Shown here: positions 1 through 64,000 of the stretch, in pieces
Position numbering within the stretch: the first letter of the stretch is position 1
Layout of the letters: each line of letters opens with the position of its first letter
Program-made: the position numbers and the translations under genes
The notes under the pieces: generated by a model
What the model saw: the letters and a program-made list of their open reading frames with translations, nothing else
Told to the model about the DNA's origin: nothing
The model's database searches: none
Source of the DNA: a virus
Length of the DNA stretch: 64,000 nt
Reading direction: 5' to 3' (one strand)
IMG/VR virus record: IMGVR_UViG_3300045988_181536
Location: 110,314 to 174,313 of that record

Positions 1-15
1 AATAGTAATGCTTAC

Positions 16-606
16 ATGATAATACAATTTTTAAGCAACCTGTATAAAAGGATAGAACCTTACAGGGCTAATGCACGTGAGCTTGTAAGAAAGTTGTTTA
101 AGGAAATTTGTGCGCGTATATATAAACCATTTACAGATCAAGAGCTTGAAGATTTAAATGCAAAAACTAAATTTAAATTTCAAGACTCCTCTATATGGAG
201 ATATATAACACGTGAAAATACAGATATTGACGTAGATAAGTGTAAACTATTTACAACAGATTATTCTTTAGAAGAATATTTTAATAAGTATACATTTAAC
301 TATAGTAGCTATGAATATTTAAACAGTTTGAAAGATTATGTAGATCTTGATCCTGAGAAAATGGAGCAAGTATTTGAAGAAAGTATTGAATGTGTTGTAA
401 GAAATTGTTTATTCTATAAAGGTGATTATGAAGTGAAAAGATTTATGCCAAGACAGATTTTAGAATTTGAAGATCTAATTTTTGGCAAAGATTTTTACTT
501 AATTGAAACAAACGATAAACATTATAATTTCTTGCTAAGAATTTGTAATAACTATTCATATAAAAGTATTACTGTAGAAGTTTTAAAGTTATTTAAAAAA
601 TCTTAA
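16..606 (+). CDS. hypothetical protein
   Basis: Complete 196-aa ORF at the window start; no recognisable motif. Confidence 0.3.
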   Translation: MIIQFLSNLYKRIEPYRANARELVRKLFKEICARIYKPFTDQELEDLNAKTKFKFQDSSIWRYITRENTDIDVDKCKLFTTDYSLEEYFNKYTFNYSSYEYLNSLKDYVDLDPEKMEQVFEESIECVVRNCLFYKGDYEVKRFMPRQILEFEDLIFGKDFYLIETNDKHYNFLLRICNNYSYKSITVEVLKLFKKS

Positions 607-671
607 TTTTAAAAATTGACAAGTCTAAGCTATTTCTAAAGAAATATTTAAATTTTAAAAATAGCTTAAAA

Positions 672-1019
672 GTGAAAAAGATTGATATTTTAAAAAAAAT
701 TAAACAACAAACATCTAATGCTAATATACAAAAGCAAGGTGTAGTCGATAATTTACATACGCAAATCCGATTTAATCCATCTCAAATTAAATCCAAGACC
801 GTAACTGTAGAAGAAATTAAAAATACCCCTTTGTTAAAGGCGTATTATCAAGATACACTTGGACTTGATACAGATGACCAAATCATAGACATTGATATCT
901 TTAAAGTCAAAAATGGTCGAACAATCATTTACTTCGGAATCAATTCCGAATTTTTGGACAAAAAAGGTATTAATGTGTTGACAACCCCAATCGGGGATGC
1001 TGTATTGATCGACACTTAA
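672..1019 (+). CDS. hypothetical protein (GTG start as listed)
   Basis: 115-aa ORF ending 3 nt before the tRNA; no motif recognised. Confidence 0.25.
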   Translation: MKKIDILKKIKQQTSNANIQKQGVVDNLHTQIRFNPSQIKSKTVTVEEIKNTPLLKAYYQDTLGLDTDDQIIDIDIFKVKNGRTIIYFGINSEFLDKKGINVLTTPIGDAVLIDT

Positions 1020-1022
1020 TAA

Positions 1023-1094
1023 TCCCAGGTAGCTCAGCGGTAGAGCGGACGACTGTTAATCGTTTGGTCGATGGTTCAATCCCATCTCTGGGAG
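1023..1094 (+). tRNA. tRNA-Asn (anticodon GTT)
   Basis: 72-nt cloverleaf read by eye. Acceptor stem tcccagg/tctggga, D-arm tagctcagcggtagagc, anticodon loop ctGTTaa, T-arm gatgg-ttcaatc-ccatc. Confidence 0.8.
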
Positions 1095-1099
1095 TAGAT

Positions 1100-1490
1100 T
1101 TTTGTTCTTTTGCAATTTCTCGGACAATGGGCGTTTTAGGGATAGCGACCCTACCCCTGCCTATAGGGGAATGATAATAACTATCAGTGAAAACGCGAGT
1201 AGCTATCGTAGGAGGGACGTATGAATGTTCCCTTGAAATATGAAACTGATGCCCGATACCGGCGAGTCATGGCTTATCGATAGCGCCTTGGCTTCGTTTT
1301 GCGGTTGAGAATAGGCGTCCGAGCCCTTTTTTAGATCGACATAATTGTTTCCAAAAGTTGAGAGTTCTGATTCCCATAGCGCATAGAGTGTCTATGCGCT
1401 ATTTTATTGTCCAAAAACAAGTTAAGATTCAAGGTTTAAAAGTCCTTTTCATTAAGGACTCCTTGAATCGCCTTGTTTTTACTTTAATAT
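1100..1490 (+). other. GC-rich structured non-coding region (candidate ncRNA or terminator cluster)
   Basis: No ORF over about 400 bp. Local GC is clearly above the flanks. Several stable hairpins (cccct-gcctat-agggg; aggga..tccct; gcgcataga-gtg-tctatgcgc; gtcctt-ttcatt-aaggac), some followed by T-runs. Confidence 0.3.
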
Positions 1491-1535
1491 TTATTCTTAT
1501 TTTTTTTAGATATAACATTTAAACCCTTAGAAATT

Positions 1536-1760
1536 ATGTATAAAAGCTCACCATTTATCTTGAACCTTCAAGCCACATTAATTGATCCCTCTTTTTCCAA
1601 AGAAGCAAATATTGGAGAGTGTATCCGAATAATTGTAAACAAATGTAAAGAAAATGAAGAAATTGCTGAAGCTTGGGACTTTCTCCAAGATTATGCTAAA
1701 GCATTTAAAAAAGATAACCCTAACGCAAGTATTATGCTGGGAGATATATTTGAAATCTAA
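1536..1760 (+). CDS. hypothetical protein
   Basis: 74-aa ORF. Confidence 0.3.
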   Translation: MYKSSPFILNLQATLIDPSFSKEANIGECIRIIVNKCKENEEIAEAWDFLQDYAKAFKKDNPNASIMLGDIFEI

Positions 1761-1775
1761 AAATAATCTACCACA

Positions 1776-2327
1776 ATGTCGGCAAGTTTAGAAGATATCA
1801 GACAATATTTTATTAAACGTCAACGTGAGCGCAATAAATTTTACAAATTATTGCCTAAGTTTGATCAAATAGAAGTTTGGCAAAAACTTGCCGATAATTG
1901 CAAAAAACTGGATGTAACGGAAAAGTTTTATATAGATTTTGTTTTTGATGAACTTGCTAATGCAAGACAAACGATTTTTCCAAAAACACTTTTAAATTCA
2001 AAAATCATTGGAAAAATTAAAATTTATCAAGAAACCATCGGAAAACAAATACAACTAACCGCAAAAGAATATGTTGATCAAGAATTTCAAAAAGCTTTTT
2101 CGGCTATTAAAAATTTTCTGCAAACGCATCCAGGATCATCACATTTAACGGTCTTACGCATGGCGGGATTTCAAATTCCTGCATGGCTAAGACTATCTTT
2201 AGCTCCTACAGACCCTAAAGTATACACGCATTATATAGCGGAAGCGAGAAAAGAGCTTGCAAATATCAAAGGTCTAAAGGAAGCTATCGAAGCTACAAAG
2301 GGATTATTAAACACCTCATGGATTTAA
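1776..2327 (+). CDS. hypothetical protein
   Basis: 183-aa ORF whose end overlaps the helicase start by 10 nt, which suggests an operon. Confidence 0.35.
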   Translation: MSASLEDIRQYFIKRQRERNKFYKLLPKFDQIEVWQKLADNCKKLDVTEKFYIDFVFDELANARQTIFPKTLLNSKIIGKIKIYQETIGKQIQLTAKEYVDQEFQKAFSAIKNFLQTHPGSSHLTVLRMAGFQIPAWLRLSLAPTDPKVYTHYIAEARKELANIKGLKEAIEATKGLLNTSWI

Positions 2328-3886
2328 ACTCCCCAAAACCACAGCCAACTGAAACAAATGATGCAATTGCCGTTACAGAAAATCCGGCAATTAAAAGTTT
2401 GGTGCGTAGTAATACCAGAATGTTTGAGCAGTATTTAATGGCTGCAATGATTTTAAGTTATGATTTTTGGAGAGTTTACTGTAAGGACAGAATTAACGCT
2501 AGAATAAGCTCCCACAGATCATACGAAGATTTTAGTAAAAGCGTATATAACAATATTTATGACGGAATTTGCACGTTTTATAACACTTTATCCGACAAAA
2601 ACGACCCAAATAGTTCTTCAATTACCCAAGTCGATGTAAGCTTTGTTAATAGTCTTTTAAAAGACCAGATGTATCTGGGACAAATAAGTATTGAAGACAC
2701 GAAATTTGCCGAAGAAAGTTTAAATGAAATTGTCCAGTTAATTAACAATTCTGCCGGAAACAATGATGTTATTTTTAATTTTGCCAAATCCGGTTTTGCA
2801 TTTTGGCTGGAATTAAGACGAGTATCCCAGATAACTGAAAAGTCGTTTAATACAAAAATAACGGCTGATGAATTAATTAATAAACTTAAATCAGCTACAG
2901 ATGGATTAGATGTAGATGATTCTACGTTTATGTCGTTTAATGACGCCGTGGACTTTGAAGACGTAGATAATGGCGGTTATCGTATGCCCGTGGCTACATT
3001 GCCTATTTTTACAAGAGTATTAGCCGGAGGATTAAAGAAAGGCGAAACTGGCATTGTTGCGTCACTGCCTTCGGGAGGAAAAACAGTTTTTGCATGTCAG
3101 CTTGCCGTTGGGTTGGCCTTAAATGCTTTTAAGGTATTATTTATTTCAACTGAGCAACATGCTGTTAATCTCGTGCCGAGATGTGTTAGTCTTAGCACAA
3201 ATATACCTTTTAGTTTAATAAATGATGGCATTAAACATGCTGTTAAAAATAGCAAATTAAATGACCAACAAATAACCGAAATAAAGGAGTTTACACAGTT
3301 AGTGCAACCTTATCTTTATTTTGAAAATTGGGGATTAAAGGGTAATAAGATAACAAGCAGTTTAGAACATGCCATTGAAAAATTTATAGAAGTTAATGGC
3401 AGTTTGGATGTTGTTATTATTGACTGGATAGGCGGTGGCATTGAAAAACCTCCGGAAGATCGCGCCAAAAAGCACGAGTATTATGACTATACCATGAAAT
3501 ACATTTGCAAGGTTATGAAACAAAAACATCTTGCAGGAGTGGTTATGGCACAGGTTAATCCTAAACAAGCGGAAAATGTCGCAATGATTACCATTAACGA
3601 ACTGGCCGATTGTAAAACACTAGACCAAGATGCTTCTTGGGCATTGGGTATCTCGCGTTTAGAGAATCCTAAAACTCGTGTATCAAATCAAATCCAAGCT
3701 TCGTATAAAACGCAACAAACGTTTAACTTTTGGAAAAACCGATTGTCTCCGCCGTATCATTATCCCGTGCTTCGTGATTTTGCTTATCAAAGATTTGCGG
3801 AAAAAGAACAAGCAAGTCCTATGACAAATGTGGCGACCAAGGTTGAACTTGGCAGTATGGATACATTAAACATTAAGCCAATTTAA
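2318..3886 (+). CDS. DnaB-like replicative helicase
   Basis: C-terminal RecA-fold helicase motifs in DnaB order: Walker A ASLPSGGKTVFACQLAVGLA (H1), VLFISTEQ (H1a), VVIIDWIGGG (H3), AGVVMAQVNPK (H4). Confidence 0.6.
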   Translation: MDLNSPKPQPTETNDAIAVTENPAIKSLVRSNTRMFEQYLMAAMILSYDFWRVYCKDRINARISSHRSYEDFSKSVYNNIYDGICTFYNTLSDKNDPNSSSITQVDVSFVNSLLKDQMYLGQISIEDTKFAEESLNEIVQLINNSAGNNDVIFNFAKSGFAFWLELRRVSQITEKSFNTKITADELINKLKSATDGLDVDDSTFMSFNDAVDFEDVDNGGYRMPVATLPIFTRVLAGGLKKGETGIVASLPSGGKTVFACQLAVGLALNAFKVLFISTEQHAVNLVPRCVSLSTNIPFSLINDGIKHAVKNSKLNDQQITEIKEFTQLVQPYLYFENWGLKGNKITSSLEHAIEKFIEVNGSLDVVIIDWIGGGIEKPPEDRAKKHEYYDYTMKYICKVMKQKHLAGVVMAQVNPKQAENVAMITINELADCKTLDQDASWALGISRLENPKTRVSNQIQASYKTQQTFNFWKNRLSPPYHYPVLRDFAYQRFAEKEQASPMTNVATKVELGSMDTLNIKPI

Positions 3887-3908
3887 GTATACAATATTTT
3901 AAGGATTA

Positions 3909-3944
3909 TTAACCGCTCACCATATAAACTGGTGAGCGGTTTTA
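3909..3944. terminator. bidirectional rho-independent terminator between convergent genes
   Basis: Perfect 11-bp stem aaccgctcacc/ggtgagcggtt, loop atataaact, flanked by A/T on both sides. Confidence 0.6.
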
Positions 3945-3955
3945 ACTTAAAAATC

Positions 3956-6271
3956 TCAGAATACAAAGGCTTTCCTTATTTCATCCATCAAGTTATTATG
4001 GTTTTCCCTAATGGTATTTGCGCATACCTGAAGATAAGCGGGATACCACTTAATGTTGGATGTGCCCTTTGATACAACATTTTTCATCCAAGAAGTAAAG
4101 TATCCTATAAAAGATACGTGGTCAATTGCATTCTTGAAATCCTTAAAGCAATCGGCATATAAGCTGCCTTTTCCGGTGCCGAAGGTTTTATGTACAGCCA
4201 AAGCTACAGCTTCAAAGATTTGTTGAATATAGGGCGTTTTGTCACAATGACCTTCAGCCATTTCAGTAAACAATATTTGCAGAATATTTGACAAATGGTC
4301 ATAAATCGCAGCTTTATCTTTGCAACGGAAACCTAAGAAACGGGTATTTATAGGTCCTTGATAAAGCGGATGACCTTGATAATCCGGCAGATCATTCTCT
4401 ACAGGCATATTGTTAATATACTCCACAACCTTTGGAGGCAGCTGATCTAAATTTCGCAGAAGACGCAGTGACTGCATGCTGTGAATTAAGCGCTTGGGGA
4501 ACAACGCCCTGCTTTCATGACCGAATAAGTCGCAAATCCTAAGTTTCTCTTCCATAGGAATGCTGTTATATTTTTCATGTCTGCAAAGATAAGAGCACAT
4601 GCTCCTATGCCACCAGTTAGGCATAACATCCGCCTTTACATTCGGATTTTTATTTAACTGATCCGCGTGTAAAATCTTTTGATAATCATTTATAAATTCA
4701 TCCAACAAAGACTTAGGTTCAGGAATAGATCCAGGGAACAAAGCGTCCTCTGCCATAATAACTTCAAGCGTAGGACGGAAACGCTGTACTTTGCCTATGC
4801 TGCGAACATTTTTCCGAAGTTCTTTAAGTTCTTCAATGGCCTCATTTAAATCTATTTCATATTCGCTTTTATTTATTCCAGTCCAAGCATTTCCTGGCTG
4901 AATAGGAAATACCTTTTCAGGTTCTTGATTTAACCTTGCGGCCTTTTCTGCAATTGCCTTCTGCCTTTGTTCGAAAATGGTTATGCTGTAATCTATTGCT
5001 TCCTGAATGTCTTTAATATGGTTGCTGCGACGTTCCAGAGATTTAAAAAACCTAAACGGAGCCAAATAAACCGCATGCAAAGATTCGCTTAAAAATCTAT
5101 AACTCATCACTGAAGAGAATTGTTTTTCAGGACGAATATATTTTCCAAGATAACGCTTGCTTATGGACTTAAGATCCTTTTGAAATCTTTCCCATTTGCG
5201 GCATTTATCCGCTTGAATTGTATCCTCTAAAGATTCTGTGCCCTGGGGCTTGGCTGGAGGAGACCATTTGAGGGCTTTTCTGTCCACCTCCATATAGTCT
5301 ATTATGGTTTTATTGGAATCATTTCCTGTATGTGCGCTGCAAGCAACTCTAAGTTCATTCAACATCTTCCAATAGCTTTTTTTGCAGAATCTGCCACCCA
5401 TAGAATTGATAAGATTCTTAAGATAAAGAATATTGGGAAGATGATGCTGTATATCACCTTCTCGCTTACGTTCTAAATCAAGATAAAGCGAATGATAAAA
5501 CTTGGTTCCGTGAAGCTTATTGGATATGAACTTGAAATTCATCATTACCGCCATATTCGGATTTGACGGGCAATAATCCAAAGACATGTCTAAGAGATGA
5601 AGCGCATGTGTATCTGCCAAGGAGCAATGATTGTAATTGGCATATTGTATGCGCTTTAATTGAGGATTATAACCTGCAAAAAACTTAACAGACTTAAGCC
5701 CCCTTTCTGGAACATTGCAACGACGATCAGATAAAGTCCAGCCGTAACCGTTGGTGGCTTTAGGGTTTTTTTCAGCCCATTCCTTCTCAAGCTGTGCTCT
5801 TTTCTGAGCACGTTCCTTTGCCTGTTGCTCCTTTTTTAAGGCTGCTTCTTTTTCCAGCTTTTCCTTTTTTAAAGCCTCTTCCTTGGCCTTTCTTCTCTCT
5901 GCAAGCATCTGTTGATAGATTGCTCTGCCTTTTGCAATAGCTTGTCTTCTACGCTCTCTGTCTTCTTCGGAGATATTTAAAGGCTTAGTGACTTTGTAAC
6001 CCTTGGGGCGTCGAAAACGATATTTGTCCAACTTGGCTTTAGCTAATTCTAAAACTTTTTCTGAAACCGTATATTTCCTCTTGCCAGTTTTCGTGGCTCT
6101 ATCTGCAGCCACTAAATTCATGCAACATTGTACTAAAGTTTTTTGATTTGCTTTAAGCTTATCTTGATCCAAACGTCCAGTTCCACCCCCGCGAGCTCTG
6201 TGCACCTTCTCGTTCAGGATGCTCTTAGACATATCGCAGTATTCTTCTGTATTACCAATAGTTGTTGCCAT
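3956..6271 (-). CDS. large hypothetical protein with a Lys/Glu-rich coiled-coil segment
   Basis: 771-aa ORF and the only long minus-strand gene. Contains KAKEEALKKEKLEKEAALKKEQQAKERAQKRAQLEKE low-complexity coiled coil. Confidence 0.45.
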   Translation of the reverse strand: MATTIGNTEEYCDMSKSILNEKVHRARGGGTGRLDQDKLKANQKTLVQCCMNLVAADRATKTGKRKYTVSEKVLELAKAKLDKYRFRRPKGYKVTKPLNISEEDRERRRQAIAKGRAIYQQMLAERRKAKEEALKKEKLEKEAALKKEQQAKERAQKRAQLEKEWAEKNPKATNGYGWTLSDRRCNVPERGLKSVKFFAGYNPQLKRIQYANYNHCSLADTHALHLLDMSLDYCPSNPNMAVMMNFKFISNKLHGTKFYHSLYLDLERKREGDIQHHLPNILYLKNLINSMGGRFCKKSYWKMLNELRVACSAHTGNDSNKTIIDYMEVDRKALKWSPPAKPQGTESLEDTIQADKCRKWERFQKDLKSISKRYLGKYIRPEKQFSSVMSYRFLSESLHAVYLAPFRFFKSLERRSNHIKDIQEAIDYSITIFEQRQKAIAEKAARLNQEPEKVFPIQPGNAWTGINKSEYEIDLNEAIEELKELRKNVRSIGKVQRFRPTLEVIMAEDALFPGSIPEPKSLLDEFINDYQKILHADQLNKNPNVKADVMPNWWHRSMCSYLCRHEKYNSIPMEEKLRICDLFGHESRALFPKRLIHSMQSLRLLRNLDQLPPKVVEYINNMPVENDLPDYQGHPLYQGPINTRFLGFRCKDKAAIYDHLSNILQILFTEMAEGHCDKTPYIQQIFEAVALAVHKTFGTGKGSLYADCFKDFKNAIDHVSFIGYFTSWMKNVVSKGTSNIKWYPAYLQVCANTIRENHNNLMDEIRKAFVF

Positions 6272-7498
6272 AATCGTTGTTTTAAATTTTTCGTTATCTT
6301 TTCAAATTTTTATTATCCAATCAAGAAAAATTTTCTTAAAACCTGTAAAATTTTTAATAAGTATATAAAAATTAATGAGTTAAAGTTAAAATTTTTCTGA
6401 TTCATGGTTGTTTATGTTGAATTTTAGGATTAGTGTGCCTTATTGGAAGAACCTATTACTATTTCTGAATAGCTAATCGGCCAACTTTTTGGTTAACATG
6501 GCGAGAGCGTAGCCCTCGCCTACACTCTGCATGTTAAATGTTAAAGATGCTTTAATGTTACAAATTAAAAGTCAAACATTAAAGATAAAAAAGTTGGCCT
6601 TTACGAACCTCTCATGTTCATGCCATCGGTCAACGCCCGATGTCACTTTTTCCGTTACTAAGATCTTGCGCCCCTACGGGGCGCTGGCGGAACCCCTGTA
6701 ACTCCGCAATTTTTACGAAAATTGGCGCGAAAAACTGTTTAAATTCTCCAAAATTACATAGGAAAAAATGTGTCATTGCTAAAAATTGCAGTGCATTTGC
6801 CCGCTGTAAATAGACTAAAAAATAGCCAAATGATCAAAACGGAAATCTGGAACAATAGCTATATGCAGGAAAAAATGGGCTTAGAATCTTTTTTAAATTT
6901 AAAGGTATATAAATATATAGCCTAAAAGCTAAAAATCATTTTTAAGGGCGTTTATTCGCGTTTTTTAATTTTATCGCTGGGTCAGAACTAAATCCCTAAA
7001 AGCTGTATTAAGGGAGATTGCGTTATATCAAAAGTCGCCATGATAGCTATTATAAAAACGCTAAGTCTATTATACTGTGAAAATAAGCCCTAATTTCCCT
7101 TCCCCTGCACCCCTACCTTTGAATGAATATATTTTTATCTTCGAATTAACATTCTCGATAAAAAGCTTTTTATATTCTATCTGCATAAATGCATCTAGCA
7201 TATAAAAAGAAAAATTATTAACATAATTTTTTCTACCTATTACTATTTCTGAATAGCAAAATAGTATTACCTTCGGAACTGCGTTCCTGCGGTAATACTA
7301 TTTATTTTCTTTTTTAAAGGTGTTAAAATTTAAAGAGAAGAATCTTAAAAGAATTAGAGAAAAAATAACCAAAATTTAAAATGACAATAAAACACCATAC
7401 AATAATCCTAAATTAAAAAGCGATTATTGCATATCCATTAAGTAAAATTTTTTAAATAAAAAAAAAACAAACCATGTGTAAGTGTCAATAGAAATTTC
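6272..7498. promoter_or_regulatory. 1.2-kb divergent intergenic region with a 23-bp direct repeat pair and GC-rich hairpins (candidate promoter hub or origin)
   Basis: No ORF. Perfect 23-nt repeat acctattactatttctgaatagc at 6451-6473 and 7235-7257, each followed by a GC-rich stem-loop. Also gcgcccctacggggcgc hairpin at about 6665-6685, the ggccaacttttt/aaaaagttggcc long-range pair at 6479-6599, and AT-rich tracts. Confidence 0.3.
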
Positions 7499-7540
7499 TT
7501 GATTAGTAAATCAATCCCATGCTTCAATCTATATCCCACA

Positions 7541-8869
7541 ATGAGCACAGCTAAAACCTACATACTTGATGACAGATTATTAAAAATAGATCTGTCCGCT
7601 TTGGAAAAAACATGCACAGCATTGAATTTTAAGTTAAGTCAACAAATACAAAGATTAGTTACGCGATTGCTTACAGTACATTTTACAGGCAAGTTGCATG
7701 TCATAGATCATAACCATTTGGAATTATCATTGCCTGATCCAGAATTATTGCAGGATGATGGTCCTAAAGAGTTAATGTCCAAGCATCTTTATGTAAACTT
7801 ATCAAAATTTGCAGCAGAGGGTCATAATTGCGCTGCACGCTGTGTTAAAACCAATCGGTTTTATAATATAAAGGATTTGTTGGAAATGCGTCCCATAGGA
7901 TTAAGACATAAAGACAAGTCTTATAAATGGTATATAACTTGGGATCCGGATAAATTTTTAAAGAATTATAAAAATAAAGATTTATTGACCTCTTCTTTAG
8001 TATTTAATTCCGAAGATGCTTTAGAGAATAAATGGATTTCTCCCGGCACATGCATTCCACTAAATAAATTGCCTGTATCCCATCCTGCAGTCTCTTATTT
8101 AAATGACAGGGGTTATACAGATATGGATGCTCTTGTCCGCCAGTTTAACGCTTCGTTTTGCACTGAGGAAAACCCGCAACTTAAACATCTAAAATTCGGT
8201 AAGGATACTGAAGGCTATATAATTGACCCTTTTAAATTCTTTACCCCTCAAGGGTGTATTATTTTTACCGCTTTTCAATTAGGCCAGCCTAAATTATGGC
8301 AAGCAAGAATTTTAGATAAAAAATTAGGCAATGATAAATTGCATTATATGCATTTTGTCAATGACCCATTTAAAAGAATAAGCGGGTATTATAAAGTAGC
8401 CGAAAAAGACGCTACAGGTAAATACATACCTTTACAGGGTGTGTCTGATTCCATTATAAAAAGAAAATATTATTTATCTCCAGGTTCTAAGGCCGGTAAT
8501 GTTTTGATGGGTTATGATGCCGCGAGAGAATTTAATTTATCCCGTCCGTCAGGGAAGAAAGTTATAGGGCTTTGTGAAGGCGTTTTAGATGCTGCCAGAA
8601 TGGGGCCGCCGTTTTGCGCTTATTTGGGAGGCGCTTTGTCCGTAGGACAGCTAAAATTAATTAGCAATGGCATGTTTGATAAAATAATTCTTGCCGTAGA
8701 CCATGATAAAGTCGGAAGCACTACGGCAGCTAAGTTGAGGCGTAGCATTTCTATGCTGGGAGGAATTGATATAGATGAATTAGACTATCCTTTGAAGTTT
8801 AAAGATTTAGGAGAAATAACCGACAATAACCTGATTTTAGACTTAAAAAAACAATACGATTTATCTTGA
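7541..8869 (+). CDS. TOPRIM-domain primase-like protein
   Basis: C-terminal Toprim signature: conserved Glu in VIGLCEGVLDAARMG and DxD in ILAVDHDKVG. The first ATG is taken at 7541; the ORF track extends to a TTG at 7499. Confidence 0.45.
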   Translation: MSTAKTYILDDRLLKIDLSALEKTCTALNFKLSQQIQRLVTRLLTVHFTGKLHVIDHNHLELSLPDPELLQDDGPKELMSKHLYVNLSKFAAEGHNCAARCVKTNRFYNIKDLLEMRPIGLRHKDKSYKWYITWDPDKFLKNYKNKDLLTSSLVFNSEDALENKWISPGTCIPLNKLPVSHPAVSYLNDRGYTDMDALVRQFNASFCTEENPQLKHLKFGKDTEGYIIDPFKFFTPQGCIIFTAFQLGQPKLWQARILDKKLGNDKLHYMHFVNDPFKRISGYYKVAEKDATGKYIPLQGVSDSIIKRKYYLSPGSKAGNVLMGYDAAREFNLSRPSGKKVIGLCEGVLDAARMGPPFCAYLGGALSVGQLKLISNGMFDKIILAVDHDKVGSTTAAKLRRSISMLGGIDIDELDYPLKFKDLGEITDNNLILDLKKQYDLS

Positions 8870-8904
8870 AAGTTAATTAAATATAAAGAATCTAAACCAA
8901 CACT

Positions 8905-11900
8905 ATGGAAGAACAAGTAAAAACAAAAACCACGGATAATCCGGATCCGTTTACGAATGAGTTTTCCCGACAGATTTGGGAAGTAACCTATAAAACGCAA
9001 AATGAAAAGAGTATTACAGATACGTGGAAACGTGTGGCAAATGCTGTAGCCAATGTAGAAAAGGATGAAGAATCCAAAAGATTTTATGCTGAGGCTTTTT
9101 ATGAGATTTTAAAAGATTTTAAGTTTATACCCGGAGGTCGTATATTGGCCAATGCAGGGGGTAGTTGTAAGAATGTCTCTCTCGTCAACTGTTATCTCTC
9201 ACCTGCTCCCAAATACGACATGGATTCCGTTGAAGGAATTATGGAGGTATTAAAGAACCAGGTTTTAACTTTAAAATCTGAAGGAGGCTGGGGTTTAAAT
9301 TGTAGTTTTATTCGTCCCAGAGGTTCTTATATAGAAGGCATAGGTGCCAGAACCCCCGGTGCTGTAAAGTATTTGGAGCTGTTTGATAAAAGTTCCGAAA
9401 TTATTACGGAAGGTCCAGGAGAGTATTACATAGAGAATAAAGAAAAAACGCCTAAGAATGAAAAGAAGAAAATTCGCAAGGGTGCAATGATGCTTTGTTT
9501 AAGCTGCTGGCATCCTGATATATACGAATTTATTACTGCCAAACAAAAGCCGTTTCATCTAACTAAAATGAATATGTCCGTAAATGTTACCAATGCTTTT
9601 ATGGATATTTTAAATAGAGTTAACGAGCTTGTTAAAAACAATGCTTCGCAGGAAGAAATCGATGCTGTTGATTTTTGGCAATTGAGATTTCCTGATACGG
9701 CTTTTGAAAAGTATAAATCCGAATGGGATGGAGACTTGGATAAATGGGAGAAAAAAGGTTATCCTGTAAAAGTTTATCGTACAGTAAGGGCTACTGATCT
9801 ATGGGAAGCCTTAATGCAGTCTACCAGCAATCGTTCGGAGCCTGGAGTTTTATTTCTCGATAGGGCAAATGAGACACATTGCGCAAATTATATCCCTGAG
9901 TTGCAATTAGTTGGGACAAATCCTTGTCTTACTGGAGATACCAAAGTTGCTGTTGCTGACGGGCGTACAAATGTGACTATTAAAGAGTTGGCCGAAGCTG
10001 GCAGAGATGTTCCGGTGTTAGCTTGTGATAATGCTGGCAATATTGTTACAAAGTTAATGCGTAATCCTCGTATTACAGGCTATAATAAAGATATTTATCG
10101 AGTGACTTTAGATGATGGTAATCATATTGATTGCACGTCTAATCATAAGTTTAGATTGTCTGATGGAACATATAAAGAGGTAAAAGATTTATCAACAGGT
10201 GTAGCTTTGCACACAAATACGTTAAGTGTAGAAGAGTATAAACGTTATTTAGTGCAGGAAGTTTTAAATACGGAAATTACCCCTAATCTTCAGCTTGATT
10301 CCGTACAACAACTGTGTGAAGAAGCAAAGTCTCAGGGTTATGAGGTAAAAATAGATAATAACATAGTTTTGGTTAAGAGGGTTTGTGAGGAATGTGGAAA
10401 AGAACATTTTGTTCCATTTACTCATCGCGAAATTGCGTTTTGTTCTCTGGAATGTTTAAATACCCATTTGAATAAAGAAAAAATCGCTGCCAAAACCACA
10501 AATACTGATTTAGATGTAATATCTGCTGAGGATTGGCCTGTAAGGTTTGTTTCGTCTATTGAATATATAGGCAAACAAGATGTCTATACCGGTACAGTTG
10601 ATGATGTGCATAATTATTGCGTTGGGATGTTTGAAACTGTGAATGAACATGGACATCCAAAATTTTATATACTTAATAATCAGCAGTGCGGAGAGCAGGT
10701 TTTATACAGCGGAGGATGCTGCAACTTAGGATCCATCAATCTTACGGCATTTATAGAGTACGATGAAACTAAACATGCCGCCGTTTTTAACTTTCAGAAG
10801 TTCTCTGATATTGTTCCTTATTGCGTAAGATTCTTGGATAATGTCATAGACATTGCCAATCTGCCTTTGGAAGAATATAAATATATGGCTGAAAGTTATC
10901 GAAGAATCGGGCTTGGTATTACAGGCATAGGCTCTGCTTTAATGATGTTGGGTCTAAAATACGATTCTAAGGAAGCTAAAGACTTTTTAACTAAAGTTTT
11001 TGATGTTTATAATTTCTTAGGGATAAGGGCAAGTATCGCTTTAGCTAAATGTAAAGGTGCGTTTAAAGGATGCAATCCTGCAAAACATGCTGATAATATA
11101 AAATATACGTTTAGACATTTACCGAAGTATATATTGGATGCTTTGCAAAAAGAATTGTTAGAAACTAACGGCATCCGCAATTCAGCCTTGTTCTCAGTCC
11201 AACCGACAGGCAATACAGGGTGTCTAGCCAATAATATTTCAGGCGGTGTGGAACCTGTGTTTCAGTTAGAATACTACAGAATTGTTGGAGTGCCGATTGT
11301 TCCTGAAAGCATAAAAGATAAATGTCCTAGGTTCTGGGAGGGGGATTTTACTCCGAACAATTATTTCAAAGAAGTTAAATACGCAGATTTTACTTACTTG
11401 TCTTACGTAACTGAAGCTGGCCAAGAATATCAGATACATAAAGATAGAGGTCTGTGTGAAAAAGTAAAAATTCGAGATTATGCTTACCAATGGATCTTGG
11501 ATCATAATTTAGAATATCCACAGGAAGTTTTTACAACAGCTATGCAACTACCTGTTGAATCTCATTTGGAAATTCTGAAATTAGTATCTGCACATTTGGA
11601 TTCCGCTGTAAGTAAAACGATAAATGTTGGCAAGGATTACCCTTATGAACAGTTTAAGAATGTTTATTTAGATGCATATAATAGCGGAGTAATAAAAGGA
11701 GTTACGACTTATCGTGAGGGTTCTATGAGTGCAGTATTGCAAACTACGGATTCGAAAGATGACGTAAATCCTACATCTACATCGATTATTCATCCTACTA
11801 TTACTGCTGAGAAACGTCCTGATATATTGCCGTGTAGAGTATTTTTTAGAACGGTAAAAGGAATATCTTATTACTTTATTGTAAGTTTCTTGGAAAATAG

Positions 11901-12351
11901 TCCGTTTGAGATGTTTATTGACATAAATGAAGATAACATTTTTGACGAGGATGGAGAATGGGTTGAGCGCCGTCGCATTATACCCAAGACTGTAAAGGAA
12001 GGAACTTTAAAGAAGTTGGGTAAGGCTACGTTCGAGTTTGTATCTAAAGATGAGAAATTTATATTTAAAATTGTAAAAGCCAATGAGTCTTCAGATAAAG
12101 CCACATTAACAGCCCTTGCTCGTTTGGTGGCTTTGAATTTGCAGTCCGGTGTATCAGTGAAAGAGATAATACATCAGCTATCTAAAACCGAAGGGGATTT
12201 TACTTCAATTGTGAAAGCAATTAACAAAGTATTGTCTCAGTGTGCTGGTAAAGTTGATCTTGGAGAAACATGCCCTGTTTGCGGAGGTAAAGTGTTACGT
12301 GAAGAGGGATGTAAAAAATGCTATGCATGTGGATGGTCTGCATGCGGCTAA
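8905..12351 (+). CDS. ribonucleotide reductase large subunit (class II-like) interrupted by an intein
   Basis: RNR active-site NPCGE motif is split as LVGTNP | CLTGDTKV..(intein)..ILNNQQ | CGEQVLYSGGCCNLGSINL. C-terminal Cys-rich tail CPVCGGKV..CKKCYACGWSACG. Confidence 0.7.
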   Translation: MEEQVKTKTTDNPDPFTNEFSRQIWEVTYKTQNEKSITDTWKRVANAVANVEKDEESKRFYAEAFYEILKDFKFIPGGRILANAGGSCKNVSLVNCYLSPAPKYDMDSVEGIMEVLKNQVLTLKSEGGWGLNCSFIRPRGSYIEGIGARTPGAVKYLELFDKSSEIITEGPGEYYIENKEKTPKNEKKKIRKGAMMLCLSCWHPDIYEFITAKQKPFHLTKMNMSVNVTNAFMDILNRVNELVKNNASQEEIDAVDFWQLRFPDTAFEKYKSEWDGDLDKWEKKGYPVKVYRTVRATDLWEALMQSTSNRSEPGVLFLDRANETHCANYIPELQLVGTNPCLTGDTKVAVADGRTNVTIKELAEAGRDVPVLACDNAGNIVTKLMRNPRITGYNKDIYRVTLDDGNHIDCTSNHKFRLSDGTYKEVKDLSTGVALHTNTLSVEEYKRYLVQEVLNTEITPNLQLDSVQQLCEEAKSQGYEVKIDNNIVLVKRVCEECGKEHFVPFTHREIAFCSLECLNTHLNKEKIAAKTTNTDLDVISAEDWPVRFVSSIEYIGKQDVYTGTVDDVHNYCVGMFETVNEHGHPKFYILNNQQCGEQVLYSGGCCNLGSINLTAFIEYDETKHAAVFNFQKFSDIVPYCVRFLDNVIDIANLPLEEYKYMAESYRRIGLGITGIGSALMMLGLKYDSKEAKDFLTKVFDVYNFLGIRASIALAKCKGAFKGCNPAKHADNIKYTFRHLPKYILDALQKELLETNGIRNSALFSVQPTGNTGCLANNISGGVEPVFQLEYYRIVGVPIVPESIKDKCPRFWEGDFTPNNYFKEVKYADFTYLSYVTEAGQEYQIHKDRGLCEKVKIRDYAYQWILDHNLEYPQEVFTTAMQLPVESHLEILKLVSAHLDSAVSKTINVGKDYPYEQFKNVYLDAYNSGVIKGVTTYREGSMSAVLQTTDSKDDVNPTSTSIIHPTITAEKRPDILPCRVFFRTVKGISYYFIVSFLENSPFEMFIDINEDNIFDEDGEWVERRRIIPKTVKEGTLKKLGKATFEFVSKDEKFIFKIVKANESSDKATLTALARLVALNLQSGVSVKEIIHQLSKTEGDFTSIVKAINKVLSQCAGKVDLGETCPVCGGKVLREEGCKKCYACGWSACG
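9925..10686 (+). other. intein in the RNR gene (about 254 aa)
   Basis: Starts with Cys directly after NP of the NPCGE motif. Host sequence resumes at CGEQ. The last intein residue appears to be Gln rather than Asn, so the exact C-boundary is uncertain. Confidence 0.5.
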
Positions 12352-12364
12352 TTTAAACTTAACA

Positions 12365-12399
12365 AACGACGGGCAAGACTTCCTGCCCGTCGTTTTTAA
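12365..12399 (+). terminator. rho-independent terminator
   Basis: Stem aacgacgggca/tgcccgtcgtt, loop agacttcc, followed by ttttt. Confidence 0.55.
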
Positions 12400-12404
12400 A
12401 AACC

Positions 12405-15400
12405 ATGAGAGAAAGCGAAATTAATTTACCCCCCGTGAATATGGATTTGCCATGTCCTAAATTGGCAGATTTTTGCGGAGATTTATCGTATAAACGTTGT
12501 AAGGATGACTTAACTCCCGAAAACGATAATGTAGTATTTTTAAATGGTGTAGGCAGGTTAAATGCGGATATAATGTTTTTAACTGCGGCGCCATTAAAAG
12601 AGGATGTGGATGCGAGATATTCTACACCTATGCATTTAAAATCGGGTGCCGGTGAAATGTTTCGCGCAATATGTTTGCAAAATGGCATTGATATTGATGA
12701 CTGTTATTTTACGTCATTAATAAAGTACGGAATAAAACAAAAGAATTTAAAAGGTTGTAAAAAGGATATAGATTATTGTTTGCCTTTGCTTCTGGAAGAA
12801 TTTCAGTATTGTCACCCAAAAATTATAGTTTGCGTCGGTACGGAAGCGTGTGACTTTATTTTAAATTATAAAATAAGCGTATCAAAATTGGAAGAGGCGT
12901 GGTTTTTTAGTCAAGAACACAACGCTCATGTGTTTGTAATTAGCAGTATTTATAATGCCTATTATAAGCCTGAATTGTACGATAAATTAGATAAAGAGAT
13001 AGGCATGTTGGCTGACTTTTATGATCATTTTCTACAAGGCAAGCCAATCGAGCAGATAAAGTGTGACTATCAATGTATTTCAACTTATTCACAGTTATCC
13101 AATTTGTTAAATCAGCTTAAGTCTGAAGGTTATAAATTATTTGGAGTTGACTGCGAGTGGGGTAAACAATGTTTTGTAGACGGATATCTTAGATCAATAC
13201 AATTTGCATGGGCTCCAGGCAAGGCAGCTTATATAAACTTTAATAATGAACAAGCCGAATGGGTCTTTGATGCATCAAAAGAATCGGTATGTAAATTATT
13301 GCAAGATTTTTTTAATGACCCTGAAGTGCATTTTGTAGGGCATAACGGAGCGGCTGATGCTCAATGGATGTCAACACATTTGGGACTAAATGTGTATGAC
13401 GGCAAGTTTATTTTTGACACCATGTTTGGTATTCAGACAGCTGATGAATATGCTGATCAAAAGTTGGAAAAATTAGCTGCCAAATACACAGATAAAGGCA
13501 GATATGATATTGATCTGATCTTATGGAAGAAAAATAATAAAGGCGTATCCTTTGATGAAGATGAAGGATATGGACAAGTTCCTTTGGAAATTCTTTACCC
13601 ATATGGTTGTTCGGATGCCGATGTAACTTTAAGATTGTATCCGATTATTAAAGACATGTTAATTAAAGACGGCACTTATGATTATTTCATGAATATTAAG
13701 TTGCCGTTTGTTATTGATGGATTTACCTCCATGTCTATTGCGGGTGTGCCTTTTTGCACTGAGGATGCCAATAAAGCGCGAATAGCTTATCTGGCCGCAG
13801 GCGTAGTCATGCAAAAGTTGTTTATGCAAATGCTTAAAAAAGAGGCATATGATTTGTTTTATACGGAAGTGTCAAAAATTCCGCAGGAAACGCCTGTAGC
13901 GAATATTGCAGAAATTCAAAAGTTTTTTGATGATGAAAGATCTTTTGAAGATATTTTTAATCTGTTAAAAAAACTTTATGGGCGCAAAGCATTGCCTTTA
14001 TTGCCGTTTGCTGAACATTATTACTATGTGGATGCCTTTAATCCCAATTCTGCAGAGCATAAAAAGAAATGGTTGTTTGACGTAAAGAAATACACGCCTA
14101 TTAAAACAACTAAGCCGGAAGAGGGTAATGCAATACCCTGGGAAAGAGTATTAAAAATGTCCCCCGCTAAGCAGAAAAATTATAAGCCTGCTGTGGATAA
14201 AGATACTCTTAAAATATTTGCGGATAAAGGAGATGATTTATGTCTGCATTTATTGCAAATGAATGCAATTAATCAGATAACCAAGAATTTTCTAAAAGGT
14301 GAAGAAGGCGGGCTGCAAAAGTTTTTAACTTCAGATGGAAGGCTGCATTCCAACTTCGTTATGACCGAAAGCTCACGGCCACGATCGTTTAAGCCTAACA
14401 TCTTAAACATACCAAGATATGTTACAGATTACATAGACAAGGGTTTCACGAAAGTATTAAAGTATTTTAATATTACAGATAAATCTGATTTGTCGGAGTT
14501 TAATGAAGATAATTTTAATGAAATCGTAAATTCTTTACGTGAAACTTACGGCATTACCGAAAATATAACGATAAAAGATATGGTGCCTGCACCGTTGCGC
14601 TGGTGCTTTAAAGCGCCTGAAGGGTATTGTTTTGTCGATGCAGACTATGCCACAGCTGAAGTATGGTCGATTGCATATTTGGCAAATGATAAAAAGTTAA
14701 TTTCCACTTTGAATGATCCGGATCCGCAATTTGCATTTAAAAAGATGCCTGATGGTTCGGAAAAACAAGTGCGTATAGCATATTGTGATGACATTGTTGA
14801 ATTTACTGAAGATGCAAAAGATCCTGCACTACTTGTAGATCCTAATGATCCGGATTTGGTGAGAAATAATGACGGGTCTCTAAAGCATCCGAAACAAGAT
14901 GTTCACTGGGTTGCAGTGGAAAATAAATTTATGCTTAACACACCCCGAGAAAAGTTAAACAAGAAGAAGACGAGAGATGCTGCGGGAAAGGTAGCTAATT
15001 TTTGTTCTGGCAAAGAAAATTACGTTTATACTTTAGAGGGTTATAAAAAAGCAAAGTTAATAAAACAAGGAGATATTTTAAAATCAATATCCGGTTTTAC
15101 AAAAACTTTATCTGTTACTGCTTTAAATGAGAGAGACTGCATTAAGATCAGATTAAGTTCCGGATTAGTGGCTACTTATCATAAATATCATAAGCTTAGA
15201 TGCTTTAATGGTACGGAAATGGTCTGGGTAAGAGTTAAAGATATCGATCCAAAAAGGCATAAAGTAGTTACCTTCAATCCGAGTTTTACTGAAGTTATAG
15301 GCACTTTTAATGTTCCAAAAGATTCTTATACGGATTTTTATACAGAATTGAAATGTCGTGAAGGTGATAATACCTATCGCTTGCCTGAGTGGATATTCTC

Positions 15401-16364
15401 TTTAAGTCGTGCTGAGATTTGGAGTATATTGCAACGCTTTTTAGAATTAAACCCCCGAGTCACCGATGCGGTGTGTTATCATTTTCCGTTAAAATTTTGG
15501 AAAAATAATTTAGAATTTATTTCCGATATTGCTTTATTGTTGAATTTTATAGGTTTTCAAACCAAGCTTTCGTTGGAACAAGGCGAGGATGTTTTAGTGG
15601 CTTCGGCTGCTATCGAACCTAATGGGCCTTTGCAAAATATTTATTTTAGTGAAGTTGTTTCTTTGGAACATGTGAAAGAAGATATTGTGGCAATTGAATG
15701 TGAATCCCATGAATATATAGACACTTCAATGAATAGCCATAATTCGATTCCTTATGGTGCAAGTCCTTCTTTGCTGGAACGTAACATTGAAATAGCTTCA
15801 GGTGAAAAACCTGAACCTGGTACGGGACAAAAACTTATTGACGCCTATATGAACACCAAACCGCAAGTTGCAGAATTTTTGGAATGGTGTAAGTCTCTGC
15901 CTGACGGACAAGGGTATTACCAATCGCCTTCGGGATTTAAAAGACATTTTAAAATACCGCCTTTGGATGCTCAAATGTCGGATGATCTTAGAGAAAGTAT
16001 CATAAGTAAACTTCGTCGAGAAGCTTGCAATATAGGATTGCAATCTTTGGTTGCTGACTCTTTAGCAAGGGCCATACCTCCACTAAATGCCAGTTTTAGA
16101 AAGATGAATATGAAGAGCAGAGTAGTAATTCCTTTGTATGACGCTATTTATATTTTATCTCCTTACAACGAAGTCGATTTGGCTGTAAGTATGTTGAAGT
16201 TTTTTATGTCTGAGAATAATTATTGGGACCTAAAAGGCGGTCGCTTGCGTTACAGTATTGATGTCGAAGTTACAAAACGGTGGGGTACAGAACTTTCTGA
16301 AGAAGAACACAAAGAACTAACTGAAGGATTAAAAAACGCTTGCCAGACGTTCAAGCTTGCGTAG
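12405..16364 (+). CDS. family-A DNA polymerase with N-terminal UDG-like domain, 3'-5' exonuclease domain and an intein in motif B
   Basis: N-terminus resembles family-4 UDG but carries TAAPL where GEAPG is expected. Exonuclease motif FGVDCEWG. PolA motif A DYATAEVWSIAYLAND. Motif B KVANF | intein | SIPYGAS (KxxNFGxxYG interrupted). Confidence 0.75.
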   Translation: MRESEINLPPVNMDLPCPKLADFCGDLSYKRCKDDLTPENDNVVFLNGVGRLNADIMFLTAAPLKEDVDARYSTPMHLKSGAGEMFRAICLQNGIDIDDCYFTSLIKYGIKQKNLKGCKKDIDYCLPLLLEEFQYCHPKIIVCVGTEACDFILNYKISVSKLEEAWFFSQEHNAHVFVISSIYNAYYKPELYDKLDKEIGMLADFYDHFLQGKPIEQIKCDYQCISTYSQLSNLLNQLKSEGYKLFGVDCEWGKQCFVDGYLRSIQFAWAPGKAAYINFNNEQAEWVFDASKESVCKLLQDFFNDPEVHFVGHNGAADAQWMSTHLGLNVYDGKFIFDTMFGIQTADEYADQKLEKLAAKYTDKGRYDIDLILWKKNNKGVSFDEDEGYGQVPLEILYPYGCSDADVTLRLYPIIKDMLIKDGTYDYFMNIKLPFVIDGFTSMSIAGVPFCTEDANKARIAYLAAGVVMQKLFMQMLKKEAYDLFYTEVSKIPQETPVANIAEIQKFFDDERSFEDIFNLLKKLYGRKALPLLPFAEHYYYVDAFNPNSAEHKKKWLFDVKKYTPIKTTKPEEGNAIPWERVLKMSPAKQKNYKPAVDKDTLKIFADKGDDLCLHLLQMNAINQITKNFLKGEEGGLQKFLTSDGRLHSNFVMTESSRPRSFKPNILNIPRYVTDYIDKGFTKVLKYFNITDKSDLSEFNEDNFNEIVNSLRETYGITENITIKDMVPAPLRWCFKAPEGYCFVDADYATAEVWSIAYLANDKKLISTLNDPDPQFAFKKMPDGSEKQVRIAYCDDIVEFTEDAKDPALLVDPNDPDLVRNNDGSLKHPKQDVHWVAVENKFMLNTPREKLNKKKTRDAAGKVANFCSGKENYVYTLEGYKKAKLIKQGDILKSISGFTKTLSVTALNERDCIKIRLSSGLVATYHKYHKLRCFNGTEMVWVRVKDIDPKRHKVVTFNPSFTEVIGTFNVPKDSYTDFYTELKCREGDNTYRLPEWIFSLSRAEIWSILQRFLELNPRVTDAVCYHFPLKFWKNNLEFISDIALLLNFIGFQTKLSLEQGEDVLVASAAIEPNGPLQNIYFSEVVSLEHVKEDIVAIECESHEYIDTSMNSHNSIPYGASPSLLERNIEIASGEKPEPGTGQKLIDAYMNTKPQVAEFLEWCKSLPDGQGYYQSPSGFKRHFKIPPLDAQMSDDLRESIISKLRREACNIGLQSLVADSLARAIPPLNASFRKMNMKSRVVIPLYDAIYILSPYNEVDLAVSMLKFFMSENNYWDLKGGRLRYSIDVEVTKRWGTELSEEEHKELTEGLKNACQTFKLA
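15003..15743 (+). other. intein in DNA polymerase motif B (247 aa)
   Basis: Begins CSGKENY right after ANF and ends ..MNSHN followed by S-IPYG. In frame with the host ORF. Confidence 0.6.
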
Positions 16365-16404
16365 CGTTGGCAGGTATACAAACACAAGAATATACACATA
16401 AAAT

Positions 16405-17955
16405 ATGGCTTATTTGAATCTATCACAATCATCTATGAATAATACAAAACAAAATTCAGTTTTATCTTCGTTTTTTCGGAATAATATTCCGTGGGTTAGG
16501 CTAGCTCCTCCTCGTGAAAACGAACCGAATATGGTTGTCCGAATACTTCCGGGCATGGATTTTTCATTTCAGAATAACACAGAAGCTCTACTAAGTTCTA
16601 CAGAACCTTTTAAAACAGCATCCGGACAATATACATCTTGGGCGCAGTTTGTAAAAGGTTATATGTTTTTTGGCAGTTTTAAGATGCATTTGTTATCGCC
16701 TGATACTTTGGATATGACTTCACATACGTATCCAAGAAGAGGCGCAGATGCATTTTGCGATTTAAGGAGTTTTATCTTCTTTAACACAGGAAAATATGCG
16801 ACAACAAATCCTCTTACAGGACAGCCTACAATTACACCTGAAGAGGAAGAACTGATTAAGTATAGACCATATTCGCCTAATAATACTGCTGCAAATTTTG
16901 AATCGGTTAAGCTACCGAGCAAACCTCGTACATTTGTTTTGTCGAATGTTTTGCATCGCAATCCTCAAACTGAACAAATGGAGCAGAAGATAGGCGTATA
17001 TAGTGAGCAAATGTTCCAGACGCTTGTGCAAATTGTAAAACAGCAAATTGCTGCCAATTCCGGTTTGTCTTCAGTGTCGGCAAATTATCCTGAACTGTTG
17101 TTCGGAGACGTAACTGATCAGGAAACGGGATGTTTGCTTGAAGTGAGGTATTGTCATAATACTTTAACAAACAATAGAATACTCACTCTTACTCCTTCGA
17201 AAGATCCAAATAATGAAACACGTTTGGGCTATTCACAATATCCCGTTTCGGATGATATTTTGAAGAAAAGGTATATATTGTGTGATCCTGAAAATGTTTT
17301 AGAGATCTGGACTTATCAACAGCAGCTCGATTTGCTGTGTAAGGATCCTATGTTCCCGATCGACTTGTTGAAAAAGGCTAAGGATAATGGAGTCTTTAAA
17401 GACGCAGAATTGCATTTGGAATTGCGCGAAGAAGGTTTGGAAATGCTGGCAAGGCGTGAATCGTTTAAGCGAAATGCTGCTGAAGGCATTTATACGCCGC
17501 AACCTGGCGTTGCCAAAGCTGCTATAGGAAATCGCCCAATTCCAACAATACAAAAACCTGTGATTCCGATTCCAGCAACAGATAAAGCTGCAGCAAATCT
17601 TCCTCCAGTGAATGTTGAAGCTTTGCATACAGCTTCTATATCTGCCAAACCCGTAACGGAACTAGATTTAATTGTAGAAGATTATCATGAGGATGCACAA
17701 AATAGTGCACCGGTTGTTGAAGAGGTTAAACCTGCGGAAACTGTCAAACGCTCAGTTCAGGGGGAGCCTTATACTCCAACATCAAATACAGATATTCCGG
17801 AGGATAATGCGACATTAAGTCGTGCTAAAGCTTCACTATCTGCAGAAGATTATGAAAAGTTTCGTACATTGCATATGGCAATGATAACGAATCCTCAAAA
17901 AATGACTCCTCAAACAATGATGGAGTATTTTCAACTTAACGCTAAAATACATTAA
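16405..17955 (+). CDS. hypothetical protein
   Basis: 516-aa ORF; no motif recognised. Confidence 0.4.
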   Translation: MAYLNLSQSSMNNTKQNSVLSSFFRNNIPWVRLAPPRENEPNMVVRILPGMDFSFQNNTEALLSSTEPFKTASGQYTSWAQFVKGYMFFGSFKMHLLSPDTLDMTSHTYPRRGADAFCDLRSFIFFNTGKYATTNPLTGQPTITPEEEELIKYRPYSPNNTAANFESVKLPSKPRTFVLSNVLHRNPQTEQMEQKIGVYSEQMFQTLVQIVKQQIAANSGLSSVSANYPELLFGDVTDQETGCLLEVRYCHNTLTNNRILTLTPSKDPNNETRLGYSQYPVSDDILKKRYILCDPENVLEIWTYQQQLDLLCKDPMFPIDLLKKAKDNGVFKDAELHLELREEGLEMLARRESFKRNAAEGIYTPQPGVAKAAIGNRPIPTIQKPVIPIPATDKAAANLPPVNVEALHTASISAKPVTELDLIVEDYHEDAQNSAPVVEEVKPAETVKRSVQGEPYTPTSNTDIPEDNATLSRAKASLSAEDYEKFRTLHMAMITNPQKMTPQTMMEYFQLNAKIH

Positions 17956-17961
17956 TTTTAA

Positions 17962-19458
17962 ATGCCTAGAATTAAAAAAGATCAATCAACAGCGGAGGTT
18001 AAACCCTCCGCTGTTGTAAGAGATGTTTTAGACGACTCTGGTATTTCTTTAAGGGCCATGGGCACAACCAAGAAAGCCAGTTTAGCCGGTTTAAGTTTGA
18101 GCCAGTTTTTAGAAGAAGAAGCTGTGCCTGCTTTGCCGTTTGAATCGCCTTTGTTACAATATACGTTTGCAAGTACAGGTATCAATACGGGTACTGCATT
18201 GGAAATTATTGGAGAAGATGGTATTGGTAAAACCACTATGGCTTTGTCTTTAGTTGGTATGGGATTGAGAAATCATCCGTATGCAGTTGCTTTATATTTA
18301 AATTCAGAGGGTAAAAATAAATTATTTAGCGAAGATCGCATTGCTTCTTGTTTAAGTCTTAATAAGCAGGAAGCAAAAGATATGATTGCTAATCGCGTGC
18401 GTTGGAGTGAAGTTGCGACGTTAAATCATGCATTGGAATCCATTCTGAATTTTGGGCGTGTAGTACGAGAAAATCTAGATAAACGAGGAATTAGCAGAAA
18501 CGATTCCCCAATTTTTGTGGTTTTGGATACCTTGTCTAAATTGATGCCGAAAAACGAAGCGGCGTTGCTTGGTTTAGGGGACAAATCCAGTAATCCTGCA
18601 ATTAATTCTTTGGAAGATACCTCAAATCTTGAATTTGCCAGAACATTGCAGCGTTGGTCAAGGGCTATGGCTTATAGCCTTGAGGAGTATGGTATTTGTT
18701 TAATTTTGGTGTCCCATCAAAATACTAAAATTGAGATGAATACTTTTGCTGCAAGATTTTTATCTCAGGCTGCCTTGAAAGAAGATAACCGAACAAAAAT
18801 CGGAGGAAATGCTTTAAATCAAAGTGTAACTTTGCAGTTTACCTTAACTAAGGGAAAAATTTTAACGAGGGAAACTTCGACAAGTAAAACTCCCATAGGT
18901 CAAATTGTGAAGTTAAAGGTGGTAAAAAATTCCCTCTCGATTCCGCATCGCGATTGTCTGTATGTATTAAATATAGATCATAGTTTTGATACGGAGGAAG
19001 AATGGGATCAGCCGTTAAAGTTTGATTACGGCTTGCCGGAAATGTTTATTAAAGAACGCTTGTATGGACTAAAAGTAGCTTCAGTTCAAAAAGATACATT
19101 TACGTCTAAAGCTTTGAATATAGATAATGCTCCTCGGCAGGATGTAATATCAGTACTTAAACCTTTAATATCTGATGTTTTAGATGAGTTAAATATACGC
19201 GGGCATGATCGTATACAAGACATACAAGATGTGGATATCGAGGGAGATCAGGTGTTGGAGGGTGATGAATCTGAAGTAAATACTCCTGAGGGTTCTCAAG
19301 AAACTGAAGAAACATTTGATGATATTTCAGATGCAATAGGACCTTCTTTTGATGAAGAACCTGCGGAAGAGATTACATTAAATGCGGAAGTTACTCCGAA
19401 AAAACGAGGTCGAAAACCTAAAGTAAAAAAAGATAAGGATGACGAAAGGGATCTCTAA
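17962..19458 (+). CDS. RecA/UvsX-like recombinase ATPase
   Basis: Walker A GINTGTALEIIGEDGIGKTTMAL resembles RecA GG..G.I.EI.G.ESSGKTTLAL. Walker B IFVVLDTLSKLMPK. Acidic C-terminal tail followed by a KKRGRKPK basic tail. Confidence 0.55.
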   Translation: MPRIKKDQSTAEVKPSAVVRDVLDDSGISLRAMGTTKKASLAGLSLSQFLEEEAVPALPFESPLLQYTFASTGINTGTALEIIGEDGIGKTTMALSLVGMGLRNHPYAVALYLNSEGKNKLFSEDRIASCLSLNKQEAKDMIANRVRWSEVATLNHALESILNFGRVVRENLDKRGISRNDSPIFVVLDTLSKLMPKNEAALLGLGDKSSNPAINSLEDTSNLEFARTLQRWSRAMAYSLEEYGICLILVSHQNTKIEMNTFAARFLSQAALKEDNRTKIGGNALNQSVTLQFTLTKGKILTRETSTSKTPIGQIVKLKVVKNSLSIPHRDCLYVLNIDHSFDTEEEWDQPLKFDYGLPEMFIKERLYGLKVASVQKDTFTSKALNIDNAPRQDVISVLKPLISDVLDELNIRGHDRIQDIQDVDIEGDQVLEGDESEVNTPEGSQETEETFDDISDAIGPSFDEEPAEEITLNAEVTPKKRGRKPKVKKDKDDERDL

Positions 19459-19954
19459 CTTTTTATTGTATTCCGATCATAATTATCTTCAATCGTTAAA
19501 AAAATTAACTGGCGTTAGGCTTCCTCCTGAGATTCAAACAATGGAGGAAGCTTTATTTTATCACGTAAGTCAGGTAGGTGACCTAAATTTGCCTTTAGAT
19601 GAAGATAATTTAATTGTTGTTTATGAGAGTATTAATCCTGTTTTGGCATTTGTTAATTCTGCAGTTACGGGTAAGTTAAATACTAAAATGTTTAATTTAT
19701 TGGACTCTATTTCAACAGATCCAAACATGATTATGGTTTTGGCGGATACAAGCTTTATGCCACCAAATAATCTTTTTGTATATTCTCCTAGCACCAAACT
19801 CAGGAAACATGTTACGTCTAATACGGACGCTGCTGTATTCACAATGACTTCTGCAGATTATACTTTGGAAAAATATAATTCCAAAGAAGATCTGGAATTT
19901 ATCCCTGAATGCAGGCAGTTGATTTCTTTGAAATCCTTTTTAATACAACTTTAA
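19439..19954 (+). CDS. hypothetical protein
   Basis: 171-aa ORF; the true start may lie downstream of the listed one. Confidence 0.3.
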   Translation: MTKGISNFLLYSDHNYLQSLKKLTGVRLPPEIQTMEEALFYHVSQVGDLNLPLDEDNLIVVYESINPVLAFVNSAVTGKLNTKMFNLLDSISTDPNMIMVLADTSFMPPNNLFVYSPSTKLRKHVTSNTDAAVFTMTSADYTLEKYNSKEDLEFIPECRQLISLKSFLIQL

Positions 19955-20025
19955 AGAATGTTGCTTAACTTACTGAAATTTACAAGTAAAGTTTAGTTTA
20001 TAATCACTAACTTTTAATAAACTAT

Positions 20026-20340
20026 ATGCTTCGTATTTGTCCATGTGATGGCATAATCATAATGGATAAGGCTTTATTAGAGTTAGTGAAACAAAAAAAG
20101 CTTACTTATCATAAGGCATTGACGGACGAAAAATATAGGAAATATGTCTATTGGTATGAGGTATATTCTCTATCAACAGATGAAGATAGCCAATCAGACT
20201 GTGCTCGAGAATCGAGATTTGACAATTTAAAATCAAAATTTGCTCGACGAAAGCTGTCACGGTTATATCAAGCTATAGAATTTCGACGACGAACGCGCAA
20301 ACCTTGTGATCAAAATAAATCTTCAAAGCGTACATCATAA
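20026..20340 (+). CDS. hypothetical basic protein
   Basis: 104-aa ORF; its 3' end runs into the 112-bp tandem repeat. Confidence 0.3.
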   Translation: MLRICPCDGIIIMDKALLELVKQKKLTYHKALTDEKYRKYVYWYEVYSLSTDEDSQSDCARESRFDNLKSKFARRKLSRLYQAIEFRRRTRKPCDQNKSSKRTS

Positions 20341-20552
20341 TCGGCACAAGACAAATACCACCTATCTCTTCAGGTAGGTGCCCTCACTAAAAAACCAGAA
20401 CTTGACATTCTTGGACATCGGGAGGCCACGCCACTAATAACGTACATCATAATCGGCACAAGACAAATACCACCTATCTCTTCAGGTAGATGCCCTCACT
20501 AAAAAACCAGAACTTGACATTCTTGGACATCGGGAGGCCACGCCACTAATAA
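20329..20552. repeat. tandem direct repeat, 2 x 112 bp (one mismatch)
   Basis: cgtacatcataatcggcacaagacaaataccacctatctcttcaggtag[g/a]tgccc...gccactaataa occurs at 20329-20440 and 20441-20552. Each copy contains the hairpin caccta-N10-taggtg. Confidence 0.9.
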
Positions 20553-20579
20553 CGAAAGGTTTATATACAGCAAAAATAC

Positions 20580-22355
20580 ATGAATGAAACTATAACTGAA
20601 ACACATAAAACCTTATCGAATCCGCCACCTTCGACAAATGGTAAAACTTCGATTTTTGAGAAGAGACGAATCTTGGCATCTCTAGATAAAACGCATCGCG
20701 ATTTTAATACCTATATGCGTAATCTGCAGAAGGTATTGGAGGTGTTTGAGTATCCTTCGTTAAGGCCTAATCAAGTTGAACCTGTAATCCATTTGTTAAA
20801 AGGTCAAGATTTGCTGCTTGTATCTAGTACATCTTCTGGCAAATCTTTTTGCTATATTGCCCCATCCTTAGCGATGGGGTATAAAACCATAGTGTTTTTT
20901 CCTTTGGTAGCGTTAATTCAAGACCAATGGAAAGAGTTGATGCAGAGAGGAGTGCGTGTAGGCGTAGTATCTTCGGGAGTATCATTAACAGAAGCGAATA
21001 AAGCCATGGCCGAATGGGAGCAGGGTGCTTTGGACTTTTTGTTTGTGGCTCCGGAAAGATTGCAAAATAAAAAATTTTTAGAGCTAATGGATAGAGTTCC
21101 CCCTGATTTTGTTGTGGTGGATGAAATTCATTGCGCTTATGAGCAGGCTACCTCGTTTCGATCTTCGTATAAAAAGATAGCGCCATTTGTGGAGCGGGTT
21201 TGTCCAAAACTTTTTCTTGGTCAAACAGCTACGATGTCGGATGATGTAGAAAAGGCTGTTAGAGAAATTTATAATCTAAAGGACACACCTAAGTTAGTTA
21301 AGTCTTATCCAAGACCGAATTTGCATTTTCGTTCAATAAAAATTGAATCGGACAAGGCTGATGATTGGGTATTTCGGGAACTTAATAAATCTCCATTGGT
21401 TCCTAGTATCGTTTATTGTTCTACAGTTAATATGGTATCCGATCTTTACAGGATTTATGGTCCTGCAATTGTTGGGGGTTCCATGATGTACACAGGACAA
21501 ATGTCTCCATCCCAACGTAAAGCCAATCAAACGAATTTTCTTAACGGTAATATTCGTGTGGCTTTTGCTACCAATGCTTTTGGAATGGGCATTAACAAAC
21601 CTGATATTGGCAGAATTATTTTACGCTCGTTTCCAGGAAGCCTGGAGGAATTAATTCAAGAGTTTGGAAGAGGAGGTCGCAACGGTTGTGACTGTGATTG
21701 TGTTTTGTTGGCGGATTATCGTACATTAAATACGCAAAACTTTTTTATCGATACAGCATTTCCTGACATTCGTTATTACTATAAATTTTTTGACGCTTTA
21801 AAACAATTTCAAAATCCCAGTACGCACATGGTTACTGCTACATTAAAAGAGTTGGCAGACAAGATTGGTATTCATCCTATGTGTATTGGGGGCATCAGTG
21901 AGGCGTTGAAAGGTTTTAAGATAATTGATCGCGCTGAACCTACTACAGAGACTCGAATTAGATTTCTTGATTGTCCTGACGATACGTCTTCGGGTGTAGG
22001 TAAAAAATTTGCATTGTATAAAGAGAAAATTGATTTAATAGGTATTGATAATACTGATCTTTCTTGCTTTGAAGTTGATTTAGAATATCTTGCAGAAGAA
22101 GTTGGAGCATCTAATGTAAATACGATTAAAACTAATTTAACTAAATTTCAAAATTTAGGCTGGATAGATGTAAAAATGCCTTCTCGTAGTCAACCAATTA
22201 AGATTATTGGAGATATGTCATTATTTAGTGAAGAAAAAATTAAGCAAGAGCGTGAAAAAAAGAAATTAAAGCTTGAAGAGGTAAAAAATTTTGTTGATAT
22301 TCCTGATCCATATAAGGCAGAGTATCTAGATAAATACTTTGAAACACATAGCTAA
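20580..22355 (+). CDS. RecQ-like superfamily-2 DNA helicase
   Basis: Motif I SSGKSFCY, DEIH box (VVVDEIHCAYEQ), and motifs V/VI VAFATNAFGMGINKPDIGRIILRSFPGSLEELIQEFGRGGRNG, which match the RecQ pattern. Confidence 0.65.
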   Translation: MNETITETHKTLSNPPPSTNGKTSIFEKRRILASLDKTHRDFNTYMRNLQKVLEVFEYPSLRPNQVEPVIHLLKGQDLLLVSSTSSGKSFCYIAPSLAMGYKTIVFFPLVALIQDQWKELMQRGVRVGVVSSGVSLTEANKAMAEWEQGALDFLFVAPERLQNKKFLELMDRVPPDFVVVDEIHCAYEQATSFRSSYKKIAPFVERVCPKLFLGQTATMSDDVEKAVREIYNLKDTPKLVKSYPRPNLHFRSIKIESDKADDWVFRELNKSPLVPSIVYCSTVNMVSDLYRIYGPAIVGGSMMYTGQMSPSQRKANQTNFLNGNIRVAFATNAFGMGINKPDIGRIILRSFPGSLEELIQEFGRGGRNGCDCDCVLLADYRTLNTQNFFIDTAFPDIRYYYKFFDALKQFQNPSTHMVTATLKELADKIGIHPMCIGGISEALKGFKIIDRAEPTTETRIRFLDCPDDTSSGVGKKFALYKEKIDLIGIDNTDLSCFEVDLEYLAEEVGASNVNTIKTNLTKFQNLGWIDVKMPSRSQPIKIIGDMSLFSEEKIKQEREKKKLKLEEVKNFVDIPDPYKAEYLDKYFETHS

Positions 22356-22357
22356 AA

Positions 22358-22876
22358 ATGGAAAATATCGAACAAGATAAACTTTTGGGAGCTTTAAATA
22401 AGGCTTCTGAAGGTTTACAAAATCTAATTTCAAGCGTTAAGACGCAAGACGAAGCGGTTAAGTTATTTGGCGCTGAGAACGTTCAAGAAGGCTCATATCA
22501 GTGCAAAGTTTGCGGAAAATTGGTAAGTTATTCAAAATTAATTATTTTTGATACCCCAGTAGTCAAAGGAGTCACAGCTTATATTTGTCCTGATTGTTGG
22601 AAACTTGTAAATGAAAATAAATTATGGAAGTTAGTTTGTGTAGGGTGTAAAGAATTTAAACAGGCCATGGAGCCTGGAATTAACCCTAAGAACGGTTTTG
22701 AATTTAAACCTGGAAAATGTTATCATCTGTTACAATGTCCATCTTGTCACCCTGAACATTTTGACTTGACCAATAAAAAGCAAGGTGAGGTAATTGCACT
22801 GCCTTTAATTGAAGAGATATTATACGATCAAAAGCTAAAAGAAAGATTTGCTAAACCCTTTAATCCTGAAAAATAA
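22358..22876 (+). CDS. Cys-rich (zinc-binding) hypothetical protein
   Basis: Four CxxC pairs (CKVCGK, CPDCWK, CVGCKE, CPSCHPEH). Confidence 0.35.
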   Translation: MENIEQDKLLGALNKASEGLQNLISSVKTQDEAVKLFGAENVQEGSYQCKVCGKLVSYSKLIIFDTPVVKGVTAYICPDCWKLVNENKLWKLVCVGCKEFKQAMEPGINPKNGFEFKPGKCYHLLQCPSCHPEHFDLTNKKQGEVIALPLIEEILYDQKLKERFAKPFNPEK

Positions 22877-22878
22877 TA

Positions 22879-23355
22879 ATGAAAAAAGAAACTAAAGAAT
22901 CTAAAAAAGACACAACACTTCGCGACATATATAAAATGTACAACAGCGATAAGAGAAAGTTCATAGATACGATTATAAATAGCGGAGAACAATGCATTCT
23001 TCGTGCAGGAAGTTTGACTGTTCCAGTTTACATGGAAGAGTACATAGAAGAGGAATCTCCAGACGAAAAGTTTTACTTCTTCACAGTTACGCCAGAAGTA
23101 CTAGAGGAAGATATTGTAGATCTGAAAATTTTTAACGAGTTTATCAGTGATATGTTATTTTCTGTATCGGATTTTAGCGTATCTGTTAATTCTGAAAATT
23201 TAATTGAAATTGTTTTGGATCCTAAACATTGGAAAGAGTTGTTAACTGAACTAATTGAGGACGTTAGGGAACGTCAGATATTATATGCGAATGTTTGCGA
23301 ATTGACACTTAATCCTTTTCGCCAATTTAATTTTAATACGATAGAAGTAGAGTAA
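22879..23355 (+). CDS. hypothetical acidic protein
   Basis: 158-aa ORF. Confidence 0.3.
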   Translation: MKKETKESKKDTTLRDIYKMYNSDKRKFIDTIINSGEQCILRAGSLTVPVYMEEYIEEESPDEKFYFFTVTPEVLEEDIVDLKIFNEFISDMLFSVSDFSVSVNSENLIEIVLDPKHWKELLTELIEDVRERQILYANVCELTLNPFRQFNFNTIEVE

Positions 23356-23373
23356 AACACTAAAGGAGTCTAC

Positions 23374-24165
23374 ATGAACGAAATAAATCAAGAATATAAT
23401 AGTCAAATAGATAAGCGTTTAAGTGGTATAGATACAATGCCTTGTTATACGAATTTTAAAAGCAAGGAGGTAACAATTGTTCGCTTAGGACATCCCATAG
23501 GGATAACAGAGATGTTGGAGAATAAGAATGGTTCTGTCTTTGGAGGAGCTGTTTATATTCCAAAGGTACTTCGTCGAATTGGTATTCCCATTGTTGTTAG
23601 AACAAATGACAATAGTACCCTGGAAGTCACAGTGCCTGCTACAGATGAACTTTGGGATGCGATTGTGGAAACTCAGTTATTTATGGCTACTAATCCTATG
23701 AGGGTTAAGTTTGATGTTAACGGCATTGCTTATGATATTGTTGTGGATAAAGTTGTGCACAATATGGATAGTCCTGAATATCGTGGTTATGCCAATATTA
23801 AATGGCCAGAAGATCAAGAAGATCCAGATATTCTACGTACTCAACGTGTTTTGTCAAAAGATTTTGGATCTTATAAGACACTGATGGAATATGTGCACAA
23901 AGATTCTTCACTTACTGCAGATATCGGAAATGTGAAGGATTCAGCAACAAGAGATCTTGTGATTCTTTCCTTTGATGGTGACAAAAAAGATTTTTCGATT
24001 GAGTTCCGTGATTCTTCGGTAAGTGTTTACGATGCTGAAGCTATTAGGGCTAAATTGTCGTCACTCTCTAAAAAGACACCAATCAAAACGATGGATTATA
24101 TAAAAGATCCTAAAGCTATTGTGTCCGATATTCGTAAGGGAATGTATTATGTGAAAAAGCTTTAA
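23374..24165 (+). CDS. hypothetical protein
   Basis: 263-aa ORF with an upstream RBS aaggag. Confidence 0.35.
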   Translation: MNEINQEYNSQIDKRLSGIDTMPCYTNFKSKEVTIVRLGHPIGITEMLENKNGSVFGGAVYIPKVLRRIGIPIVVRTNDNSTLEVTVPATDELWDAIVETQLFMATNPMRVKFDVNGIAYDIVVDKVVHNMDSPEYRGYANIKWPEDQEDPDILRTQRVLSKDFGSYKTLMEYVHKDSSLTADIGNVKDSATRDLVILSFDGDKKDFSIEFRDSSVSVYDAEAIRAKLSSLSKKTPIKTMDYIKDPKAIVSDIRKGMYYVKKL

Positions 24166-24190
24166 AAGTTTAAAATGCTTTAGTTAATAA

Positions 24191-24230
24191 TTTAAGGGCG
24201 CCAATTAAGACGCCCTTAAATTATGTTTGC
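24191..24230 (+). terminator. putative terminator hairpin
   Basis: tttaagggcg-ccaattaaga-cgcccttaaa inverted repeat, followed by a weak T-rich tail. Confidence 0.4.
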
Positions 24231-24276
24231 ATTTCAATAGAAAATTTGCCTTAATGTTTGCAGTTCAATAATTATT

Positions 24277-25056
24277 ATGATTCCTGATGAGGACAAATAT
24301 ACGTTAAATAAAGAGACATACGCTGTTGATGATAGTGATTATGTAAGATCATCTTTGGAAAATAAGGTTCAGGCTGCTTTAAAGGAAAGTTTTCCATTGG
24401 AATACGGTGGTGTACGTTTAGAAGTAAAGAATATAAATATTCCAAAGCTTAAGAGATACACCTTAGGCGAACAGAAAAAGGCTTTACTGCAAAATAAATA
24501 TTTAGCCAATAGTGTTAGAGGAGATTTGTATCTTTATGATGCAAAAACTGGTGAACTCTTAGATGTAGCTCCAGAAAGAACTTTAATGAGAGTTCCGTAT
24601 TATACTGAACGTGGCACATTTATTCATAATGGTAACGAGTACAACACTTTAAGACAAATGAGGCTGCGTCCTGGAGTGTATTCTCGGAGAAAATCAAATG
24701 GCGAATTAGAATCACAGTTTAATGTGGAGAGAGGTACAGGCAACGGATTCAGGGTATCTTTAGACCCGTCATCTGGTATTTATAAATTAAATGTAGGGCA
24801 ATCTAGCTCAAATCTTTACTCAATACTACATGACCTTGGTATACCTGATGAAGAACTAGAATCAGCCTGGGGGCCGGATATTTTAGCACGTAATAAACGT
24901 AGATATGACCCAAGAGCTTTATCCAAAGTTCACAGTAAATTGGTACCGAAGCGCATTTCAAAAGCGACAAACAGGGATGAAATGATTGCTGAATTAAAAG
25001 AGGCATTTGATAATCAGCAAATTGATGAAGAAATTAAATTAAGAAATTTAGGATAA
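24277..25056 (+). CDS. RNA polymerase beta subunit N-terminal fragment
   Basis: TERGTFIHNGNEYNTLRQMRLRPGVYSRR aligns to bacterial beta [28 protein letters not shown] (beta lobe 1). Confidence 0.55.
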   Translation: MIPDEDKYTLNKETYAVDDSDYVRSSLENKVQAALKESFPLEYGGVRLEVKNINIPKLKRYTLGEQKKALLQNKYLANSVRGDLYLYDAKTGELLDVAPERTLMRVPYYTERGTFIHNGNEYNTLRQMRLRPGVYSRRKSNGELESQFNVERGTGNGFRVSLDPSSGIYKLNVGQSSSNLYSILHDLGIPDEELESAWGPDILARNKRRYDPRALSKVHSKLVPKRISKATNRDEMIAELKEAFDNQQIDEEIKLRNLG

Positions 25057-25063
25057 TTTATAC

Positions 25064-26206
25064 ATGTCGTTTAACATTAGTAATTTTAAAAAATTTGCGG
25101 ATTACGCTCCAATCTACATTCCAAAGAACACCGTCACCAAAGATGAAGCAAATGTTTGGGCTCAAGATCCAAATAATGCTAAAATTGTACGAGAATTTCA
25201 GCAAAACGTAGATAATTTGGCAAAAGAAAATTACCTTTCAAATGCTGTCAAAGATAATGAGCTTTTAAAAGTTAATAAAAAGGATAATGGCCTGGTGCGA
25301 ATGGGGAAAAATGTTATTAATTCCTCTGCAAATTTTGCTACAGACTTGTATTATAATGCTCCTAAAGCTTTGAAATATGTGTCTCCAATTGGCGCTATTA
25401 CCTCTAAAGTTATGCAATGGAATAAACCTGATTCGCATGCAAAAGTGCAGCAAATGATGAAGGAACATCCGGAGTTGCGTTATTTTTCATCAGGTCTTAA
25501 TGCCTATAAAGGTTATTACGATCCCAATACTATGGCTCGCAATGCAGCGCAAGATGCAAATAACCTTAAAAATGAAATTGATAACAACGCTCTTAGCGCA
25601 GGACTTACTGCTGCAGCAACTGCAGCTACCTTACCTGTAGGTGGCGCGGGCGGTTTAGTTGCACGAGGTGGTAGTTTAGCCGCTTCCAGAATTGCCGCTC
25701 GAACAGGAAGTAAGGGCTTAGGGAAAACTGTAGATTGGGTTTCTAGAAATCTTTTAGAACCTGGCATTCAATATTCAGTTAACCCTATGGCGGCTGTGGG
25801 AGGTGTGGCTAAATCATTAGTCCCAGGAGGCGCACGTTCTTTATCAAGTCGAGCAGTAGAGGGTGCTTTAGGGGCTTCCATATTGCCATGGGGAAATAAT
25901 TCTGTAGATAATGCGTATAAGACGGATTTTAATTTTAAAACTTTCTTAAAAAATAATCCTGAATTTGCGAATTTATCTGATGATGATCAGGGGCGATTAT
26001 ATCAATATTTGCAAGACTTTGGATTTGAAAACTATATACGCAATAATCCAGAATTGTTAAAACGTATTGAAAATACTCCTGAACAGGATCGAGCGAAGCT
26101 ACTTAACGAGTTACGTGCAAATTATAAAGGAGGGATTCCAAATATAAAGGAGCATGCTGCAGAATATAATGAGTTGCGTAATGCTCTTTTAAATGCCAAT
26201 AGGTAG
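25064..26206 (+). CDS. hypothetical protein with a Gly/Ala-rich low-complexity core
   Basis: 380-aa ORF lying between two beta fragments. The central Ala/Gly-rich stretch is GC-rich at the DNA level (about 25.55-25.86 kb). Confidence 0.35.
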   Translation: MSFNISNFKKFADYAPIYIPKNTVTKDEANVWAQDPNNAKIVREFQQNVDNLAKENYLSNAVKDNELLKVNKKDNGLVRMGKNVINSSANFATDLYYNAPKALKYVSPIGAITSKVMQWNKPDSHAKVQQMMKEHPELRYFSSGLNAYKGYYDPNTMARNAAQDANNLKNEIDNNALSAGLTAAATAATLPVGGAGGLVARGGSLAASRIAARTGSKGLGKTVDWVSRNLLEPGIQYSVNPMAAVGGVAKSLVPGGARSLSSRAVEGALGASILPWGNNSVDNAYKTDFNFKTFLKNNPEFANLSDDDQGRLYQYLQDFGFENYIRNNPELLKRIENTPEQDRAKLLNELRANYKGGIPNIKEHAAEYNELRNALLNANR

Positions 26207-26226
26207 TAAGCAGATTGGTTAATATT

Positions 26227-27372
26227 ATGTTTAAGTTTAACACCCATAAAAAAGCATCTACTTCACCATTTCCGAAAATTCAAGTGGCGGAAATGGACAA
26301 AAATACCCCAAGAGCTTCAGTAGGATTGGATTCGGTTATCAAAGCTACAAAAAAACTTTTAGCGATAAATCGCGGAGATACGGATTCTGACGAAAGAGAT
26401 TCTTTAAGATTTAAAAAGATTTTAGGGCCTGATGATTTAATTGCTGAACGGGTCAGATTGGATGCTGGAAAATTGCGCAATGCTTTAATGTTTAAGCTAA
26501 GCAAGAATCGCAGTTTAAAATTCTTCCCGTCCGGAGCTTTTGATTCTTATGCCACTGGACATATTATAGGTAATCCTTTGTCTTTGCCATCAGAAGAAAT
26601 TAATCCGGTTTATAATCTTGATCAACAATCACGAGTGACGGTTTTTGGCCCCGGTGGAGTTTCATCAGCTGATTTAGTATCTGAAGAGGCGCAAAATGTG
26701 CACCCAAGTCAGTTTGGAGTGATTGATGCCGTGGTGGGCCCTGAATGTTTGGTGTTTAATCCGAGATATGAGATTTTAACTGAGACTGGATTTAAATCTA
26801 TAAAGGATATAACTTTAAAAGATAAAATTGGTTATTGGAAGCGTGACGATAGAATCATAGGTTTTACAGAACCGGATAAGATCATATTGCAAGAATACGA
26901 AGGGAATATTGTTGGCATTGACAATGGAGTAATTTTTCAGGAAACAACACCTGATCACCGTGTTTTAATAACGAATCCGGATTTGGCAAAGGATTTGCAA
27001 TATGAGATTGTTGAAGCAAAAGATCTCATAGAAAATCCTTTAAAAGATATTTATTTATTTTCTGTACAGCAGGATTTATGTAAACAATCTTTAAAAATTG
27101 TGCCTGACAATTGTTATGTAAAACATTTTCATGGTCAAATTTGGTGCTTGAAAATTTCCGGTGGTATGTTTGTTATACGTTATGGTTCAGAAGGAATACC
27201 TTATTGGACTGGTAACTCAGAGAAAATAGGAGTTGACGTTAGGCTAGCTTCTATGACAAGAATTGGTAAAAACGGAAAATTATATACTTTATTAAGGGAT
27301 CGAAAAACCGGTAAAAAGGTTTGGATGACACCTGATGAAATAGAGGACAACATTGTAAGTTTTCCGGTTTAA
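26227..27372 (+). CDS. RNA polymerase beta subunit middle fragment containing a mini-intein
   Basis: VFGPGGVSSADLVSEEAQNVHPSQFGVIDAVVGPE aligns to beta [35 protein letters not shown]. Intein blocks A (CLVFNPRYEILTETG) and B (TPDHRVLIT) follow. After the intein, SEKIGVDVRLAS..RDRKTGKKVWMTPDE aligns to beta NIGLINSLS..YRKVTDGVVTDE. The first ATG is taken at 26227. Confidence 0.65.
   Translation: MFKFNTHKKASTSPFPKIQVAEMDKNTPRASVGLDSVIKATKKLLAINRGDTDSDERDSLRFKKILGPDDLIAERVRLDAGKLRNALMFKLSKNRSLKFFPSGAFDSYATGHIIGNPLSLPSEEINPVYNLDQQSRVTVFGPGGVSSADLVSEEAQNVHPSQFGVIDAVVGPECLVFNPRYEILTETGFKSIKDITLKDKIGYWKRDDRIIGFTEPDKIILQEYEGNIVGIDNGVIFQETTPDHRVLITNPDLAKDLQYEIVEAKDLIENPLKDIYLFSVQQDLCKQSLKIVPDNCYVKHFHGQIWCLKISGGMFVIRYGSEGIPYWTGNSEKIGVDVRLASMTRIGKNGKLYTLLRDRKTGKKVWMTPDEIEDNIVSFPV
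26746..27216 (+). other. mini-intein (157 aa) in the RNAP beta fragment
   Basis: Starts with Cys where the Gly of the conserved TPEG would be. Ends ..IPYWTGN followed by Ser. The terminal pair is Gly-Asn, not the usual His-Asn. Confidence 0.55.
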
Positions 27373-27397
27373 TTAAAGAATAATATTAAAATAAAAA

Positions 27398-29008
27398 ATG
27401 ACACAAAAAGAAATTATAGAAAAGGTTATAGACTCTTTAAGAAATGTTTTAAATTCGGAAGAGGAGGTTATTGAGGTTGCAAAAGTTTTCACAAGGGATG
27501 GTTATAGGGAAGCCAGAAAGGCTGATTCTTCGTCATTTCCTTCTGATAAAATCATAGCAAAAGTCTTTGGCAGCTTTAAAGAATTTAAATTCCAACTTTT
27601 AGCTACATTGCAAGGGAGACGTACAGCGGATACTTCCGATTCTGATACCAAACATAGCACAGGTAATTCGGAATACATAGTAGAAGCTGACGGGGTTTTA
27701 TATAATCCAAATACTGAAGATTATGTATTTGATTTCACCAATGTTGCAAATATAGCTAATGTTATAACTATTAAGAAAACTCAACTTTTAGCGATTTTGC
27801 AGGATTATTCGAATTTTGATAATGATCCTCAAACGGTTTCGGCAATTGCTTTAAAACATAAGATTCCTACATTCATATTAGAGAAGATTTTACACAAGCT
27901 CAGATTTAGGCATAATTCCTTGCCTGTTACATCGTCTTATCTGACTGAAGTAAATGATGATGAAAAGGTTGTTGAAGATTTGGCAGCAATTCGTAAATTT
28001 CGTGTAGCTGAAAAATACAATCACCTGCAGTGGAAAGAGATACAGCTAAATGCGAATAAGTGGATTCAGTTTGAGCAATGCATCTATAATCCTATAAAGG
28101 ATGTGCTTTCGACGTTTAAACTTCCCAGAGTTACTCAGGATTGTTTGCCTAAATCAATAAATATAGGGAAAAATTCTTGTAAATTTGCAAAGGATAAATC
28201 ATTTGTTGTTACTTTATCTGATCTTCACTTTGGAGTTTTTACAGATAAAAATAATGTGTTTTATTCTGATAAGGATTGGACTATAGAAAGTACTAAACGT
28301 GCCGTTGATAATTATATTAAACAAATTGTCGATGAACTTTCAAATATGCGCGTTATACCGAAGGAATGTATTATTATTTCCCTTGGGGATATTTTACATT
28401 CAATTACAGGATTTACAGACAAAGGCACTCAATTAATTGTAAATCCTAGAGGTGTGACTCAATTTAAATATGCCTTGGAATCAATTTCTTATTTCCTACA
28501 GCAACTTGCGGCAATTTGGAAGGGTATTTCACGGATAAAGGTTTTAGCTGTGAGTGGGAATCATGATTCATTTGGAGATTGGGTATTGTTTACTTGCCTT
28601 GAACAAATGTTTAAGGATGTTATGGATTTTGAAATCGGCTCATCTCGCTGGTTGATTTTCCAATATGGAGCGAATGCTTGTGTATTGGAACATGGTGCAG
28701 CTGCAAAATATCATAGTAAGGTGCCAAGTGATGATAAATCCAAAGAAAATTATGTGCAAAAATTACTCTTAGAAAAGATAGCCCAATTTAAATCTCCAGT
28801 TTTAAATCGCTATTTCTTTATGGGAGACAGGCACCATTACAATCAAAAAGAGATGTCGTCTTTTGAATTTATTCAATTGCCTACTTTAGTGCCATCGGAT
28901 GATTATGCGGATAACTTAAACTTAAGTAGCCGTGCTCGTCAGATTTGTTTTGTAATGGATGCGCAAAAAGGTATTATTAAAACAATAAACTTTTTTATTG
29001 ACGTTTAA
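27398..29008 (+). CDS. hypothetical protein with C-terminal calcineurin-like metallophosphoesterase motifs
   Basis: LSDLHFG, ISLGDILH and VSGNHDS occur in the canonical order of DxH / GD / GNH(D/E) motifs. Confidence 0.45.
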   Translation: MTQKEIIEKVIDSLRNVLNSEEEVIEVAKVFTRDGYREARKADSSSFPSDKIIAKVFGSFKEFKFQLLATLQGRRTADTSDSDTKHSTGNSEYIVEADGVLYNPNTEDYVFDFTNVANIANVITIKKTQLLAILQDYSNFDNDPQTVSAIALKHKIPTFILEKILHKLRFRHNSLPVTSSYLTEVNDDEKVVEDLAAIRKFRVAEKYNHLQWKEIQLNANKWIQFEQCIYNPIKDVLSTFKLPRVTQDCLPKSINIGKNSCKFAKDKSFVVTLSDLHFGVFTDKNNVFYSDKDWTIESTKRAVDNYIKQIVDELSNMRVIPKECIIISLGDILHSITGFTDKGTQLIVNPRGVTQFKYALESISYFLQQLAAIWKGISRIKVLAVSGNHDSFGDWVLFTCLEQMFKDVMDFEIGSSRWLIFQYGANACVLEHGAAAKYHSKVPSDDKSKENYVQKLLLEKIAQFKSPVLNRYFFMGDRHHYNQKEMSSFEFIQLPTLVPSDDYADNLNLSSRARQICFVMDAQKGIIKTINFFIDV

Positions 29009-29043
29009 GAAATAATTTTGCTTAATTATTCTATAATAATTCT

Positions 29044-29259
29044 ATGGATAAGAAATTTCAAAAGATGCAGCAACAAATAAAGCAAGCTTATGTGCTTGGA
29101 TTTAAAAATCAGTGCAAGATTCTCGGCGCTTCAAAAGAACAAGTGCCTGAGTTAACAAAAATTGCATCGGCACATTTTGACAAGGTTGGCAATCGTTATA
29201 CTCAAAAGGTTGCCAGCTGCAAGGATGCTATTAGAGAAGCTCTAGCTTCTTTAAAGTAG
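29044..29259 (+). CDS. hypothetical small protein
   Basis: 71-aa ORF. Confidence 0.3.
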   Translation: MDKKFQKMQQQIKQAYVLGFKNQCKILGASKEQVPELTKIASAHFDKVGNRYTQKVASCKDAIREALASLK

Positions 29260-29291
29260 TTTTTGCTTTTGTTGCATAGGTTCCTTTTTAA

Positions 29292-29332
29292 GCACACACT
29301 GCTTGAAATGTCTTGCAGTGTGTGCATTTTTG
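29292..29332 (+). terminator. rho-independent terminator
   Basis: Stem gcacacactgc/gcagtgtgtgc, then atttttgtgtt. Confidence 0.55.
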
Positions 29333-29348
29333 TGTTCCTATCTTGGAC

Positions 29349-29972
29349 ATGTTGGTAGATTTAAAGAAGTTAGATGAAGCTTTAAAATTTGTTGCACGTG
29401 CTAATAACCTAACCTTAAAAGGGTTTCTAACAGGAAAAGGTCTTCAGCGCGGTATTATTTATTATCTCAAAAAGGTATGCGATACTCCATCTTTGTATAC
29501 CTTAGAGAAAGTTTTTAATGCTGCAGGATTAAATCCTACAAGTTTTATATTTACACCTTCTTCCAAAACCGTGCCGTTTAACCCTGTGTCTGATCTGTTA
29601 TGTCCGGAAAAAATAGTCACCCGAGATAATTTAAAGTTATTTTTTAAATCATTGATTTACAATTATGGTGATTATCTAATGAGTTTAAGTTTTATCCATA
29701 AATTTTTATCTAATGAATTTCCGGATATTCGTATGGATTTGCTTATTTATGGGGATAAAAAACATGCGTGTTTAACTATAAATTTATCTGACGATAAAGT
29801 TATATACATTTATTTTAGATTGTGGCATAACAAAATTTATAGCTGCTTGGCAGACAGTACAATTCCTGCGGAGAATTTAAACAAGGTTGCGTATGATTCC
29901 TTGACAGCTACGATTATTTTAAAATATTTAAGAATAGTAGACTTAAATACAACTTTGATTAAAACAACATAA
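29349..29972 (+). CDS. hypothetical protein
   Basis: ORF track starts at 29313, inside the terminator hairpin. The ATG at 29349 (MLVDLKK) is more plausible. Confidence 0.3.
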   Translation: MLVDLKKLDEALKFVARANNLTLKGFLTGKGLQRGIIYYLKKVCDTPSLYTLEKVFNAAGLNPTSFIFTPSSKTVPFNPVSDLLCPEKIVTRDNLKLFFKSLIYNYGDYLMSLSFIHKFLSNEFPDIRMDLLIYGDKKHACLTINLSDDKVIYIYFRLWHNKIYSCLADSTIPAENLNKVAYDSLTATIILKYLRIVDLNTTLIKTT

Positions 29973-29976
29973 AATC

Positions 29977-30618
29977 ATGAGCATCATAAAGGAGCCAAAA
30001 TCTTCAGTGGACATGTTTGCTAATATTTCTAAAAGCATTCAACCTGTAGATGTAAAAAGCAGAGTAACTATCAAAAATTTTCCTGTTGTGTCAAACACTT
30101 CGTTGGAAGATAAAATCAATGTTAACCCAGTCCCTGTGGATACAGCGATTGAAGAAATAAAAAAATCTGAAGCATTTAAAAAGGAATTGCCTGCAGAGGA
30201 TGCAACAATTGTAGAAAGGTTAAATGCCATTCATAGGGATATTTTTGAAGTAAAAAATTTATTAACAAAAGTATCTTTAACTCCTGAAGTTAATAATTAT
30301 CCAGCTATAACTTCCACAGAACCTTTAGATAAATCAGAGGGCATTTTTGTTATTCCGAATGTTATAAATTATAACTTTAAGTTTATTAAGTTTCAACAGG
30401 ATGGCAATCTATGCAGTTTAATTGTTGATCCAAAAGATTTTACTTTAGAGGTAAACCCTGGAACAGAGGCAGTAATTAAACTACCTCAGAAGGGTGAACC
30501 CGATATTTATATGGAATTTAATTTACGGGTTTTGTCTTCAAAAATTTTAGTCGATTTAGGTAATGTAGAATATAATATATTTCTTTTCTATATTCCACAG
30601 CATACAACAAAAGCTTGA
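29977..30618 (+). CDS. hypothetical protein
   Basis: 213-aa ORF. Confidence 0.3.
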   Translation: MSIIKEPKSSVDMFANISKSIQPVDVKSRVTIKNFPVVSNTSLEDKINVNPVPVDTAIEEIKKSEAFKKELPAEDATIVERLNAIHRDIFEVKNLLTKVSLTPEVNNYPAITSTEPLDKSEGIFVIPNVINYNFKFIKFQQDGNLCSLIVDPKDFTLEVNPGTEAVIKLPQKGEPDIYMEFNLRVLSSKILVDLGNVEYNIFLFYIPQHTTKA

Positions 30619-30810
30619 CTGTGGTTATACTTTTGAGCAAAATTGTACTTAATATGATAAAAAAAGGCGTAGTAGTCAAAGATGAATCTTCTCAGCAAGA
30701 GGTATCAGAAGAAGAACTTTTAAAAGACAAGAAAGAGAATATTTCTGATAATTGTCCAGATTTTGCGAGTATTATAGCTGAATTGCCTCTTTCCAAGCCT
30801 GAAAATCAAG

Positions 30811-32598
30811 ATGTCCGATAGGCCCATTATATCCGATTTTTTCTCTCCCTATGCTTCAAAGTTTAGGGATCCTGTTTTCATGCCTTCATCGGCATGGTTT
30901 CCGAGAACTCTAAGCGAAGGGTTTGAACTATGTCAGTGGCTGTATGCCAATGTTCCGATTTTTCGTCAAGTAGTTCGTAGACTTACATCGTTTTTTATAT
31001 CGGATTTTGAATTTAAGAATTGCGATGAAGCTACGCAAAAATCTTTAAGAGCATTTTTTAATGATATTCTTGATATAAAACAGGTTATGCAGAATATTGG
31101 GGATGAATGGGGGTGTTATGGGAATGCCTTTATAAGGTTATATGTACCATTTCGTCGAATTTTAATTGATCCCCGTCCGCAATTCAGCGGTAAATTTTAT
31201 ACCTTTACGGATTTTCGTGATAATATTAGTTTAGTTAAATATAATTCAAAAGATTTAACTTTTACAGTTCCTGATCCTCAAAATAATTTTCAAGGCACAA
31301 TTACTTGTCAGTTTATAGATAAGATCGATAAGCGTAAAGAAAACTTTCGCTTAATGCTTATTGACCCTCGTTATATTAGGATCATTCATAGTAGAATTAA
31401 CGGGGAAAATACTTATATTTGGAAGTTTGATCAAGACATAAGAGAGCAAGTGGAACGAGGAGTACTTGACGTAATTAACACGATTCCGCGTTCTATGCTG
31501 GAAGCTTTGAATAAAAATCAGGATTTTAAATTTAATAAAGGTGAATTATTTCATTTTAGAGGTCCTGTAATTTCTGGGTTGTCACGTGACGGCTGGGGTA
31601 TTTCAGAGTTCTTGTTAAACTTTCGTGTAATCTATAAATTGCTACTTTATTCAAAGGCTGACGAAATGTTGGCTTTGGATTACGTAACACCGCTTCGAGT
31701 TATATCTTTGGATCCTCACGCATTACAAGGAGGTAACGACAGCATTGCTCAGTCTTTTGACGCAGTAATGTTCAGGGATCAAATGACTCGTATGGTTGCC
31801 AATTATAGGGCTGACCCAACAACTTGGCAAGTAGCGCCTTTTGCGTTGAGCTATCAAGAGCTGGGAGGCACGGGCAAACAGTATATTAGTAAAGACATAA
31901 TAAATGCGGAAAAAGAAGAATTGCTTAATGGTGCAGGCTTTCCGTCGCGTTTGTATGATTTGTCTTTAGACTTGCAGGTTTTACCTACATCTTTAAAGGT
32001 TTTACAAAATAATTTTTGGTATATTTATAATCAATTTAATAAATTGGGCAAATGGGTCTTAAAAAAGACGCAAAAGATATTTAATGAAAAGCCTGTCGAA
32101 GTTGAGTTGCCACAACCGAGGATTATTGATGACATTGAAACACAAGCTGCCAAGATGAATCTCGGTATGCAAGGGTTACTTCCGTATAAAACCTTTATGG
32201 AATCGTTGGGCATTACCGATCCAATCAGTTCCATCACTCAAAGACAGCGTGAAGACGCCCAGATACAAGTTGAGCAACAGAAAGTTCAAGAAGAAATTCA
32301 AAAGGAGCAAGAAGCACGCCAGAATCTTGAAGCCGAACTTCAAGATAACTCTATGGCTGCAGGTGGTGCTGCTCCAAGCACTTCCGTGCTGACAATGGAA
32401 CAAAGGGCCATGGGCATAGCACAACAGCTGTTAGCGATGCCAGTAGGCCAATCGAGACAGCAACTACAACAGCTTGAACAATCTGACTTTACCTTGTATT
32501 CATTGGTGAGGTCTTATATGAATAAAGAACGAGATCAAATGAGGAATCAAGGCTATGCCCTAATGAAAGAACAGAATGGATATAACTTAAATGGCTAA
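30811..32598 (+). CDS. hypothetical protein (595 aa; possibly virion-associated)
   Basis: Long ORF in a block of Gly-rich and membrane-like genes; no catalytic motif recognised. Confidence 0.35.
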   Translation: MSDRPIISDFFSPYASKFRDPVFMPSSAWFPRTLSEGFELCQWLYANVPIFRQVVRRLTSFFISDFEFKNCDEATQKSLRAFFNDILDIKQVMQNIGDEWGCYGNAFIRLYVPFRRILIDPRPQFSGKFYTFTDFRDNISLVKYNSKDLTFTVPDPQNNFQGTITCQFIDKIDKRKENFRLMLIDPRYIRIIHSRINGENTYIWKFDQDIREQVERGVLDVINTIPRSMLEALNKNQDFKFNKGELFHFRGPVISGLSRDGWGISEFLLNFRVIYKLLLYSKADEMLALDYVTPLRVISLDPHALQGGNDSIAQSFDAVMFRDQMTRMVANYRADPTTWQVAPFALSYQELGGTGKQYISKDIINAEKEELLNGAGFPSRLYDLSLDLQVLPTSLKVLQNNFWYIYNQFNKLGKWVLKKTQKIFNEKPVEVELPQPRIIDDIETQAAKMNLGMQGLLPYKTFMESLGITDPISSITQRQREDAQIQVEQQKVQEEIQKEQEARQNLEAELQDNSMAAGGAAPSTSVLTMEQRAMGIAQQLLAMPVGQSRQQLQQLEQSDFTLYSLVRSYMNKERDQMRNQGYALMKEQNGYNLNG

Positions 32599-33331
32599 TT
32601 CAAATACACAAGCAGCATTTGATATTTTTTCTTCTTTATTTAAAGACCTTAGCTTAGGTAAAACTACAAAGCTAAGAACTGACACTGCAGATAGTGTTAA
32701 AGTAAAAGATGGAGATACAGATGTAGAATTTGGGGTGAATGATAATTCGCGTCAAATTAATAGTCTGCCAAAAGTTAGTGATTTTAAGTTAAAATTCGAT
32801 TTAGGCAATCGCTTTCCACAAAATACCATGGACTCAGGTTCAAGCATTCAATTTCCGCCGAATTTTTACACATACGAATACTCTAATGTCAGCACTGGTA
32901 CAGGTGCAGGGCAAGAAATATTTCCACGTTCTATGGTCAAATCTTCTGCTGTTGATTGGAAAAATATTCCCGAGGTTAAGCCTGGTACACAATTTGTGTA
33001 TAATCCATCGAAATTCGAAGAGTTTAGAGACGCTGCACTTGATATTACGAAACCCATTAATCCTTTATATATTACAGGACAATCTGCAAAGGGCGGTGCA
33101 ATACAAGGTGCATTGGGAGGTGCTTTAAGTTTTGGGGCATTAGGAGCATTAGCAAATGCTGGATATCGTTGGTGGAGAAATAGAGGATTACCTCCTGAAT
33201 ATCGAGATCCTGAAGATACACTATCACGGTCTCTGTTAAAAGGGGCTTTAGCAGTAGGCGGTGCTGGCGCCTTATTAGGTGCGTTGTTAGGTTCTGAACA
33301 AAAAGGGGAGAAATCTACATGGGAGGCTTAG
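32591..33331 (+). CDS. hypothetical Gly-rich protein with hydrophobic C-terminal segments
   Basis: GGAIQGALGGALSFGALGALANAG and AVGGAGALLGALLG segments. Confidence 0.3.
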   Translation: MANSNTQAAFDIFSSLFKDLSLGKTTKLRTDTADSVKVKDGDTDVEFGVNDNSRQINSLPKVSDFKLKFDLGNRFPQNTMDSGSSIQFPPNFYTYEYSNVSTGTGAGQEIFPRSMVKSSAVDWKNIPEVKPGTQFVYNPSKFEEFRDAALDITKPINPLYITGQSAKGGAIQGALGGALSFGALGALANAGYRWWRNRGLPPEYRDPEDTLSRSLLKGALAVGGAGALLGALLGSEQKGEKSTWEA

Positions 33332-33639
33332 AGCAAAGGTTACTACAGGATTATACATTACCTTATAATCAACGTATGGCTTTAATTGGTTATGTACAAA
33401 CATTACCTTACAGCATTCAATCTCAATTAAATGCAGCCACATCTACAGCAATGGGTGCAGGTTTAGGTGCAGTGGTAGCCAAATTGTTGTTTAACATGGG
33501 GTTAAAGGGTTCTATTATTATGTCTATATTAGGTGGACTTATGGGAAGAACAATGGGCATAAATAATTCTTTGACACCCCCGGCATTTAATCCTTTACAA
33601 AATTCTGGATTTAGAGATACTTTTGGAAGGCTGCTTTAA
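33319..33639 (+). CDS. small putative membrane protein
   Basis: Two hydrophobic Gly-rich helices (MGAGLGAVVAKLLF; IIMSILGGLMG). Confidence 0.3.
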   Translation: MGGLEQRLLQDYTLPYNQRMALIGYVQTLPYSIQSQLNAATSTAMGAGLGAVVAKLLFNMGLKGSIIMSILGGLMGRTMGINNSLTPPAFNPLQNSGFRDTFGRLL

Positions 33640-34255
33640 AATATTTATAGAAATGTCTGATAATACTTTTAAAAAATTTGGTACTACTTTGGAATTATTT
33701 TCTTACGGAGTAACTCCGAAAAATATTTCTTCTGAAGTAATTGAACAATATAATAATGCAGATAAAGCTGCTGAGCCTGATTTGGTAGATCATGTATACA
33801 CCAAACTCGCTGCTTCGTTTGCTGATCTACTTAGGGTTACAGATAATTATGAGTATACTCCGGAAATTTTGGTGCTTACTAAGGTTGCATCTGCAAACAG
33901 TGACCAATGGAATAGTTATTATCATAATGTAGTAAAAACTTGCATTAATGCTTCTATTGATTCCGTTAGTGGTATGCATAAACATGCAAGCAATCCTGCT
34001 CTTGGAGCTGCAGCAAAAGCATTACCTGGCGTTGTGGGAGGTTTGCCAGGTCTGGCATTAGCAGCAATTCCAATTATCGGAGCATTATTATCCGGATCCG
34101 CGTACTTTGCAGAAAAAAGTGTCAATGAAGACTCTGCAGATGTAGAAAAACAAAAAGCCAAGAATATAGCCTATAGGACTTTAGCTGCAGACGTTGTTCG
34201 TAGATTACGGGATGAAGGACTGTCCATAGGTCCTGAATATGAATATGAGTCTTAA
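33623..34255 (+). CDS. hypothetical protein
   Basis: 210-aa ORF with a Gly/Ala-rich hydrophobic segment. Confidence 0.3.
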   Translation: MEGCFKIFIEMSDNTFKKFGTTLELFSYGVTPKNISSEVIEQYNNADKAAEPDLVDHVYTKLAASFADLLRVTDNYEYTPEILVLTKVASANSDQWNSYYHNVVKTCINASIDSVSGMHKHASNPALGAAAKALPGVVGGLPGLALAAIPIIGALLSGSAYFAEKSVNEDSADVEKQKAKNIAYRTLAADVVRRLRDEGLSIGPEYEYES

Positions 34256-34769
34256 TGGCATATCTAAAGAAGATCTATCCAAACTTGAAGATTTAGAGTC
34301 TCCAGGTGAAGGGATAGGAGAACTTGCCCAAGTATCTAATGCCTTATCTGCTTCAGATGTGATACTAGATGCTTCACGGACTGTATCTGATGAGGATTTA
34401 TCCAGTCAGGCAAAATCTGTAGAATTAATTGATTATACAAAAGATTTAATTAATAATGATGAGAACAACATAGCTGCAAAAGCTACTTCAGACACTGTGC
34501 CAGTTTATCCTGAATGGAATAAAATGCCGGTAATTAAAAACCAACTGGAACAGTATCCAAATTTATGTGAGAGAGTTAAAACTTGTGTATCAGTTTTAGA
34601 CTTTAAAAATTCGGAAGATGTAGAACAATATCAATCACTTTTAAACCAAGCGCAAGGAGAATCTGCTTGCATAAAGCTACGCAATAGTATCATAAAATTT
34701 TCTGAACAAACTGGTAATTTTATTGCTTTAGTAATCTTTGACACATTTAAATTTAAAAGGCCTTTATAA
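34239..34769 (+). CDS. hypothetical protein
   Basis: 176-aa ORF. Confidence 0.3.
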   Translation: MNMSLNGISKEDLSKLEDLESPGEGIGELAQVSNALSASDVILDASRTVSDEDLSSQAKSVELIDYTKDLINNDENNIAAKATSDTVPVYPEWNKMPVIKNQLEQYPNLCERVKTCVSVLDFKNSEDVEQYQSLLNQAQGESACIKLRNSIIKFSEQTGNFIALVIFDTFKFKRPL

Positions 34770-34771
34770 AC

Positions 34772-36070
34772 ATGAATATCTCAGATTATAACATTTTGTC
34801 CACAATCCTTACGGCTGCAGCTGCAGGCGGAGGAACCAGTCTTTTACTTAATACCATTTCTGAACTACGTGATTTACAACGAAAACGTAATTTAGAAAAA
34901 CGTATAACAAAGCGAGTAACAGGAACAACAGCAGATACCACAGATGAAGATTTAAAAAATCTTTTAATAAAAGATGCTTTAGAGGATAATAATGTCAAAC
35001 ACGCTGCGGAAGAAGATCGCCATGGAGATGCCTATACTACAATGGCAAACGTGTTGGGAAGTATTCTCGCATTAGGAGCTTCTTATTATGGTGCAAATAA
35101 GCTATATAATTCCGTAAAAAAGAGACTATTACAGGATGAAGGGGCTGATATTACAAAAGATTATTATGACCAGTTATTTCTTTTGAAGAAGTTACAAGAT
35201 CAAAATATTGTAACTGGACGTACGAGAAAATACGGCTCTTTTGCAGGCGCTTTAGGAGGTTTAGGTGGTATTTTACTCTTAGGGGGGTTGGCTTCGGCAA
35301 TTATGACGCGCCAAATTTTAAAGGATAAATATCCATTATTAAATACTTCTAACGCATACGATGAGGCTTTAAAAATTGTCCCACAGCCTGCATTAGAATT
35401 TGCAGATGATCGTAAGTTAAGGGAACAGAATGAACTTGATAAGAAAGAACTTTTACGAAATTTGGTTGAAGAAACTTCGGAAGACAATGAGGGAGCTTCT
35501 TTAAAGTTAGCTTCTACTGTTAAAGATTTACTAGCTGATGAAGTAAATGAGAATATTCTAAAATTAGCTTACTACTCAGAAAATGAATGTGCAGACAATC
35601 TTGGAATACAAAATATTGTACATAGTGTAGCTAACGGACATAGAAATTTACTAAAACAAGCTAATACTATCGAAGAACTTTTTGAGATTGCAGATAAATG
35701 TGCTTTGACTAAGTTTGCTTCTGCAGAACCTTTGAAAATTCAGTTGGCTTTTACAGCAATCGCTAAAGATCCAATGCTGAAAGAAACAGTTATTCCTGCA
35801 GCAGGTATACAGGTGTTACATGCGTATCCACTACAAAATAAATTAGCTTCTTTAATATCTGAGGAAGTGGATAATGATTTTGCAAGATCTGATATGTCTG
35901 TTATTTGTGCTGTTAATAATTTGTTAAGCAGGGCGCACGCTTTTGCACCATTCCGTAAAGAAGCAGCTGAAAAGTTAAAGCAGGAAGACAAACTTGATAA
36001 AATTTTTGATTATCCTTTTGATAACGGCTTGACAACCTTTACTCAAATCTGCAGATTTTTGGATAGTTAA
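34772..36070 (+). CDS. hypothetical protein
   Basis: 432-aa ORF with Gly-rich hydrophobic segments. Confidence 0.35.
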   Translation: MNISDYNILSTILTAAAAGGGTSLLLNTISELRDLQRKRNLEKRITKRVTGTTADTTDEDLKNLLIKDALEDNNVKHAAEEDRHGDAYTTMANVLGSILALGASYYGANKLYNSVKKRLLQDEGADITKDYYDQLFLLKKLQDQNIVTGRTRKYGSFAGALGGLGGILLLGGLASAIMTRQILKDKYPLLNTSNAYDEALKIVPQPALEFADDRKLREQNELDKKELLRNLVEETSEDNEGASLKLASTVKDLLADEVNENILKLAYYSENECADNLGIQNIVHSVANGHRNLLKQANTIEELFEIADKCALTKFASAEPLKIQLAFTAIAKDPMLKETVIPAAGIQVLHAYPLQNKLASLISEEVDNDFARSDMSVICAVNNLLSRAHAFAPFRKEAAEKLKQEDKLDKIFDYPFDNGLTTFTQICRFLDS

Positions 36071-36078
36071 TCTGCAGG

Positions 36079-36717
36079 ATGAAGAGAAAAAAGGACAAAC
36101 TAATTTTTGAAGGGATCACATTTGATTCTGAAGAAGAAATTCAGTTTTACATTTTTCTACGTGATGCAAAAAGACTTGGGTTAATTGTAGATTTTCAATA
36201 TCAACCCGAGTCTTTCTTGTTAGTTCCTAAAGCTACAGAGGATATAATAGTTAATTTAAAGTCAGGTAAGCAAAAAGTTAAAACAAAGGTTCTTTATCGA
36301 GAGCATAGCTATACTGCGGATTTTTGGGTTAAAGTAAACCCTGAAAAGTTTTATAATTCAGTAATTCTTAATAGTTCAAAAATACGATTGATAGATGATG
36401 AATTTTATGTCGATGTAAAAGGTGATTATAATCGTCATGGGGGAGATAGAATTTTTCCAATTCATCAAAAGTTAGTTTTTTGGAAGTATCATAAACATGT
36501 AAATAAGATTGTACCTGACGAGTTTTTTAAGTCTATAGGGTTTATTCCTGAAGAATTACGTTGGATAAAAAGAAGAAAAGTAAAAACTTTAAGACCTAAA
36601 TATTTAAATTTAAGGTCTTTAGAAACAATTTTTGAAAATAACCAAACACAAACCAACATAGGATTTTTGCCTACTGTTGAAACTTTTACCGCTAATGTCA
36701 GAAAAAATTGTTGTTAA
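36079..36717 (+). CDS. hypothetical protein
   Basis: 212-aa ORF. Confidence 0.3.
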   Translation: MKRKKDKLIFEGITFDSEEEIQFYIFLRDAKRLGLIVDFQYQPESFLLVPKATEDIIVNLKSGKQKVKTKVLYREHSYTADFWVKVNPEKFYNSVILNSSKIRLIDDEFYVDVKGDYNRHGGDRIFPIHQKLVFWKYHKHVNKIVPDEFFKSIGFIPEELRWIKRRKVKTLRPKYLNLRSLETIFENNQTQTNIGFLPTVETFTANVRKNCC

Positions 36718-37135
36718 AAAACAGATTTTAAAAGATTTTAAACCTACTTTTAAATCCAATGGTAGGGTAATGGTTTTAAAAGATAAAGTTACTGAAAGTG
36801 GAGATATAATAACAGATTTATTTAACTCTTTCGGCAATCTTTCAATTAAAAACGATACTCCTGTAACAGGTGTTGTAGTATATATCCCAGATAATGTAAA
36901 TAAACAAAGTTTAGGTATTGAAGTAGGAGACAGAATTTTATCTGTTCATAATAAAGTTATTTATATTTCTGACCAAGAACAGGAATTGTTTTTAGTGTTA
37001 GAAGATGATATCTTAGCAAAGATTCCTATTGATTTAGAGTTGGATTTTGTAAATATGAAGAAGATGGATGTAGGATCTGATGATGATTACTACGGATTTA
37101 ATCAAAAGAAACATAGAGATCAATTTGAAGACTAA
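36677..37135 (+). CDS. hypothetical protein
   Basis: 152-aa ORF; overlaps its neighbours, so the start is uncertain. Confidence 0.25.
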   Translation: MKLLPLMSEKIVVKKQILKDFKPTFKSNGRVMVLKDKVTESGDIITDLFNSFGNLSIKNDTPVTGVVVYIPDNVNKQSLGIEVGDRILSVHNKVIYISDQEQELFLVLEDDILAKIPIDLELDFVNMKKMDVGSDDDYYGFNQKKHRDQFED

Positions 37136-37454
37136 ACCACATATGACAAAAGTATCAGCAAAGGAAGAACAGAAAAATTATTATAAGAATGTAATGTTGC
37201 CAATTTTAAACGGTTATTGGCAAACCGTTAAAGGATTGCCGTATTATAATTATCCCCCTGCAATTACGGCGGAAAATATCGGAGCTTTATATTTCCCAAG
37301 ATTGTTTTTAAAAGATAGGGATAGCGATTTGGGAAAGGTGTTTATTTCCGTGTTGAAAAAAGACGGAGATAGAATCCCTGATACTCCTTTGCATAGTTAT
37401 CCGATTGTGCAAATAAAAGAATTTGTTAAGTTTTTAGCTAAAAAATCAGCTTAA
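37080..37454 (+). CDS. hypothetical protein
   Basis: 124-aa ORF. Confidence 0.25.
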   Translation: MMITTDLIKRNIEINLKTKPHMTKVSAKEEQKNYYKNVMLPILNGYWQTVKGLPYYNYPPAITAENIGALYFPRLFLKDRDSDLGKVFISVLKKDGDRIPDTPLHSYPIVQIKEFVKFLAKKSA

Positions 37455-37511
37455 AATTTAAAACTTGCGGATACAGAAGATTTAATGTTATATTTTTAGA
37501 CAAGTAAAATT

Positions 37512-37976
37512 ATGTCCCAAAATTTTGTTAAAGATACAGCAAAAGATCTTCTGTATTCCGCATTGTTAAAGTGCGGTTATAAAAAGTATGCAGATTCAAA
37601 AAGCCCTTCAATTAAATCTCAAGGGTTAAGAATTGATCGTTTTAATTCCATGGTGGCAGAGTGGAAACAAAAACGGGCGGATGAAGCAGCAAAAGCAGAG
37701 CAGGCTGCACTTGAGGAGCAAAAAGCTAAAATGGAAAATAGTGCTCCACCTCCACAAGATCAAGCTCCTCAAACGCCTGCAGATCAATGGAAACAAAACG
37801 TATCAAATTTTGCCAATACGTCACAAAACCTAGGCACTAATACGAATCCAGCTCCGGCTAATTCCCCTCAAGATGCAGGTTTACCTACACCTCCGAGTAC
37901 ACAGTTGCCGCCTAAAACGTCGCCAAATATGAAAGTTGCTAGCCAAAATGTAACCTTTAAGTGGAAAGTTAATTAA
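37512..37976 (+). CDS. hypothetical Pro/Gln-rich protein
   Basis: 154-aa ORF with a low-complexity C-terminal half. Confidence 0.3.
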   Translation: MSQNFVKDTAKDLLYSALLKCGYKKYADSKSPSIKSQGLRIDRFNSMVAEWKQKRADEAAKAEQAALEEQKAKMENSAPPPQDQAPQTPADQWKQNVSNFANTSQNLGTNTNPAPANSPQDAGLPTPPSTQLPPKTSPNMKVASQNVTFKWKVN

Positions 37977-37980
37977 AAAT

Positions 37981-39123
37981 ATGAGTGTCGCAGTATTATC
38001 AAAGATTTTTCGTAAGGTACCGTCTTTGTTAGGGTTAGGTTTAGGTGGTTACGCGGGCCACAATATGGCTCAATGGGAAAATGCGCATTTATATTCTAAT
38101 GATACCACTAAATCCTTGGCTGATTTAACCGGTACAGGAGTTGGCGCGTTAGGTACGGCTGCATTGTTTAGCCCCGCCCATCGTGCTACTGGTTTAAAGC
38201 TTTTGGGAAGTTTAATGGGTCCTAAACAGCTTGGCTTATACGGAATTGATAAATTTACCCAAGGTATTAATGCGGTAGAGGACTACACGGATATTCAGAA
38301 TGAATTGGCGAATAAAAATGTAGAAATTACAAAAAATCAGTTAGAGACCGCCAAACAAAATAAAGAAATTGCAGATATATCCAATGAGACATCTAAAAAA
38401 TGGTTGGATTTAGCAAATAAAGGTTTGCCGTACATTGGAGGTTTAGCAGCTTTGATTACAGCTTTATATGCCTATAATTCCTTTAAGAAAAATAAGGGCA
38501 ATGGAAATGTAGCGTTTCAAATTCCTGAAGAAAAATTATCGCCTCAGTTTTACAGTAGATTAGGTAGAGAAATTTTATTTAAGGATCGTGATGAGAACGG
38601 TAGAATTATAAAGAGGAAGTATATCAAACAAAATGATATAGAGGATTATACATTACCGGAATATAATGAAGCTGTGGAGAAGATTGCTTCGGTTTTAAAT
38701 ATAAAGCGAGCAGCAAATCTTACTAAAGATACAAGACAATTGGTAAATAATGTTAATGATTTAGCTAAAGACAATAGAGTTCCAGAAGCAAAGGCAGAGA
38801 CTATAGGGCAAGTTATTGAGAAGCATCCTTCCAATAAAACATGGGGAGGATTTGTGGCTAACAAATTAAATAAATATGGTCCGTTTGCCTTGGAGTACTT
38901 TGGATTAATTACACCTTCTGCACAAATTAGACAAGATGTAAGCTTTATTGATCAAAATGGGCGTTCCCGTGCTGCTCCTTCTTTAACCGCAAGTTCTATG
39001 TACTCGGATCCGAGTGCAGTGGGTAGGTTATATGAATATGCGCGTAATCGTATGGCAAAAGCAGGCAACCCATATTTCACACATAGTTTAAGTTATCCGA
39101 ATTTTGGATCTTATTTCTTTTAA
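37981..39123 (+). CDS. hypothetical protein with an N-terminal hydrophobic segment
   Basis: 380-aa ORF. Confidence 0.35.
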   Translation: MSVAVLSKIFRKVPSLLGLGLGGYAGHNMAQWENAHLYSNDTTKSLADLTGTGVGALGTAALFSPAHRATGLKLLGSLMGPKQLGLYGIDKFTQGINAVEDYTDIQNELANKNVEITKNQLETAKQNKEIADISNETSKKWLDLANKGLPYIGGLAALITALYAYNSFKKNKGNGNVAFQIPEEKLSPQFYSRLGREILFKDRDENGRIIKRKYIKQNDIEDYTLPEYNEAVEKIASVLNIKRAANLTKDTRQLVNNVNDLAKDNRVPEAKAETIGQVIEKHPSNKTWGGFVANKLNKYGPFALEYFGLITPSAQIRQDVSFIDQNGRSRAAPSLTASSMYSDPSAVGRLYEYARNRMAKAGNPYFTHSLSYPNFGSYFF

Positions 39124-39145
39124 ACGTAAAAAATTCTCTTGACGT

Positions 39146-39180
39146 AAGCGCAGATTTTTTAGAATCTGCGCTTAACTTTT
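39146..39180 (+). terminator. rho-independent terminator
   Basis: Stem aagcgcagatt/aatctgcgctt, loop ttttag, then aactttttaa. Confidence 0.5.
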
Positions 39181-39187
39181 TAATACT

Positions 39188-39529
39188 ATGATTAAAGAAC
39201 TCGAACTAAAAGCTCCGAAAGGAAAAATTATTGTTAGGCAGCTGCAAGCTGCGGAGATGGAACGTGAAGGGATTATTATCCCAGCAGGTAAAACTTTTTA
39301 TAATAAAGAGGCTTTAGTGATTTCCATAGGAGATATGGATAATGGTGAATTTAAAGATATAAATTGTAATAATAAAAAACGTAAAAATATTTTAAAAGTT
39401 GGAGATCATGTATTGTTAAGCTTTATGCCTGTTGACAGATATGAAGCTTTAGGTCCTGACAATAAGCGATATTTTTATGCTACTATTAATCCCTGCCAAG
39501 TCCTTTTAATAGGACAAAACTTTGCTTAA
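39188..39529 (+). CDS. GroES-like co-chaperonin
   Basis: 113 aa. KIIVRQLQAAE..GIIIPAGK...ISIGDM...LKVGDHVLLSF matches the GroES/Hsp10 pattern (mobile loop, GIIIP, GD.V.F). Confidence 0.5.
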   Translation: MIKELELKAPKGKIIVRQLQAAEMEREGIIIPAGKTFYNKEALVISIGDMDNGEFKDINCNNKKRKNILKVGDHVLLSFMPVDRYEALGPDNKRYFYATINPCQVLLIGQNFA

Positions 39530-39563
39530 GAATTTAATTTTCACTTAAATCAGAAAGGAAAAC

Positions 39564-40091
39564 ATGAAAACAATAATTCTAAACGAACAAACACGCATTA
39601 CCGATCCTTGCTATAATAAAAATGTTTCTTTTACTGCAATAATCCCAACCCTTCCAGGGGAATATCGTGTCGTGGGATTAAATACATTCGAGGATACTAC
39701 ATTGGATGTACAATTATTGCGCAGCGCGGTGATTTATCATCAGTCTCTACTAAAGCAAGACCAGTTTGCAGATACATTGGATATGAGAGAAATTGAATAT
39801 GGCATAGCAGTCGATAGTGGAGAATGTGGTGTGTACCAGGATGACAAGTATCCTGCGGAAGGTCTAAAATTGAAAAATCTTGATGGCGTCAAAGGAGATT
39901 CTAGAGTTCCTGATGGTAATTGGGGCGTTACGTTTAATCACTTTGGAGGAGATATATGTCCGCGAATTTATGGGCATCAAAATCAAGACGGTGTATATGA
40001 TGCTATTTATTTAGATTGGAATTTTTGTAATAGAAAGATGGACAAGGTAATATCGGAGTTAGTATCGGCTATTATTAAAGTAAATTTTTAA
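39564..40091 (+). CDS. hypothetical protein
   Basis: 175-aa ORF. Confidence 0.3.
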   Translation: MKTIILNEQTRITDPCYNKNVSFTAIIPTLPGEYRVVGLNTFEDTTLDVQLLRSAVIYHQSLLKQDQFADTLDMREIEYGIAVDSGECGVYQDDKYPAEGLKLKNLDGVKGDSRVPDGNWGVTFNHFGGDICPRIYGHQNQDGVYDAIYLDWNFCNRKMDKVISELVSAIIKVNF

Positions 40092-40105
40092 GTAAAATAA
40101 ATTTA

Positions 40106-41473
40106 ATGGAGCAGCAAACAATCAAAAAGAGAGGGCGTCCCGCTGGCTATAGAAAGCAAGCAGACGGTACTTGGGTTAGGGTTATAACGACTGAACCCAA
40201 ACAGTCACAATCATCTAAACCAAAGCCCGTGCAGCCGGAACATGCGTCTACACCTAAAAAACGAGGTCGCCCCGCAGGTTATAGAAAAATGCCTGATGGT
40301 ACTTGGGTAAAGCAAGCACCTGAAATAATGCATACAAAAACGAATGTGTCTGTTAATAAACGTGGTAAAAAGTCTAAACTGAAAAATTCGGATGCAGACT
40401 TATTGATAGAATCAGATTTAGCTATATCCCCTACAGCTGCAGATTTAAAATCTTCAAAAGATCATGCCTCAAATGTTTTTTCGTTTGTCAATATTGTTGT
40501 AGATATAAGTTTAAAAGATAAAGGAATATCTGACGAAGGTTTCATTCATAATGATTCCGTATTTAAGCTATTTGCTCAGAAATATAATTCTGAAACTCCT
40601 ATAGAATTTTATTTAGATGATCCTTATAATAGTTTAACTGAAGAAGAGTATTCCAATTTTTATGATTGGTTAGAAATTGAAGGGTATTTTAAGCGAAATA
40701 ATGTAAGCATTACTTCTTCCGCAAATGGATCTTCAGCTAAAAGGTTGTTTACTTTAGTTTTAAAAGGGGGCATACCTTTCTTTATTTTATGTCCTGTAGT
40801 TTGTCATCAAGACGGTTCTTATAATATTAAAATTGGAGGCATTGTACAGAATCAGATAGCTAATTCAAAAGCCACATCCCTATCAGGAATTTGGGGGATA
40901 TTTCCCTCAAAACATTTAAAAACTTTATCTTCTGAATCTAAAGCTTTGATTTCGGATCTAAGGTTTACGCCTGTGGGTTTTTACGCTTCAACTCCTTCAT
41001 TTAATAATGATCAATTTGAAGTGTTTTTTGATGGATTGGTAGTTGAACTTGGTTCAAAGGCACACTCGAAAACTTTAGTAAGTTTGGAAATAGATGACAT
41101 GGTTCCTGCAAATGTTGAATCAACAGCAGTGCCACATACTGTTTCGACATTGCTTGCAGAGTCTCATGAATTTGAGGATTCAGATGAGCAAGAAAAGGTT
41201 TCCAACGAAGAATATGCTGATGATTACGATTTAGACGATTATAAGTTAAAAATATCGCATAAAAAAGTTAACGATTTCGTTTTAGAGGAAGACGGTGTTT
41301 ATAGGCGTCGTTTTAAGGATAGAGCCAGTAACTATGTTCCTGCAAACCATAATGATATTTATTATGATGATACGAACATAGAAAGAGACAACTATCAAGA
41401 AATCGGAGAAGGTCATTATAGAAGTGTTAATCATCAACTAAGTGATGATATAGATTTTGATTATTGGGATTAA
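40106..41473 (+). CDS. hypothetical protein with two AT-hook-like RGRP repeats at the N-terminus
   Basis: KKRGRPAGYRKQADGTWVRV and KKRGRPAGYRKMPDGTWVKQ form a tandem pair. Acidic C-terminal half. Confidence 0.4.
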   Translation: MEQQTIKKRGRPAGYRKQADGTWVRVITTEPKQSQSSKPKPVQPEHASTPKKRGRPAGYRKMPDGTWVKQAPEIMHTKTNVSVNKRGKKSKLKNSDADLLIESDLAISPTAADLKSSKDHASNVFSFVNIVVDISLKDKGISDEGFIHNDSVFKLFAQKYNSETPIEFYLDDPYNSLTEEEYSNFYDWLEIEGYFKRNNVSITSSANGSSAKRLFTLVLKGGIPFFILCPVVCHQDGSYNIKIGGIVQNQIANSKATSLSGIWGIFPSKHLKTLSSESKALISDLRFTPVGFYASTPSFNNDQFEVFFDGLVVELGSKAHSKTLVSLEIDDMVPANVESTAVPHTVSTLLAESHEFEDSDEQEKVSNEEYADDYDLDDYKLKISHKKVNDFVLEEDGVYRRRFKDRASNYVPANHNDIYYDDTNIERDNYQEIGEGHYRSVNHQLSDDIDFDYWD

Positions 41474-41512
41474 TTTGCATAATTTTCAAACACAAAATTA
41501 AAAAGGAATAAA

Positions 41513-41755
41513 ATGCGCACTCTTAAAGTTTCACTAAGACGGAATAATTCTACTGTTGCAGTTTTTGATTATGAGGATGATAAAAAATTAGTGTCAGATG
41601 CTGAGGTTGTTGGCTTGCTCGCAAAGGAATTGCTTAGGCATGTGCGAGACGAATCGCCGACGGCCTTACTGTTTGATGTTGATGATGCAGAAGAAGCAAT
41701 CAATACGTATGCTAGTGGGGAGATGCCTTGTGCAATCGTTTTGAGTGATTATTAA
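41513..41755 (+). CDS. hypothetical small protein
   Basis: 80-aa ORF. Confidence 0.25.
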   Translation: MRTLKVSLRRNNSTVAVFDYEDDKKLVSDAEVVGLLAKELLRHVRDESPTALLFDVDDAEEAINTYASGEMPCAIVLSDY

Positions 41756-41798
41756 GACAAATCTTTAAGGAAATAATAGTTTAAAAAAACAATAAAAA

Positions 41799-42452
41799 AT
41801 GGAAACACAATTCGAAAAAGTTATTCAAGAAGTAAAAGCCTCAAACAAGGCATTTCCAAATGAAGCTTATAACAAATATAAGTTGCAGTTTTTAAATGCT
41901 TTAAGAAAGTATGGTGAAATTGTTTTACCTTCATTCCAAGATGATAATATGCAGCTTTGGAATATTGGAGATACCGAGGGTAATCAGGATATAATTATTA
42001 ATGAAGATGGGTGTTTTAATTCTTATAACAACAACCTTTTACTTACGTGGGTAGTCAAGCCTGCTAATTTAGAATCAGCAAATTATTTGCAGCTTTGTTA
42101 TTCTGATAAAGAAGAAGATAAATGGCCTTATACTGCATTTTTTATGCATTTGCATGGAGATGTGCGTGCAAATTATAGTCAGTGTATTTTATTGCCATAT
42201 AATAAAAAAATACTGTTTGATTTGTTATTCGATGATGACGATTTTCGTTATTATATAAAGAGTGACAAGTTTGATATCTACTATGAACCCTTGAATGAAC
42301 AATCTGTTTTAAGGGTTCAAGGGGAAGATGTGAATGATGAAATTTCCACTTATAAAACTAAGCAAGAATTGTTAGATGAAGATATTCCTGAAGAAGTCAT
42401 AACCGCAATCCAAGAAGATCCATTATTTGGAGAGGACATCAGAGATGAATAA
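41799..42452 (+). CDS. hypothetical acidic protein
   Basis: 217-aa ORF. Confidence 0.3.
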   Translation: METQFEKVIQEVKASNKAFPNEAYNKYKLQFLNALRKYGEIVLPSFQDDNMQLWNIGDTEGNQDIIINEDGCFNSYNNNLLLTWVVKPANLESANYLQLCYSDKEEDKWPYTAFFMHLHGDVRANYSQCILLPYNKKILFDLLFDDDDFRYYIKSDKFDIYYEPLNEQSVLRVQGEDVNDEISTYKTKQELLDEDIPEEVITAIQEDPLFGEDIRDE

Positions 42453-42786
42453 GCGAAACAATAAACCTGAATTGATTATTAGAGAACGAGAAGATCCTTT
42501 TAAAAAGGACCTTCTGGATAGCATTGGTGCTTTAAAGGAAGCAATTGGGCTTTTGACATCAGAGGTACAACAGTTGAGAGCTAGCATATTAATGAGTGGT
42601 TTAGATAGGATTTCAGATAAACAAAAAGATACTATTACGCAACCAACAACTCCTAGTAATCCTCTTTCGCCATATTATCCTCCAACCACTCCTTATCCTT
42701 CAACCACTCCTTATCCTCAGCTTGACCCCAACTATGTTTGGACTTCTACAGCAGCAAGCTCGGATAATACTTCTGGCAAGGCATGA
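42445..42786 (+). CDS. hypothetical protein with TPYP-type repeats
   Basis: PPTTPYPSTTPYPQ repeat; the ATG at 42445 is preferred over 42427. Confidence 0.25.
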   Translation: MNKRNNKPELIIREREDPFKKDLLDSIGALKEAIGLLTSEVQQLRASILMSGLDRISDKQKDTITQPTTPSNPLSPYYPPTTPYPSTTPYPQLDPNYVWTSTAASSDNTSGKA

Positions 42787-42794
42787 AGAAATTC

Positions 42795-44095
42795 ATATTC
42801 TATTTAGTCAACTACTAATCATACAAGCTGATTAGCTTGTAACTAGGTATTACTACCCGCTACAATAGGCTTGTTGACGGAAGCCCGAAAGTTATTTGCT
42901 ATATTGATAGCTGCATTTAAATCTGCATTGCATTCAAATCCACATTTCTTACACTTGAAATGGGATTGTGTAGTTCGATTGCCTTTAACGGTATACCCAC
43001 ATCTACTGCATTTTTGCGATGTATAACGAGCATCAACGTGTTGAACACTACAGCCCTTAGCTAATGCTTTGTATGTTAGGAATTGCTCTAGCTGGAAGAA
43101 ACTCCACGAATTTACTTTAGCCCTTTCGGACTTTCGCAATTTGCTACTACGATCTCTAATACCATCTAGTTTTTCAAGAACTATAGTAGTACCGGGAACG
43201 CACATAGAAACAATATTCTTACTAATACAATGATTCATATCCGTAACGAAACGGTTCTCCTTCATACTTAATGTACGGAGGTGTCTTTTAGCGGATTTAG
43301 AACCCTTGGATTGTAGTTTGGATCTTAAAATAGCATAGCGTTTCTTTACTTGTAGAACATGTTCTCCAGAGAAGATAGTACCATCAGATAGTGTAGCTAT
43401 ATTGACTATGCCTCGATCTATACCGAGTACATTATCATTGGAACATTGCACATCCTCAACCTCCTTCTCAAATATGATGTGTAGGAATAATTTGCCTTTC
43501 TTTAATGAGAGTGTAGCACCTTTCCTACGCCACGAGAAGTATTGTTTAAAGTGGTCTGTTAGATTTACTTTAAATCGTAATCTACCATTCAATGTTAGGA
43601 TAGAAACCTCGAAACGATCGAACCATATATTAAAGGAGTTCTTAGTTAATCTTAAAGCCATTTGTTTGGATTTAGGACATTTGAATTTCTTATGTTTCTT
43701 TCGTTCTAGTTTCGTAGTGGCTTTGATGGCTTCCGCTGCCTGATCCCGAACTTGTGTAGCGAGATCAGCTGGTAGTGAGAATTGTGTTCTACAATAATCA
43801 TAGGTTTGATCGTGAAGCTTTCGTTTATCAAAATTACGATCCTTGAAACCTATTTCACAAATATAGTTATACGCCTCAGTATAGGCTCGAAATGTAGGAA
43901 GTAAATCGGTAGGATTTACGTTCTCTAGCTTAAGCTTTACTGTGCGGAGTAATTTCATTTAATAGTTAATATATTCATATATTAATATAATAATGTCAAC
44001 AACAAATACTTCAAAACACTAAACAATAGAAAGGAGACTTCCGAAATTCCTTGCAATAGACAATCTATTGCGTATCCTTTCGGGACTAACAATGA
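42795..44095 (-). mobile_element. IS200/IS605-family TnpB-only (IS1341-like) element
   Basis: A tnpB ORF is flanked by subterminal hairpins: caagct-gatt-agcttg at about 42808-42833 on the tnpB 3' side and the nested ccgaaa..gcaataga-caa-tctattgc..tttcgg at about 44041-44087 on the 5' side. No terminal inverted repeats, as expected for this family. Ends are approximate. Confidence 0.55.
42843..43958 (-). CDS. tnpB: TnpB (RuvC-like RNA-guided nuclease of the IS605 family)
   Basis: 371 aa. C-terminal zinc finger within the RuvC-III region: CSRCGYTVKGNRTTQSHFKCKKCGFECNADLNAAINIA. Confidence 0.8.
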   Translation of the reverse strand: MKLLRTVKLKLENVNPTDLLPTFRAYTEAYNYICEIGFKDRNFDKRKLHDQTYDYCRTQFSLPADLATQVRDQAAEAIKATTKLERKKHKKFKCPKSKQMALRLTKNSFNIWFDRFEVSILTLNGRLRFKVNLTDHFKQYFSWRRKGATLSLKKGKLFLHIIFEKEVEDVQCSNDNVLGIDRGIVNIATLSDGTIFSGEHVLQVKKRYAILRSKLQSKGSKSAKRHLRTLSMKENRFVTDMNHCISKNIVSMCVPGTTIVLEKLDGIRDRSSKLRKSERAKVNSWSFFQLEQFLTYKALAKGCSVQHVDARYTSQKCSRCGYTVKGNRTTQSHFKCKKCGFECNADLNAAINIANNFRASVNKPIVAGSNT

Positions 44096-44253
44096 GGTTT
44101 TTGCTTTATTTAATGAGATGGCAAATGTCATCTCTCATTCTTATACCAGTTATTGCCGCTATTGCTGACCCTGTGTGGTCAGCAATTATTGGCAATTTAA
44201 TTGGAGGTTGTGTATTTTTCCTTGTGGATAAAAAGATATTTAACTTAAAATAA
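44092..44253 (+). CDS. small hydrophobic (two-helix) membrane protein
   Basis: MRFLLYLMRWQMSSLILIPVIAAIADPVWSAIIGNLIGGCVFFLV. The listed start at 44068 overlaps the IS end; the ATG at 44092 is preferred. Confidence 0.3.
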   Translation: MRFLLYLMRWQMSSLILIPVIAAIADPVWSAIIGNLIGGCVFFLVDKKIFNLK

Positions 44254-44268
44254 TAGGATGCAATAAAT

Positions 44269-44538
44269 ATGGAGTATGTATTTATCGTAACATGCACTGT
44301 TGCTGCTGTAGTTGCAATTTTTCTACTATCACTGTGCTTTGTAGCTGTATTGCAAAGATTTATTTTTGCTGACACTGCGAGCGACCATGGTTCTGATCAC
44401 AAGCATTATTGGTCATTTTTGCGCAGTGAGTGCAACGTGTATAAGGATATCAATAATATTGAACATAAAAAAATAATTGTAGTCTATAATTGCCTACATT
44501 GTGGAAAATTAAAAAAGGAAGAAATAATATTATACTAA
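44269..44538 (+). CDS. small membrane-anchored Cys-containing protein
   Basis: N-terminal transmembrane helix; C-terminal CNVY..CLHCGKL. Confidence 0.3.
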   Translation: MEYVFIVTCTVAAVVAIFLLSLCFVAVLQRFIFADTASDHGSDHKHYWSFLRSECNVYKDINNIEHKKIIVVYNCLHCGKLKKEEIILY

Positions 44539-44542
44539 TAAA

Positions 44543-45280
44543 ATGAAAATAATAGATCCAAGTGTTAGTTTATTAGGACAAACCTATGCATTGGATGACT
44601 TGAGTGACGAGTCTCCAATGAAGCTACTAGAGTTATGTATACGAAACTGTTATAAATCCGAAGACAAGATTACTGAAGATTCTTGGAAGTCTATAATAAA
44701 GCTTGTATTAGATAATGGACACACTTCAACTCTTGAGCATGTTTCGTTTACATTTAGAATAATAACATCAAGAGATGTATTGCAGGAATATGCAAGACAT
44801 AGAATCCAAAGTTTGTCTGTGGAAAGTACTAGGTACTGTAATTACGGGGATTCTAAGAAGGGACTAACCTTTGTAAAACCTCAATGGATTACCTGGGAAC
44901 AAATAGAAAAGGCAAACAATTTGTTACAATCCAGGGACGAATCTTCGGTATTGTATGAATTAAACAATCCAGATATTGATAAGGATATAAAGTGCGTTTG
45001 TAATTGGATTGAAGATATAAAACGTGCTGAGTTTTCATATAATATGAAGTTGGACTTAGGTTGGAAACCCCAACAAGCTCGTGTGTCTTTGCCGGGGTGT
45101 TTAAAGACCGAGATCATATCTACTATGAATATAAGGTCATTGCTAAACTTTCTTGATCTTAGAACTTCACCAAGAGCTCACCCTGATATTCAAGTAATAG
45201 CTAAAAGTATGGAGGATATACTTAAAGAAAAGTATCCAGTTATATTTACTAACCCAAGTCAACAAGAAAAGGAGAGTTAA
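44543..45280 (+). CDS. thyX: flavin-dependent thymidylate synthase ThyX
   Basis: ThyX signature RHRIQSLSVESTRY (RHR-x7-S-x-RY). Confidence 0.8.
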   Translation: MKIIDPSVSLLGQTYALDDLSDESPMKLLELCIRNCYKSEDKITEDSWKSIIKLVLDNGHTSTLEHVSFTFRIITSRDVLQEYARHRIQSLSVESTRYCNYGDSKKGLTFVKPQWITWEQIEKANNLLQSRDESSVLYELNNPDIDKDIKCVCNWIEDIKRAEFSYNMKLDLGWKPQQARVSLPGCLKTEIISTMNIRSLLNFLDLRTSPRAHPDIQVIAKSMEDILKEKYPVIFTNPSQQEKES

Positions 45281-45290
45281 TATTGATATA

Positions 45291-45848
45291 ATGAAAAAGT
45301 ATAACATTATTTACGCTGATCCTCCCTGGACATATCAAGATAAGAACTGTCAAGGTGCTTGTGCCCGGCATTATAAAACAATGACGGATTCCGAATTACA
45401 GTCACTTCCAATTAAAGATATAGCTGCGGATGACTGTATATTGTTTATGTGGGCTACGTATCCCAAACTAAAAGAAGCCCTAGATGTGATTGATGCTTGG
45501 GGATTTAAATATAAAACCATAGCTTTTCAGTGGATAAAACAGAATAAATCTGGAGACGGATTATTCTTTGGATTAGGAAGGTGGACCAGAGGCAACAGTG
45601 AACCTTGTTTATTAGCAATTAAGGGTAGACCTAAAAGAATCAGCCCAAAGGTATCACAGATTGTGTTTAGTCCATTACGCAATCATTCGCAAAAACCTGA
45701 TTGTGTAAGAGATAAAATTATAGAACTAGTAGGTGATTTGCCTAGAATAGAATTATTTGCTAGAAATAAAGCTGATGGTTGGGATAGTTGGGGAGACGAA
45801 ATAGATTCTGATATCAGCTTTGACTTAAACGATAACAATAAGGAGTAA
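45291..45848 (+). CDS. MT-A70 family DNA N6-adenine methyltransferase
   Basis: IIYADPPWTY (the DPPW catalytic motif) near the N-terminus; 185 aa. Confidence 0.7.
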   Translation: MKKYNIIYADPPWTYQDKNCQGACARHYKTMTDSELQSLPIKDIAADDCILFMWATYPKLKEALDVIDAWGFKYKTIAFQWIKQNKSGDGLFFGLGRWTRGNSEPCLLAIKGRPKRISPKVSQIVFSPLRNHSQKPDCVRDKIIELVGDLPRIELFARNKADGWDSWGDEIDSDISFDLNDNNKE

Positions 45849-45853
45849 AAAAT

Positions 45854-46078
45854 ATGCCTGATTCAGTTAAGAATAGTGTGTCCATAGGAAGATGCCCAAG
45901 GTGTCATTCTGAGAATGTAGTTTATGACAAAGAATTCGTAGATGATGATTTGTTAATATTTCCAGGTAGATGCCTGGATTGTGAATGTCAATTTAATGAG
46001 AGGTACTTCCTGGATTACCTCGATACGGAGTATATAGATACAGAAGACAACGAAGAATCTAACGCAATAAAAGAATAA
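45854..46078 (+). CDS. small zinc-ribbon protein with acidic tail
   Basis: CPRCHS...CLDCEC, then a D/E-rich C-terminus. Confidence 0.35.
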   Translation: MPDSVKNSVSIGRCPRCHSENVVYDKEFVDDDLLIFPGRCLDCECQFNERYFLDYLDTEYIDTEDNEESNAIKE

Positions 46079-46099
46079 ATTAAACCTAATAGACAACTA

Positions 46100-46145
46100 A
46101 CGTAATAAAAAGGAGCCAAATAACGTAATAAAAAGGAGCCAAATA
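46100..46145 (+). repeat. tandem 23-bp duplication that includes the RBS
   Basis: aacgtaataaaaaggagccaaat occurs twice in tandem immediately upstream of the ATG at 46153. Confidence 0.8.
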
Positions 46146-46152
46146 ACGTAAT

Positions 46153-46725
46153 ATGAAATCATTGAAGCTAGTGTTTTCTCGAGAAAGCCCAAAACATCTT
46201 TTAATACAGGTAAAATCAAGACATGGTAATTTTAAAAGTTCAGGAAGAATAATATTTGAGGACGATAGGGTATGCAGTATTCCGTTAATAGATTACGCAC
46301 CTATCATAGGCTGCAAAGATTCCTTAGTATGTATACCTACAGTCGATAGATACTATAGAAGAAAGTTAGAAAAAACTATAGTAGACTCAATAACCAAGGA
46401 ACAATTTAGTAAAAAGATTGATGTGGCTGATGTCATACCAACGAAAAAGGATATTGGAACCTTATGTGAATTTAGTGATGACAATAAAGATTGGACTAAC
46501 CCTTTGGAGCTTGTTGCTATATTACCACAGACAGATGTAGAAAGAAGATATATATGCTGTGGCAATTTTTTGAAGTCCGATAGTGGGCTTAAACCAGTAA
46601 TGGCTTGGGCTTATGCTAAAAAGTTTAACAATTCTTCTAAAGATGATACAATAGAAATTAAACCTGAAGTGGTTAACAGTAAAAATAGACTATTGACGAC
46701 GTACACTTGGAAGATGGAGGAATAA
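46153..46725 (+). CDS. hypothetical protein
   Basis: 190-aa ORF. Confidence 0.3.
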   Translation: MKSLKLVFSRESPKHLLIQVKSRHGNFKSSGRIIFEDDRVCSIPLIDYAPIIGCKDSLVCIPTVDRYYRRKLEKTIVDSITKEQFSKKIDVADVIPTKKDIGTLCEFSDDNKDWTNPLELVAILPQTDVERRYICCGNFLKSDSGLKPVMAWAYAKKFNNSSKDDTIEIKPEVVNSKNRLLTTYTWKMEE

Positions 46726-46772
46726 GCATATTTGTTTCGGAAACTAGATATTAACCAATAATCAATCTTACT

Positions 46773-47168
46773 TTGTTTATGAAAAGAGGAGTAAAAACAA
46801 TAATTAATAAATATGTTAAGGGTAAGGGTATCCCTATAGTAAAGTTTGAGGTCCATTTGAGGGATAATAGAACTGAGGATAGCCCAATAGTAAAGAAAGA
46901 CGGATATCTTATAGACGGAAGGTTAGATTCTTCTGAGGTAAAATCATTAAATGAAGAGCTTAAATCAAAAGGGTTTAAAGGGTTTAAAGCTCTTGGCGTA
47001 ATGCATAAAGACGAGGATTGGACTGCGCCAGATCTACTGTATGACAAACCAATAGGAGTTAATTATTTAGGTTTGTTGGTAATACCCACAGATGGATTAA
47101 CCTTTAAAAAGGATAAATATGGGTGTATTACCAATTTGGACATAGAAGATTATTATTATAATACTTAA
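46773..47168 (+). CDS. hypothetical protein
   Basis: 131-aa ORF. Confidence 0.3.
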   Translation: MFMKRGVKTIINKYVKGKGIPIVKFEVHLRDNRTEDSPIVKKDGYLIDGRLDSSEVKSLNEELKSKGFKGFKALGVMHKDEDWTAPDLLYDKPIGVNYLGLLVIPTDGLTFKKDKYGCITNLDIEDYYYNT

Positions 47169-47193
47169 TGAATAAATACGGAGGTAAAGAAAT

Positions 47194-47397
47194 ATGGATA
47201 ACTTTCTAGATAAATTCATCGAGGCTTTAAAGATTTTTAGAACGTATACAAAGACTCCTTATCCTTGTTGGTGTAATATCGAAGAGTTTCATGTTGGAGT
47301 AGATCCCGAAACGATACCTGATGGAGATAAAGAAAGGCTTGAGGAATTAGGCTTTATCTATGATTCTGAGACAGAATCCTTTTATATATTTATTTAA
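47194..47397 (+). CDS. small acidic hypothetical protein
   Basis: 67 aa. Confidence 0.25.
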   Translation: MDNFLDKFIEALKIFRTYTKTPYPCWCNIEEFHVGVDPETIPDGDKERLEELGFIYDSETESFYIFI

Positions 47398-47659
47398 TGA
47401 TAACTTAATAAATAAGGAAAAGATAGAGATGAAAAAACAAGACTACATTTTAGCCATATCACAATTTCAAGATGATATGGCTAATTTTAGCGGAGATGAA
47501 GAAGTACTCTTTGATTATATGAGCATTTTAGACCCTAATGATGACTCTTACATTTACGACGATATTGAAGTTTTAAAGACGATATGGGACGATTTGATGA
47601 GATTTTTAAAGCGAAACAAGAAAGAGCTTTTGGAAGGCGGCGTAAAGTTTAAATTTTAA
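47360..47659 (+). CDS. small acidic hypothetical protein
   Basis: 99 aa. Confidence 0.25.
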   Translation: MILRQNPFIYLFNDNLINKEKIEMKKQDYILAISQFQDDMANFSGDEEVLFDYMSILDPNDDSYIYDDIEVLKTIWDDLMRFLKRNKKELLEGGVKFKF

Positions 47660-47674
47660 TTAAGGAAAAGAAAC

Positions 47675-47911
47675 ATGAATACATATCAATTACGTTTTAA
47701 TTGTACAGCTACGGAATTATATTCCGGAGATGCCACAGTAAGGGCTAACAGCTTGGAAGAAGCTAAAGGAAAGCTAGAAGAAGTATTACTTGCAGGAGGT
47801 AGTGACTCCGAAGATGTCCAATGCGTGTATGATTGCTACGGAGAAACCTGTGAAGATACTTTTCAGGTTGATTATATTGACGAAGTGAAACCAGAGGAAG
47901 ATAACCAATAA
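47675..47911 (+). CDS. small acidic protein, paralog of the 49155 ORF
   Basis: Both share the pattern h.h.F......G...VRA.S.EEA...h.E followed by a D/E-rich tail: TVRANSLEEAKGKLEE here and VIRAKSKEEAERIAYE in the 49155 ORF. Confidence 0.35.
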   Translation: MNTYQLRFNCTATELYSGDATVRANSLEEAKGKLEEVLLAGGSDSEDVQCVYDCYGETCEDTFQVDYIDEVKPEEDNQ

Positions 47912-47947
47912 TTTAATATAAAACCCAAACAAAAGGAATAAAATATT

Positions 47948-49081
47948 ATGGAACAAAAATACTATAAAATTTTAACTTCAAAAAATACCTCGTTTGAAAG
48001 AGGGTTTGATTACACCCCCTATCTCCCAGAGAATGGAAAGCCAGGAAAGGAAACACCATTTATTATGAACCCGATTCCCTGTAGTAGAGGGTATCATGTT
48101 ACGCCTAATTGGTTAAAGTATTCAAGAGTACGAGATCTAGATAATATAAAAATATATGAGGTTGAGACTATCGGCGAGTCATTTGATTTGCCATTTAATT
48201 TTGGAAAAGAACCTGCTTTTATAATTTCATGTAGTTCAATTCGTTTTTTGAAAGATGTCACGTCTGAATGTAAAACCTTATTGAAACAATTCAAGGAAAA
48301 GAACCAAGGTTCATTTAACCTAGGCGAGAATAACACAGGAGACGCAAACGAAGGAGATTATAATACAGGATCCGCAAATACGGGTAACCATAACACTGGA
48401 AATTTTAACTCAGGTTCATACAATTCTGGGTGTCATAATACGGGAAATAATAATACGGGAACTGCAAATCTTGGGAATTACAATGCAGGCACTGGCAATA
48501 TAGGTGATAAAAATTGCGGAAGTTTTAATGTTGGTTCTTTTAATGTTGGGGACTTTAATATAGGAAATCGTCATGTTGGATATTTTAATATAGGTGTCTC
48601 TAATATTAAAATGTTTAATAAAGAAATAGATATTCTTCCAGAAGACATACAGTTTCCGCGTTGGATAACTGTAGATGATCCGTTTTCATTTATGTTTAGT
48701 AAGAGGGAATTAAGATCGCGATTTGAAAACGCAGATAGTGACGACATCTACCGTACAATTAATCTTCCTAACTTTAACTACGCTATCTTTGAGAAAATAA
48801 CTGGTATCTCAAAGGAAGATATTGATAAGAAATTAAGTTGGGTTACTCTTAAGGAAAGTGCATTAAGTGAACATAAAAAAATTAAGGTAAATCTTAATGA
48901 AGACTTTACAGAGCTAAAGCCTTGTCCATTTTGTGGTAGCAAGAATATAGAATTAAGTGCTGAAGAATATTATGATAAAGACGTATTTTACATTGTTTCT
49001 TGTAATAACTGTGGGGCTAAGATCGAAGGCTCCGGCAGAAATAAAGAAGCTGCAGAAGCTTGGAATACAAGGTGTGAATAA
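47948..49081 (+). CDS. protein with NTG pentapeptide-like repeats and a C-terminal Lar-like zinc ribbon
   Basis: About 20 tandem 5-residue repeats (NTGDA NEGDY NTGSA NTGNH NTGNF NSGSY ...). C-terminus LKPCPFCGS..VSCNNCGAKIEG..EAAEAWNTR resembles Lar restriction-alleviation proteins (CPFCG...C..C......AWN.R). Confidence 0.5.
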   Translation: MEQKYYKILTSKNTSFERGFDYTPYLPENGKPGKETPFIMNPIPCSRGYHVTPNWLKYSRVRDLDNIKIYEVETIGESFDLPFNFGKEPAFIISCSSIRFLKDVTSECKTLLKQFKEKNQGSFNLGENNTGDANEGDYNTGSANTGNHNTGNFNSGSYNSGCHNTGNNNTGTANLGNYNAGTGNIGDKNCGSFNVGSFNVGDFNIGNRHVGYFNIGVSNIKMFNKEIDILPEDIQFPRWITVDDPFSFMFSKRELRSRFENADSDDIYRTINLPNFNYAIFEKITGISKEDIDKKLSWVTLKESALSEHKKIKVNLNEDFTELKPCPFCGSKNIELSAEEYYDKDVFYIVSCNNCGAKIEGSGRNKEAAEAWNTRCE

Positions 49082-49154
49082 ATGTTAATTTAGGTCTACA
49101 CAAAACAACAGATTAATGCTCAAATTTTAAAACATAAGAAAGGAAAAATAAAAA

Positions 49155-49367
49155 ATGGAAAAGGATTATTTGGTTGAATTTCACTATTCTCAGGAAGTTA
49201 TTTGTACAGGACAGGTTGTTATACGTGCTAAGTCTAAAGAAGAAGCTGAACGTATTGCTTATGAGAAAGATTATGACTGCGAATTTGATGACATAATTGA
49301 TGATCCAGAAGTTGTAGCAAGTGATTTTGTTATTGAGAGCATCAGTCCTTTAAGCGATGACAAATAA
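49155..49367 (+). CDS. small acidic protein, paralog of the 47675 ORF
   Basis: See 47675. Confidence 0.35.
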   Translation: MEKDYLVEFHYSQEVICTGQVVIRAKSKEEAERIAYEKDYDCEFDDIIDDPEVVASDFVIESISPLSDDK

Positions 49368-49851
49368 ACTAACTGAGGCCCAATTAAATAAAGTTAAGTG
49401 TATCGTTGAGTCAAAGGCATATCAAGGAAGTTTAAGTTTTACTAAAAAAGGGGTTACACCTAAGGATAAAAGATTTAATAGATATGCGAAACAATTGTTA
49501 AAACGAGGGTTTGACGATTCAGAAACTTGGGACTTGGGATCAGCTATGGCAAGATGGTTAATTCCAAGGCTAAAAAGGTTTAAGAAGTTAAATGTGGGAT
49601 ACCCTGGCATATTTGCTAAGTATAAAGACGGGTATGAGAAATGGAATAAAATTATAGACGAAATTCTTTGGATGTTAGAAGAAAAAGTGACTGAAAAAGA
49701 AGAAAACGATCTGTTTTATCAGTACAATAAACTTCCGCTTGCAGAGCGCCCAAGTTCTTTGGGTGAATGGGAAGAATGGAAGAAATATGAAAAACGTATG
49801 AATAAAGCTAAAAAATTATTTGGCGAATTTTGGCCACATTTTTGGTGGTAG
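49357..49851 (+). CDS. hypothetical protein
   Basis: 164-aa ORF with a Trp-rich C-terminus. Confidence 0.3.
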   Translation: MTNKLTEAQLNKVKCIVESKAYQGSLSFTKKGVTPKDKRFNRYAKQLLKRGFDDSETWDLGSAMARWLIPRLKRFKKLNVGYPGIFAKYKDGYEKWNKIIDEILWMLEEKVTEKEENDLFYQYNKLPLAERPSSLGEWEEWKKYEKRMNKAKKLFGEFWPHFWW

Positions 49852-49865
49852 TAGGGAAGCTTATT

Positions 49866-50831
49866 ATGAATAACAGAGCAAAATATAATGTTTGTGCGAT
49901 ATCAGACATACATTTTTTAGATTTATTTTGTGGTAAATTTTCTTCTTATGTAGACCCTAATATAGATCTTGTGCTTATTGCTGGGGACATAGCCGACAGT
50001 TATGTCCCCAGCAATGATAAAATTATTATAGATACGAAAATGTGCATGAATAAAGTATATCTTGACAGTTCATTATCTATAGATGAATGCATTATAAAAA
50101 TTGATCAACTGAAAAATAAATTTGACAAATATTGCTTAAAGCGTTCCGCGCATCATGTAGCTAACTTTCTTTATGATCAGGTATTTAAAATGTTCCCAAA
50201 TGCCCAGTTTGTATGTGCGATACGAGGCAATCATGACCGTTATTCTTGGAAAGATGTTAAGGCTCAAAGTAAAAATTATGCTAAAACCGCAGATAAGGTG
50301 AAATTGTTAGAAGGTACGGGTTTTATAACTTTACCTATGACAAAATTAAATAAAGGTGATAATCTTTCCATCTTTTATAGTGAAATTGTCAGCACCGATA
50401 AAACCTTTTTAAATGTGCAGCAAAATGAAAAAGTTAAAAATCGCATGACAACGGATGATAACTTTTTAAAGGCTTTGCAAAAAACTTGCCGTAAAAATAA
50501 AGATATAATGCCGGATATTGTTTTAACACATATGCCGCCGTATAATATCATTTCTTCTAAAGTTTACACGCCATTGGGTGATTTTAGTACTGATATTGGT
50601 TCAAAGGCATTAAGGTATGCAATAGATTTTGAATTTAATGAAACACCGGTTTTTGTTTTCGGGCATTGTCATAAAGGTTTTACTGATGATAGAACGTATG
50701 AAGAGAAAAATGCTAATTCCGGCATAATGCAGTCATTTTATAATGCGTCGATAGTTTCGGATGATATGGCTTTAACATTTAATCATCAAAAATTTGCAGA
50801 GTTTATAACATTTACCTTAGGCACTTACTGA
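49866..50831 (+). CDS. calcineurin-like metallophosphoesterase
   Basis: VCAISDIHF, LIAGDIADS and IRGNHDRY in canonical order. The ATG at 49866 is preferred over the listed TTG at 49830. Its stop overlaps the next start (tgATG). Confidence 0.55.
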   Translation: MNNRAKYNVCAISDIHFLDLFCGKFSSYVDPNIDLVLIAGDIADSYVPSNDKIIIDTKMCMNKVYLDSSLSIDECIIKIDQLKNKFDKYCLKRSAHHVANFLYDQVFKMFPNAQFVCAIRGNHDRYSWKDVKAQSKNYAKTADKVKLLEGTGFITLPMTKLNKGDNLSIFYSEIVSTDKTFLNVQQNEKVKNRMTTDDNFLKALQKTCRKNKDIMPDIVLTHMPPYNIISSKVYTPLGDFSTDIGSKALRYAIDFEFNETPVFVFGHCHKGFTDDRTYEEKNANSGIMQSFYNASIVSDDMALTFNHQKFAEFITFTLGTY

Positions 50832-51424
50832 TGCACTTAGACACTCAACCTGATTTTAAAAATACATTTAAGTATCAAACTATACAGTATTTATGGGAAT
50901 TAAATGCAGTTTATTCTACCGATCAACTGAATAGAGTGCAAATTGTTACTCCAAAATCTTTGAAATATTTAAGAAAAAGTTTGCGTCCCTGGTTTGGCTT
51001 CAGAAACTATTTTCCTCCTATATGGAAAGACGGTCATCCGGACCTAAAGTTTAATGGATCACGCATATATCCCGAAAGTAAGCATAAAGAATTGCAGAAG
51101 GAATTAGTTGGTTATGTTACTGACATATTTGCCGTAAATAATAAAATATTTGTTAAATGCGCTTATAATGATGCAGGTAAGAAATTGTTAAAACGATTTC
51201 CTTCGTTTGGATCTAAAGCATCTGCAAGACAAACTAAGCGGTTTTCGCCGTTATGGTTGATTCAGGTTACAAATAATCCTGTTGATCTTTTGGAAATTGC
51301 AATAAATTTACCGTATAGTTGTCCTATATCTGAAATAGCCTTACCTAGGCAGTTATTATCTTTAGCTATTAGCACAGTAGAAAAAGTACGATATAAAGAT
51401 AGCGGACAAATTGTTGTTAAATAA
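50831..51424 (+). CDS. hypothetical protein
   Basis: 197-aa ORF between two phosphoesterase paralogs and translationally coupled to the upstream one. Confidence 0.3.
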   Translation: MHLDTQPDFKNTFKYQTIQYLWELNAVYSTDQLNRVQIVTPKSLKYLRKSLRPWFGFRNYFPPIWKDGHPDLKFNGSRIYPESKHKELQKELVGYVTDIFAVNNKIFVKCAYNDAGKKLLKRFPSFGSKASARQTKRFSPLWLIQVTNNPVDLLEIAINLPYSCPISEIALPRQLLSLAISTVEKVRYKDSGQIVVK

Positions 51425-51437
51425 CAAATTAAAAATT

Positions 51438-52445
51438 ATGGAAATAATTTACCCATTTTCTATCCAATATGCATCAGATCTACATTTAGAATTTGATGAT
51501 AACAAAGATTATTTAAAACAAAATCCCTTAATACCCTCAGCTGATATTTTAATATTGGCGGGTGACATAAATTATCTGTCCAATTATACAAGTGAGTTTA
51601 TGCTGGATTGGTTTAAAGCCCTTTCCAAGCAATTTAAAGAAATTATTATAGTCCCCGGAAATCACGAGTATTATTTAAGTTATGAGGATGAAGAAGAGCT
51701 TACAATGAACCTGCTTCATCAGAAAGCCAAGTCAAGTTATCCAAGATTACGATTTTCCATGGTTGCGGATACATTGGGATGGGCAAATTCCTTGTCTGTT
51801 ACTGAGAGCATATTTGCTGCAAACGGCATTTATAACATTAGGTTTCTTAATAATACCGTCGCAGAATATACGAAAAAATCTTGCGAATTTTTTAATAAAA
51901 ATTCTTCTTTTAATAAAGTAAATATCATTTGCTCAACCCTTTGGTCAGACATTGATATTCCGACCATTGAAGCGTCGAAATATTATATGAATGATTGGGA
52001 GTGCAGATATGATGAGAATCTAAAATTAACGCCGAAAGTGATAAAGCCTATATTTTGGGTTAGTCAGTCATTTATATGTCATAAACTAATCCAGGAATCT
52101 TCTTGGGATGTAAATCTCGACTGCATTAACATTGTTGTAACGCATCATGCACCACTTTTAAAATGCGTTAAATTTAATAAAAATAAGAAAAGTGTTCTAA
52201 AGTCTTGTTACGCCAGTGCTTTAGATAGTTATGGATTTTTTAACAAAACCATTGATGGCAAACAAATAGCGCCGCAATTTTGGATTTATGGTCATAGTCA
52301 TTATGAGCCTGAGTATAAAGAACTTTATGATTTCACTGTAAAGAATAAACGTGGCAATGCTATTACCAGGATTGTAAAAAACCCCGTTGGTTATGTGCAT
52401 GCCAACCATCATATTCATTTTAATCCCTCAAAAATTTTATTTTAA
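51438..52445 (+). CDS. calcineurin-like metallophosphoesterase (paralog of 49866..50831)
   Basis: ASDLHLEFDD, ILAGDINYL and VPGNHEYY. The ATG at 51438 is preferred over the listed TTG at 51411. Confidence 0.55.
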   Translation: MEIIYPFSIQYASDLHLEFDDNKDYLKQNPLIPSADILILAGDINYLSNYTSEFMLDWFKALSKQFKEIIIVPGNHEYYLSYEDEEELTMNLLHQKAKSSYPRLRFSMVADTLGWANSLSVTESIFAANGIYNIRFLNNTVAEYTKKSCEFFNKNSSFNKVNIICSTLWSDIDIPTIEASKYYMNDWECRYDENLKLTPKVIKPIFWVSQSFICHKLIQESSWDVNLDCINIVVTHHAPLLKCVKFNKNKKSVLKSCYASALDSYGFFNKTIDGKQIAPQFWIYGHSHYEPEYKELYDFTVKNKRGNAITRIVKNPVGYVHANHHIHFNPSKILF

Positions 52446-52461
52446 CCCGGAAAGGAAACTT

Positions 52462-52791
52462 ATGGAAAATACCACTGAAAATACAAAATCAAATAATCTT
52501 ATGAACTTTGGTCAAGCGATTGAAGCTCTCAACAGGGGAGAAAAGGTGTCTCGCAAGGGATGGAACGGAAAGGGAATGTATCTCTGGAAGAAGCCGGCTT
52601 TTGAAATCACCCCCGAAATATGCTCCGACCCAAAGCTTAAACAGGCCGTTATCGACAACGGGGGAAAGCTTCTCGGGCTGCCGACAATCTGCATGTACAC
52701 GCATGATTCGACCGGACGCAAGGCGGTTTTGACCGGATGGCTGGCCAGCCAATCGGATATATTCGCCGAAGATTGGGAATTAGTTGATTAA
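52462..52791 (+). CDS. DUF2829-like (Tad2-like) small protein
   Basis: MNFGQAIEALNRGEKVSRKGWNGKGMYLW is characteristic of the DUF2829 family, to which the Thoeris anti-defence protein Tad2 belongs. The gene is conspicuously GC-rich against the AT-rich background. The real start is the ATG at 52462, after an aaggaaa RBS. Confidence 0.5.
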   Translation: MENTTENTKSNNLMNFGQAIEALNRGEKVSRKGWNGKGMYLWKKPAFEITPEICSDPKLKQAVIDNGGKLLGLPTICMYTHDSTGRKAVLTGWLASQSDIFAEDWELVD

Positions 52792-52990
52792 AGATCAAAT
52801 AATCCTTGACGATTTATTTTTCTTAGTGCAGTTTAAAAAGTGAAAAATATTTTATTTTTATACGAGATTTATAGGTTAATAAAATTTTAATATTTTAGTA
52901 TAACTTATTTATGACCGTATATTTATAAAATATTTTCACTTAAAATATTACATATAAGTAAATTAAGCATTAAAAAAACAGATTTTATAT

Positions 52991-53365
52991 ATGCCAAACG
53001 AAACATCAAATACACAAGATTCTGATATAAATGAAGTTACGGATTTTTCTCAAGAATTTTCCGAAGTTGAAGTCGTAAAAGATGATTCTAACGTTGAAGT
53101 AAGTGACAGTGAAATAAAAGAAATTAATGATGAGTTAAAAGAAGCGATTAGTGAAGATCAAGAAGTATTTGAAGAACTTGCTGATGAAGATAAAGAAGAG
53201 TTAAAAGACCCTGATGCTTCAGAGGAAGAATCATCTATTCCTGTAGAAAATAACAGTGATAGTGTAGTAATAAATAAACCTGTAAGTGCATATGATAACG
53301 AATCAAAGTTTCCTTATGCGATTCCTGATGCTACATTAAATACGTGTCCTGCCAAAGGTTATTAA
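52991..53365 (+). CDS. hyperacidic protein (about 40% D/E)
   Basis: 124 aa dominated by E/D/S (EVEVVKDDSNVEVSDSEIKEINDELKEAISEDQEVFEELADEDKEELKD). Preceded by a 190-bp AT-rich promoter-like region and followed by a strong terminator. Confidence 0.45.
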   Translation: MPNETSNTQDSDINEVTDFSQEFSEVEVVKDDSNVEVSDSEIKEINDELKEAISEDQEVFEELADEDKEELKDPDASEEESSIPVENNSDSVVINKPVSAYDNESKFPYAIPDATLNTCPAKGY

Positions 53366-53394
53366 ATAAAACTATATTTTTATATCTATATAAT

Positions 53395-53440
53395 AAACGC
53401 CCATTTAGGTTTATGCCTTTTTGGGCGTTTATTTATTTTA
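53395..53440 (+). terminator. rho-independent terminator
   Basis: Stem aaacgccca/tgggcgttt, loop tttaggtttatgccttt, then atttatttta. Confidence 0.6.
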
Positions 53441-53554
53441 TAAGCGAAAAAATAAACTAAATTGAGGTATATATTATTAAGAAAGAATATTTATCTACAG
53501 CTAGACATTTCGCATATTCTGTGCGAAATGGGAAATTTAGATGTAGATAAATAA

Positions 53555-54076
53555 ATGATTACTATGGAAAAAGTTGTATATGGAAATCCCACAATTGAAG
53601 GCAAAGTGATGGACAACGTAAGCGTCAACCACGACGCTTACGTTGGACCTAACGCAGTCGTCAAGGGAAATGCGTACGTGCGTGATGGTGCACGCATAGA
53701 GGGCAATGCCGTCGTGGATGGCAACGCCGAAATCCACGATGCCGCTACAATAAAGGGAAATGCCGTCGTTGATGGCAACGCCCGCGTGGGTGGGAATTTC
53801 ATCGTGGGCGGCCACGCCCACGTAGGAGGGGAAGCCTCTCTAAGTGGGGAAGGTTCCGTAGGCGGTTTCGCCGACATCAACTCTGACGACGACTACGTCG
53901 TTATACATGGGCTGACCCCCCACCCGTTGACGGTGTACAAATCCTCCGTGTGGGGGTTTGAGGTTTCCATCCAGGGGCAGTGGGAGACATCGATTGAGAA
54001 TTTCCTGGAACTCGAAAGATTTCCAGGAAATGTAAAGAAAATTATCGAGCTCATAGCTCAAAAATGGAAAAAATAA
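53555..54076 (+). CDS. repeat protein with GNAxVxDGxA-type deca/icosapeptide repeats (beta-helix-like), GC-rich gene
   Basis: VKGNAYVRDGARIEGNAVVDGNAEIHDAATIKGNAVVDGNARVGGNFIVGGHAHVGGEASLSGEGSVGG. Tandem repeats of about 30 nt are visible at the DNA level. GC content is far above the flanks. Confidence 0.45.
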   Translation: MITMEKVVYGNPTIEGKVMDNVSVNHDAYVGPNAVVKGNAYVRDGARIEGNAVVDGNAEIHDAATIKGNAVVDGNARVGGNFIVGGHAHVGGEASLSGEGSVGGFADINSDDDYVVIHGLTPHPLTVYKSSVWGFEVSIQGQWETSIENFLELERFPGNVKKIIELIAQKWKK

Positions 54077-54090
54077 AATAGCCCCACAAT

Positions 54091-54130
54091 ACACAACCGG
54101 TGGAAATCCACCGGTTGTGTATTTTTTTTT
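54091..54130 (+). terminator. rho-independent terminator
   Basis: Perfect 13-bp stem acacaaccggtgg/ccaccggttgtgt, loop aaat, then a run of 9 T. Confidence 0.7.
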
Positions 54131-54201
54131 AGCTATAACACCTTGCTCACCTAAAAAATAAATCCTTGAATTTAACTCTTAAATAAGCGAATATACAATA
54201 C

Positions 54202-57200
54202 ATGTCATCTTCGAATATAAACGACTTAAGCGCATCAAATAATCCTAAAGAAATTATGGCTAAAAAAAATAAGCTTATTCCGGTATTAAAACGCGGAGTA
54301 ATAACAGAAGAACCGGATGATATTGAAAAGGTTAGATATGAGTTCGTGTCTCCAAATCAATTCTTTGGCAATACATTAAATTTATTACCAATGCAAAATT
54401 CCGTTACTGCTGCAAGGGCGTTTTATGAGCATAAGTTTATTACTCAAGCCTTGCCTATTAAAGACGGCGAATCCCCTAATGTGCAATCTTTAAAAAATGC
54501 GGATAATAACGAGTCATATGAGGATTATTTAGGCAAAAAAACCGGTGTTATTTCATTGGATGACGACGATAATTCTGCTGATATTTTGGAAGTGACGCCG
54601 GATTATATTAAATATAAAAACGATAAAGGCGAAACTAAGACTAAGAATTTATATAACAATTTTGCCTTTAATCGTAAAACCATGCTTACTAATTATCCTT
54701 TGGTAAAAGCGGGTGACAAAATAAGCAGGGATAAATCCAAAAATCCGCCTATTTTGGCTAAAACCAACTTTACTGATAATAACGGCACTTTAAATATGGG
54801 CCTAAATGCCAGAGTGGGATTTGTGCCGTATAAGGGATGGTCCATGGATGATGCCGTGGTGATATCGGAAGATTTTGCTAAAAAGATGACTTCGCAACAT
54901 ATGTATCAATATAGCGAAGCTAATGACAGCAAGGATATAAAAACAGGCAAAGACCATTTTAAAGCTTTTTATCCGGATAAGTTTAACAAGGAACAGATGG
55001 ATAAAATAGACGATAATGGCGTTATTAAAGCAGGCACTGTGGTGAATCCCGGTGATCCATTAATCGTATCCACACGTTCCAGGGTTGTGTCCTCTAATGA
55101 TGCTAATTTAGGTAGATTATCCAAGTATTTAAAAACAACGCGATTGGACTCATCCCAAGTATGGGATCATAATACTCCGGGTGTCGTAACTGATGTTGTC
55201 AAAACAAATGACGGATATAAGGTTAACGTTGAGACTTTTGCGCCTATGCAAGAGGGGGATAAGATGTGCTATCACCCCGATACTGAAGTATTCACGGAAG
55301 ACGGATGGAAGAATATAACTGAGGTTAAATTGGGCGACAAAGTTGTTGCTTTAACCACAGATTTATCAGGAAAACCGAGCGGATATAAGCTTTCAGATGT
55401 AATAGAAATACATAAATATAAATTAAATAATGATACTTTATATGGTTATGAAGATGAGCATGTTGCTCAGTTAGTTACTGGAAATCATAATTGCGCTATT
55501 AATTGTTTAGACAAGTTGACCTATGAAACTGCAAATCTTTTATCTTATTCCTCAAAAGATGAACAGTTTATTTCTGTAAGTCCTGATTTTGATTTAAATA
55601 ATGGGAATGATTTAAAGTATACGTTTATAAATAAAAACAATGTATATAAAGCATATGATTATTCCGGAGAGGTAATAGGCATAGGAGTTAACGCTTTTTC
55701 GCATATTATTTTAACGAGATATCATAATAAACCTATATTCTCGGGCAACTCAAGTCGCTCCGGTAATAAGTTAACTGTATCCCATATTTTACCGCAAAAT
55801 GAAATGCCGAGAACAAAAGACGGCAAACCGTTAGATGTATTATTTAATCAGTTGGGTTTGGTGTCTCGAGTTAATGCCAATATGATGTATGAAGCTATGC
55901 TTGGGAAGGTTGCCGAGAAAACGGGTAAAAAATATAAATTGCCGACCTTTAATAAAAATAGCGAAAAATGGTATGATTTTGTCGAAAACGAATTAAAGAA
56001 AAATAACTTGTCTGATGTCGAACCCGTTTATGATCCAGTAATTGATAGAGACTTAGACCAACCTATTGCTGTAGGCAATGCTTATTTTCTTAAACTGCAT
56101 CATACGTCTGACTCCAAACTTTCCTCAAGGGGTCAGGGCATTTATGACCAAAATGAAATGCCTGTAAAGGGCGGGGAAGAAGGCATGAAAAGTAAAAGAC
56201 ACAGCAACTTGGAGAGTAATGCGATTTTATCTTCCGGTGCATATAACGTAATTAAAGACGCAATACATTTAAGGGGACAACGCAATGATGATTATTGGCG
56301 TAAGGTTCGTATGGGGCAGACGCCATCATTAGCCAAAAAATCGCCTTTTATCTGGGATAAGTATATTGCTTTAATGCAAGGCGCAGGAATAAATGCAAAA
56401 CGCGCTGATAATGGCGATTCGATTCAAGCCACACCTTTTACAGATAAGGACTTTGCATTATTTAACCCTGTTGAAATAAAAAATGACGGCATTATAGACT
56501 TTAAAAATATGAAACCTATTTCCGGCGGATTATTTGATCCTGCTTTAACTGTCGGCAACAGATGGGGAAAAATTACATTAGATAGGCCTTATCCTAATCC
56601 TGCATTTGAAGATACGATAATATCTTTATTAGGACTTAAAAGGTCTACGTTTAATGATATATTAGCCGGAAAAGAATCATTGCTTAAATACGGCACCGGA
56701 ACCAAGGCTATATATAATGCATTGTCGGATATAGACATAGACAAAGATTTAGAACAGGCAAAACAAGATTTTAAATATGGACCAAAATCTAAAAAGCAAC
56801 AGGCACTAAATCGTATAATGGCTTTAGACGGATTAAAAAATAACCGTATGAAGCCTGAAGAATTTATGATTACGAAGGTGCCTGTTATACCACCTAAATT
56901 CAGGCCTTATTCTGTTATGGGTAAAGATACTTTCTTGCCTGGGGATGCAAACGAGCTATATCAAGATGTAATTAACATGGCGCATACCCAGGGCGAGATA
57001 TTGCAAGAATTAGGCCCCGATGAAGCAGATAAAAATGTGCCTAATGTTTATAAATCTTTAAAAGCTTTGTATGGTTACGGAGAGCCTGCAAGTCGCAAAT
57101 TAAAGCAAAGAGGAGTATCAGGATTTTTACAAAAACTTATCGGGGGAACTTCTAAGTTTTCGCAATGGAATAGGAATATCATAAGCAAGCCCGTGGATTT

Positions 57201-57582
57201 TTCTGCGAGAGGCGTAATCGATGCAAATCCCGAGATTTCTATGGATGAGCTTGGTATTCCTTATGAAATGGGTTTTGAGATTTATTCGCCATATATTCAG
57301 CGAGAGCTTGTAAAAAGAGGCCTTTCACCAAAAGATGCGTTACAGAATATTAAAGACCAGACAAAAATGGCAAAAGATGCGTTGCAGACTGTGGTGGATG
57401 GAGGCAGATGGATTACTGCAAGTAGGGCACCGGCGTGGCATAAGTTCAATGTACTTGGCTTTAAACCTGTGTTTCATGAGGGCAAGAATATATTGCTTCC
57501 GCCTGTGGTGAGCTCTGGATTAGGGGCTGATTTTGACGGCGACTGCCAATGGGGGCACGTGTTCCTGTTAACTAAGTCTTGA
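54202..57582 (+). CDS. RNA polymerase beta C-terminal portion fused to beta' N-terminal portion (through the DFDGD active site), containing a mini-intein
   Basis: LNARVGFVPYKGWSMDDAVVISEDF aligns to beta [25 protein letters not shown]. GDKM | intein | SSRSGNKLTVSHILP..DVLFNQLGLVSR aligns to beta GDKMAGRHGNKGVISKINP..DIVLNPLGVPSR. Beta' motifs follow: PPKFRP, DFSARG, RAPAWHKF, and the catalytic GADFDGD 13 residues before the stop. Confidence 0.8.
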   Translation: MSSSNINDLSASNNPKEIMAKKNKLIPVLKRGVITEEPDDIEKVRYEFVSPNQFFGNTLNLLPMQNSVTAARAFYEHKFITQALPIKDGESPNVQSLKNADNNESYEDYLGKKTGVISLDDDDNSADILEVTPDYIKYKNDKGETKTKNLYNNFAFNRKTMLTNYPLVKAGDKISRDKSKNPPILAKTNFTDNNGTLNMGLNARVGFVPYKGWSMDDAVVISEDFAKKMTSQHMYQYSEANDSKDIKTGKDHFKAFYPDKFNKEQMDKIDDNGVIKAGTVVNPGDPLIVSTRSRVVSSNDANLGRLSKYLKTTRLDSSQVWDHNTPGVVTDVVKTNDGYKVNVETFAPMQEGDKMCYHPDTEVFTEDGWKNITEVKLGDKVVALTTDLSGKPSGYKLSDVIEIHKYKLNNDTLYGYEDEHVAQLVTGNHNCAINCLDKLTYETANLLSYSSKDEQFISVSPDFDLNNGNDLKYTFINKNNVYKAYDYSGEVIGIGVNAFSHIILTRYHNKPIFSGNSSRSGNKLTVSHILPQNEMPRTKDGKPLDVLFNQLGLVSRVNANMMYEAMLGKVAEKTGKKYKLPTFNKNSEKWYDFVENELKKNNLSDVEPVYDPVIDRDLDQPIAVGNAYFLKLHHTSDSKLSSRGQGIYDQNEMPVKGGEEGMKSKRHSNLESNAILSSGAYNVIKDAIHLRGQRNDDYWRKVRMGQTPSLAKKSPFIWDKYIALMQGAGINAKRADNGDSIQATPFTDKDFALFNPVEIKNDGIIDFKNMKPISGGLFDPALTVGNRWGKITLDRPYPNPAFEDTIISLLGLKRSTFNDILAGKESLLKYGTGTKAIYNALSDIDIDKDLEQAKQDFKYGPKSKKQQALNRIMALDGLKNNRMKPEEFMITKVPVIPPKFRPYSVMGKDTFLPGDANELYQDVINMAHTQGEILQELGPDEADKNVPNVYKSLKALYGYGEPASRKLKQRGVSGFLQKLIGGTSKFSQWNRNIISKPVDFSARGVIDANPEISMDELGIPYEMGFEIYSPYIQRELVKRGLSPKDALQNIKDQTKMAKDALQTVVDGGRWITASRAPAWHKFNVLGFKPVFHEGKNILLPPVVSSGLGADFDGDCQWGHVFLLTKS
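55267..55749 (+). other. mini-intein (161 aa) in the conserved beta GDKxxxRHGNKG motif
   Basis: Starts CYHPDTEV after GDKM. Block B is LVTGNHNCAI. Ends ..KPIFSGN followed by SSRSGNK. The terminal pair is Gly-Asn. Confidence 0.6.
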
Positions 57583-57613
57583 CAAAGTTTTCCATATTCT
57601 AATGATGTAGGGT

Positions 57614-59050
57614 ATGGAAAATAAATTATCAGACTTAATTTCTTTAAAACACAGCAAAGAATTTAATAACAAGAAACAAAAGTTTATAGATTTCTTAAAT
57701 ACCAATCTGGAAGTTCTACAGTTAAGAGAAAAATATAACTTAACTGTAGAAGATTTAAATTGGCATCTTACGAGAAAATTAGATTTCTATAAACACGAGT
57801 GTCCTGTATGTGGAAAACCTGTGCATGCTAACAAATGGGGTTGTTGGGATTTTCCCACCTATTGCTCAGTTAAGTGTAGAATGTCTGATCCGAAATATTG
57901 GGATAAAATTAAAGAAAGTAACGTAAAAAAATATGGTACGCCTTATTCGTTTCAGTCTGAAATAATTAAGTCGAAAATTAAACAGACGAATCTTCAACGT
58001 TATGGCGTAGAAAATCCAGCTATACTTGATTCTATTAAAGAAAAAGCTAAGGCTACTTGTCTGGATAAGTACGGAGTAGTTTCTACAGCGTTAGTGCCTG
58101 AAATTAGAGAGCTACAGAAAAAATCCCTAATACAGAATTATGTTTTAAATTGTAATATAACTAATGATGTTTTAAATTTAAAAAAAGAAATCTTAAGTTT
58201 TGTTAAAACAATATATTCTGGAGAAATATGTTTTGAAGATAAATCTATTGTTATAGATTCTTTGAATAAAAGAAAAAATCTTGAATTAGACATTTATTTG
58301 CCAGAAAGAAAACTGGCTTTTGAAATTAATGGTTCTTATCAATGTAGTTTGATGGATAAAAAACCAAGTTATAATACATATAAAACTAAGTTGTGTGAGG
58401 AAAAGGGTATACATTTAGTGCATATTATGGAATATACATGGGTTAATAATCCTGAAGGAGTGAAATCCAGAATTAAAGACTTATTGGGTATTTATGATCA
58501 AACAATATACGCCAGAAAATGTGAGGTTAGAAAAATAGAGTATAACAAAGCAAAAGAATTTTTAATTATGAATCATTTGCAAGGAGAAGTAGTTTCTTCG
58601 CGTAACTATGGTCTATTTTATAATGATGACATTGTAGGTGTAATGACTTTTGGTTCTCCAAGGTTTAATAAGAAATATTCTTGGGAATTACTAAGATTTT
58701 GTGTTAAACAAGGTCTGCATATTCCTGGAGCAGCATCAAAATTATTGTCATTTTTTGTAAAAGAAGTTAAACCTGATAACTTAATAAGTTATGCAGATAG
58801 GACTTGGAGTAATGGTAAGCTATATAGAGCATTAGGATTTAAATTAGAAGGTGAAACTAAACCAGGATATGTTTATGTAAAAAATAACAATCAAGAAGTT
58901 TTATGTTGGTATAAAAGTCAAAAACACAATCTAAAGAATTTATTGGGAGACCAATTTGATTCAACATTATCTGCATCAAAAAATATGATTAAGGCACACT
59001 ATTGGAAAGTTTATGACTGCGGAAATTTAATTTTTTCTAAAACATTTTAA
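57614..59050 (+). CDS. Zn-finger / KYG-repeat protein with a C-terminal GNAT-like domain (possible homing-endonuclease-associated protein)
   Basis: N-terminal CPVCGKPVH..CSVKCR. Three tandem repeats of about 35 aa (KKYGTPYSFQSEIIKSKIKQT / QRYGVENPAILDSIKEKAKAT / DKYGVVSTALVPEIRELQKKS). The C-terminal Q-G-x-x-x-G-A-A segment resembles GNAT motif A. It sits exactly where the beta' gene is interrupted. Confidence 0.3.
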   Translation: MENKLSDLISLKHSKEFNNKKQKFIDFLNTNLEVLQLREKYNLTVEDLNWHLTRKLDFYKHECPVCGKPVHANKWGCWDFPTYCSVKCRMSDPKYWDKIKESNVKKYGTPYSFQSEIIKSKIKQTNLQRYGVENPAILDSIKEKAKATCLDKYGVVSTALVPEIRELQKKSLIQNYVLNCNITNDVLNLKKEILSFVKTIYSGEICFEDKSIVIDSLNKRKNLELDIYLPERKLAFEINGSYQCSLMDKKPSYNTYKTKLCEEKGIHLVHIMEYTWVNNPEGVKSRIKDLLGIYDQTIYARKCEVRKIEYNKAKEFLIMNHLQGEVVSSRNYGLFYNDDIVGVMTFGSPRFNKKYSWELLRFCVKQGLHIPGAASKLLSFFVKEVKPDNLISYADRTWSNGKLYRALGFKLEGETKPGYVYVKNNNQEVLCWYKSQKHNLKNLLGDQFDSTLSASKNMIKAHYWKVYDCGNLIFSKTF

Positions 59051-59081
59051 TCTTAACTTATAACTTTATTTTTAAATATTT

Positions 59082-59690
59082 ATGGAAACATCACAAATTA
59101 AATGGGGATTTCTTCGAGAAACTGAAGCTAAAGCAAAACAACTGGGATTGGATGCCGATACAGGTCTACATAGAACAGGCTTAGATACCTATCTATCAGC
59201 AATCTATCCTGAAGTTACTGATTGGATTCACGATAAATGTGTAAAAGGACTTTTAGTTGATGGAAAGCAAAGTCTTTTTCGTCCTGATTATAGAAGTGAA
59301 ACCTTAAAAATGATTGTTGAATTTGACGGTATACAGCATTATCAAAATCCCGAAAAGATTTTAGCGGACAAATTTAAAACAGATCTTTTTACGAAAGCCG
59401 GTTATAAGGTAATTAGAATACCATATTTTATACAGTTAACCAATAAGGTCATTAAAACATTATTTAATGTGGAAATAGAAACACCTATGTTTGATGAGTC
59501 TATTCCTTCAATAGGTGTTAAAGGCAAATGCACTCCTGCATTTTTGTGCCCGACAGGTGTAATAAGGATGGCAAAAGAGTTTCATAATATATCTCCGGAA
59601 CAATATATTATAAACGTTAATGCTGTCAGATCTTATCCAGACGAGCTTACAGGACTAAGTTTACTTGAAGCTTACTATAAAAGTTTATAA
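59082..59690 (+). CDS. DUF559 / Vsr-like PD-(D/E)xK family endonuclease
   Basis: RPDYRSE..IVEFDGIQHY....D..K..LFTKAGYKVIRIPY matches the DUF559 pattern (RPDF...IE.DG..H......D..R...L...G..V.R). Confidence 0.5.
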   Translation: METSQIKWGFLRETEAKAKQLGLDADTGLHRTGLDTYLSAIYPEVTDWIHDKCVKGLLVDGKQSLFRPDYRSETLKMIVEFDGIQHYQNPEKILADKFKTDLFTKAGYKVIRIPYFIQLTNKVIKTLFNVEIETPMFDESIPSIGVKGKCTPAFLCPTGVIRMAKEFHNISPEQYIINVNAVRSYPDELTGLSLLEAYYKSL

Positions 59691-59694
59691 TTAA

Positions 59695-60306
59695 ATGGAA
59701 ACTCTAACCAAACAAAACATGACAATAAAAGAAAAACTGGATTTATTAATCAAAGCCAACACAGCCTATAGAATAGGCAATCCTATTATCACAGACCAAG
59801 AATATGATTTAATCATCAGCGAAATAAAAGATACAAAAGAGTATAATGAAATAAAGTACTTCCTCAATGAAGGCGCAGACGGATCGGATTTTAAACATTC
59901 CTACGTGATAGGATCATTGGAAAAGCTTAAAAATGGTGAAGATGATACAATAAAGTCTTTTGATAAAAATAACTTAACAAAAAATTGGATAATTACACCC
60001 AAACTTGATGGGGCATCTTTGACGTTGTATTACATAAACGGTCAGTTGGCAGATATTGCTACGCGAGGGGATGGTTATAAGGGTAAATCGCAATTTAAAC
60101 GCTTGTTTGATTTAAATATTCCCAAGACTTTAAAATTTGCAAAAGGTACAGTTGTTATAAGAGGAGAAATACTTTTAACTCATCAGGCATTTGATAGACT
60201 TAATGCCGATACTAATGGCAAATATAAAAAGCATCCGAGAAATGCTGTCGTAGGACTTTTGGGAGATAAAAATGACACTTCTGACATTCTCCAAGCACTA
60301 AAGTAG
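59695..60306 (+). pseudogene. truncated NAD-dependent DNA ligase (LigA) fragment; first about 200 aa of the adenylation domain only
   Basis: TPKLDGASLTLYYINGQLADIATRGDGYKGK carries the LigA KxDG adenylation lysine and the TRGDG motif. HPRNAVVGLLGDKND aligns to LigA NPRNAAAGSLRQLDP. The ORF then stops 9 nt inside the convergent tnpB. No continuation is found within the window. Confidence 0.6.
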
Positions 60307-60341
60307 TTGGGTTCTCCTAACCTCGCGGTTTAGGTTTTCTG
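60281..60341. repeat. left arm of a perfect 61-bp inverted repeat
   Basis: ctgacattctccaagcactaaagtagttgggttctcctaacctcgcggtttaggttttctg. Its exact reverse complement occurs at 63940-64000. It spans the ligA stop and the last 14 codons of tnpB. Confidence 0.95.
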
Positions 60342-61497
60342 TTTCATCGGCGACTGCATTGGATGCTTCTGCATCTTTTAGTCTTACACCGCCTCCGCAG
60401 ACAAACACGACTTGCCCAGCCGCTAAAATATTTTTAGCTGCGTTTATATCTCTATCTAATACACTTCCACAGACTTGACATGTCCAAGACCTTTCGGAAA
60501 GCTTTAAGTCTTGTTTGATATAACCGCAGTGATTACAAGTTTTAGAGGAAGGAAAAAATCGATCAATGATTTTTAGATCTCTTCCATACCACTTGCATTT
60601 GTATTCCAACATATTGCGCAGCATACTCCAAGAAGAATTGGAGATAGCGTGTGCTAAATTATGATTTTTAAGCATATTTTTTACTGCAAGATCTTCCATA
60701 ACTATCGTTTGGTTTTCACGAATTAGTTTGGTTGTAATCTTATGCAAGGTATCTATACGCTTATTCGAAATTGTTTGATAGCATTTGGCCACCTTGACGT
60801 TTGCTTTGGTCCTATTCTTAGAACCTAACTTTTTGCAAGAAGCCTTACGTTGCAATCTTCGTAATTTATTAAAATCTTTTTTAGTATCCGGATTTTTGAA
60901 TACTTCCGCATTTGAAGTTGTTATTAAATTGTGCAACCCCAAATCCAGACCTACGGATTTATTTGAAACGGGAAGTTTGCAATCTTCATTACTATCTACA
61001 GTAATTGAAAAATACCATTCTTGAGAAGGGGTTAATCTAATCGTTAAGGATATTAATTTATCTGTAGACTTAATCCTCCAATTATCCTTAGATAATTTTA
61101 AAGGTTGCTTGGATTTAGCAATATAAACTTGGTTATTTTTGATTCTAAATCCTGAAGTAGTAAATCTTGCTGAACTTCCTGAAGATTTCTTTTTAAACTT
61201 AGGGTATTTGGCACGTTTGGCAAAAAAGTTATCAAACGCTGCGCCTAAATTTTTTATAGATTGTTGTAAACAAACATTAGATACTTCATTTAACCATGAG
61301 TATTCAGGCTGACGTTTCCATTTTGTCAGCTCTTTCATTAAATCAAAAGAGCTTAATGATTTGCCTGTTTGCGTAAATGTCGAAGACTTAAGATCAAGAC
61401 TTTTATTATAGATAAACCTAACGCATCCCAAGGTTCTACGTAGAAGAATCTCTTGGTCTTTCGTAGGATAAAATCTATGCTTTATAGTCTTTATCAT
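60298..61497 (-). CDS. tnpB: TnpB (RuvC-like RNA-guided nuclease)
   Basis: 399 aa. C-terminal CNHCGYIKQDLKLSERSWTCQVCGSVLDRDINAAKNILAAG zinc finger. Its sequence differs from the 42843..43958 TnpB. Confidence 0.8.
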   Translation of the reverse strand: MIKTIKHRFYPTKDQEILLRRTLGCVRFIYNKSLDLKSSTFTQTGKSLSSFDLMKELTKWKRQPEYSWLNEVSNVCLQQSIKNLGAAFDNFFAKRAKYPKFKKKSSGSSARFTTSGFRIKNNQVYIAKSKQPLKLSKDNWRIKSTDKLISLTIRLTPSQEWYFSITVDSNEDCKLPVSNKSVGLDLGLHNLITTSNAEVFKNPDTKKDFNKLRRLQRKASCKKLGSKNRTKANVKVAKCYQTISNKRIDTLHKITTKLIRENQTIVMEDLAVKNMLKNHNLAHAISNSSWSMLRNMLEYKCKWYGRDLKIIDRFFPSSKTCNHCGYIKQDLKLSERSWTCQVCGSVLDRDINAAKNILAAGQVVFVCGGGVRLKDAEASNAVADETENLNREVRRTQLL

Positions 61498-61685
61498 TTT
61501 TAATTGAACTTATTTAACTAAATAGATTCAGATAATGCAAGAAAAATTGTATGGTGCGCGTTAAAAAAGCTTGATAAATTAAAAATTTTATTGGATATTA
61601 TATCCAACATACCCGCCAGGCCTCTTAACAATGCCCAAATGTGGAGGGTTTAAATGAAGCCAATGGACTGGGGAATCTCGGTCGG

Positions 61686-61730
61686 TGAAAGATCTCGGAG
61701 TATTTCGGGGTCTTTCATTTTTTTTTTTTT
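61686..61730 (+). terminator. rho-independent terminator on the + strand within the IS 5'-side non-coding region
   Basis: Stem gaaagatctcgg..ggggtctttc, then a run of 13 T. No + strand ORF lies upstream, which suggests a small RNA ending here. Confidence 0.5.
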
Positions 61731-62050
61731 ACATATTTTTTATTTGTATTGACTAAAAGCTTAAGATGCTAAACACTTAATTATTATGTCACATTCTGTA
61801 GTTTTAGACCGCATTAAAGATTCCCCAGCTGTAAAATGGTTGGACAGTGCGGCAAATAATGCAGTTAAATGGCCTGGTTATGGTTTGGGGTTTTAAATAA
61901 GATATTTAATATTGAGGCACCCAAGCATAAGGATAAACATTTTAAGGATTTCATGGATAAAGTTAATCAATATTTTGATGGGAAGTCTAAAATACCTGTG
62001 AGAGTTTCCAAAAATGATTTTGTAACTACTAACTTAGCATAGGAGAAAAT

Positions 62051-62458
62051 ATGACAACAAATACTTATGGTAAAATAATAAAACAAGCCGGACTTGGCAG
62101 GGCTCTGTCATGGCTTGTTTCCAAAGGCATAAATAAGGTTATCAAATCTAAACCGATTGCAAACCGGATGGATAAAGACTGGAATGCTTATGTAAAACAT
62201 AGGGAAAAACTTGAAAATAGATTTCCTAAAGAAACCATTAGGAATGCTGATGGTTCTACTACTACGAGATTGACTCCTGAGGGTGAAAAAGCTTTTAAGA
62301 GAGAATATTTTAATGAAACTATGAAGAGAGATGGTAAAAATGTGCTTGATTTAACTCCTGAACTCACAAAAGCTAGGCTAACAAAATCTATAGACTTTAA
62401 GGATCCTGTTGCAACCACTGAGTTAGTCAGATATATAAGGCAATTAAGAAACCTATAG
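62051..62458 (+). CDS. hypothetical basic protein
   Basis: 135-aa ORF with an RBS aggag 8 nt upstream. Confidence 0.3.
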   Translation: MTTNTYGKIIKQAGLGRALSWLVSKGINKVIKSKPIANRMDKDWNAYVKHREKLENRFPKETIRNADGSTTTRLTPEGEKAFKREYFNETMKRDGKNVLDLTPELTKARLTKSIDFKDPVATTELVRYIRQLRNL

Positions 62459-62565
62459 TACCCGACAATAGGAAAATAATTGATTTTGATGCTGGATATA
62501 AAAATATATTGAAATAATTAAACTAATTATTTGTGAAATAACAGTTAAGAGAACTGTGGAACGAA

Positions 62566-62853
62566 ATGGATCCTGGATTAAAGCTGGGATTATTAGTTTC
62601 CCTACCTGCTACAGCTTTTGATGCTATGTTCACAACTCCGAGGGTTAACATAGTTGATAGAGCAATACGAAATGCTTTAATTGGAGGCACCGTGGGCTAC
62701 GGGGCTAGTAAATTAAAAAGTTATTTGGATAAAAAGCATTTAGCTAAGGAAGTAGAGAAAACTTACGGGGATAATATTATAGGAACCGGAGTAAAATCCA
62801 TTGTTAATAAAATGTATGACAATGGCATGAAATCTAAATTTCGATGGGAATAA
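62566..62853 (+). CDS. hypothetical protein
   Basis: 95-aa ORF. Confidence 0.3.
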   Translation: MDPGLKLGLLVSLPATAFDAMFTTPRVNIVDRAIRNALIGGTVGYGASKLKSYLDKKHLAKEVEKTYGDNIIGTGVKSIVNKMYDNGMKSKFRWE

Positions 62854-62871
62854 ATTTATTCACTTAAGTTT

Positions 62872-62910
62872 AAAACCAAGGAATCATTAGATCCTTGGTT
62901 TTATTTTTGA
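62872..62910 (+). terminator. rho-independent terminator
   Basis: Stem aaaaccaagga/tccttggtttt, then atttttg. Confidence 0.5.
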
Positions 62911-62946
62911 CATATGATTTTGTTTTTGCATTATTAAAACCTAATA

Positions 62947-63915
62947 ATGCAACCAATTAAAAATCCAGAGCTTTTAAATTTACCAGATATTCCGGAGGGT
63001 TATTCAGTATTTTTGGCCGATTTGTCTGAAATACCTCATGGTAAATTGACCAATGTAAATCCGGAGGGTAAAAACGGTCCTATTTATTTTTATGATACAC
63101 AGGATTTAAAAACATTGGCTTTTAATGAAGATAAAGGATGTTGGGACTGGGCTGATGTAAGTTGTTTTTCAATACATCCAAAACGACGATTAGTTATTGT
63201 TACATTATCTAACGGTTTGCAGATTTTTACGGACGATGACCCAAGGGCAATTTACGGATTAAATAAAAATACCGGAAAATACGAAAGACATACACCCGAA
63301 GAAGCTAAAGAATTGAATATAAATATTCCCGTATGTTCAGTGCTTGCAGAACATAAATATAGCAAAGATGAATTTATATTTCCTTTATTTTTTGATGATT
63401 TTAATGAAATAAGGGATGTGCAAAAGGAATTTTATCGAGTAGGAATTATCACATTAGTTTCTTATGATAAAGAACTAAAACAATTTGTTTTAGAAACTGA
63501 CGATAACTATGATTTTGCTGAATGGATTAATAAACCAGGTTTAGAGTTTGCGACTATTGACTTAATTGAAGATACGGGAGTTTATCTGGACGGTTATGAC
63601 CTTACAGTTCCGGGGTATGAAACCTTTATTAATTATAGTGGCGTTGTACTTTCGAATACGATGAATGTGCATGTGCCTGCGCTTCCTGAAGCTCAAGCTG
63701 AAATAAAAGAAAAGTTGCTGCCGTCAAAACAGATTTTTTCTCCCAGGGATTATAGGGTCGTAAATAAGCTAAAGCAGGATTATATCTTAGGTCCCAATTC
63801 TCAGATTACGGCGCCTGCAGAAAATAAATGGATATTAAATAGCGCCAAGGAATTAATGGAAGGATTAAATTCCGGCAAAATTAAATTGTCGGATGAGGTA
63901 GTGATACTACCTTAA
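62947..63915 (+). CDS. RNA polymerase beta' fragment (region just after the active site) with a novel N-terminal extension of about 220 aa and a degenerate DFDGD motif
   Basis: LIEDTGVYL..YSGVVLSNTMNVHVPALPEAQAEIKEKLLPSKQIFSPRDYRVVNKLKQDYILG..AKELMEGLNSGKIKL aligns to beta' [77 protein letters not shown]. The Asp triad is replaced by VxLxN. The ORF stops right at the inverted repeat. Confidence 0.45.
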   Translation: MQPIKNPELLNLPDIPEGYSVFLADLSEIPHGKLTNVNPEGKNGPIYFYDTQDLKTLAFNEDKGCWDWADVSCFSIHPKRRLVIVTLSNGLQIFTDDDPRAIYGLNKNTGKYERHTPEEAKELNINIPVCSVLAEHKYSKDEFIFPLFFDDFNEIRDVQKEFYRVGIITLVSYDKELKQFVLETDDNYDFAEWINKPGLEFATIDLIEDTGVYLDGYDLTVPGYETFINYSGVVLSNTMNVHVPALPEAQAEIKEKLLPSKQIFSPRDYRVVNKLKQDYILGPNSQITAPAENKWILNSAKELMEGLNSGKIKLSDEVVILP

Positions 63916-63939
63916 GTATTATAAACTTGCAGGATTAAG

Positions 63940-64000
63940 CAGAAAACCTAAACCGCGAGGTTAGGAGAACCCAACTACTTTAGTGCTTGGAGAATGTCAG
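63940..64000. repeat. right arm of the 61-bp inverted repeat; reaches the window edge
   Basis: Exact reverse complement of 60281-60341. On the + strand it re-encodes the TnpB C-terminus ENLNREVRRTQLL and its stop, so it is a solo copy of the tnpB 3' end plus adjacent flank. It may extend beyond the window. Confidence 0.95.

Follow-up and report, generated by a model that had tools for sequence, protein, structure and literature searches.

A predicted naturally split intein with a 12-amino acid N-fragment in the catalytic loop of a phage RNA polymerase beta' subunit

The window analyzed here is a stretch of 64,000 nucleotides from the virus record IMGVR_UViG_3300045988_181536 (positions 110,314 to 174,313), in which the gene for the RNA polymerase beta' subunit is carried by two open reading frames (ORFs) separated by 5364 nt (Table 1). 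The first, piece 1, has Pfam matches to RNA_pol_Rpb2_6 (3.5e-48), Rpb1_2 (1.8e-11), and Rpb1_1, and its terminal residues are ...GLGADFDGDCQWGHVFLLTKS, that is, the DFDGD of the Mg-binding loop followed by 12 amino acids, CQWGHVFLLTKS, and a stop codon. The second, piece 2 (62947..63915), starts with a Met codon, the first start codon downstream of an in-frame stop, includes ...FINYSGVVLSNTMNVHVPALPEAQ..., and ends in beta' sequence. A single profile, PHROG 25354, covers both, with positions 171-461 matching piece 1 and 454-533 matching piece 2. The C-terminus is the usual one for this phage group, in which uninterrupted homologues of ~375 amino acids stop 85-90 amino acids past DFDGD. An initial annotation, made from the sequence alone, had reported the ends and coordinates of both pieces and placed the interruption of beta' directly after DFDGD; these observations hold.

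Table 1. Features of the interrupted beta' locus, in window coordinates
Feature	Position	Strand	Basis or remark
Piece 1, 1126 aa, beta C-terminal part fused to beta' N-terminal part	54202..57582	+	ORF and Pfam
Probable contiguous mini-intein, 161 aa	55267..55749	+	Read from sequence
DFDGD codons (beta' Mg-binding catalytic loop, N-extein end)	57529..57543	+	Sequence, uninterrupted relatives
N-intein fragment, 12 aa, CQWGHVFLLTKS	57544..57579	+	Stop codon 57580-57582
Homing-endonuclease-like gene, 478 aa	57614..59050	+	Zn finger, DUF7487 repeats, Mom-like C-terminal domain
DUF559 (restriction-endonuclease-like) nuclease ORF, 202 aa	59082..59690	+	Pfam DUF559
NAD-dependent DNA ligase, 5' third	59695..60288	+	Pfam DNA_ligase_aden; truncated by TnpB element
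IS200/IS605-type element, TnpB only	60289..61593	-	ORF 60298..61497; Pfam, PHROG, boundaries from L009 comparison
Two small ORFs, 135 aa and 95 aa	62051..62853	+	Spacer-ORF clustering
C-intein fragment, 237 aa, ending ...GYDLTVPGYETFINYSGVVLSN	62947..63657	+	AlphaFold, Foldseek, profile search, dN/dS
C-extein, beta' TMNVHVPALPEAQ...EVVILP, 85 aa and stop	63658..63915	+	Alignment to Thermus beta' 745-830
Partial second copy of TnpB element 3' end, inverted	63933..64000	+	68 nt, 97% complementary to 60281-60348; runs off window

The same annotation had read the two pieces as overlapping, with piece 2 carrying a decayed duplicate of the active-site segment in which the Asp triad was replaced by VxLxN. 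However, joining DFDGD to TMNVHVP yields the exact beta' catalytic motif, and the pieces abut without overlap. Uninterrupted relatives have DFDGD-x-MN[LV]HVP, and P0052, which is 58% identical and uninterrupted, has DFDGD/TMTVHVP; the DFDGD/TMNVHVP joint also agrees with solved beta' structures in a profile alignment. The residues taken for a replaced triad, VVLSN, correspond to block G of inteins (FVLHN in 5o9i) and are followed by a Thr at the +1 position, where the intein/extein boundary of the profile also falls.

The part of piece 2 upstream of this joint, described earlier as an N-terminal extension of about 220 amino acids with no recognizable homology, comprises 237 amino acids and is recognized as an intein C-fragment by structure prediction, fold search, and profiles alike. 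Its AlphaFold model (pLDDT 89.3, pTM 0.88) has the horseshoe-shaped HINT fold, with an insert of ~80 amino acids at the usual endonuclease insertion point. When this model was compared with the PDB using Foldseek, the top 47 matches were inteins or the related BIL domain (best E-value 1.6e-6, target-normalised TM-score at most 0.67), the best being the TFIIB, RadA, PolB1, PolII, VMA, and DnaE inteins with a probability of 1.00. A piece 2 profile searched against the PDB matched 5o9i (8.5e-7), and the HMM matches to the C-termini of 5o9i, 5o9j, 1mi8, 4o1r, and 4e2u run to their terminal Asn. Profile positions up to 232 align with these solved intein C-termini and positions 234-317 with bacterial beta' from the Met after DFDGD-Q onward. 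The Pfam Intein_splicing match in the window is weak (E 0.034), and the same family (PF14890) is among the precomputed domains of many piece 2 homologues. The C-intein ends in GVVLSN directly before TMNVHVP, and S236-N237-T238, spanning the junction, is invariant in alignments of 38 and 50 sequences. Its dN/dS of 0.07-0.12 is similar to that of the extein, showing that it is under purifying selection. Thus, on the predicted structure, the 237-amino acid domain is an intein C-fragment with a HINT fold.

The complementary N-fragment would be the 12 residues after DFDGD. The first seven, CQWGHVF, are identical in all eight related loci that have the piece 1 end, with Cys as intein residue 1 throughout, and are followed by 5-6 variable residues and a stop. 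In an AlphaFold model of the fused fragments, N-intein residues 1-10 have pLDDT below 50, and the alignment has no rows there. We conclude, with a probability of roughly 0.8, that beta' is interrupted by a naturally split intein whose break lies near its N-terminus, leaving a 12-amino acid N-fragment and a 237-amino acid C-fragment. A literature search found no description of an intein at DFDGD.

Separate ORFs for the two intein fragments, each fused to its extein, are the layout in ~50 homologues, in which a piece 2 of 310-400 amino acids begins with Met ahead of the C-intein and always keeps the ...SN/T junction. The length of the spacer is far less constant. L002 (69% identical) shares the split, although its two pieces are just 141 nt apart with no gene in the gap, and L007 and L008 (95%) have spacers of 1.0-1.3 kb that contain small ORFs only; the spacers measure 5.0 kb in L009 and L011 and 6.0-6.6 kb in L001, L005, and L006, so that relatives at 95-97% identity already range from 1.0 to 6.6 kb. 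Comparison with relatives, which the initial annotation had proposed, thus turned up the split without mobile genes in L002, L007, and L008, showing that it is independent of the 5.4-kb insert. The annotation's own model, in which a mosaic insertion split and partly duplicated the gene, does not survive this result. In its full form, a mobile element would have broken beta' and the duplicated active-site segment would have decayed, leaving a two-piece gene that is damaged or pseudogenised and carries an N-terminal extension of unrelated origin. The pieces are indeed separated by mobile genes, one of which, the TnpB element, destroyed the neighbouring ligase gene, but we consider this history very improbable: the exteins do not overlap, purifying selection acts on the supposed extension, whose fold is that of an intein, and the split occurs with an empty 141-nt spacer and persists down to ~30% identity.

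Even less credible is removal of the interval at the RNA level, as a group I or group II intron, or by translational bypassing, such that one continuous beta' would be translated. Phages of this kind are intron-rich (PMC7886860, PMC12880540); however, an Rfam scan of the window at gathering thresholds detected no intron family, and the intein sequence at both flanks would stay in the product. Moreover, piece 1 is closed by a stop codon, piece 2 has its own start, and the genes of the interval are independently oriented.

The inventory first drawn up for the interval (a Zn-finger/repeat/GNAT-like ORF, a DUF559 nuclease, a truncated ligase, TnpB, and small ORFs) was found, the first ORF being Mom-like, and the interval does prove to be a variable region (141 nt to 6.6 kb across relatives) with homing-endonuclease-like and IS genes. 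The 478-amino acid ORF matches PHROG 3339, "homing endonuclease" (1.3e-116), and Pfam DUF7487 and Mom, and on these matches is a free-standing homing-endonuclease gene encoding a putative nuclease. It is accompanied in L009 and L011 by the DUF559 ORF (E 1e-5, 25.8 bits against a cut-off of 20.6). The ligase fragment, an ORF of 203 amino acids (59695..60306), covers profile positions 7-145 of 253 of DNA_ligase_aden, and five related loci (L001, L005, L006, L009, and L011) have the full-length gene of 636 amino acids. Colinearity with L009 breaks off at 60288, where the TnpB element (HTH_OrfB_IS605 6e-15, OrfB_IS605 5.5e-24, Cas12f1-like_TNB 2.7e-24; PHROG 506 5e-122), with no adjoining tnpA, stands in place of 1355 nt of the L009 ligase gene; judging from this alignment, its insertion cost the window ligase gene two thirds of its length. 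The two small ORFs have no family matches in Pfam or PHROG and are common to the spacers of most close relatives (family 0 in seven and family 2 in five loci, the window included), the 135-amino acid ORF being retained even in 1-kb spacers. Piece 2 is probably transcribed separately, although promoter-like sites before the endonuclease gene and piece 2 were no commoner than chance.

This arrangement resembles the "fractured genes" of Dassa et al. 2009 (PMC2677866), where the two halves of a split intein lie on either side of a free-standing homing endonuclease gene. The order of N-extein plus N-intein, endonuclease gene(s), and C-intein plus C-extein on one strand of phage DNA is shared, as are a restriction-endonuclease-like (DUF559) insert and promoter-like and terminator-like elements brought by the insert, and in the window it is the endonuclease-family 478-amino acid ORF that sits between the split-intein ORFs. 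A distant clade (piece 2 ~30-35% identical) has the simpler form of beta'-N plus a 15-16-amino acid N-intein, one ORF of 562-572 amino acids, and C-intein plus beta'. The intervening ORF of its members L026 and L028 is 40% identical to the window 478-amino acid ORF, the C-terminal 266 amino acids of which match the 562-amino acid DUF723 ORF of this clade at 40% identity (E 1e-60). The window differs from the published cases in that its break is not at the canonical site but close to the intein N-terminus, and in that the bay, now 5.4 kb long, has taken in non-selfish cargo (the ligase) and is polymorphic in content within one phage population. The interval did not cause the split; it serves as a cargo bay of the fractured-gene type, variable between relatives, that mixes nuclease genes with ordinary phage genes (the NAD ligase and the two small ORFs).

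The residues expected to carry out splicing are unusual. The C-terminal junction, Ser236-Asn237/Thr238, has the usual terminal Asn and a Thr at +1; the split forms never vary at these two residues, and 93 of 99 junctions across the family have them. Block B keeps its Thr at position 7 but has its His replaced (QIFTDDDPR), so the canonical Thr-x-x-His is missing, position 10 being an Asp (Asp98) that is invariant in all members. The block F His is replaced by Glu, with the Asp at position 4 kept, and the penultimate residue is Ser, not His; all three canonical histidines are absent family-wide. A nucleophile at residue 1 (Cys or Ser) is found in only ~6% of the wider family and lacking in ~94%, the split relatives P0157, P0137, and P0053 having Ala1, Gln1, or Asp1. 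The missing histidines and the rarity of the nucleophile may indicate non-class-1 chemistry, and, because a nucleophile at residue 1 is so rare in the family, the reaction in the window clade may not be driven by its Cys1. Class 3 inteins are marked by Trp at block B position 12, Cys at block F position 4, and Thr at block G position 5; here these positions are Arg, Asp, and Leu, invariant or nearly so, and this class was rejected. Class 2 inteins lack a residue-1 nucleophile, use Cys+1 for the direct attack, have an invariant penultimate Ser, and require the block B His (PMC4031507). Similar to this KlbA-type class, the family has block B 7 Thr and block F 4 Asp; agreement with the class signatures is limited to the penultimate Ser and, family-wide, the absent residue-1 nucleophile. 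With Cys1, Thr rather than Cys at +1, and Asp at block B position 10, and not being a KlbA orthologue, the window intein was not placed in class 2.

These substitutions bear on an alternative that we regard as unlikely, namely that the intein-derived halves no longer ligate: they would only bring the beta' pieces together, or the C-intein would cleave itself by Asn cyclisation, and the polymerase would be nicked after DFDGD. It would account for the loss of the block B, block F, and penultimate histidines and for a residue 1 that is no nucleophile in most of the family, including the split P0157, P0137, and P0053. It also has a published precedent in phage Aeh1, where an endonuclease gene reportedly splits NrdA and the fragmented protein assembles without splicing (PMC3045599). 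Mere association is opposed, however, by the conservation of the terminal Asn and Thr+1, because ligation needs both residues. In addition, the break lies inside the Mg-binding loop of the buried active centre, where, judging from RNA polymerase structures, a 27-kDa domain or a tail of 12-15 amino acids would be hard to fit, and contiguous members of the family must excise, since assembly offers them no way out. Such contiguous inteins occur at the same site, Dx[DN]GD/T of giant beta-beta' ORFs, in more distant large phages; they span 372-661 amino acids, mostly 500-660, and the aligned ones carry a LAGLIDADG domain.

The nearest published parallels are atypically split inteins with very short N-fragments. 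Natural N-fragments of 15-16 amino acids splice (PolB16 OarG, 15; VidaL, 16), as does the engineered Ssp DnaB M86 with 11 (PMC10189870, PMC13014065). At 12 amino acids, the window N-fragment is below the 15 called "record-short" in 2026 (PMC13014065) and is shorter than the natural N-fragments reported in the literature surveyed. PolB16 and VidaL, in which the break directly follows strand beta2 (the S1 position), likewise combine a break near the N-terminus, a very short N-fragment, a long C-fragment, and an origin in phage or metagenome DNA, and the Thr+1 of the window recalls the oxy-ester-type +1 residue of cysteine-less inteins. Their hosts are a DNA polymerase and a terminase, whereas the window host is the beta' catalytic loop, and they differ from the window in block B position 10 (Asp here), block F (Glu), and the penultimate residue (Ser). 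In PolB16 the block B His is dispensable and an upstream "NX" His is critical (PMC10189870); a candidate counterpart in the window family is the invariant H77, which precedes block B position 10 by 21 residues.

Known RNA polymerase inteins comprise the archaeal Mja rPol A' and A'' and Nph rPol A'' and the eukaryotic RPA2, RPB2, and RPC2 inteins (PMC1635734), which likewise lie in the two largest subunits, at their most conserved and buried positions. The sole virus-derived copy in that report is a viral remnant in Phytophthora ramorum, and none there is described as split or from a bacteriophage; RNA polymerase has no occurrence in the main text of Dassa et al. 2009 (PMC2677866). The beta part of piece 1 contains a second, probable intein, a contiguous mini-intein in the context GDKM/CYHPDTEV...TGNH...PIFSGN/SSRSGNK, excision of which restores the motif GDKMxxRxGNK. 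Hint matches to it are weak (E ~0.1), and the Rpb2_6 match falls in two stretches; L001, L005, and L006 have ~650 nt more at this spot, with a faint LAGLIDADG match in L001. Its terminal Gly-Asn also occurs in Pno RPA2 and Cre RPB2 (PMC1635734).

We propose that the split intein arose from the contiguous LAGLIDADG intein that many other large phages still have at this site, probably when a free-standing endonuclease gene invaded the 5' end of the intein ORF. In the present-day protein, the N-intein would dock onto the C-intein and supply the first strand(s) that its HINT fold lacks, and the docked halves would splice in trans. The reaction could start either with a Cys1 thioester or, in a class 2-like manner, with direct attack of Thr+1 on the Asp(-1) carbonyl. 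The N-extein would pass to Thr+1, Asn237 would cyclise and free the intein, and an O-to-N shift would give ...GADFDGD-TMNVHVP..., with GADFDGDTMNVHVPALPEAQ as the expected ligated junction peptide, while the mini-intein of the beta part would be excised in cis. Rather than being a broken, partly duplicated gene, beta' is most likely joined after translation by this predicted trans-splicing, and the mature beta-beta' protein would have ~1038 amino acids and an intact Mg-binding loop.

The initial annotation described accurately, as judged by ORFs and Pfam, the sequence of the two beta' pieces and the genes between them, and read them as a gene broken by mobile elements whose halves overlap in a duplicated, decayed active-site segment. 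The upstream piece (piece 1) ends in ...GLGADFDGD-CQWGHVFLLTKS-stop, and the downstream piece (piece 2) contains ...GYDLTVPGYETFINYSGVVLSN-TMNVHVPALPEAQ... before terminating in ...SDEVVILP-stop. We inspected approximately 120 homologues of the C-terminal 326 aa of piece 1. Most read DFDGD-x-MN[LV]HVP without interruption, and these terminate 85-90 aa past DFDGD; thus, the stop at 63915 is the normal subunit end in this phage group. When joined, the DFDGD and TMNVHVP of the window give the exact motif of uninterrupted relatives, of which the closest (protein P0052, 58% identical) has DFDGD-TMTVHVP. A profile of the piece 2 family aligned to solved structures in two separate parts: positions 234-317 matched bacterial beta', from the Met after DFDGD-Q (Thermus residue 745), and positions up to 232 matched only the C-terminal ends of inteins, namely the TFIIB mini-inteins 5o9i and 5o9j, the DnaB inteins 1mi8 and 4o1r, and the RadA intein. 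The 5o9i alignment places YDLTVPGYETFINYSGVVLSN opposite YDLTVPNAENFIAGFGGFVLHN and stops at the last intein residue; thus, the 'VVLSN' previously taken for a decayed Asp triad is intein block G, followed by Thr at +1. By the same profile comparison the exteins abut, DFDGD then TMNVHVP, rather than overlap, and the extension thought to have no recognizable homology is, by Pfam, AlphaFold, and Foldseek, a 237-aa intein C-fragment. Moving the N-terminal junction by one residue, so that the variable residue belongs to the extein, was rejected: it would leave an extra residue between DFDGD and MNVHVP, whose spacing is constant in all uninterrupted homologues, and would end the intein in Thr and put Met at +1.

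The simplest reading is that the two pieces carry the halves of a naturally split intein. Pfam Intein_splicing matches the 237-aa domain weakly (E 0.034) over profile positions 21-153 of 155, the first 20 positions therefore being absent; the same family is among the precomputed Pfam domains of many piece 2 homologues. AlphaFold modeling from a 50-sequence alignment, which did not inform the first 10 residues, gave a pLDDT of 89.3 and a pTM of 0.88; the fused single sequence modeled without an alignment gave a pLDDT of 33. The first 47 PDB matches from Foldseek comprise only inteins and a related BIL domain (best E 1.6e-6); the best target-normalised TM-score, 0.67, was obtained with Aes123 PolB1, a cysteine-less split intein. 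Purifying selection acts on the domain, with dN/dS of 0.07-0.12 against four relatives; values for the C-extein are 0.03-0.11 where computable. At the other end, the first seven N-intein residues, CQWGHVF, are identical in all eight related loci that cover the end of piece 1, including one that is 69% identical, and the final five to six residues vary among related loci.

Coordinates and properties of features in the window
Feature	Position	Strand	Size	Details
Ribonucleotide reductase large subunit	8905-12351	+	1148 aa	Intein_splicing 1.2e-10 at aa 349-573, inside barrel domain
Family A DNA polymerase ORF	12405-16364	+	1319 aa	N-terminal uracil-DNA-glycosylase-superfamily domain
Second TnpB gene	42843-43958	minus	371 aa	PHROG 506 6.7e-54
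G+C peak	53500-54100			0.52 vs ~0.32 around
Repeat ORF	53555-54076			GNAxVxGNA-type repeats
Piece 1	54202-57582		1126 aa	RNA polymerase beta C-terminal half fused to beta' N-terminal part; Pfam Rpb2_6 3.5e-48, Rpb1_1, Rpb1_2
Putative beta mini-intein	55267-55749	+	161 aa	Contiguous; beta part of piece 1 ORF
N-intein	57544-57579		12 aa	First residue Cys
478-aa ORF	57614-59050		478 aa	
DUF559 ORF	59082-59690		202 aa	
NAD-dependent ligase fragment	59695-60306		203 aa	N-terminal
TnpB gene	60298-61497	minus		
abiF RNA motif	61612-61649	+		Rfam, 46.1 bits vs gathering score 37
Terminator-like hairpin	61684-61719	+	16 bp	With T-run; after abiF motif
Piece 2	62947-63915		322 aa	C-intein and beta' C-terminal part
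C-intein	62947-63657		237 aa	Asn237 at end, then Thr at +1
Inverted copy of TnpB element 3' end	63933-64000	+	68 nt	97% to 60281-60348; right after piece 2 stop

An unbroken form of this intein occupies the same site in giant beta-beta' ORFs of many IMG/VR contigs and metagenomic proteins. These contiguous inteins span 372-661 aa, mostly 500-660 aa, and in those aligned a LAGLIDADG domain lies at the canonical position. Searched with a profile, 1.84 billion representatives yielded 349 clusters at E <=0.001 (190 at E <=1e-30); among the 150 matches listed, most are long proteins hit in two stretches. All family members that we looked up are annotated 'hypothetical protein', and the family is large and apparently undescribed. 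The upstream host site is Dx[DN]GD in 86 of the 86 representatives whose junction was located by pattern; five of them (P0251, P0252, P0256, P0262, and P0309), plus the related locus L012, have DFNGD for DFDGD, with Asn replacing the middle metal-binding Asp of the host catalytic motif. Two further related proteins considered as candidates for a break elsewhere in the intein, P0038 (a LAGLIDADG domain with a Met start) and P0217 (a 35-aa C-fragment), are each encoded by a gene that begins within 33 nt of a contig end.

The contiguous forms open with a conserved stretch of about 10 residues (x-Q-x-G-x-V-hydrophobic...); 30-45 variable ones separate it from the segment that forms the start of the split C-fragments, where both split clades have an (I/L)PEGY motif in common. 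Thus, the break lies close to the N-terminus and not at the usual endonuclease insertion point. The C-intein has an insert of about 80 aa at that insertion point; its origin as a LAGLIDADG remnant is unsupported, as a profile built on the LAGLIDADG part of contiguous relatives reached a best E of 0.24 in the mini versions. Natural split inteins broken just past strand beta2 have N-fragments of 15 aa (PolB16, 'record-short') and 16 aa (VidaL), and an engineered 11-aa N-fragment is also functional (PMC10189870, PMC13014065); the 12-aa N-fragment of the window is shorter than any natural one in those two papers.

With the anatomy, fold, conservation, and exact extein junction established, a route to an intact subunit can be proposed. 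The two polypeptides would be produced separately, the 12-residue tail would complete the C-fragment's HINT fold, the N-extein would pass to Thr+1, and Asn237 would cyclise, resulting in the Mg-binding loop ...DFDGD-TMNVHVP... and a ligated product that would include the junction peptide ...GADFDGDTMNVHVPALP.... Excision in cis would remove the mini-intein of the beta part, and a polypeptide of about 118 kDa would be expected from pieces of 127 kDa and 37 kDa. In the main rival, the intein halves only associate, or only cleave, without ligation; the invariant Asn/Thr pair and the burial of the break site argue against this. RNA splicing of the interval was dropped because Rfam, at gathering thresholds across the window, detected no intron or ribozyme, only a tRNA and an abiF motif. 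A sigma-70 promoter scan found 27 sites where 30 were expected; good matches directly before the endonuclease gene (57579-57606) and piece 2 (62907-62934) are statistically weightless.

Block B reads QI(F/I)TD-x-DPR in all members, with an invariant Asp at position 10 and the usual His absent; likewise in all members, Glu stands in place of the block F His and Ser is invariant as the penultimate residue. All members also keep a His (H77, motif W/F-S-x-H) 21 residues ahead of block B position 10. It may correspond to the 'NX' His on which cysteine-less inteins critically depend; one such intein is tolerant of losing its block B His (PMC10189870). Residue 1 of the 86 contiguous representatives is Gln in 31, Glu in 12, Asp in 11, Ala in 11, Leu in 5, Tyr in 4, Cys in 3, Gly in 3, and Ser in 2, with four singletons, and is a nucleophile in only about 6% (ca. 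94% without). At residue 2, 60% of the contiguous members have Gln and 16% have Cys, and the C-terminal junction is LSN/T in 93 of 99. Class 2 (KlbA) inteins also have a penultimate Ser and no residue-1 nucleophile, the latter true of most of this family; however, they use Cys+1 and need the block B His (PMC4031507), whereas the family has Thr+1 and Asp at block B position 10. The family does not match the class 3 intein positions. Judged by these residues, the window clade, with its Cys1, can follow the standard class 1 route, and the family as a whole probably cannot. We put forward tentatively, at a probability of roughly 0.4, that the family at the beta' Dx[DN]GD/Thr site constitutes a new mechanistic class that splices without a residue-1 nucleophile or the three canonical His, and that the window copy is a working split intein with a 12-residue N-fragment. 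Candidate routes are that Thr+1 attacks the scissile bond directly, as a Thr version of class 2, or that the invariant Asp(-1) of the host catalytic loop activates this bond.

The interval between the pieces also holds small ORFs in addition to the genes in the table. Megablast of 54202-64000 against 50,697 phage records returned no match, and relatives were therefore located via their proteins; most contigs with a piece 2 that is 95-97% identical come from one metagenome. The proposal that an insert split the gene fails on the related locus L002, whose piece 2 is 69% identical and which is the kind of case that the initial annotation itself had named as refuting it: its piece 1 ends DFDGD/CQWGHVFIAVKEA-stop, and a spacer of 141 nt, without any gene, separates the same two pieces. 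The gene is not broken and partly duplicated, but houses a naturally split intein in a fractured-gene layout. The contigs in the 95-97% identity group have spacers of 1.0-1.3 kb with small ORFs only (L007, L008), of 5.0 kb with the arrangement of the window, but with the ligase intact (636 aa) and TnpB absent (L009, L011), and of 6.0-6.6 kb encoding the ligase, an ORF product of 334-352 aa, and a LAGLIDADG protein of 518 aa (L001, L005, L006). Because spacer length and content differ among relatives, the interval is a polymorphic cargo bay.

Colinearity of the window with L009 extends to 60288, after which 1305 nt with TnpB (60289-61593) replace 1355 nt of ligase. This IS200/IS605-type element, with TnpB only, is by sequence comparison the only demonstrable recent insertion, and the gene it damaged is the ligase, not beta'. 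The ligase gene is full length in five related loci and cut after about 198 codons here, and the phage probably lacks a working copy of this NAD-dependent DNA ligase. The second TnpB gene belongs to the same broad family. Comparison with L009 assigns 8 nt (CTGACATT) of the 68-nt inverted copy of the element's 3' end to the ligase gene rather than to the element. The copy extends past the window end, and the similarity of relatives to the window is lost at or just before the piece 2 stop codon; the copy could be a solo right end, a guide-RNA region, or part of a second element. The abiF motif is intergenic, lies 3' of the ligase gene in relatives, and is conserved with the hairpin in L001, L005, L007, and L009.

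The 478-aa ORF matches a PHROG family annotated 'homing endonuclease' (1.3e-116); a sequence search of the PDB gave chance-level matches only, and, read by eye, the protein appears to have a PD-(D/E)xK-like core (ELDIYLP...AFEING). In a clade whose piece 2 is about 30-35% identical to that of the window (loci L026 and L028 and the locus of protein P0035), the beta'-N piece ends in DFDGD plus a 15-16-aa tail (AQFAYVQVLRRKTSI or SQFAYVKVLRKIREPK) and is followed by one 562-572-aa DUF723 ORF and then the C-intein-beta' piece. The DUF723 ORF of L026 and L028 shares 40% identity with the C-terminal 266 aa of the 478-aa ORF (E 1e-60). Free-standing endonuclease genes flanked by split-intein halves have been described in phage-derived DNA, where the hosts are DNA-metabolism genes and RNA polymerase is absent from the main text (Dassa et al. 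2009, PMC2677866); the window shares this layout. Literature searches turned up nothing specific on inteins at DFDGD or in multisubunit RNA polymerases of phages.

The putative mini-intein in the beta part reads GDKM/CYHPDTEV...VTGNH...IFSGN/SSRSGNK, with a terminal Gly-Asn. L001, L005, and L006 have about 650 nt extra at this site, with a faint LAGLIDADG match in L001; thus, its endonuclease domain is seemingly present or absent within the population. Since the ribonucleotide reductase large subunit also carries an intein, the window has at least three. The window is a replication and nucleotide-metabolism region of a large phage, with genes for the ribonucleotide reductase large subunit and a family A DNA polymerase, for a DnaB-type and another helicase, and for an exonuclease; public contigs as long as ~174 kb carry these proteins under the label 'hypothetical protein'. 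In the polymerase, a gap of ~700 aa separates the exonuclease domain from the best polymerase-domain match (aa 1115-1294), and may hide another insertion. The G+C peak coincides with the repeat ORF, which is overlapped by several long ORFs in other frames and on the opposite strand, as expected for repeat-rich, G+C-rich DNA.

The finding places a split intein within the catalytic loop of a multisubunit RNA polymerase from a phage; an essential gene that looked broken can now be tested as protein trans-splicing at the catalytic center, where active enzyme would arise only once two polypeptides meet and ligate. On the annotation side, the beta' of these phages comes out of gene callers in fragments. 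With Thr+1 and a length of 12 residues, a natural N-intein of this kind would suit synthesis in protein engineering, where the natural fragments now used have 15-16 aa. The same element exists contiguous with LAGLIDADG, in two halves around a free-standing endonuclease gene, and in two halves 141 nt apart with no gene between them, three states that form a graded series for the origin of split inteins and fractured genes, and the residue pattern of the family suggests a splicing chemistry beyond the three described classes.

Follow-up and report, generated by a model that had tools for sequence, protein, structure and literature searches.

Two opposite IS200/IS605 insertions as the likely source of a perfect 61-bp inverted repeat around tnpB in a human-gut phage

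Elements of the IS200/IS605 family have no terminal inverted repeats, yet a 3.6-kb segment of viral DNA that contains a tnpB gene of this family seems to be bounded by a perfect one. We asked how this arrangement arose. The DNA analysed here (‘the window’) is a stretch of 64,000 nucleotides corresponding to positions 110,314 to 174,313 of IMG/VR record IMGVR_UViG_3300045988_181536. As the initial annotation had noticed, positions 60281–60341 and 63940–64000 are exact reverse complements over 61 bp. A repeat search stretches the two arms to 68 nt at 97% identity (60281–60348 and 63933–64000), and a 36-nt core of the arm, which has no copies in the window beyond these two, was found in none of 100 shuffled sequences, even allowing three mismatches. 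A megablast search of 59600–64000 against GenBank phages returned no match. We consider it highly likely that the repeat is a by-product of two independent, opposite insertions of one tnpB-only IS200/IS605 element, followed by decay of both copies and gene conversion between the arms.

The right arm touches the edge of the window, and inverted chimeras are a known type of artefact; both points would fit a repeat created by assembly or amplification (a chimeric contig or a fold-back). To extend the sequence past position 64000, as the initial annotation had proposed, we used ENA ERZ501519 NODE_1, a 174,201-bp contig identical to the window. Locus L089, which is 100% identical to window positions 52947–64000, runs 10 kb past the window edge. 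Beyond 64000 it reads TTTAAAAAAGTTTAAG..., while the outer flank of the left arm reads AAGTGTCATT...; the flanks outside both arms therefore differ, and the repeat ends exactly at 64000. Neither a second ligA 3′ end nor a second tnpB, both suggested as possible continuations, lies past this point in L089. The window edge is thus internal to the 174,201-bp contig, which rules out a contig end at the repeat. The same arm junctions recur in nine or more assemblies that differ in sample and assembler (SPAdes, MEGAHIT, Logan), and such an identical junction in many samples rules out an MDA fold-back chimera. Together, the L089 continuation and the at least nine assemblies dispose of the chimeric or collapsed contig end that had been named as a threat to the observation, and we regard the chance of an artefact as negligible.

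The left arm (60281–60341, minus strand) corresponds to the final 61 nt of an IS copy, hereafter copy 1, at its right end (RE), whose terminus lies at 60281. It contains the hairpins CCTAAACCGCGAGGTTAGG (60316–60334) and CCAACTAC/GTGCTTGG (60291–60310). The boundary is visible in alignment A1, where four independent IS copies agree up to ...GGAGAATGTCAG and their flanks then diverge. Copy 1 (60281–61548, minus strand) is a tnpB-only, IS1341-type IS200/IS605 element that resides in ligA and is truncated at its left end (LE). It shares approximately 97% nucleotide identity with three full copies (L009, L010 and L011). Those three copies carry an LE hairpin, CCCACGCTTTAAAGCGTGGG, that is unrelated to RE; copy 1 lacks this hairpin together with the TAM-proximal ∼47 nt (alignment A2). 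Its tnpB gene (60298–61497, minus strand) is intact and encodes 399 aa, with Pfam matches to HTH_OrfB_IS605, OrfB_IS605 and Cas12f1-like_TNB (PF12323, PF01385 and PF07282), all above cut-offs, and a match to the ISDra2 TnpB structures (8bf8/8exa/8h1j) at E = 8e-63. The tnpB stop codon occupies 60298–60300, leaving 17 nt of the left arm beyond it. The ORF coordinates bear out the arm anatomy given by the initial annotation (the stop of the ligA fragment, the tnpB 3′ end and 17 nt beyond), and its equation of the arm with the tnpB 3′ end holds, to which we add that the arm is the IS right end. The 17 nt themselves had been read as flank or guide; they are instead IS sequence, and the guide would begin at 60280.

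The assignment to IS200/IS605 rests on a TnpB with a RuvC-like domain and zinc ribbon, on the presence of distinct subterminal hairpins at LE and RE (the former deleted in the window copy) in place of terminal inverted repeats, and on insertion 3′ of a short transposon-adjacent motif (TAM), TGAC, with no target-site duplication. The motif sits 5′ of LE in L009, L010 and L011 (alignment A2), and empty alleles read TGAC followed by the flank, again without target duplication; the window's own empty site for the insertion found in L193 reads TTGAC up to the insertion point. The repeat arms are accordingly not IS terminal inverted repeats, as had been anticipated. In all these respects, and in having a structured RNA that takes in the 3′ end of tnpB and reaches as far as the RE terminus, next to a flank that forms a ready-made guide against the empty allele, the element resembles the ISDra2/ISGst-like tnpB-only IS1341-type elements, whose TnpB likewise combines HTH, RuvC and zinc-ribbon domains and whose ends likewise carry subterminal hairpins but no terminal inverted repeats (Meers et al. 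2023, PMC10055086). It differs from them in residing in a large gut phage with no tnpA in sight, in having lost LE and with it excision, and in its distance from bacterial relatives, the nearest bacterial match having 50% amino-acid identity. A motif scan of six-frame ORFs found no tnpA in the window or in the fetched related loci, and TnpA was presumably supplied in trans for both insertions. A search of 185,579 bacterial species genomes (GTDB) revealed no close copy of the IS; the TnpB protein relatives there are at most 50% identical and mostly cyanobacterial, and give no clue to the host.

The consequences of the insertion for ligA can be read from related phages. These carry a full-length ligA of 628–636 aa with OB and BRCT domains, in which TGAC followed directly by AAGTGTCATT marks the insertion point. 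In the window only a 203-aa ORF of the NAD-dependent DNA ligase remains (59695–60306, plus strand; Pfam DNA_ligase_aden). Its ligA-derived sequence stops at 60280, and the last eight codons and the stop (60304–60306, inside the left arm) are read from the IS right end. The ligA sequence that abuts RE, AAGTGTCATTTTTATC (60265–60280, minus strand), is predicted to serve copy 1 as its guide. On the guide strand, relatives whose ligA is intact read TGAC followed by AAGTGTCATTTTTATC, and the predicted guide perfectly matches uninterrupted ligA in four sibling phage contigs. At the other end of the element, the 12-nt microhomology GCAAGAAAAATT (61537–61548) belongs to both the IS 5′ region and the ligA 3′ end; its partners are ATAATGCAAGAAAAATT followed by TTTC in the IS (L009) and CAGCAAGAAAAATT followed by GTATG in ligA (L002/L003). 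The next 16 nt (61549–61564, plus strand) are the last of the original ligA, including its stop codon (compare ...AAAAATTGTATGGTAAGCGTTAA in L003), and relatives hold 1.3–1.75 kb where the window has the IS. Copy 1 has lost its LE hairpin and ∼1.7 kb of ligA through a deletion across this microhomology. Lacking LE, it can no longer be excised or transpose.

The left copy nevertheless appears to retain a complete omega-RNA region. The predicted scaffold comprises at least 122 nt (60281–60402, minus strand) and extends up to the RE terminus; it opens with GTCTGCGG, which supplies the 5′ strand of a long-range, invariant helix. The prediction draws on alignment A3, which contains 21 homologous tnpB 3′ regions; the covariation score was 0.307, as against 0.145 for shuffles, no shuffle out of 500 reaching it, and sliding the partners gave no more than 0.129. 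Single-sequence folding of the RE region was no better than that of shuffled sequences (z = −0.17 and −0.38), so that the comparative alignment alone was informative, and Rfam holds no family for this RNA. Judged from this alignment, the left copy has the form expected of an omega-RNA: the structured RNA covers the 3′ end of tnpB, stops at the RE terminus and is followed by the flank guide.

The right arm (63940–64000, plus strand) preserves a second, opposite-facing IS copy as a solo relic: just the final 61 nt of its RE, with the terminus at 64000. Its orientation places the IS body to its left, where an ORF of 322 aa now sits (62947–63915, plus strand). The last ∼85 residues of this ORF are a segment of RNA polymerase beta′ following NADFDGD; residues 236–312 match the same region of beta′/Rpo1N/Rpb1 in 13 structures, at weak E-values from 0.013. 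The initial annotation placed the arm immediately after the stop of this beta′ fragment; it is indeed near, but lies 24 nt from the stop at 63913–63915. The ORF parts from its closest relative, L002, at 63912, and a 28-nt filler (63912–63939, plus strand) leads to the relic. No similarity to LE was found in these 28 nt, and exact-pattern scans of IMG/VR, JGI metagenomes and GTDB genomes with the right junction, the filler and the RE core revealed neither a source for the filler nor a bacterial copy. The last 7 nt of the filler, GATTAAG, match the IS sequence GATGAAA at five of seven positions and may represent an imperfect microhomology at a deletion junction. Where the window has 28 + 61 nt, L002 carries 1.7 kb with ORFs of 117 and 423 aa, and the empty site of the relic lies inside the 3′ end of the 423-aa ORF, reading ...GCTAAC followed by TTTAAAAAGTTTAAGAG (TAAC followed by TTTAAAAAG). 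This site has TAAC rather than TGAC and one A fewer, L002 being a 95% identical relative and not the direct ancestor. A 120-aa gene lies downstream of the relic.

Comparison of strains accounts for the perfect identity of the arms. Three positions distinguish them (60325, 60311 and 60295 on the left; 63956, 63970 and 63986 on the right). In L184 and L183 the left arm is TTG and the right arm CCC; the window, L185 and L186 are CCC on both sides; and L189 has TTG in both. This series of arm types indicates that the perfect identity stems from arm-to-arm gene conversion, which is seen in both directions among the strains. L089 and L090 differ by four substitutions over 4.9 kb, three of which fall within the arm and match the opposite arm. 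Conversion of the L090 arm by some other IS copy is disfavoured by the relic-only strains and by the fact that the changes stay within the 61 nt. Those relic-only strains, L187 and L188, combine a C,C,C relic with an intact ligA and no IS, and the relic thus arose independently of the ligA insertion; it is probably the older of the two. They also speak against identity by descent, in which the right arm would be a recent copy of the ligA-resident IS, made by local transposition or duplication and then trimmed by deletion. The 100% identity of the arms in the window would suit such an origin, as would the GTGC that both arms contain and that the three full-length copies L009–L011 lack. However, L184 and L183 hold the same two elements with three differences in 61 nt, GTGC also occurs in an unrelated mini-cassette of another phage (L193), and the ligA copy, being without LE, could not have transposed after its deletion. 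A recent local copy is therefore improbable.

The two-insertion history that we favour would run as follows. In a ∼174-kb human-gut phage, copy 1 would have entered ligA 3′ of TGAC and then lost its LE hairpin and flanking ligA sequence, keeping tnpB and the complete omega-RNA region. Copy 2 would have entered in the opposite orientation, close to the 3′ end of the 423-aa gene downstream of the beta′-fragment gene. A deletion would then have taken this gene and its neighbour, with ∼1.7 kb of phage DNA gone, and would have spared only the last 61–68 nt of the IS right end. Both copies are now defective. The two right ends would at first have differed at three of 61 positions, until gene conversion in the lineage of the window replaced the right end of the live copy with the sequence of the relic. 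Of these steps, the comparisons above show directly the boundaries of the element, its empty sites, the two deletions, the series of strains and the direction in which conversion went. The suggestion that the right arm is the footprint of a second inverted IS copy was in this sense of the right class, although the copy does not continue beyond the window, where unrelated DNA follows position 64000.

Might the arms instead be a working inversion switch, as the initial annotation had also proposed? A flip of the 3.6-kb segment would join the complete tnpB and scaffold to the right flank and so provide a second guide, TTTAAAAAAGTTTAAG..., leaving junctions of the form ligA-arm-CTTAATCCTGCAAG or tnpB-arm-TTTAAAAAAG. 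The arms stop exactly at the boundary between scaffold and guide, so that guides would swap cleanly, and they demonstrably recombine, conversion having gone both ways; to this extent the proposal was sound. The contigs L095, L097 and L098, from window-type samples, which end in or next to an arm, would suit it too, but these breaks fit equally well with a repeat formed in the assembly graph by the identical arms, as we infer, or with co-existing L183-type strains. Against a switch, the seven assemblies compared across both arms share one orientation, and the second was not seen among them. Look-ups with small flanks, meant to reveal inverted isomers, yielded a smaller number of places and were uninformative. 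Between and beside the arms lie tnpB, the beta′ fragment and three further ORFs (57, 135 and 95 aa) that lack a credible domain match, and none of them has a serine or tyrosine recombinase domain. A programmed invertible segment would be expected to show both a recombinase in or near it and both orientations, and neither was found. Moreover, the relic exists without the IS, so the arm pair did not evolve together; the window has no target consisting of TGAC and TTTAAAAAAGTTTAAG, the one relative with the site having TAAC and an indel; and inversion would turn the beta′-fragment gene against its neighbours. We consider a switch very unlikely. It is less likely still that the immobilised TnpB acts as a homing or competition nuclease against siblings with intact ligA, with rare crossovers between the arms flipping the segment and re-arming the guide; if true, this would be a primitive guide-switching device made of IS debris.

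An independent second omega-RNA/guide unit in the right arm, used by TnpB in trans, is very improbable. The arm lies in sense with the flanking plus-strand genes, so that read-through transcription is expected, its end, like that of a guide-bearing omega-RNA, is a genuine RE/flank junction, and a relative, L193, really has a tnpB-less cassette, with a full 151-nt omega-RNA region and a promoter-like 5′ piece. Of a scaffold measuring at least 122 nt, however, the right arm contains only the 3′ half (61 nt, or no more than 68). The 5′ strand of helix 1, the invariant long-range helix, is absent, as are the covarying helices 2 and 3, and hairpin 2 contains a C-C mismatch (GTGC in place of GTGG). 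A scan for promoters and terminators around the relic gave nothing in or beside the arm, the promoter scan covering 10800–11262 of L089. The second omega-RNA copy that had been proposed here is accordingly not a complete scaffold, and the relic presumably has no function of its own.

Several known systems resemble what we observe. Like the ordinary solo or partial IS ends left by deletion, the right arm meets its flank at an authentic IS junction on one side only, its other junction being illegitimate, but unlike them it has exchanged sequence with a live copy in both directions, as a natural strain series documents. It also resembles the PATEs and other non-autonomous IS200/IS605 miniatures in being a short, gene-less IS605-type derivative, to which the omega-RNA-only cassette of L193 is related; a PATE, however, keeps the LE and RE hairpins and is mobilisable, whereas the relic has half of the RE region and no LE. 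As in recombination between inverted IS copies, two inverted homologous stretches, here 3.6 kb apart, exchange sequence, but the homology is just 61 bp and only conversion, never inversion, was observed. The repeat is ordinary transposon debris, though well documented, and the odd appearance of a repeat-bounded element in a family without terminal repeats is settled as IS decay. The locus is a natural example of TnpB-type elements colonising, then eroding inside, large gut phages, of an insertion that leaves behind a nuclease with a guide that is a perfect match for uninterrupted ligA in the four siblings, and of inverted homologies as short as 61 bp being homogenised by gene conversion in phage populations.

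The identical arms also have a practical effect, in that they break contigs (L093, L095 and L097–L100), and assemblers of these phages should expect ends there. The Logan contigs L093, L099 and L100, from a sample with identical arms, stop ∼30 nt into an arm; Logan uses k = 31. The Logan contig of the L090 strain, whose arms differ at three sites, reads through both arms.

The sequences at 60281–60341 and 63940–64000 are exact reverse complements of one another, a pair that a repeat search of the window extends to 68 nt at 97% identity; the 36-nt and 19-nt cores of these arms occur at those two window sites only, and not at all in shuffled sequence. The reading frames drawn around them in the initial annotation agree with our ORF and Pfam analysis: tnpB (60298–61497, minus strand) has HTH_OrfB_IS605, OrfB_IS605 and Cas12f1-like TNB domains, a 203-residue N-terminal ligA fragment (59695–60306) has its stop codon inside the left arm, and a 322-residue ORF (62947–63915) terminates 24 nt short of the right arm. 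Residues 236–312 of that last ORF correspond to the beta' segment following NADFDGD, in alignments that are weak but consistent. We conclude that the inverted repeat is an insertion sequence (IS) relic combined with gene conversion, both known phenomena; its value lies in a natural history of insertion, decay and conversion that is recorded with unusual completeness.

The repeat had been reported to reach the window edge, leaving its full length open. An exact-protein look-up identified ENA contig ERZ501519 NODE_1_length_174201 (L089), which is 100% identical to window 52947–64000 and continues past 64000 with TTTAAAAAAGTTTAAGAG... and then a 120-residue gene. The repeat is exactly 61 nt and stops at the right-end (RE) terminus of the IS, and the window edge lies at that terminus by chance. 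An identical right junction occurs in Logan SRR7989896 (from a strain 99.4% identical), ERZ28628063, ERZ913224, ERR13325631, ERZ916196, ERZ1309867, ERR11566674, SRR17319341/43 and ERZ28618837, all human-gut metagenomes where the records state an origin; an assembly artefact is therefore excluded. Three Logan contigs from an identical-arm sample (L093, L099 and L100) stop approximately 30 nt into an arm, and the Logan contig L090, from a strain whose arms differ at three sites, passes uninterrupted through both. These breaks fit k-mer collapse of the repeat, provided that Logan uses k = 31, as we take it to do.

The IS is also found in full at other sites in related phage contigs of IMG/VR sample 3300045988 (three copies, L009, L010 and L011), with 97% amino acid identity in TnpB and ∼97% nucleotide identity across the elements to that of the window. 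When right ends are aligned, every copy is common up to ...GGAGAATGTCAG and the flanks diverge after it, which places the RE terminus at 60281 in the left arm and at 64000 in the right. In an alignment of left ends (LE), the other three copies have TGAC and, after it, a hairpin, CCCACGCTTTAAAGCGTGGG, that the window copy lacks. We place the element in the tnpB-only IS200/IS605 group as a new member carried by a phage; it shares all of the group's testable defining features, except that a motif scan of the window and related loci found no tnpA, and no close relative was detected among 185,579 bacterial species genomes. Window positions 41455–41470 correspond to the empty site of the insertion seen in L010/L192; they read TTGAT/TATTGGG, as compared to TTGAC and TCTTGGG on either side of the insertion in the occupied allele, indicating a C-to-T change in the transposon-adjacent motif (TAM) in the window.

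Relatives with an intact ligA read ...AAAAATGACACTT/GTCATATTG at the position of the left copy, or TGAC/AAGTGTCATT on the IS strand; the IS therefore sits immediately 3' of a TGAC motif, and no duplication accompanies it. At its opposite junction, GCAAGAAAAATT (61537–61548) links the IS 5' region to the final 16 nt of ligA. That sequence is found in the IS as well as at the ligA end in L002 and L003; a single microhomology deletion thus removed both the LE tip and ∼1.7 kb of ligA. The left copy is thereafter no longer excisable, and ligA in the window is a pseudogene, while tnpB is intact, as is the RNA region. The same copy has decayed further in strain L189 (ERZ28618837), where a 467-nt deletion at 1048/1049 (window 61335–61800) takes the tnpB 5' end, the LE junction, the ligA tail and an abiF RNA. 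Strain L183 (Logan ERR11566674, 3660–3760; window 60041–60280) has the same LE-truncated IS, and the 240 nt of ligA adjacent to the RE are absent; the RE terminus there abuts CGTTTATGTAATAC, a sequence that in intact ligA adjoins the 3' side of another TGAC (CTGAC). Either the truncated copy recombined with a second insertion, or an adjacent deletion ran from the RE to the TAM, and the predicted guide is changed under both options.

The right arm has a different origin. The homologue of its flank (TTTAAAAAGTTTAAGAG...) in L002 lies at the 3' end of a 423-residue ORF, with GCTAAC just before it, and ∼1.7 kb (a 117-residue ORF and the 423-residue ORF) lies between that homologue and the beta'-fragment gene. 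The same interval in the window holds only 28 nt, the source of which was not found, and the 61-nt arm. The arm is a genuine RE/flank junction beside a TAM-like site, oriented so as to put the IS body on its left; it is thus the remainder of a second, oppositely oriented insertion. A deletion removed the LE and tnpB of that second copy together with neighbouring genes, leaving the arm as a relic.

The decisive evidence on arm identity comes from a series of strains typed at three paired sites (left/right: 60325/63956, 60311/63970 and 60295/63986). L187 and L188 have no IS, an intact ligA (628/636 aa) and no left arm, and read C,C,C in the right arm. All the others have the IS in ligA: L184 (equivalent to L090) and L183 read T,T,G on the left and C,C,C on the right, the window, L185 and L186 read C,C,C in both arms, and L189 reads T,T,G in both. 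Three of the four substitutions that separate L089 from L090 over 4.9 kb are these typing sites. The relic and the ligA copy thus have independent origins, the relic probably being the older. The two ends were initially ∼5% apart, the divergence seen among other copies of this IS, and gene conversion has homogenised them since then, one way in the window lineage and the other way in L189. At the third site, the substitution of C for G disrupts an 8-bp hairpin (CCAACTAC/GTGGTTGG) for which L010 displays a compensatory variant in the RE alignment, so that the live copy of the window has taken over a probable defect from the relic.

Two functional roles for the arms were also considered. We aligned 21 homologous tnpB 3' regions, including phage and cyanobacterial homologues at only 44–51% amino acid identity, and observed that nucleotides are strongly conserved and that a shared fold finishes at ...ATGTCAA/G. 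Pair counts on a structure derived from the sequence of the window gave a covariation score of 0.307, versus a shuffle mean of 0.145 (0 of 500 shuffles as high) and no more than 0.129 for slid partners. The predicted fold requires at least 122 nt (60281–60402), and the 5' strand of its invariant long-range helix (in GTCTGCGG) lies upstream, ∼75 nt from the arm. All that the relic retains of this fold is the pair of terminal hairpins and the helix's 3' strand, and a promoter scan around the relic revealed no adjoining promoter-like site; the suggestion that it acts as a stand-alone second omega-RNA and guide is thus not supported. The other possibility, an inversion switch that exchanges guides and generates isomer junctions GACACTT-arm-CTTAATCCTGC and GATGAAA-arm-TTTAAAAAAG, draws on the fact that the arms clearly recombine, and that the arm end is the scaffold/guide boundary, such that inversion would swap guides neatly. 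However, a single orientation is present in all seven assemblies that span both arms, no recombinase gene is located within or beside the segment, strains without the IS nevertheless carry the relic, and neither the window nor its relatives contain a TGAC-adjacent target (TGAC + TTTAAAAAAGTTTAAG) for the alternative guide. Rare isomers may nevertheless occur outside these seven assemblies.

The flank that follows TGAC, AAGTGTCATTTTTATC, is unchanged in the intact ligA of L002, L003, L006 and L008. In this configuration TnpB cleaves the empty allele and skews how the insertion is inherited (Meers et al., PMC10055086), and the live copy may, by analogy, act in this manner on the intact ligA of relatives. 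The ligA target in L187 and L188 (∼3205–3215; window 60270–60280) reads TGAC/AACTATCATT versus AAGTGTCATT in other relatives. These two TAM-proximal changes, in the site matching the predicted guide of the window, may represent escape variation or chance.

A tnpB-less cassette is present in L193 (IMG/VR contig 180451, 4378–4584), where 57 nt of the IS 5' region, with a TTGCAT promoter-like box, are fused directly to the last 151 nt, comprising the whole omega-RNA scaffold, followed by the RE and a new flank. Its LE hairpin was lost in a ∼47-nt deletion between TTGA repeats, and its empty site is window 30619/30620 (TTGAC/TGTGGTTATAC). A full tnpB copy (L010/L192) lies on that contig as well, so the phage combines one TnpB with two omega-RNAs bearing different guides.

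Several neighbouring features were also observed. A conserved block (61587–61734) contains an abiF RNA motif (Rfam RF03085; 61612–61649, plus strand; 46.1 bits, gathering threshold 37, E = 2.8e-6), after which come a hairpin and T-run; the motif is kept in all related phages and deleted in strain L189. No AbiF/Abi_2 protein gene lies near the motif. AbiF toxins are neutralised by abiF-motif RNAs (PMC12373285), and the phage RNA may be an antitoxin decoy against AbiF abortive infection. The region between the beta' halves (57614–59690) is variable selfish cargo: a 478-residue DUF7487 and Mom-domain ORF and a 202-residue DUF559 ORF (Vsr-like endonuclease fold) in the window, a LAGLIDADG homing endonuclease in L187/L188, and neither cargo type in L004/L005. 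Those halves are 5.4 kb apart in the window and roughly 1 kb apart in L004/L005, as judged by the spacing of blast-matched blocks. Over 57540–57582, the fused beta/beta' ORF (54202–57582) terminates with ...GADFDGD/CQWGHVFLLTKS and a stop codon, and the 322-residue ORF reads ...TVPGYETFINYSGVVLSN/TMNVHVPALPEAQ at 63580–63660. The arrangement resembles a naturally split intein whose N-part is very short and whose C-part comprises ∼235 residues, cutting beta' directly after the catalytic NADFDGD. A second intein-like insertion (CYHPDTEVFTEDGW...) is located at ∼55280–55740 in the beta part of the fused ORF, where L002 and L003 are unlike the window; the Pfam Rpb2_6 match to this ORF is divided between two stretches, as would be expected of an insertion.
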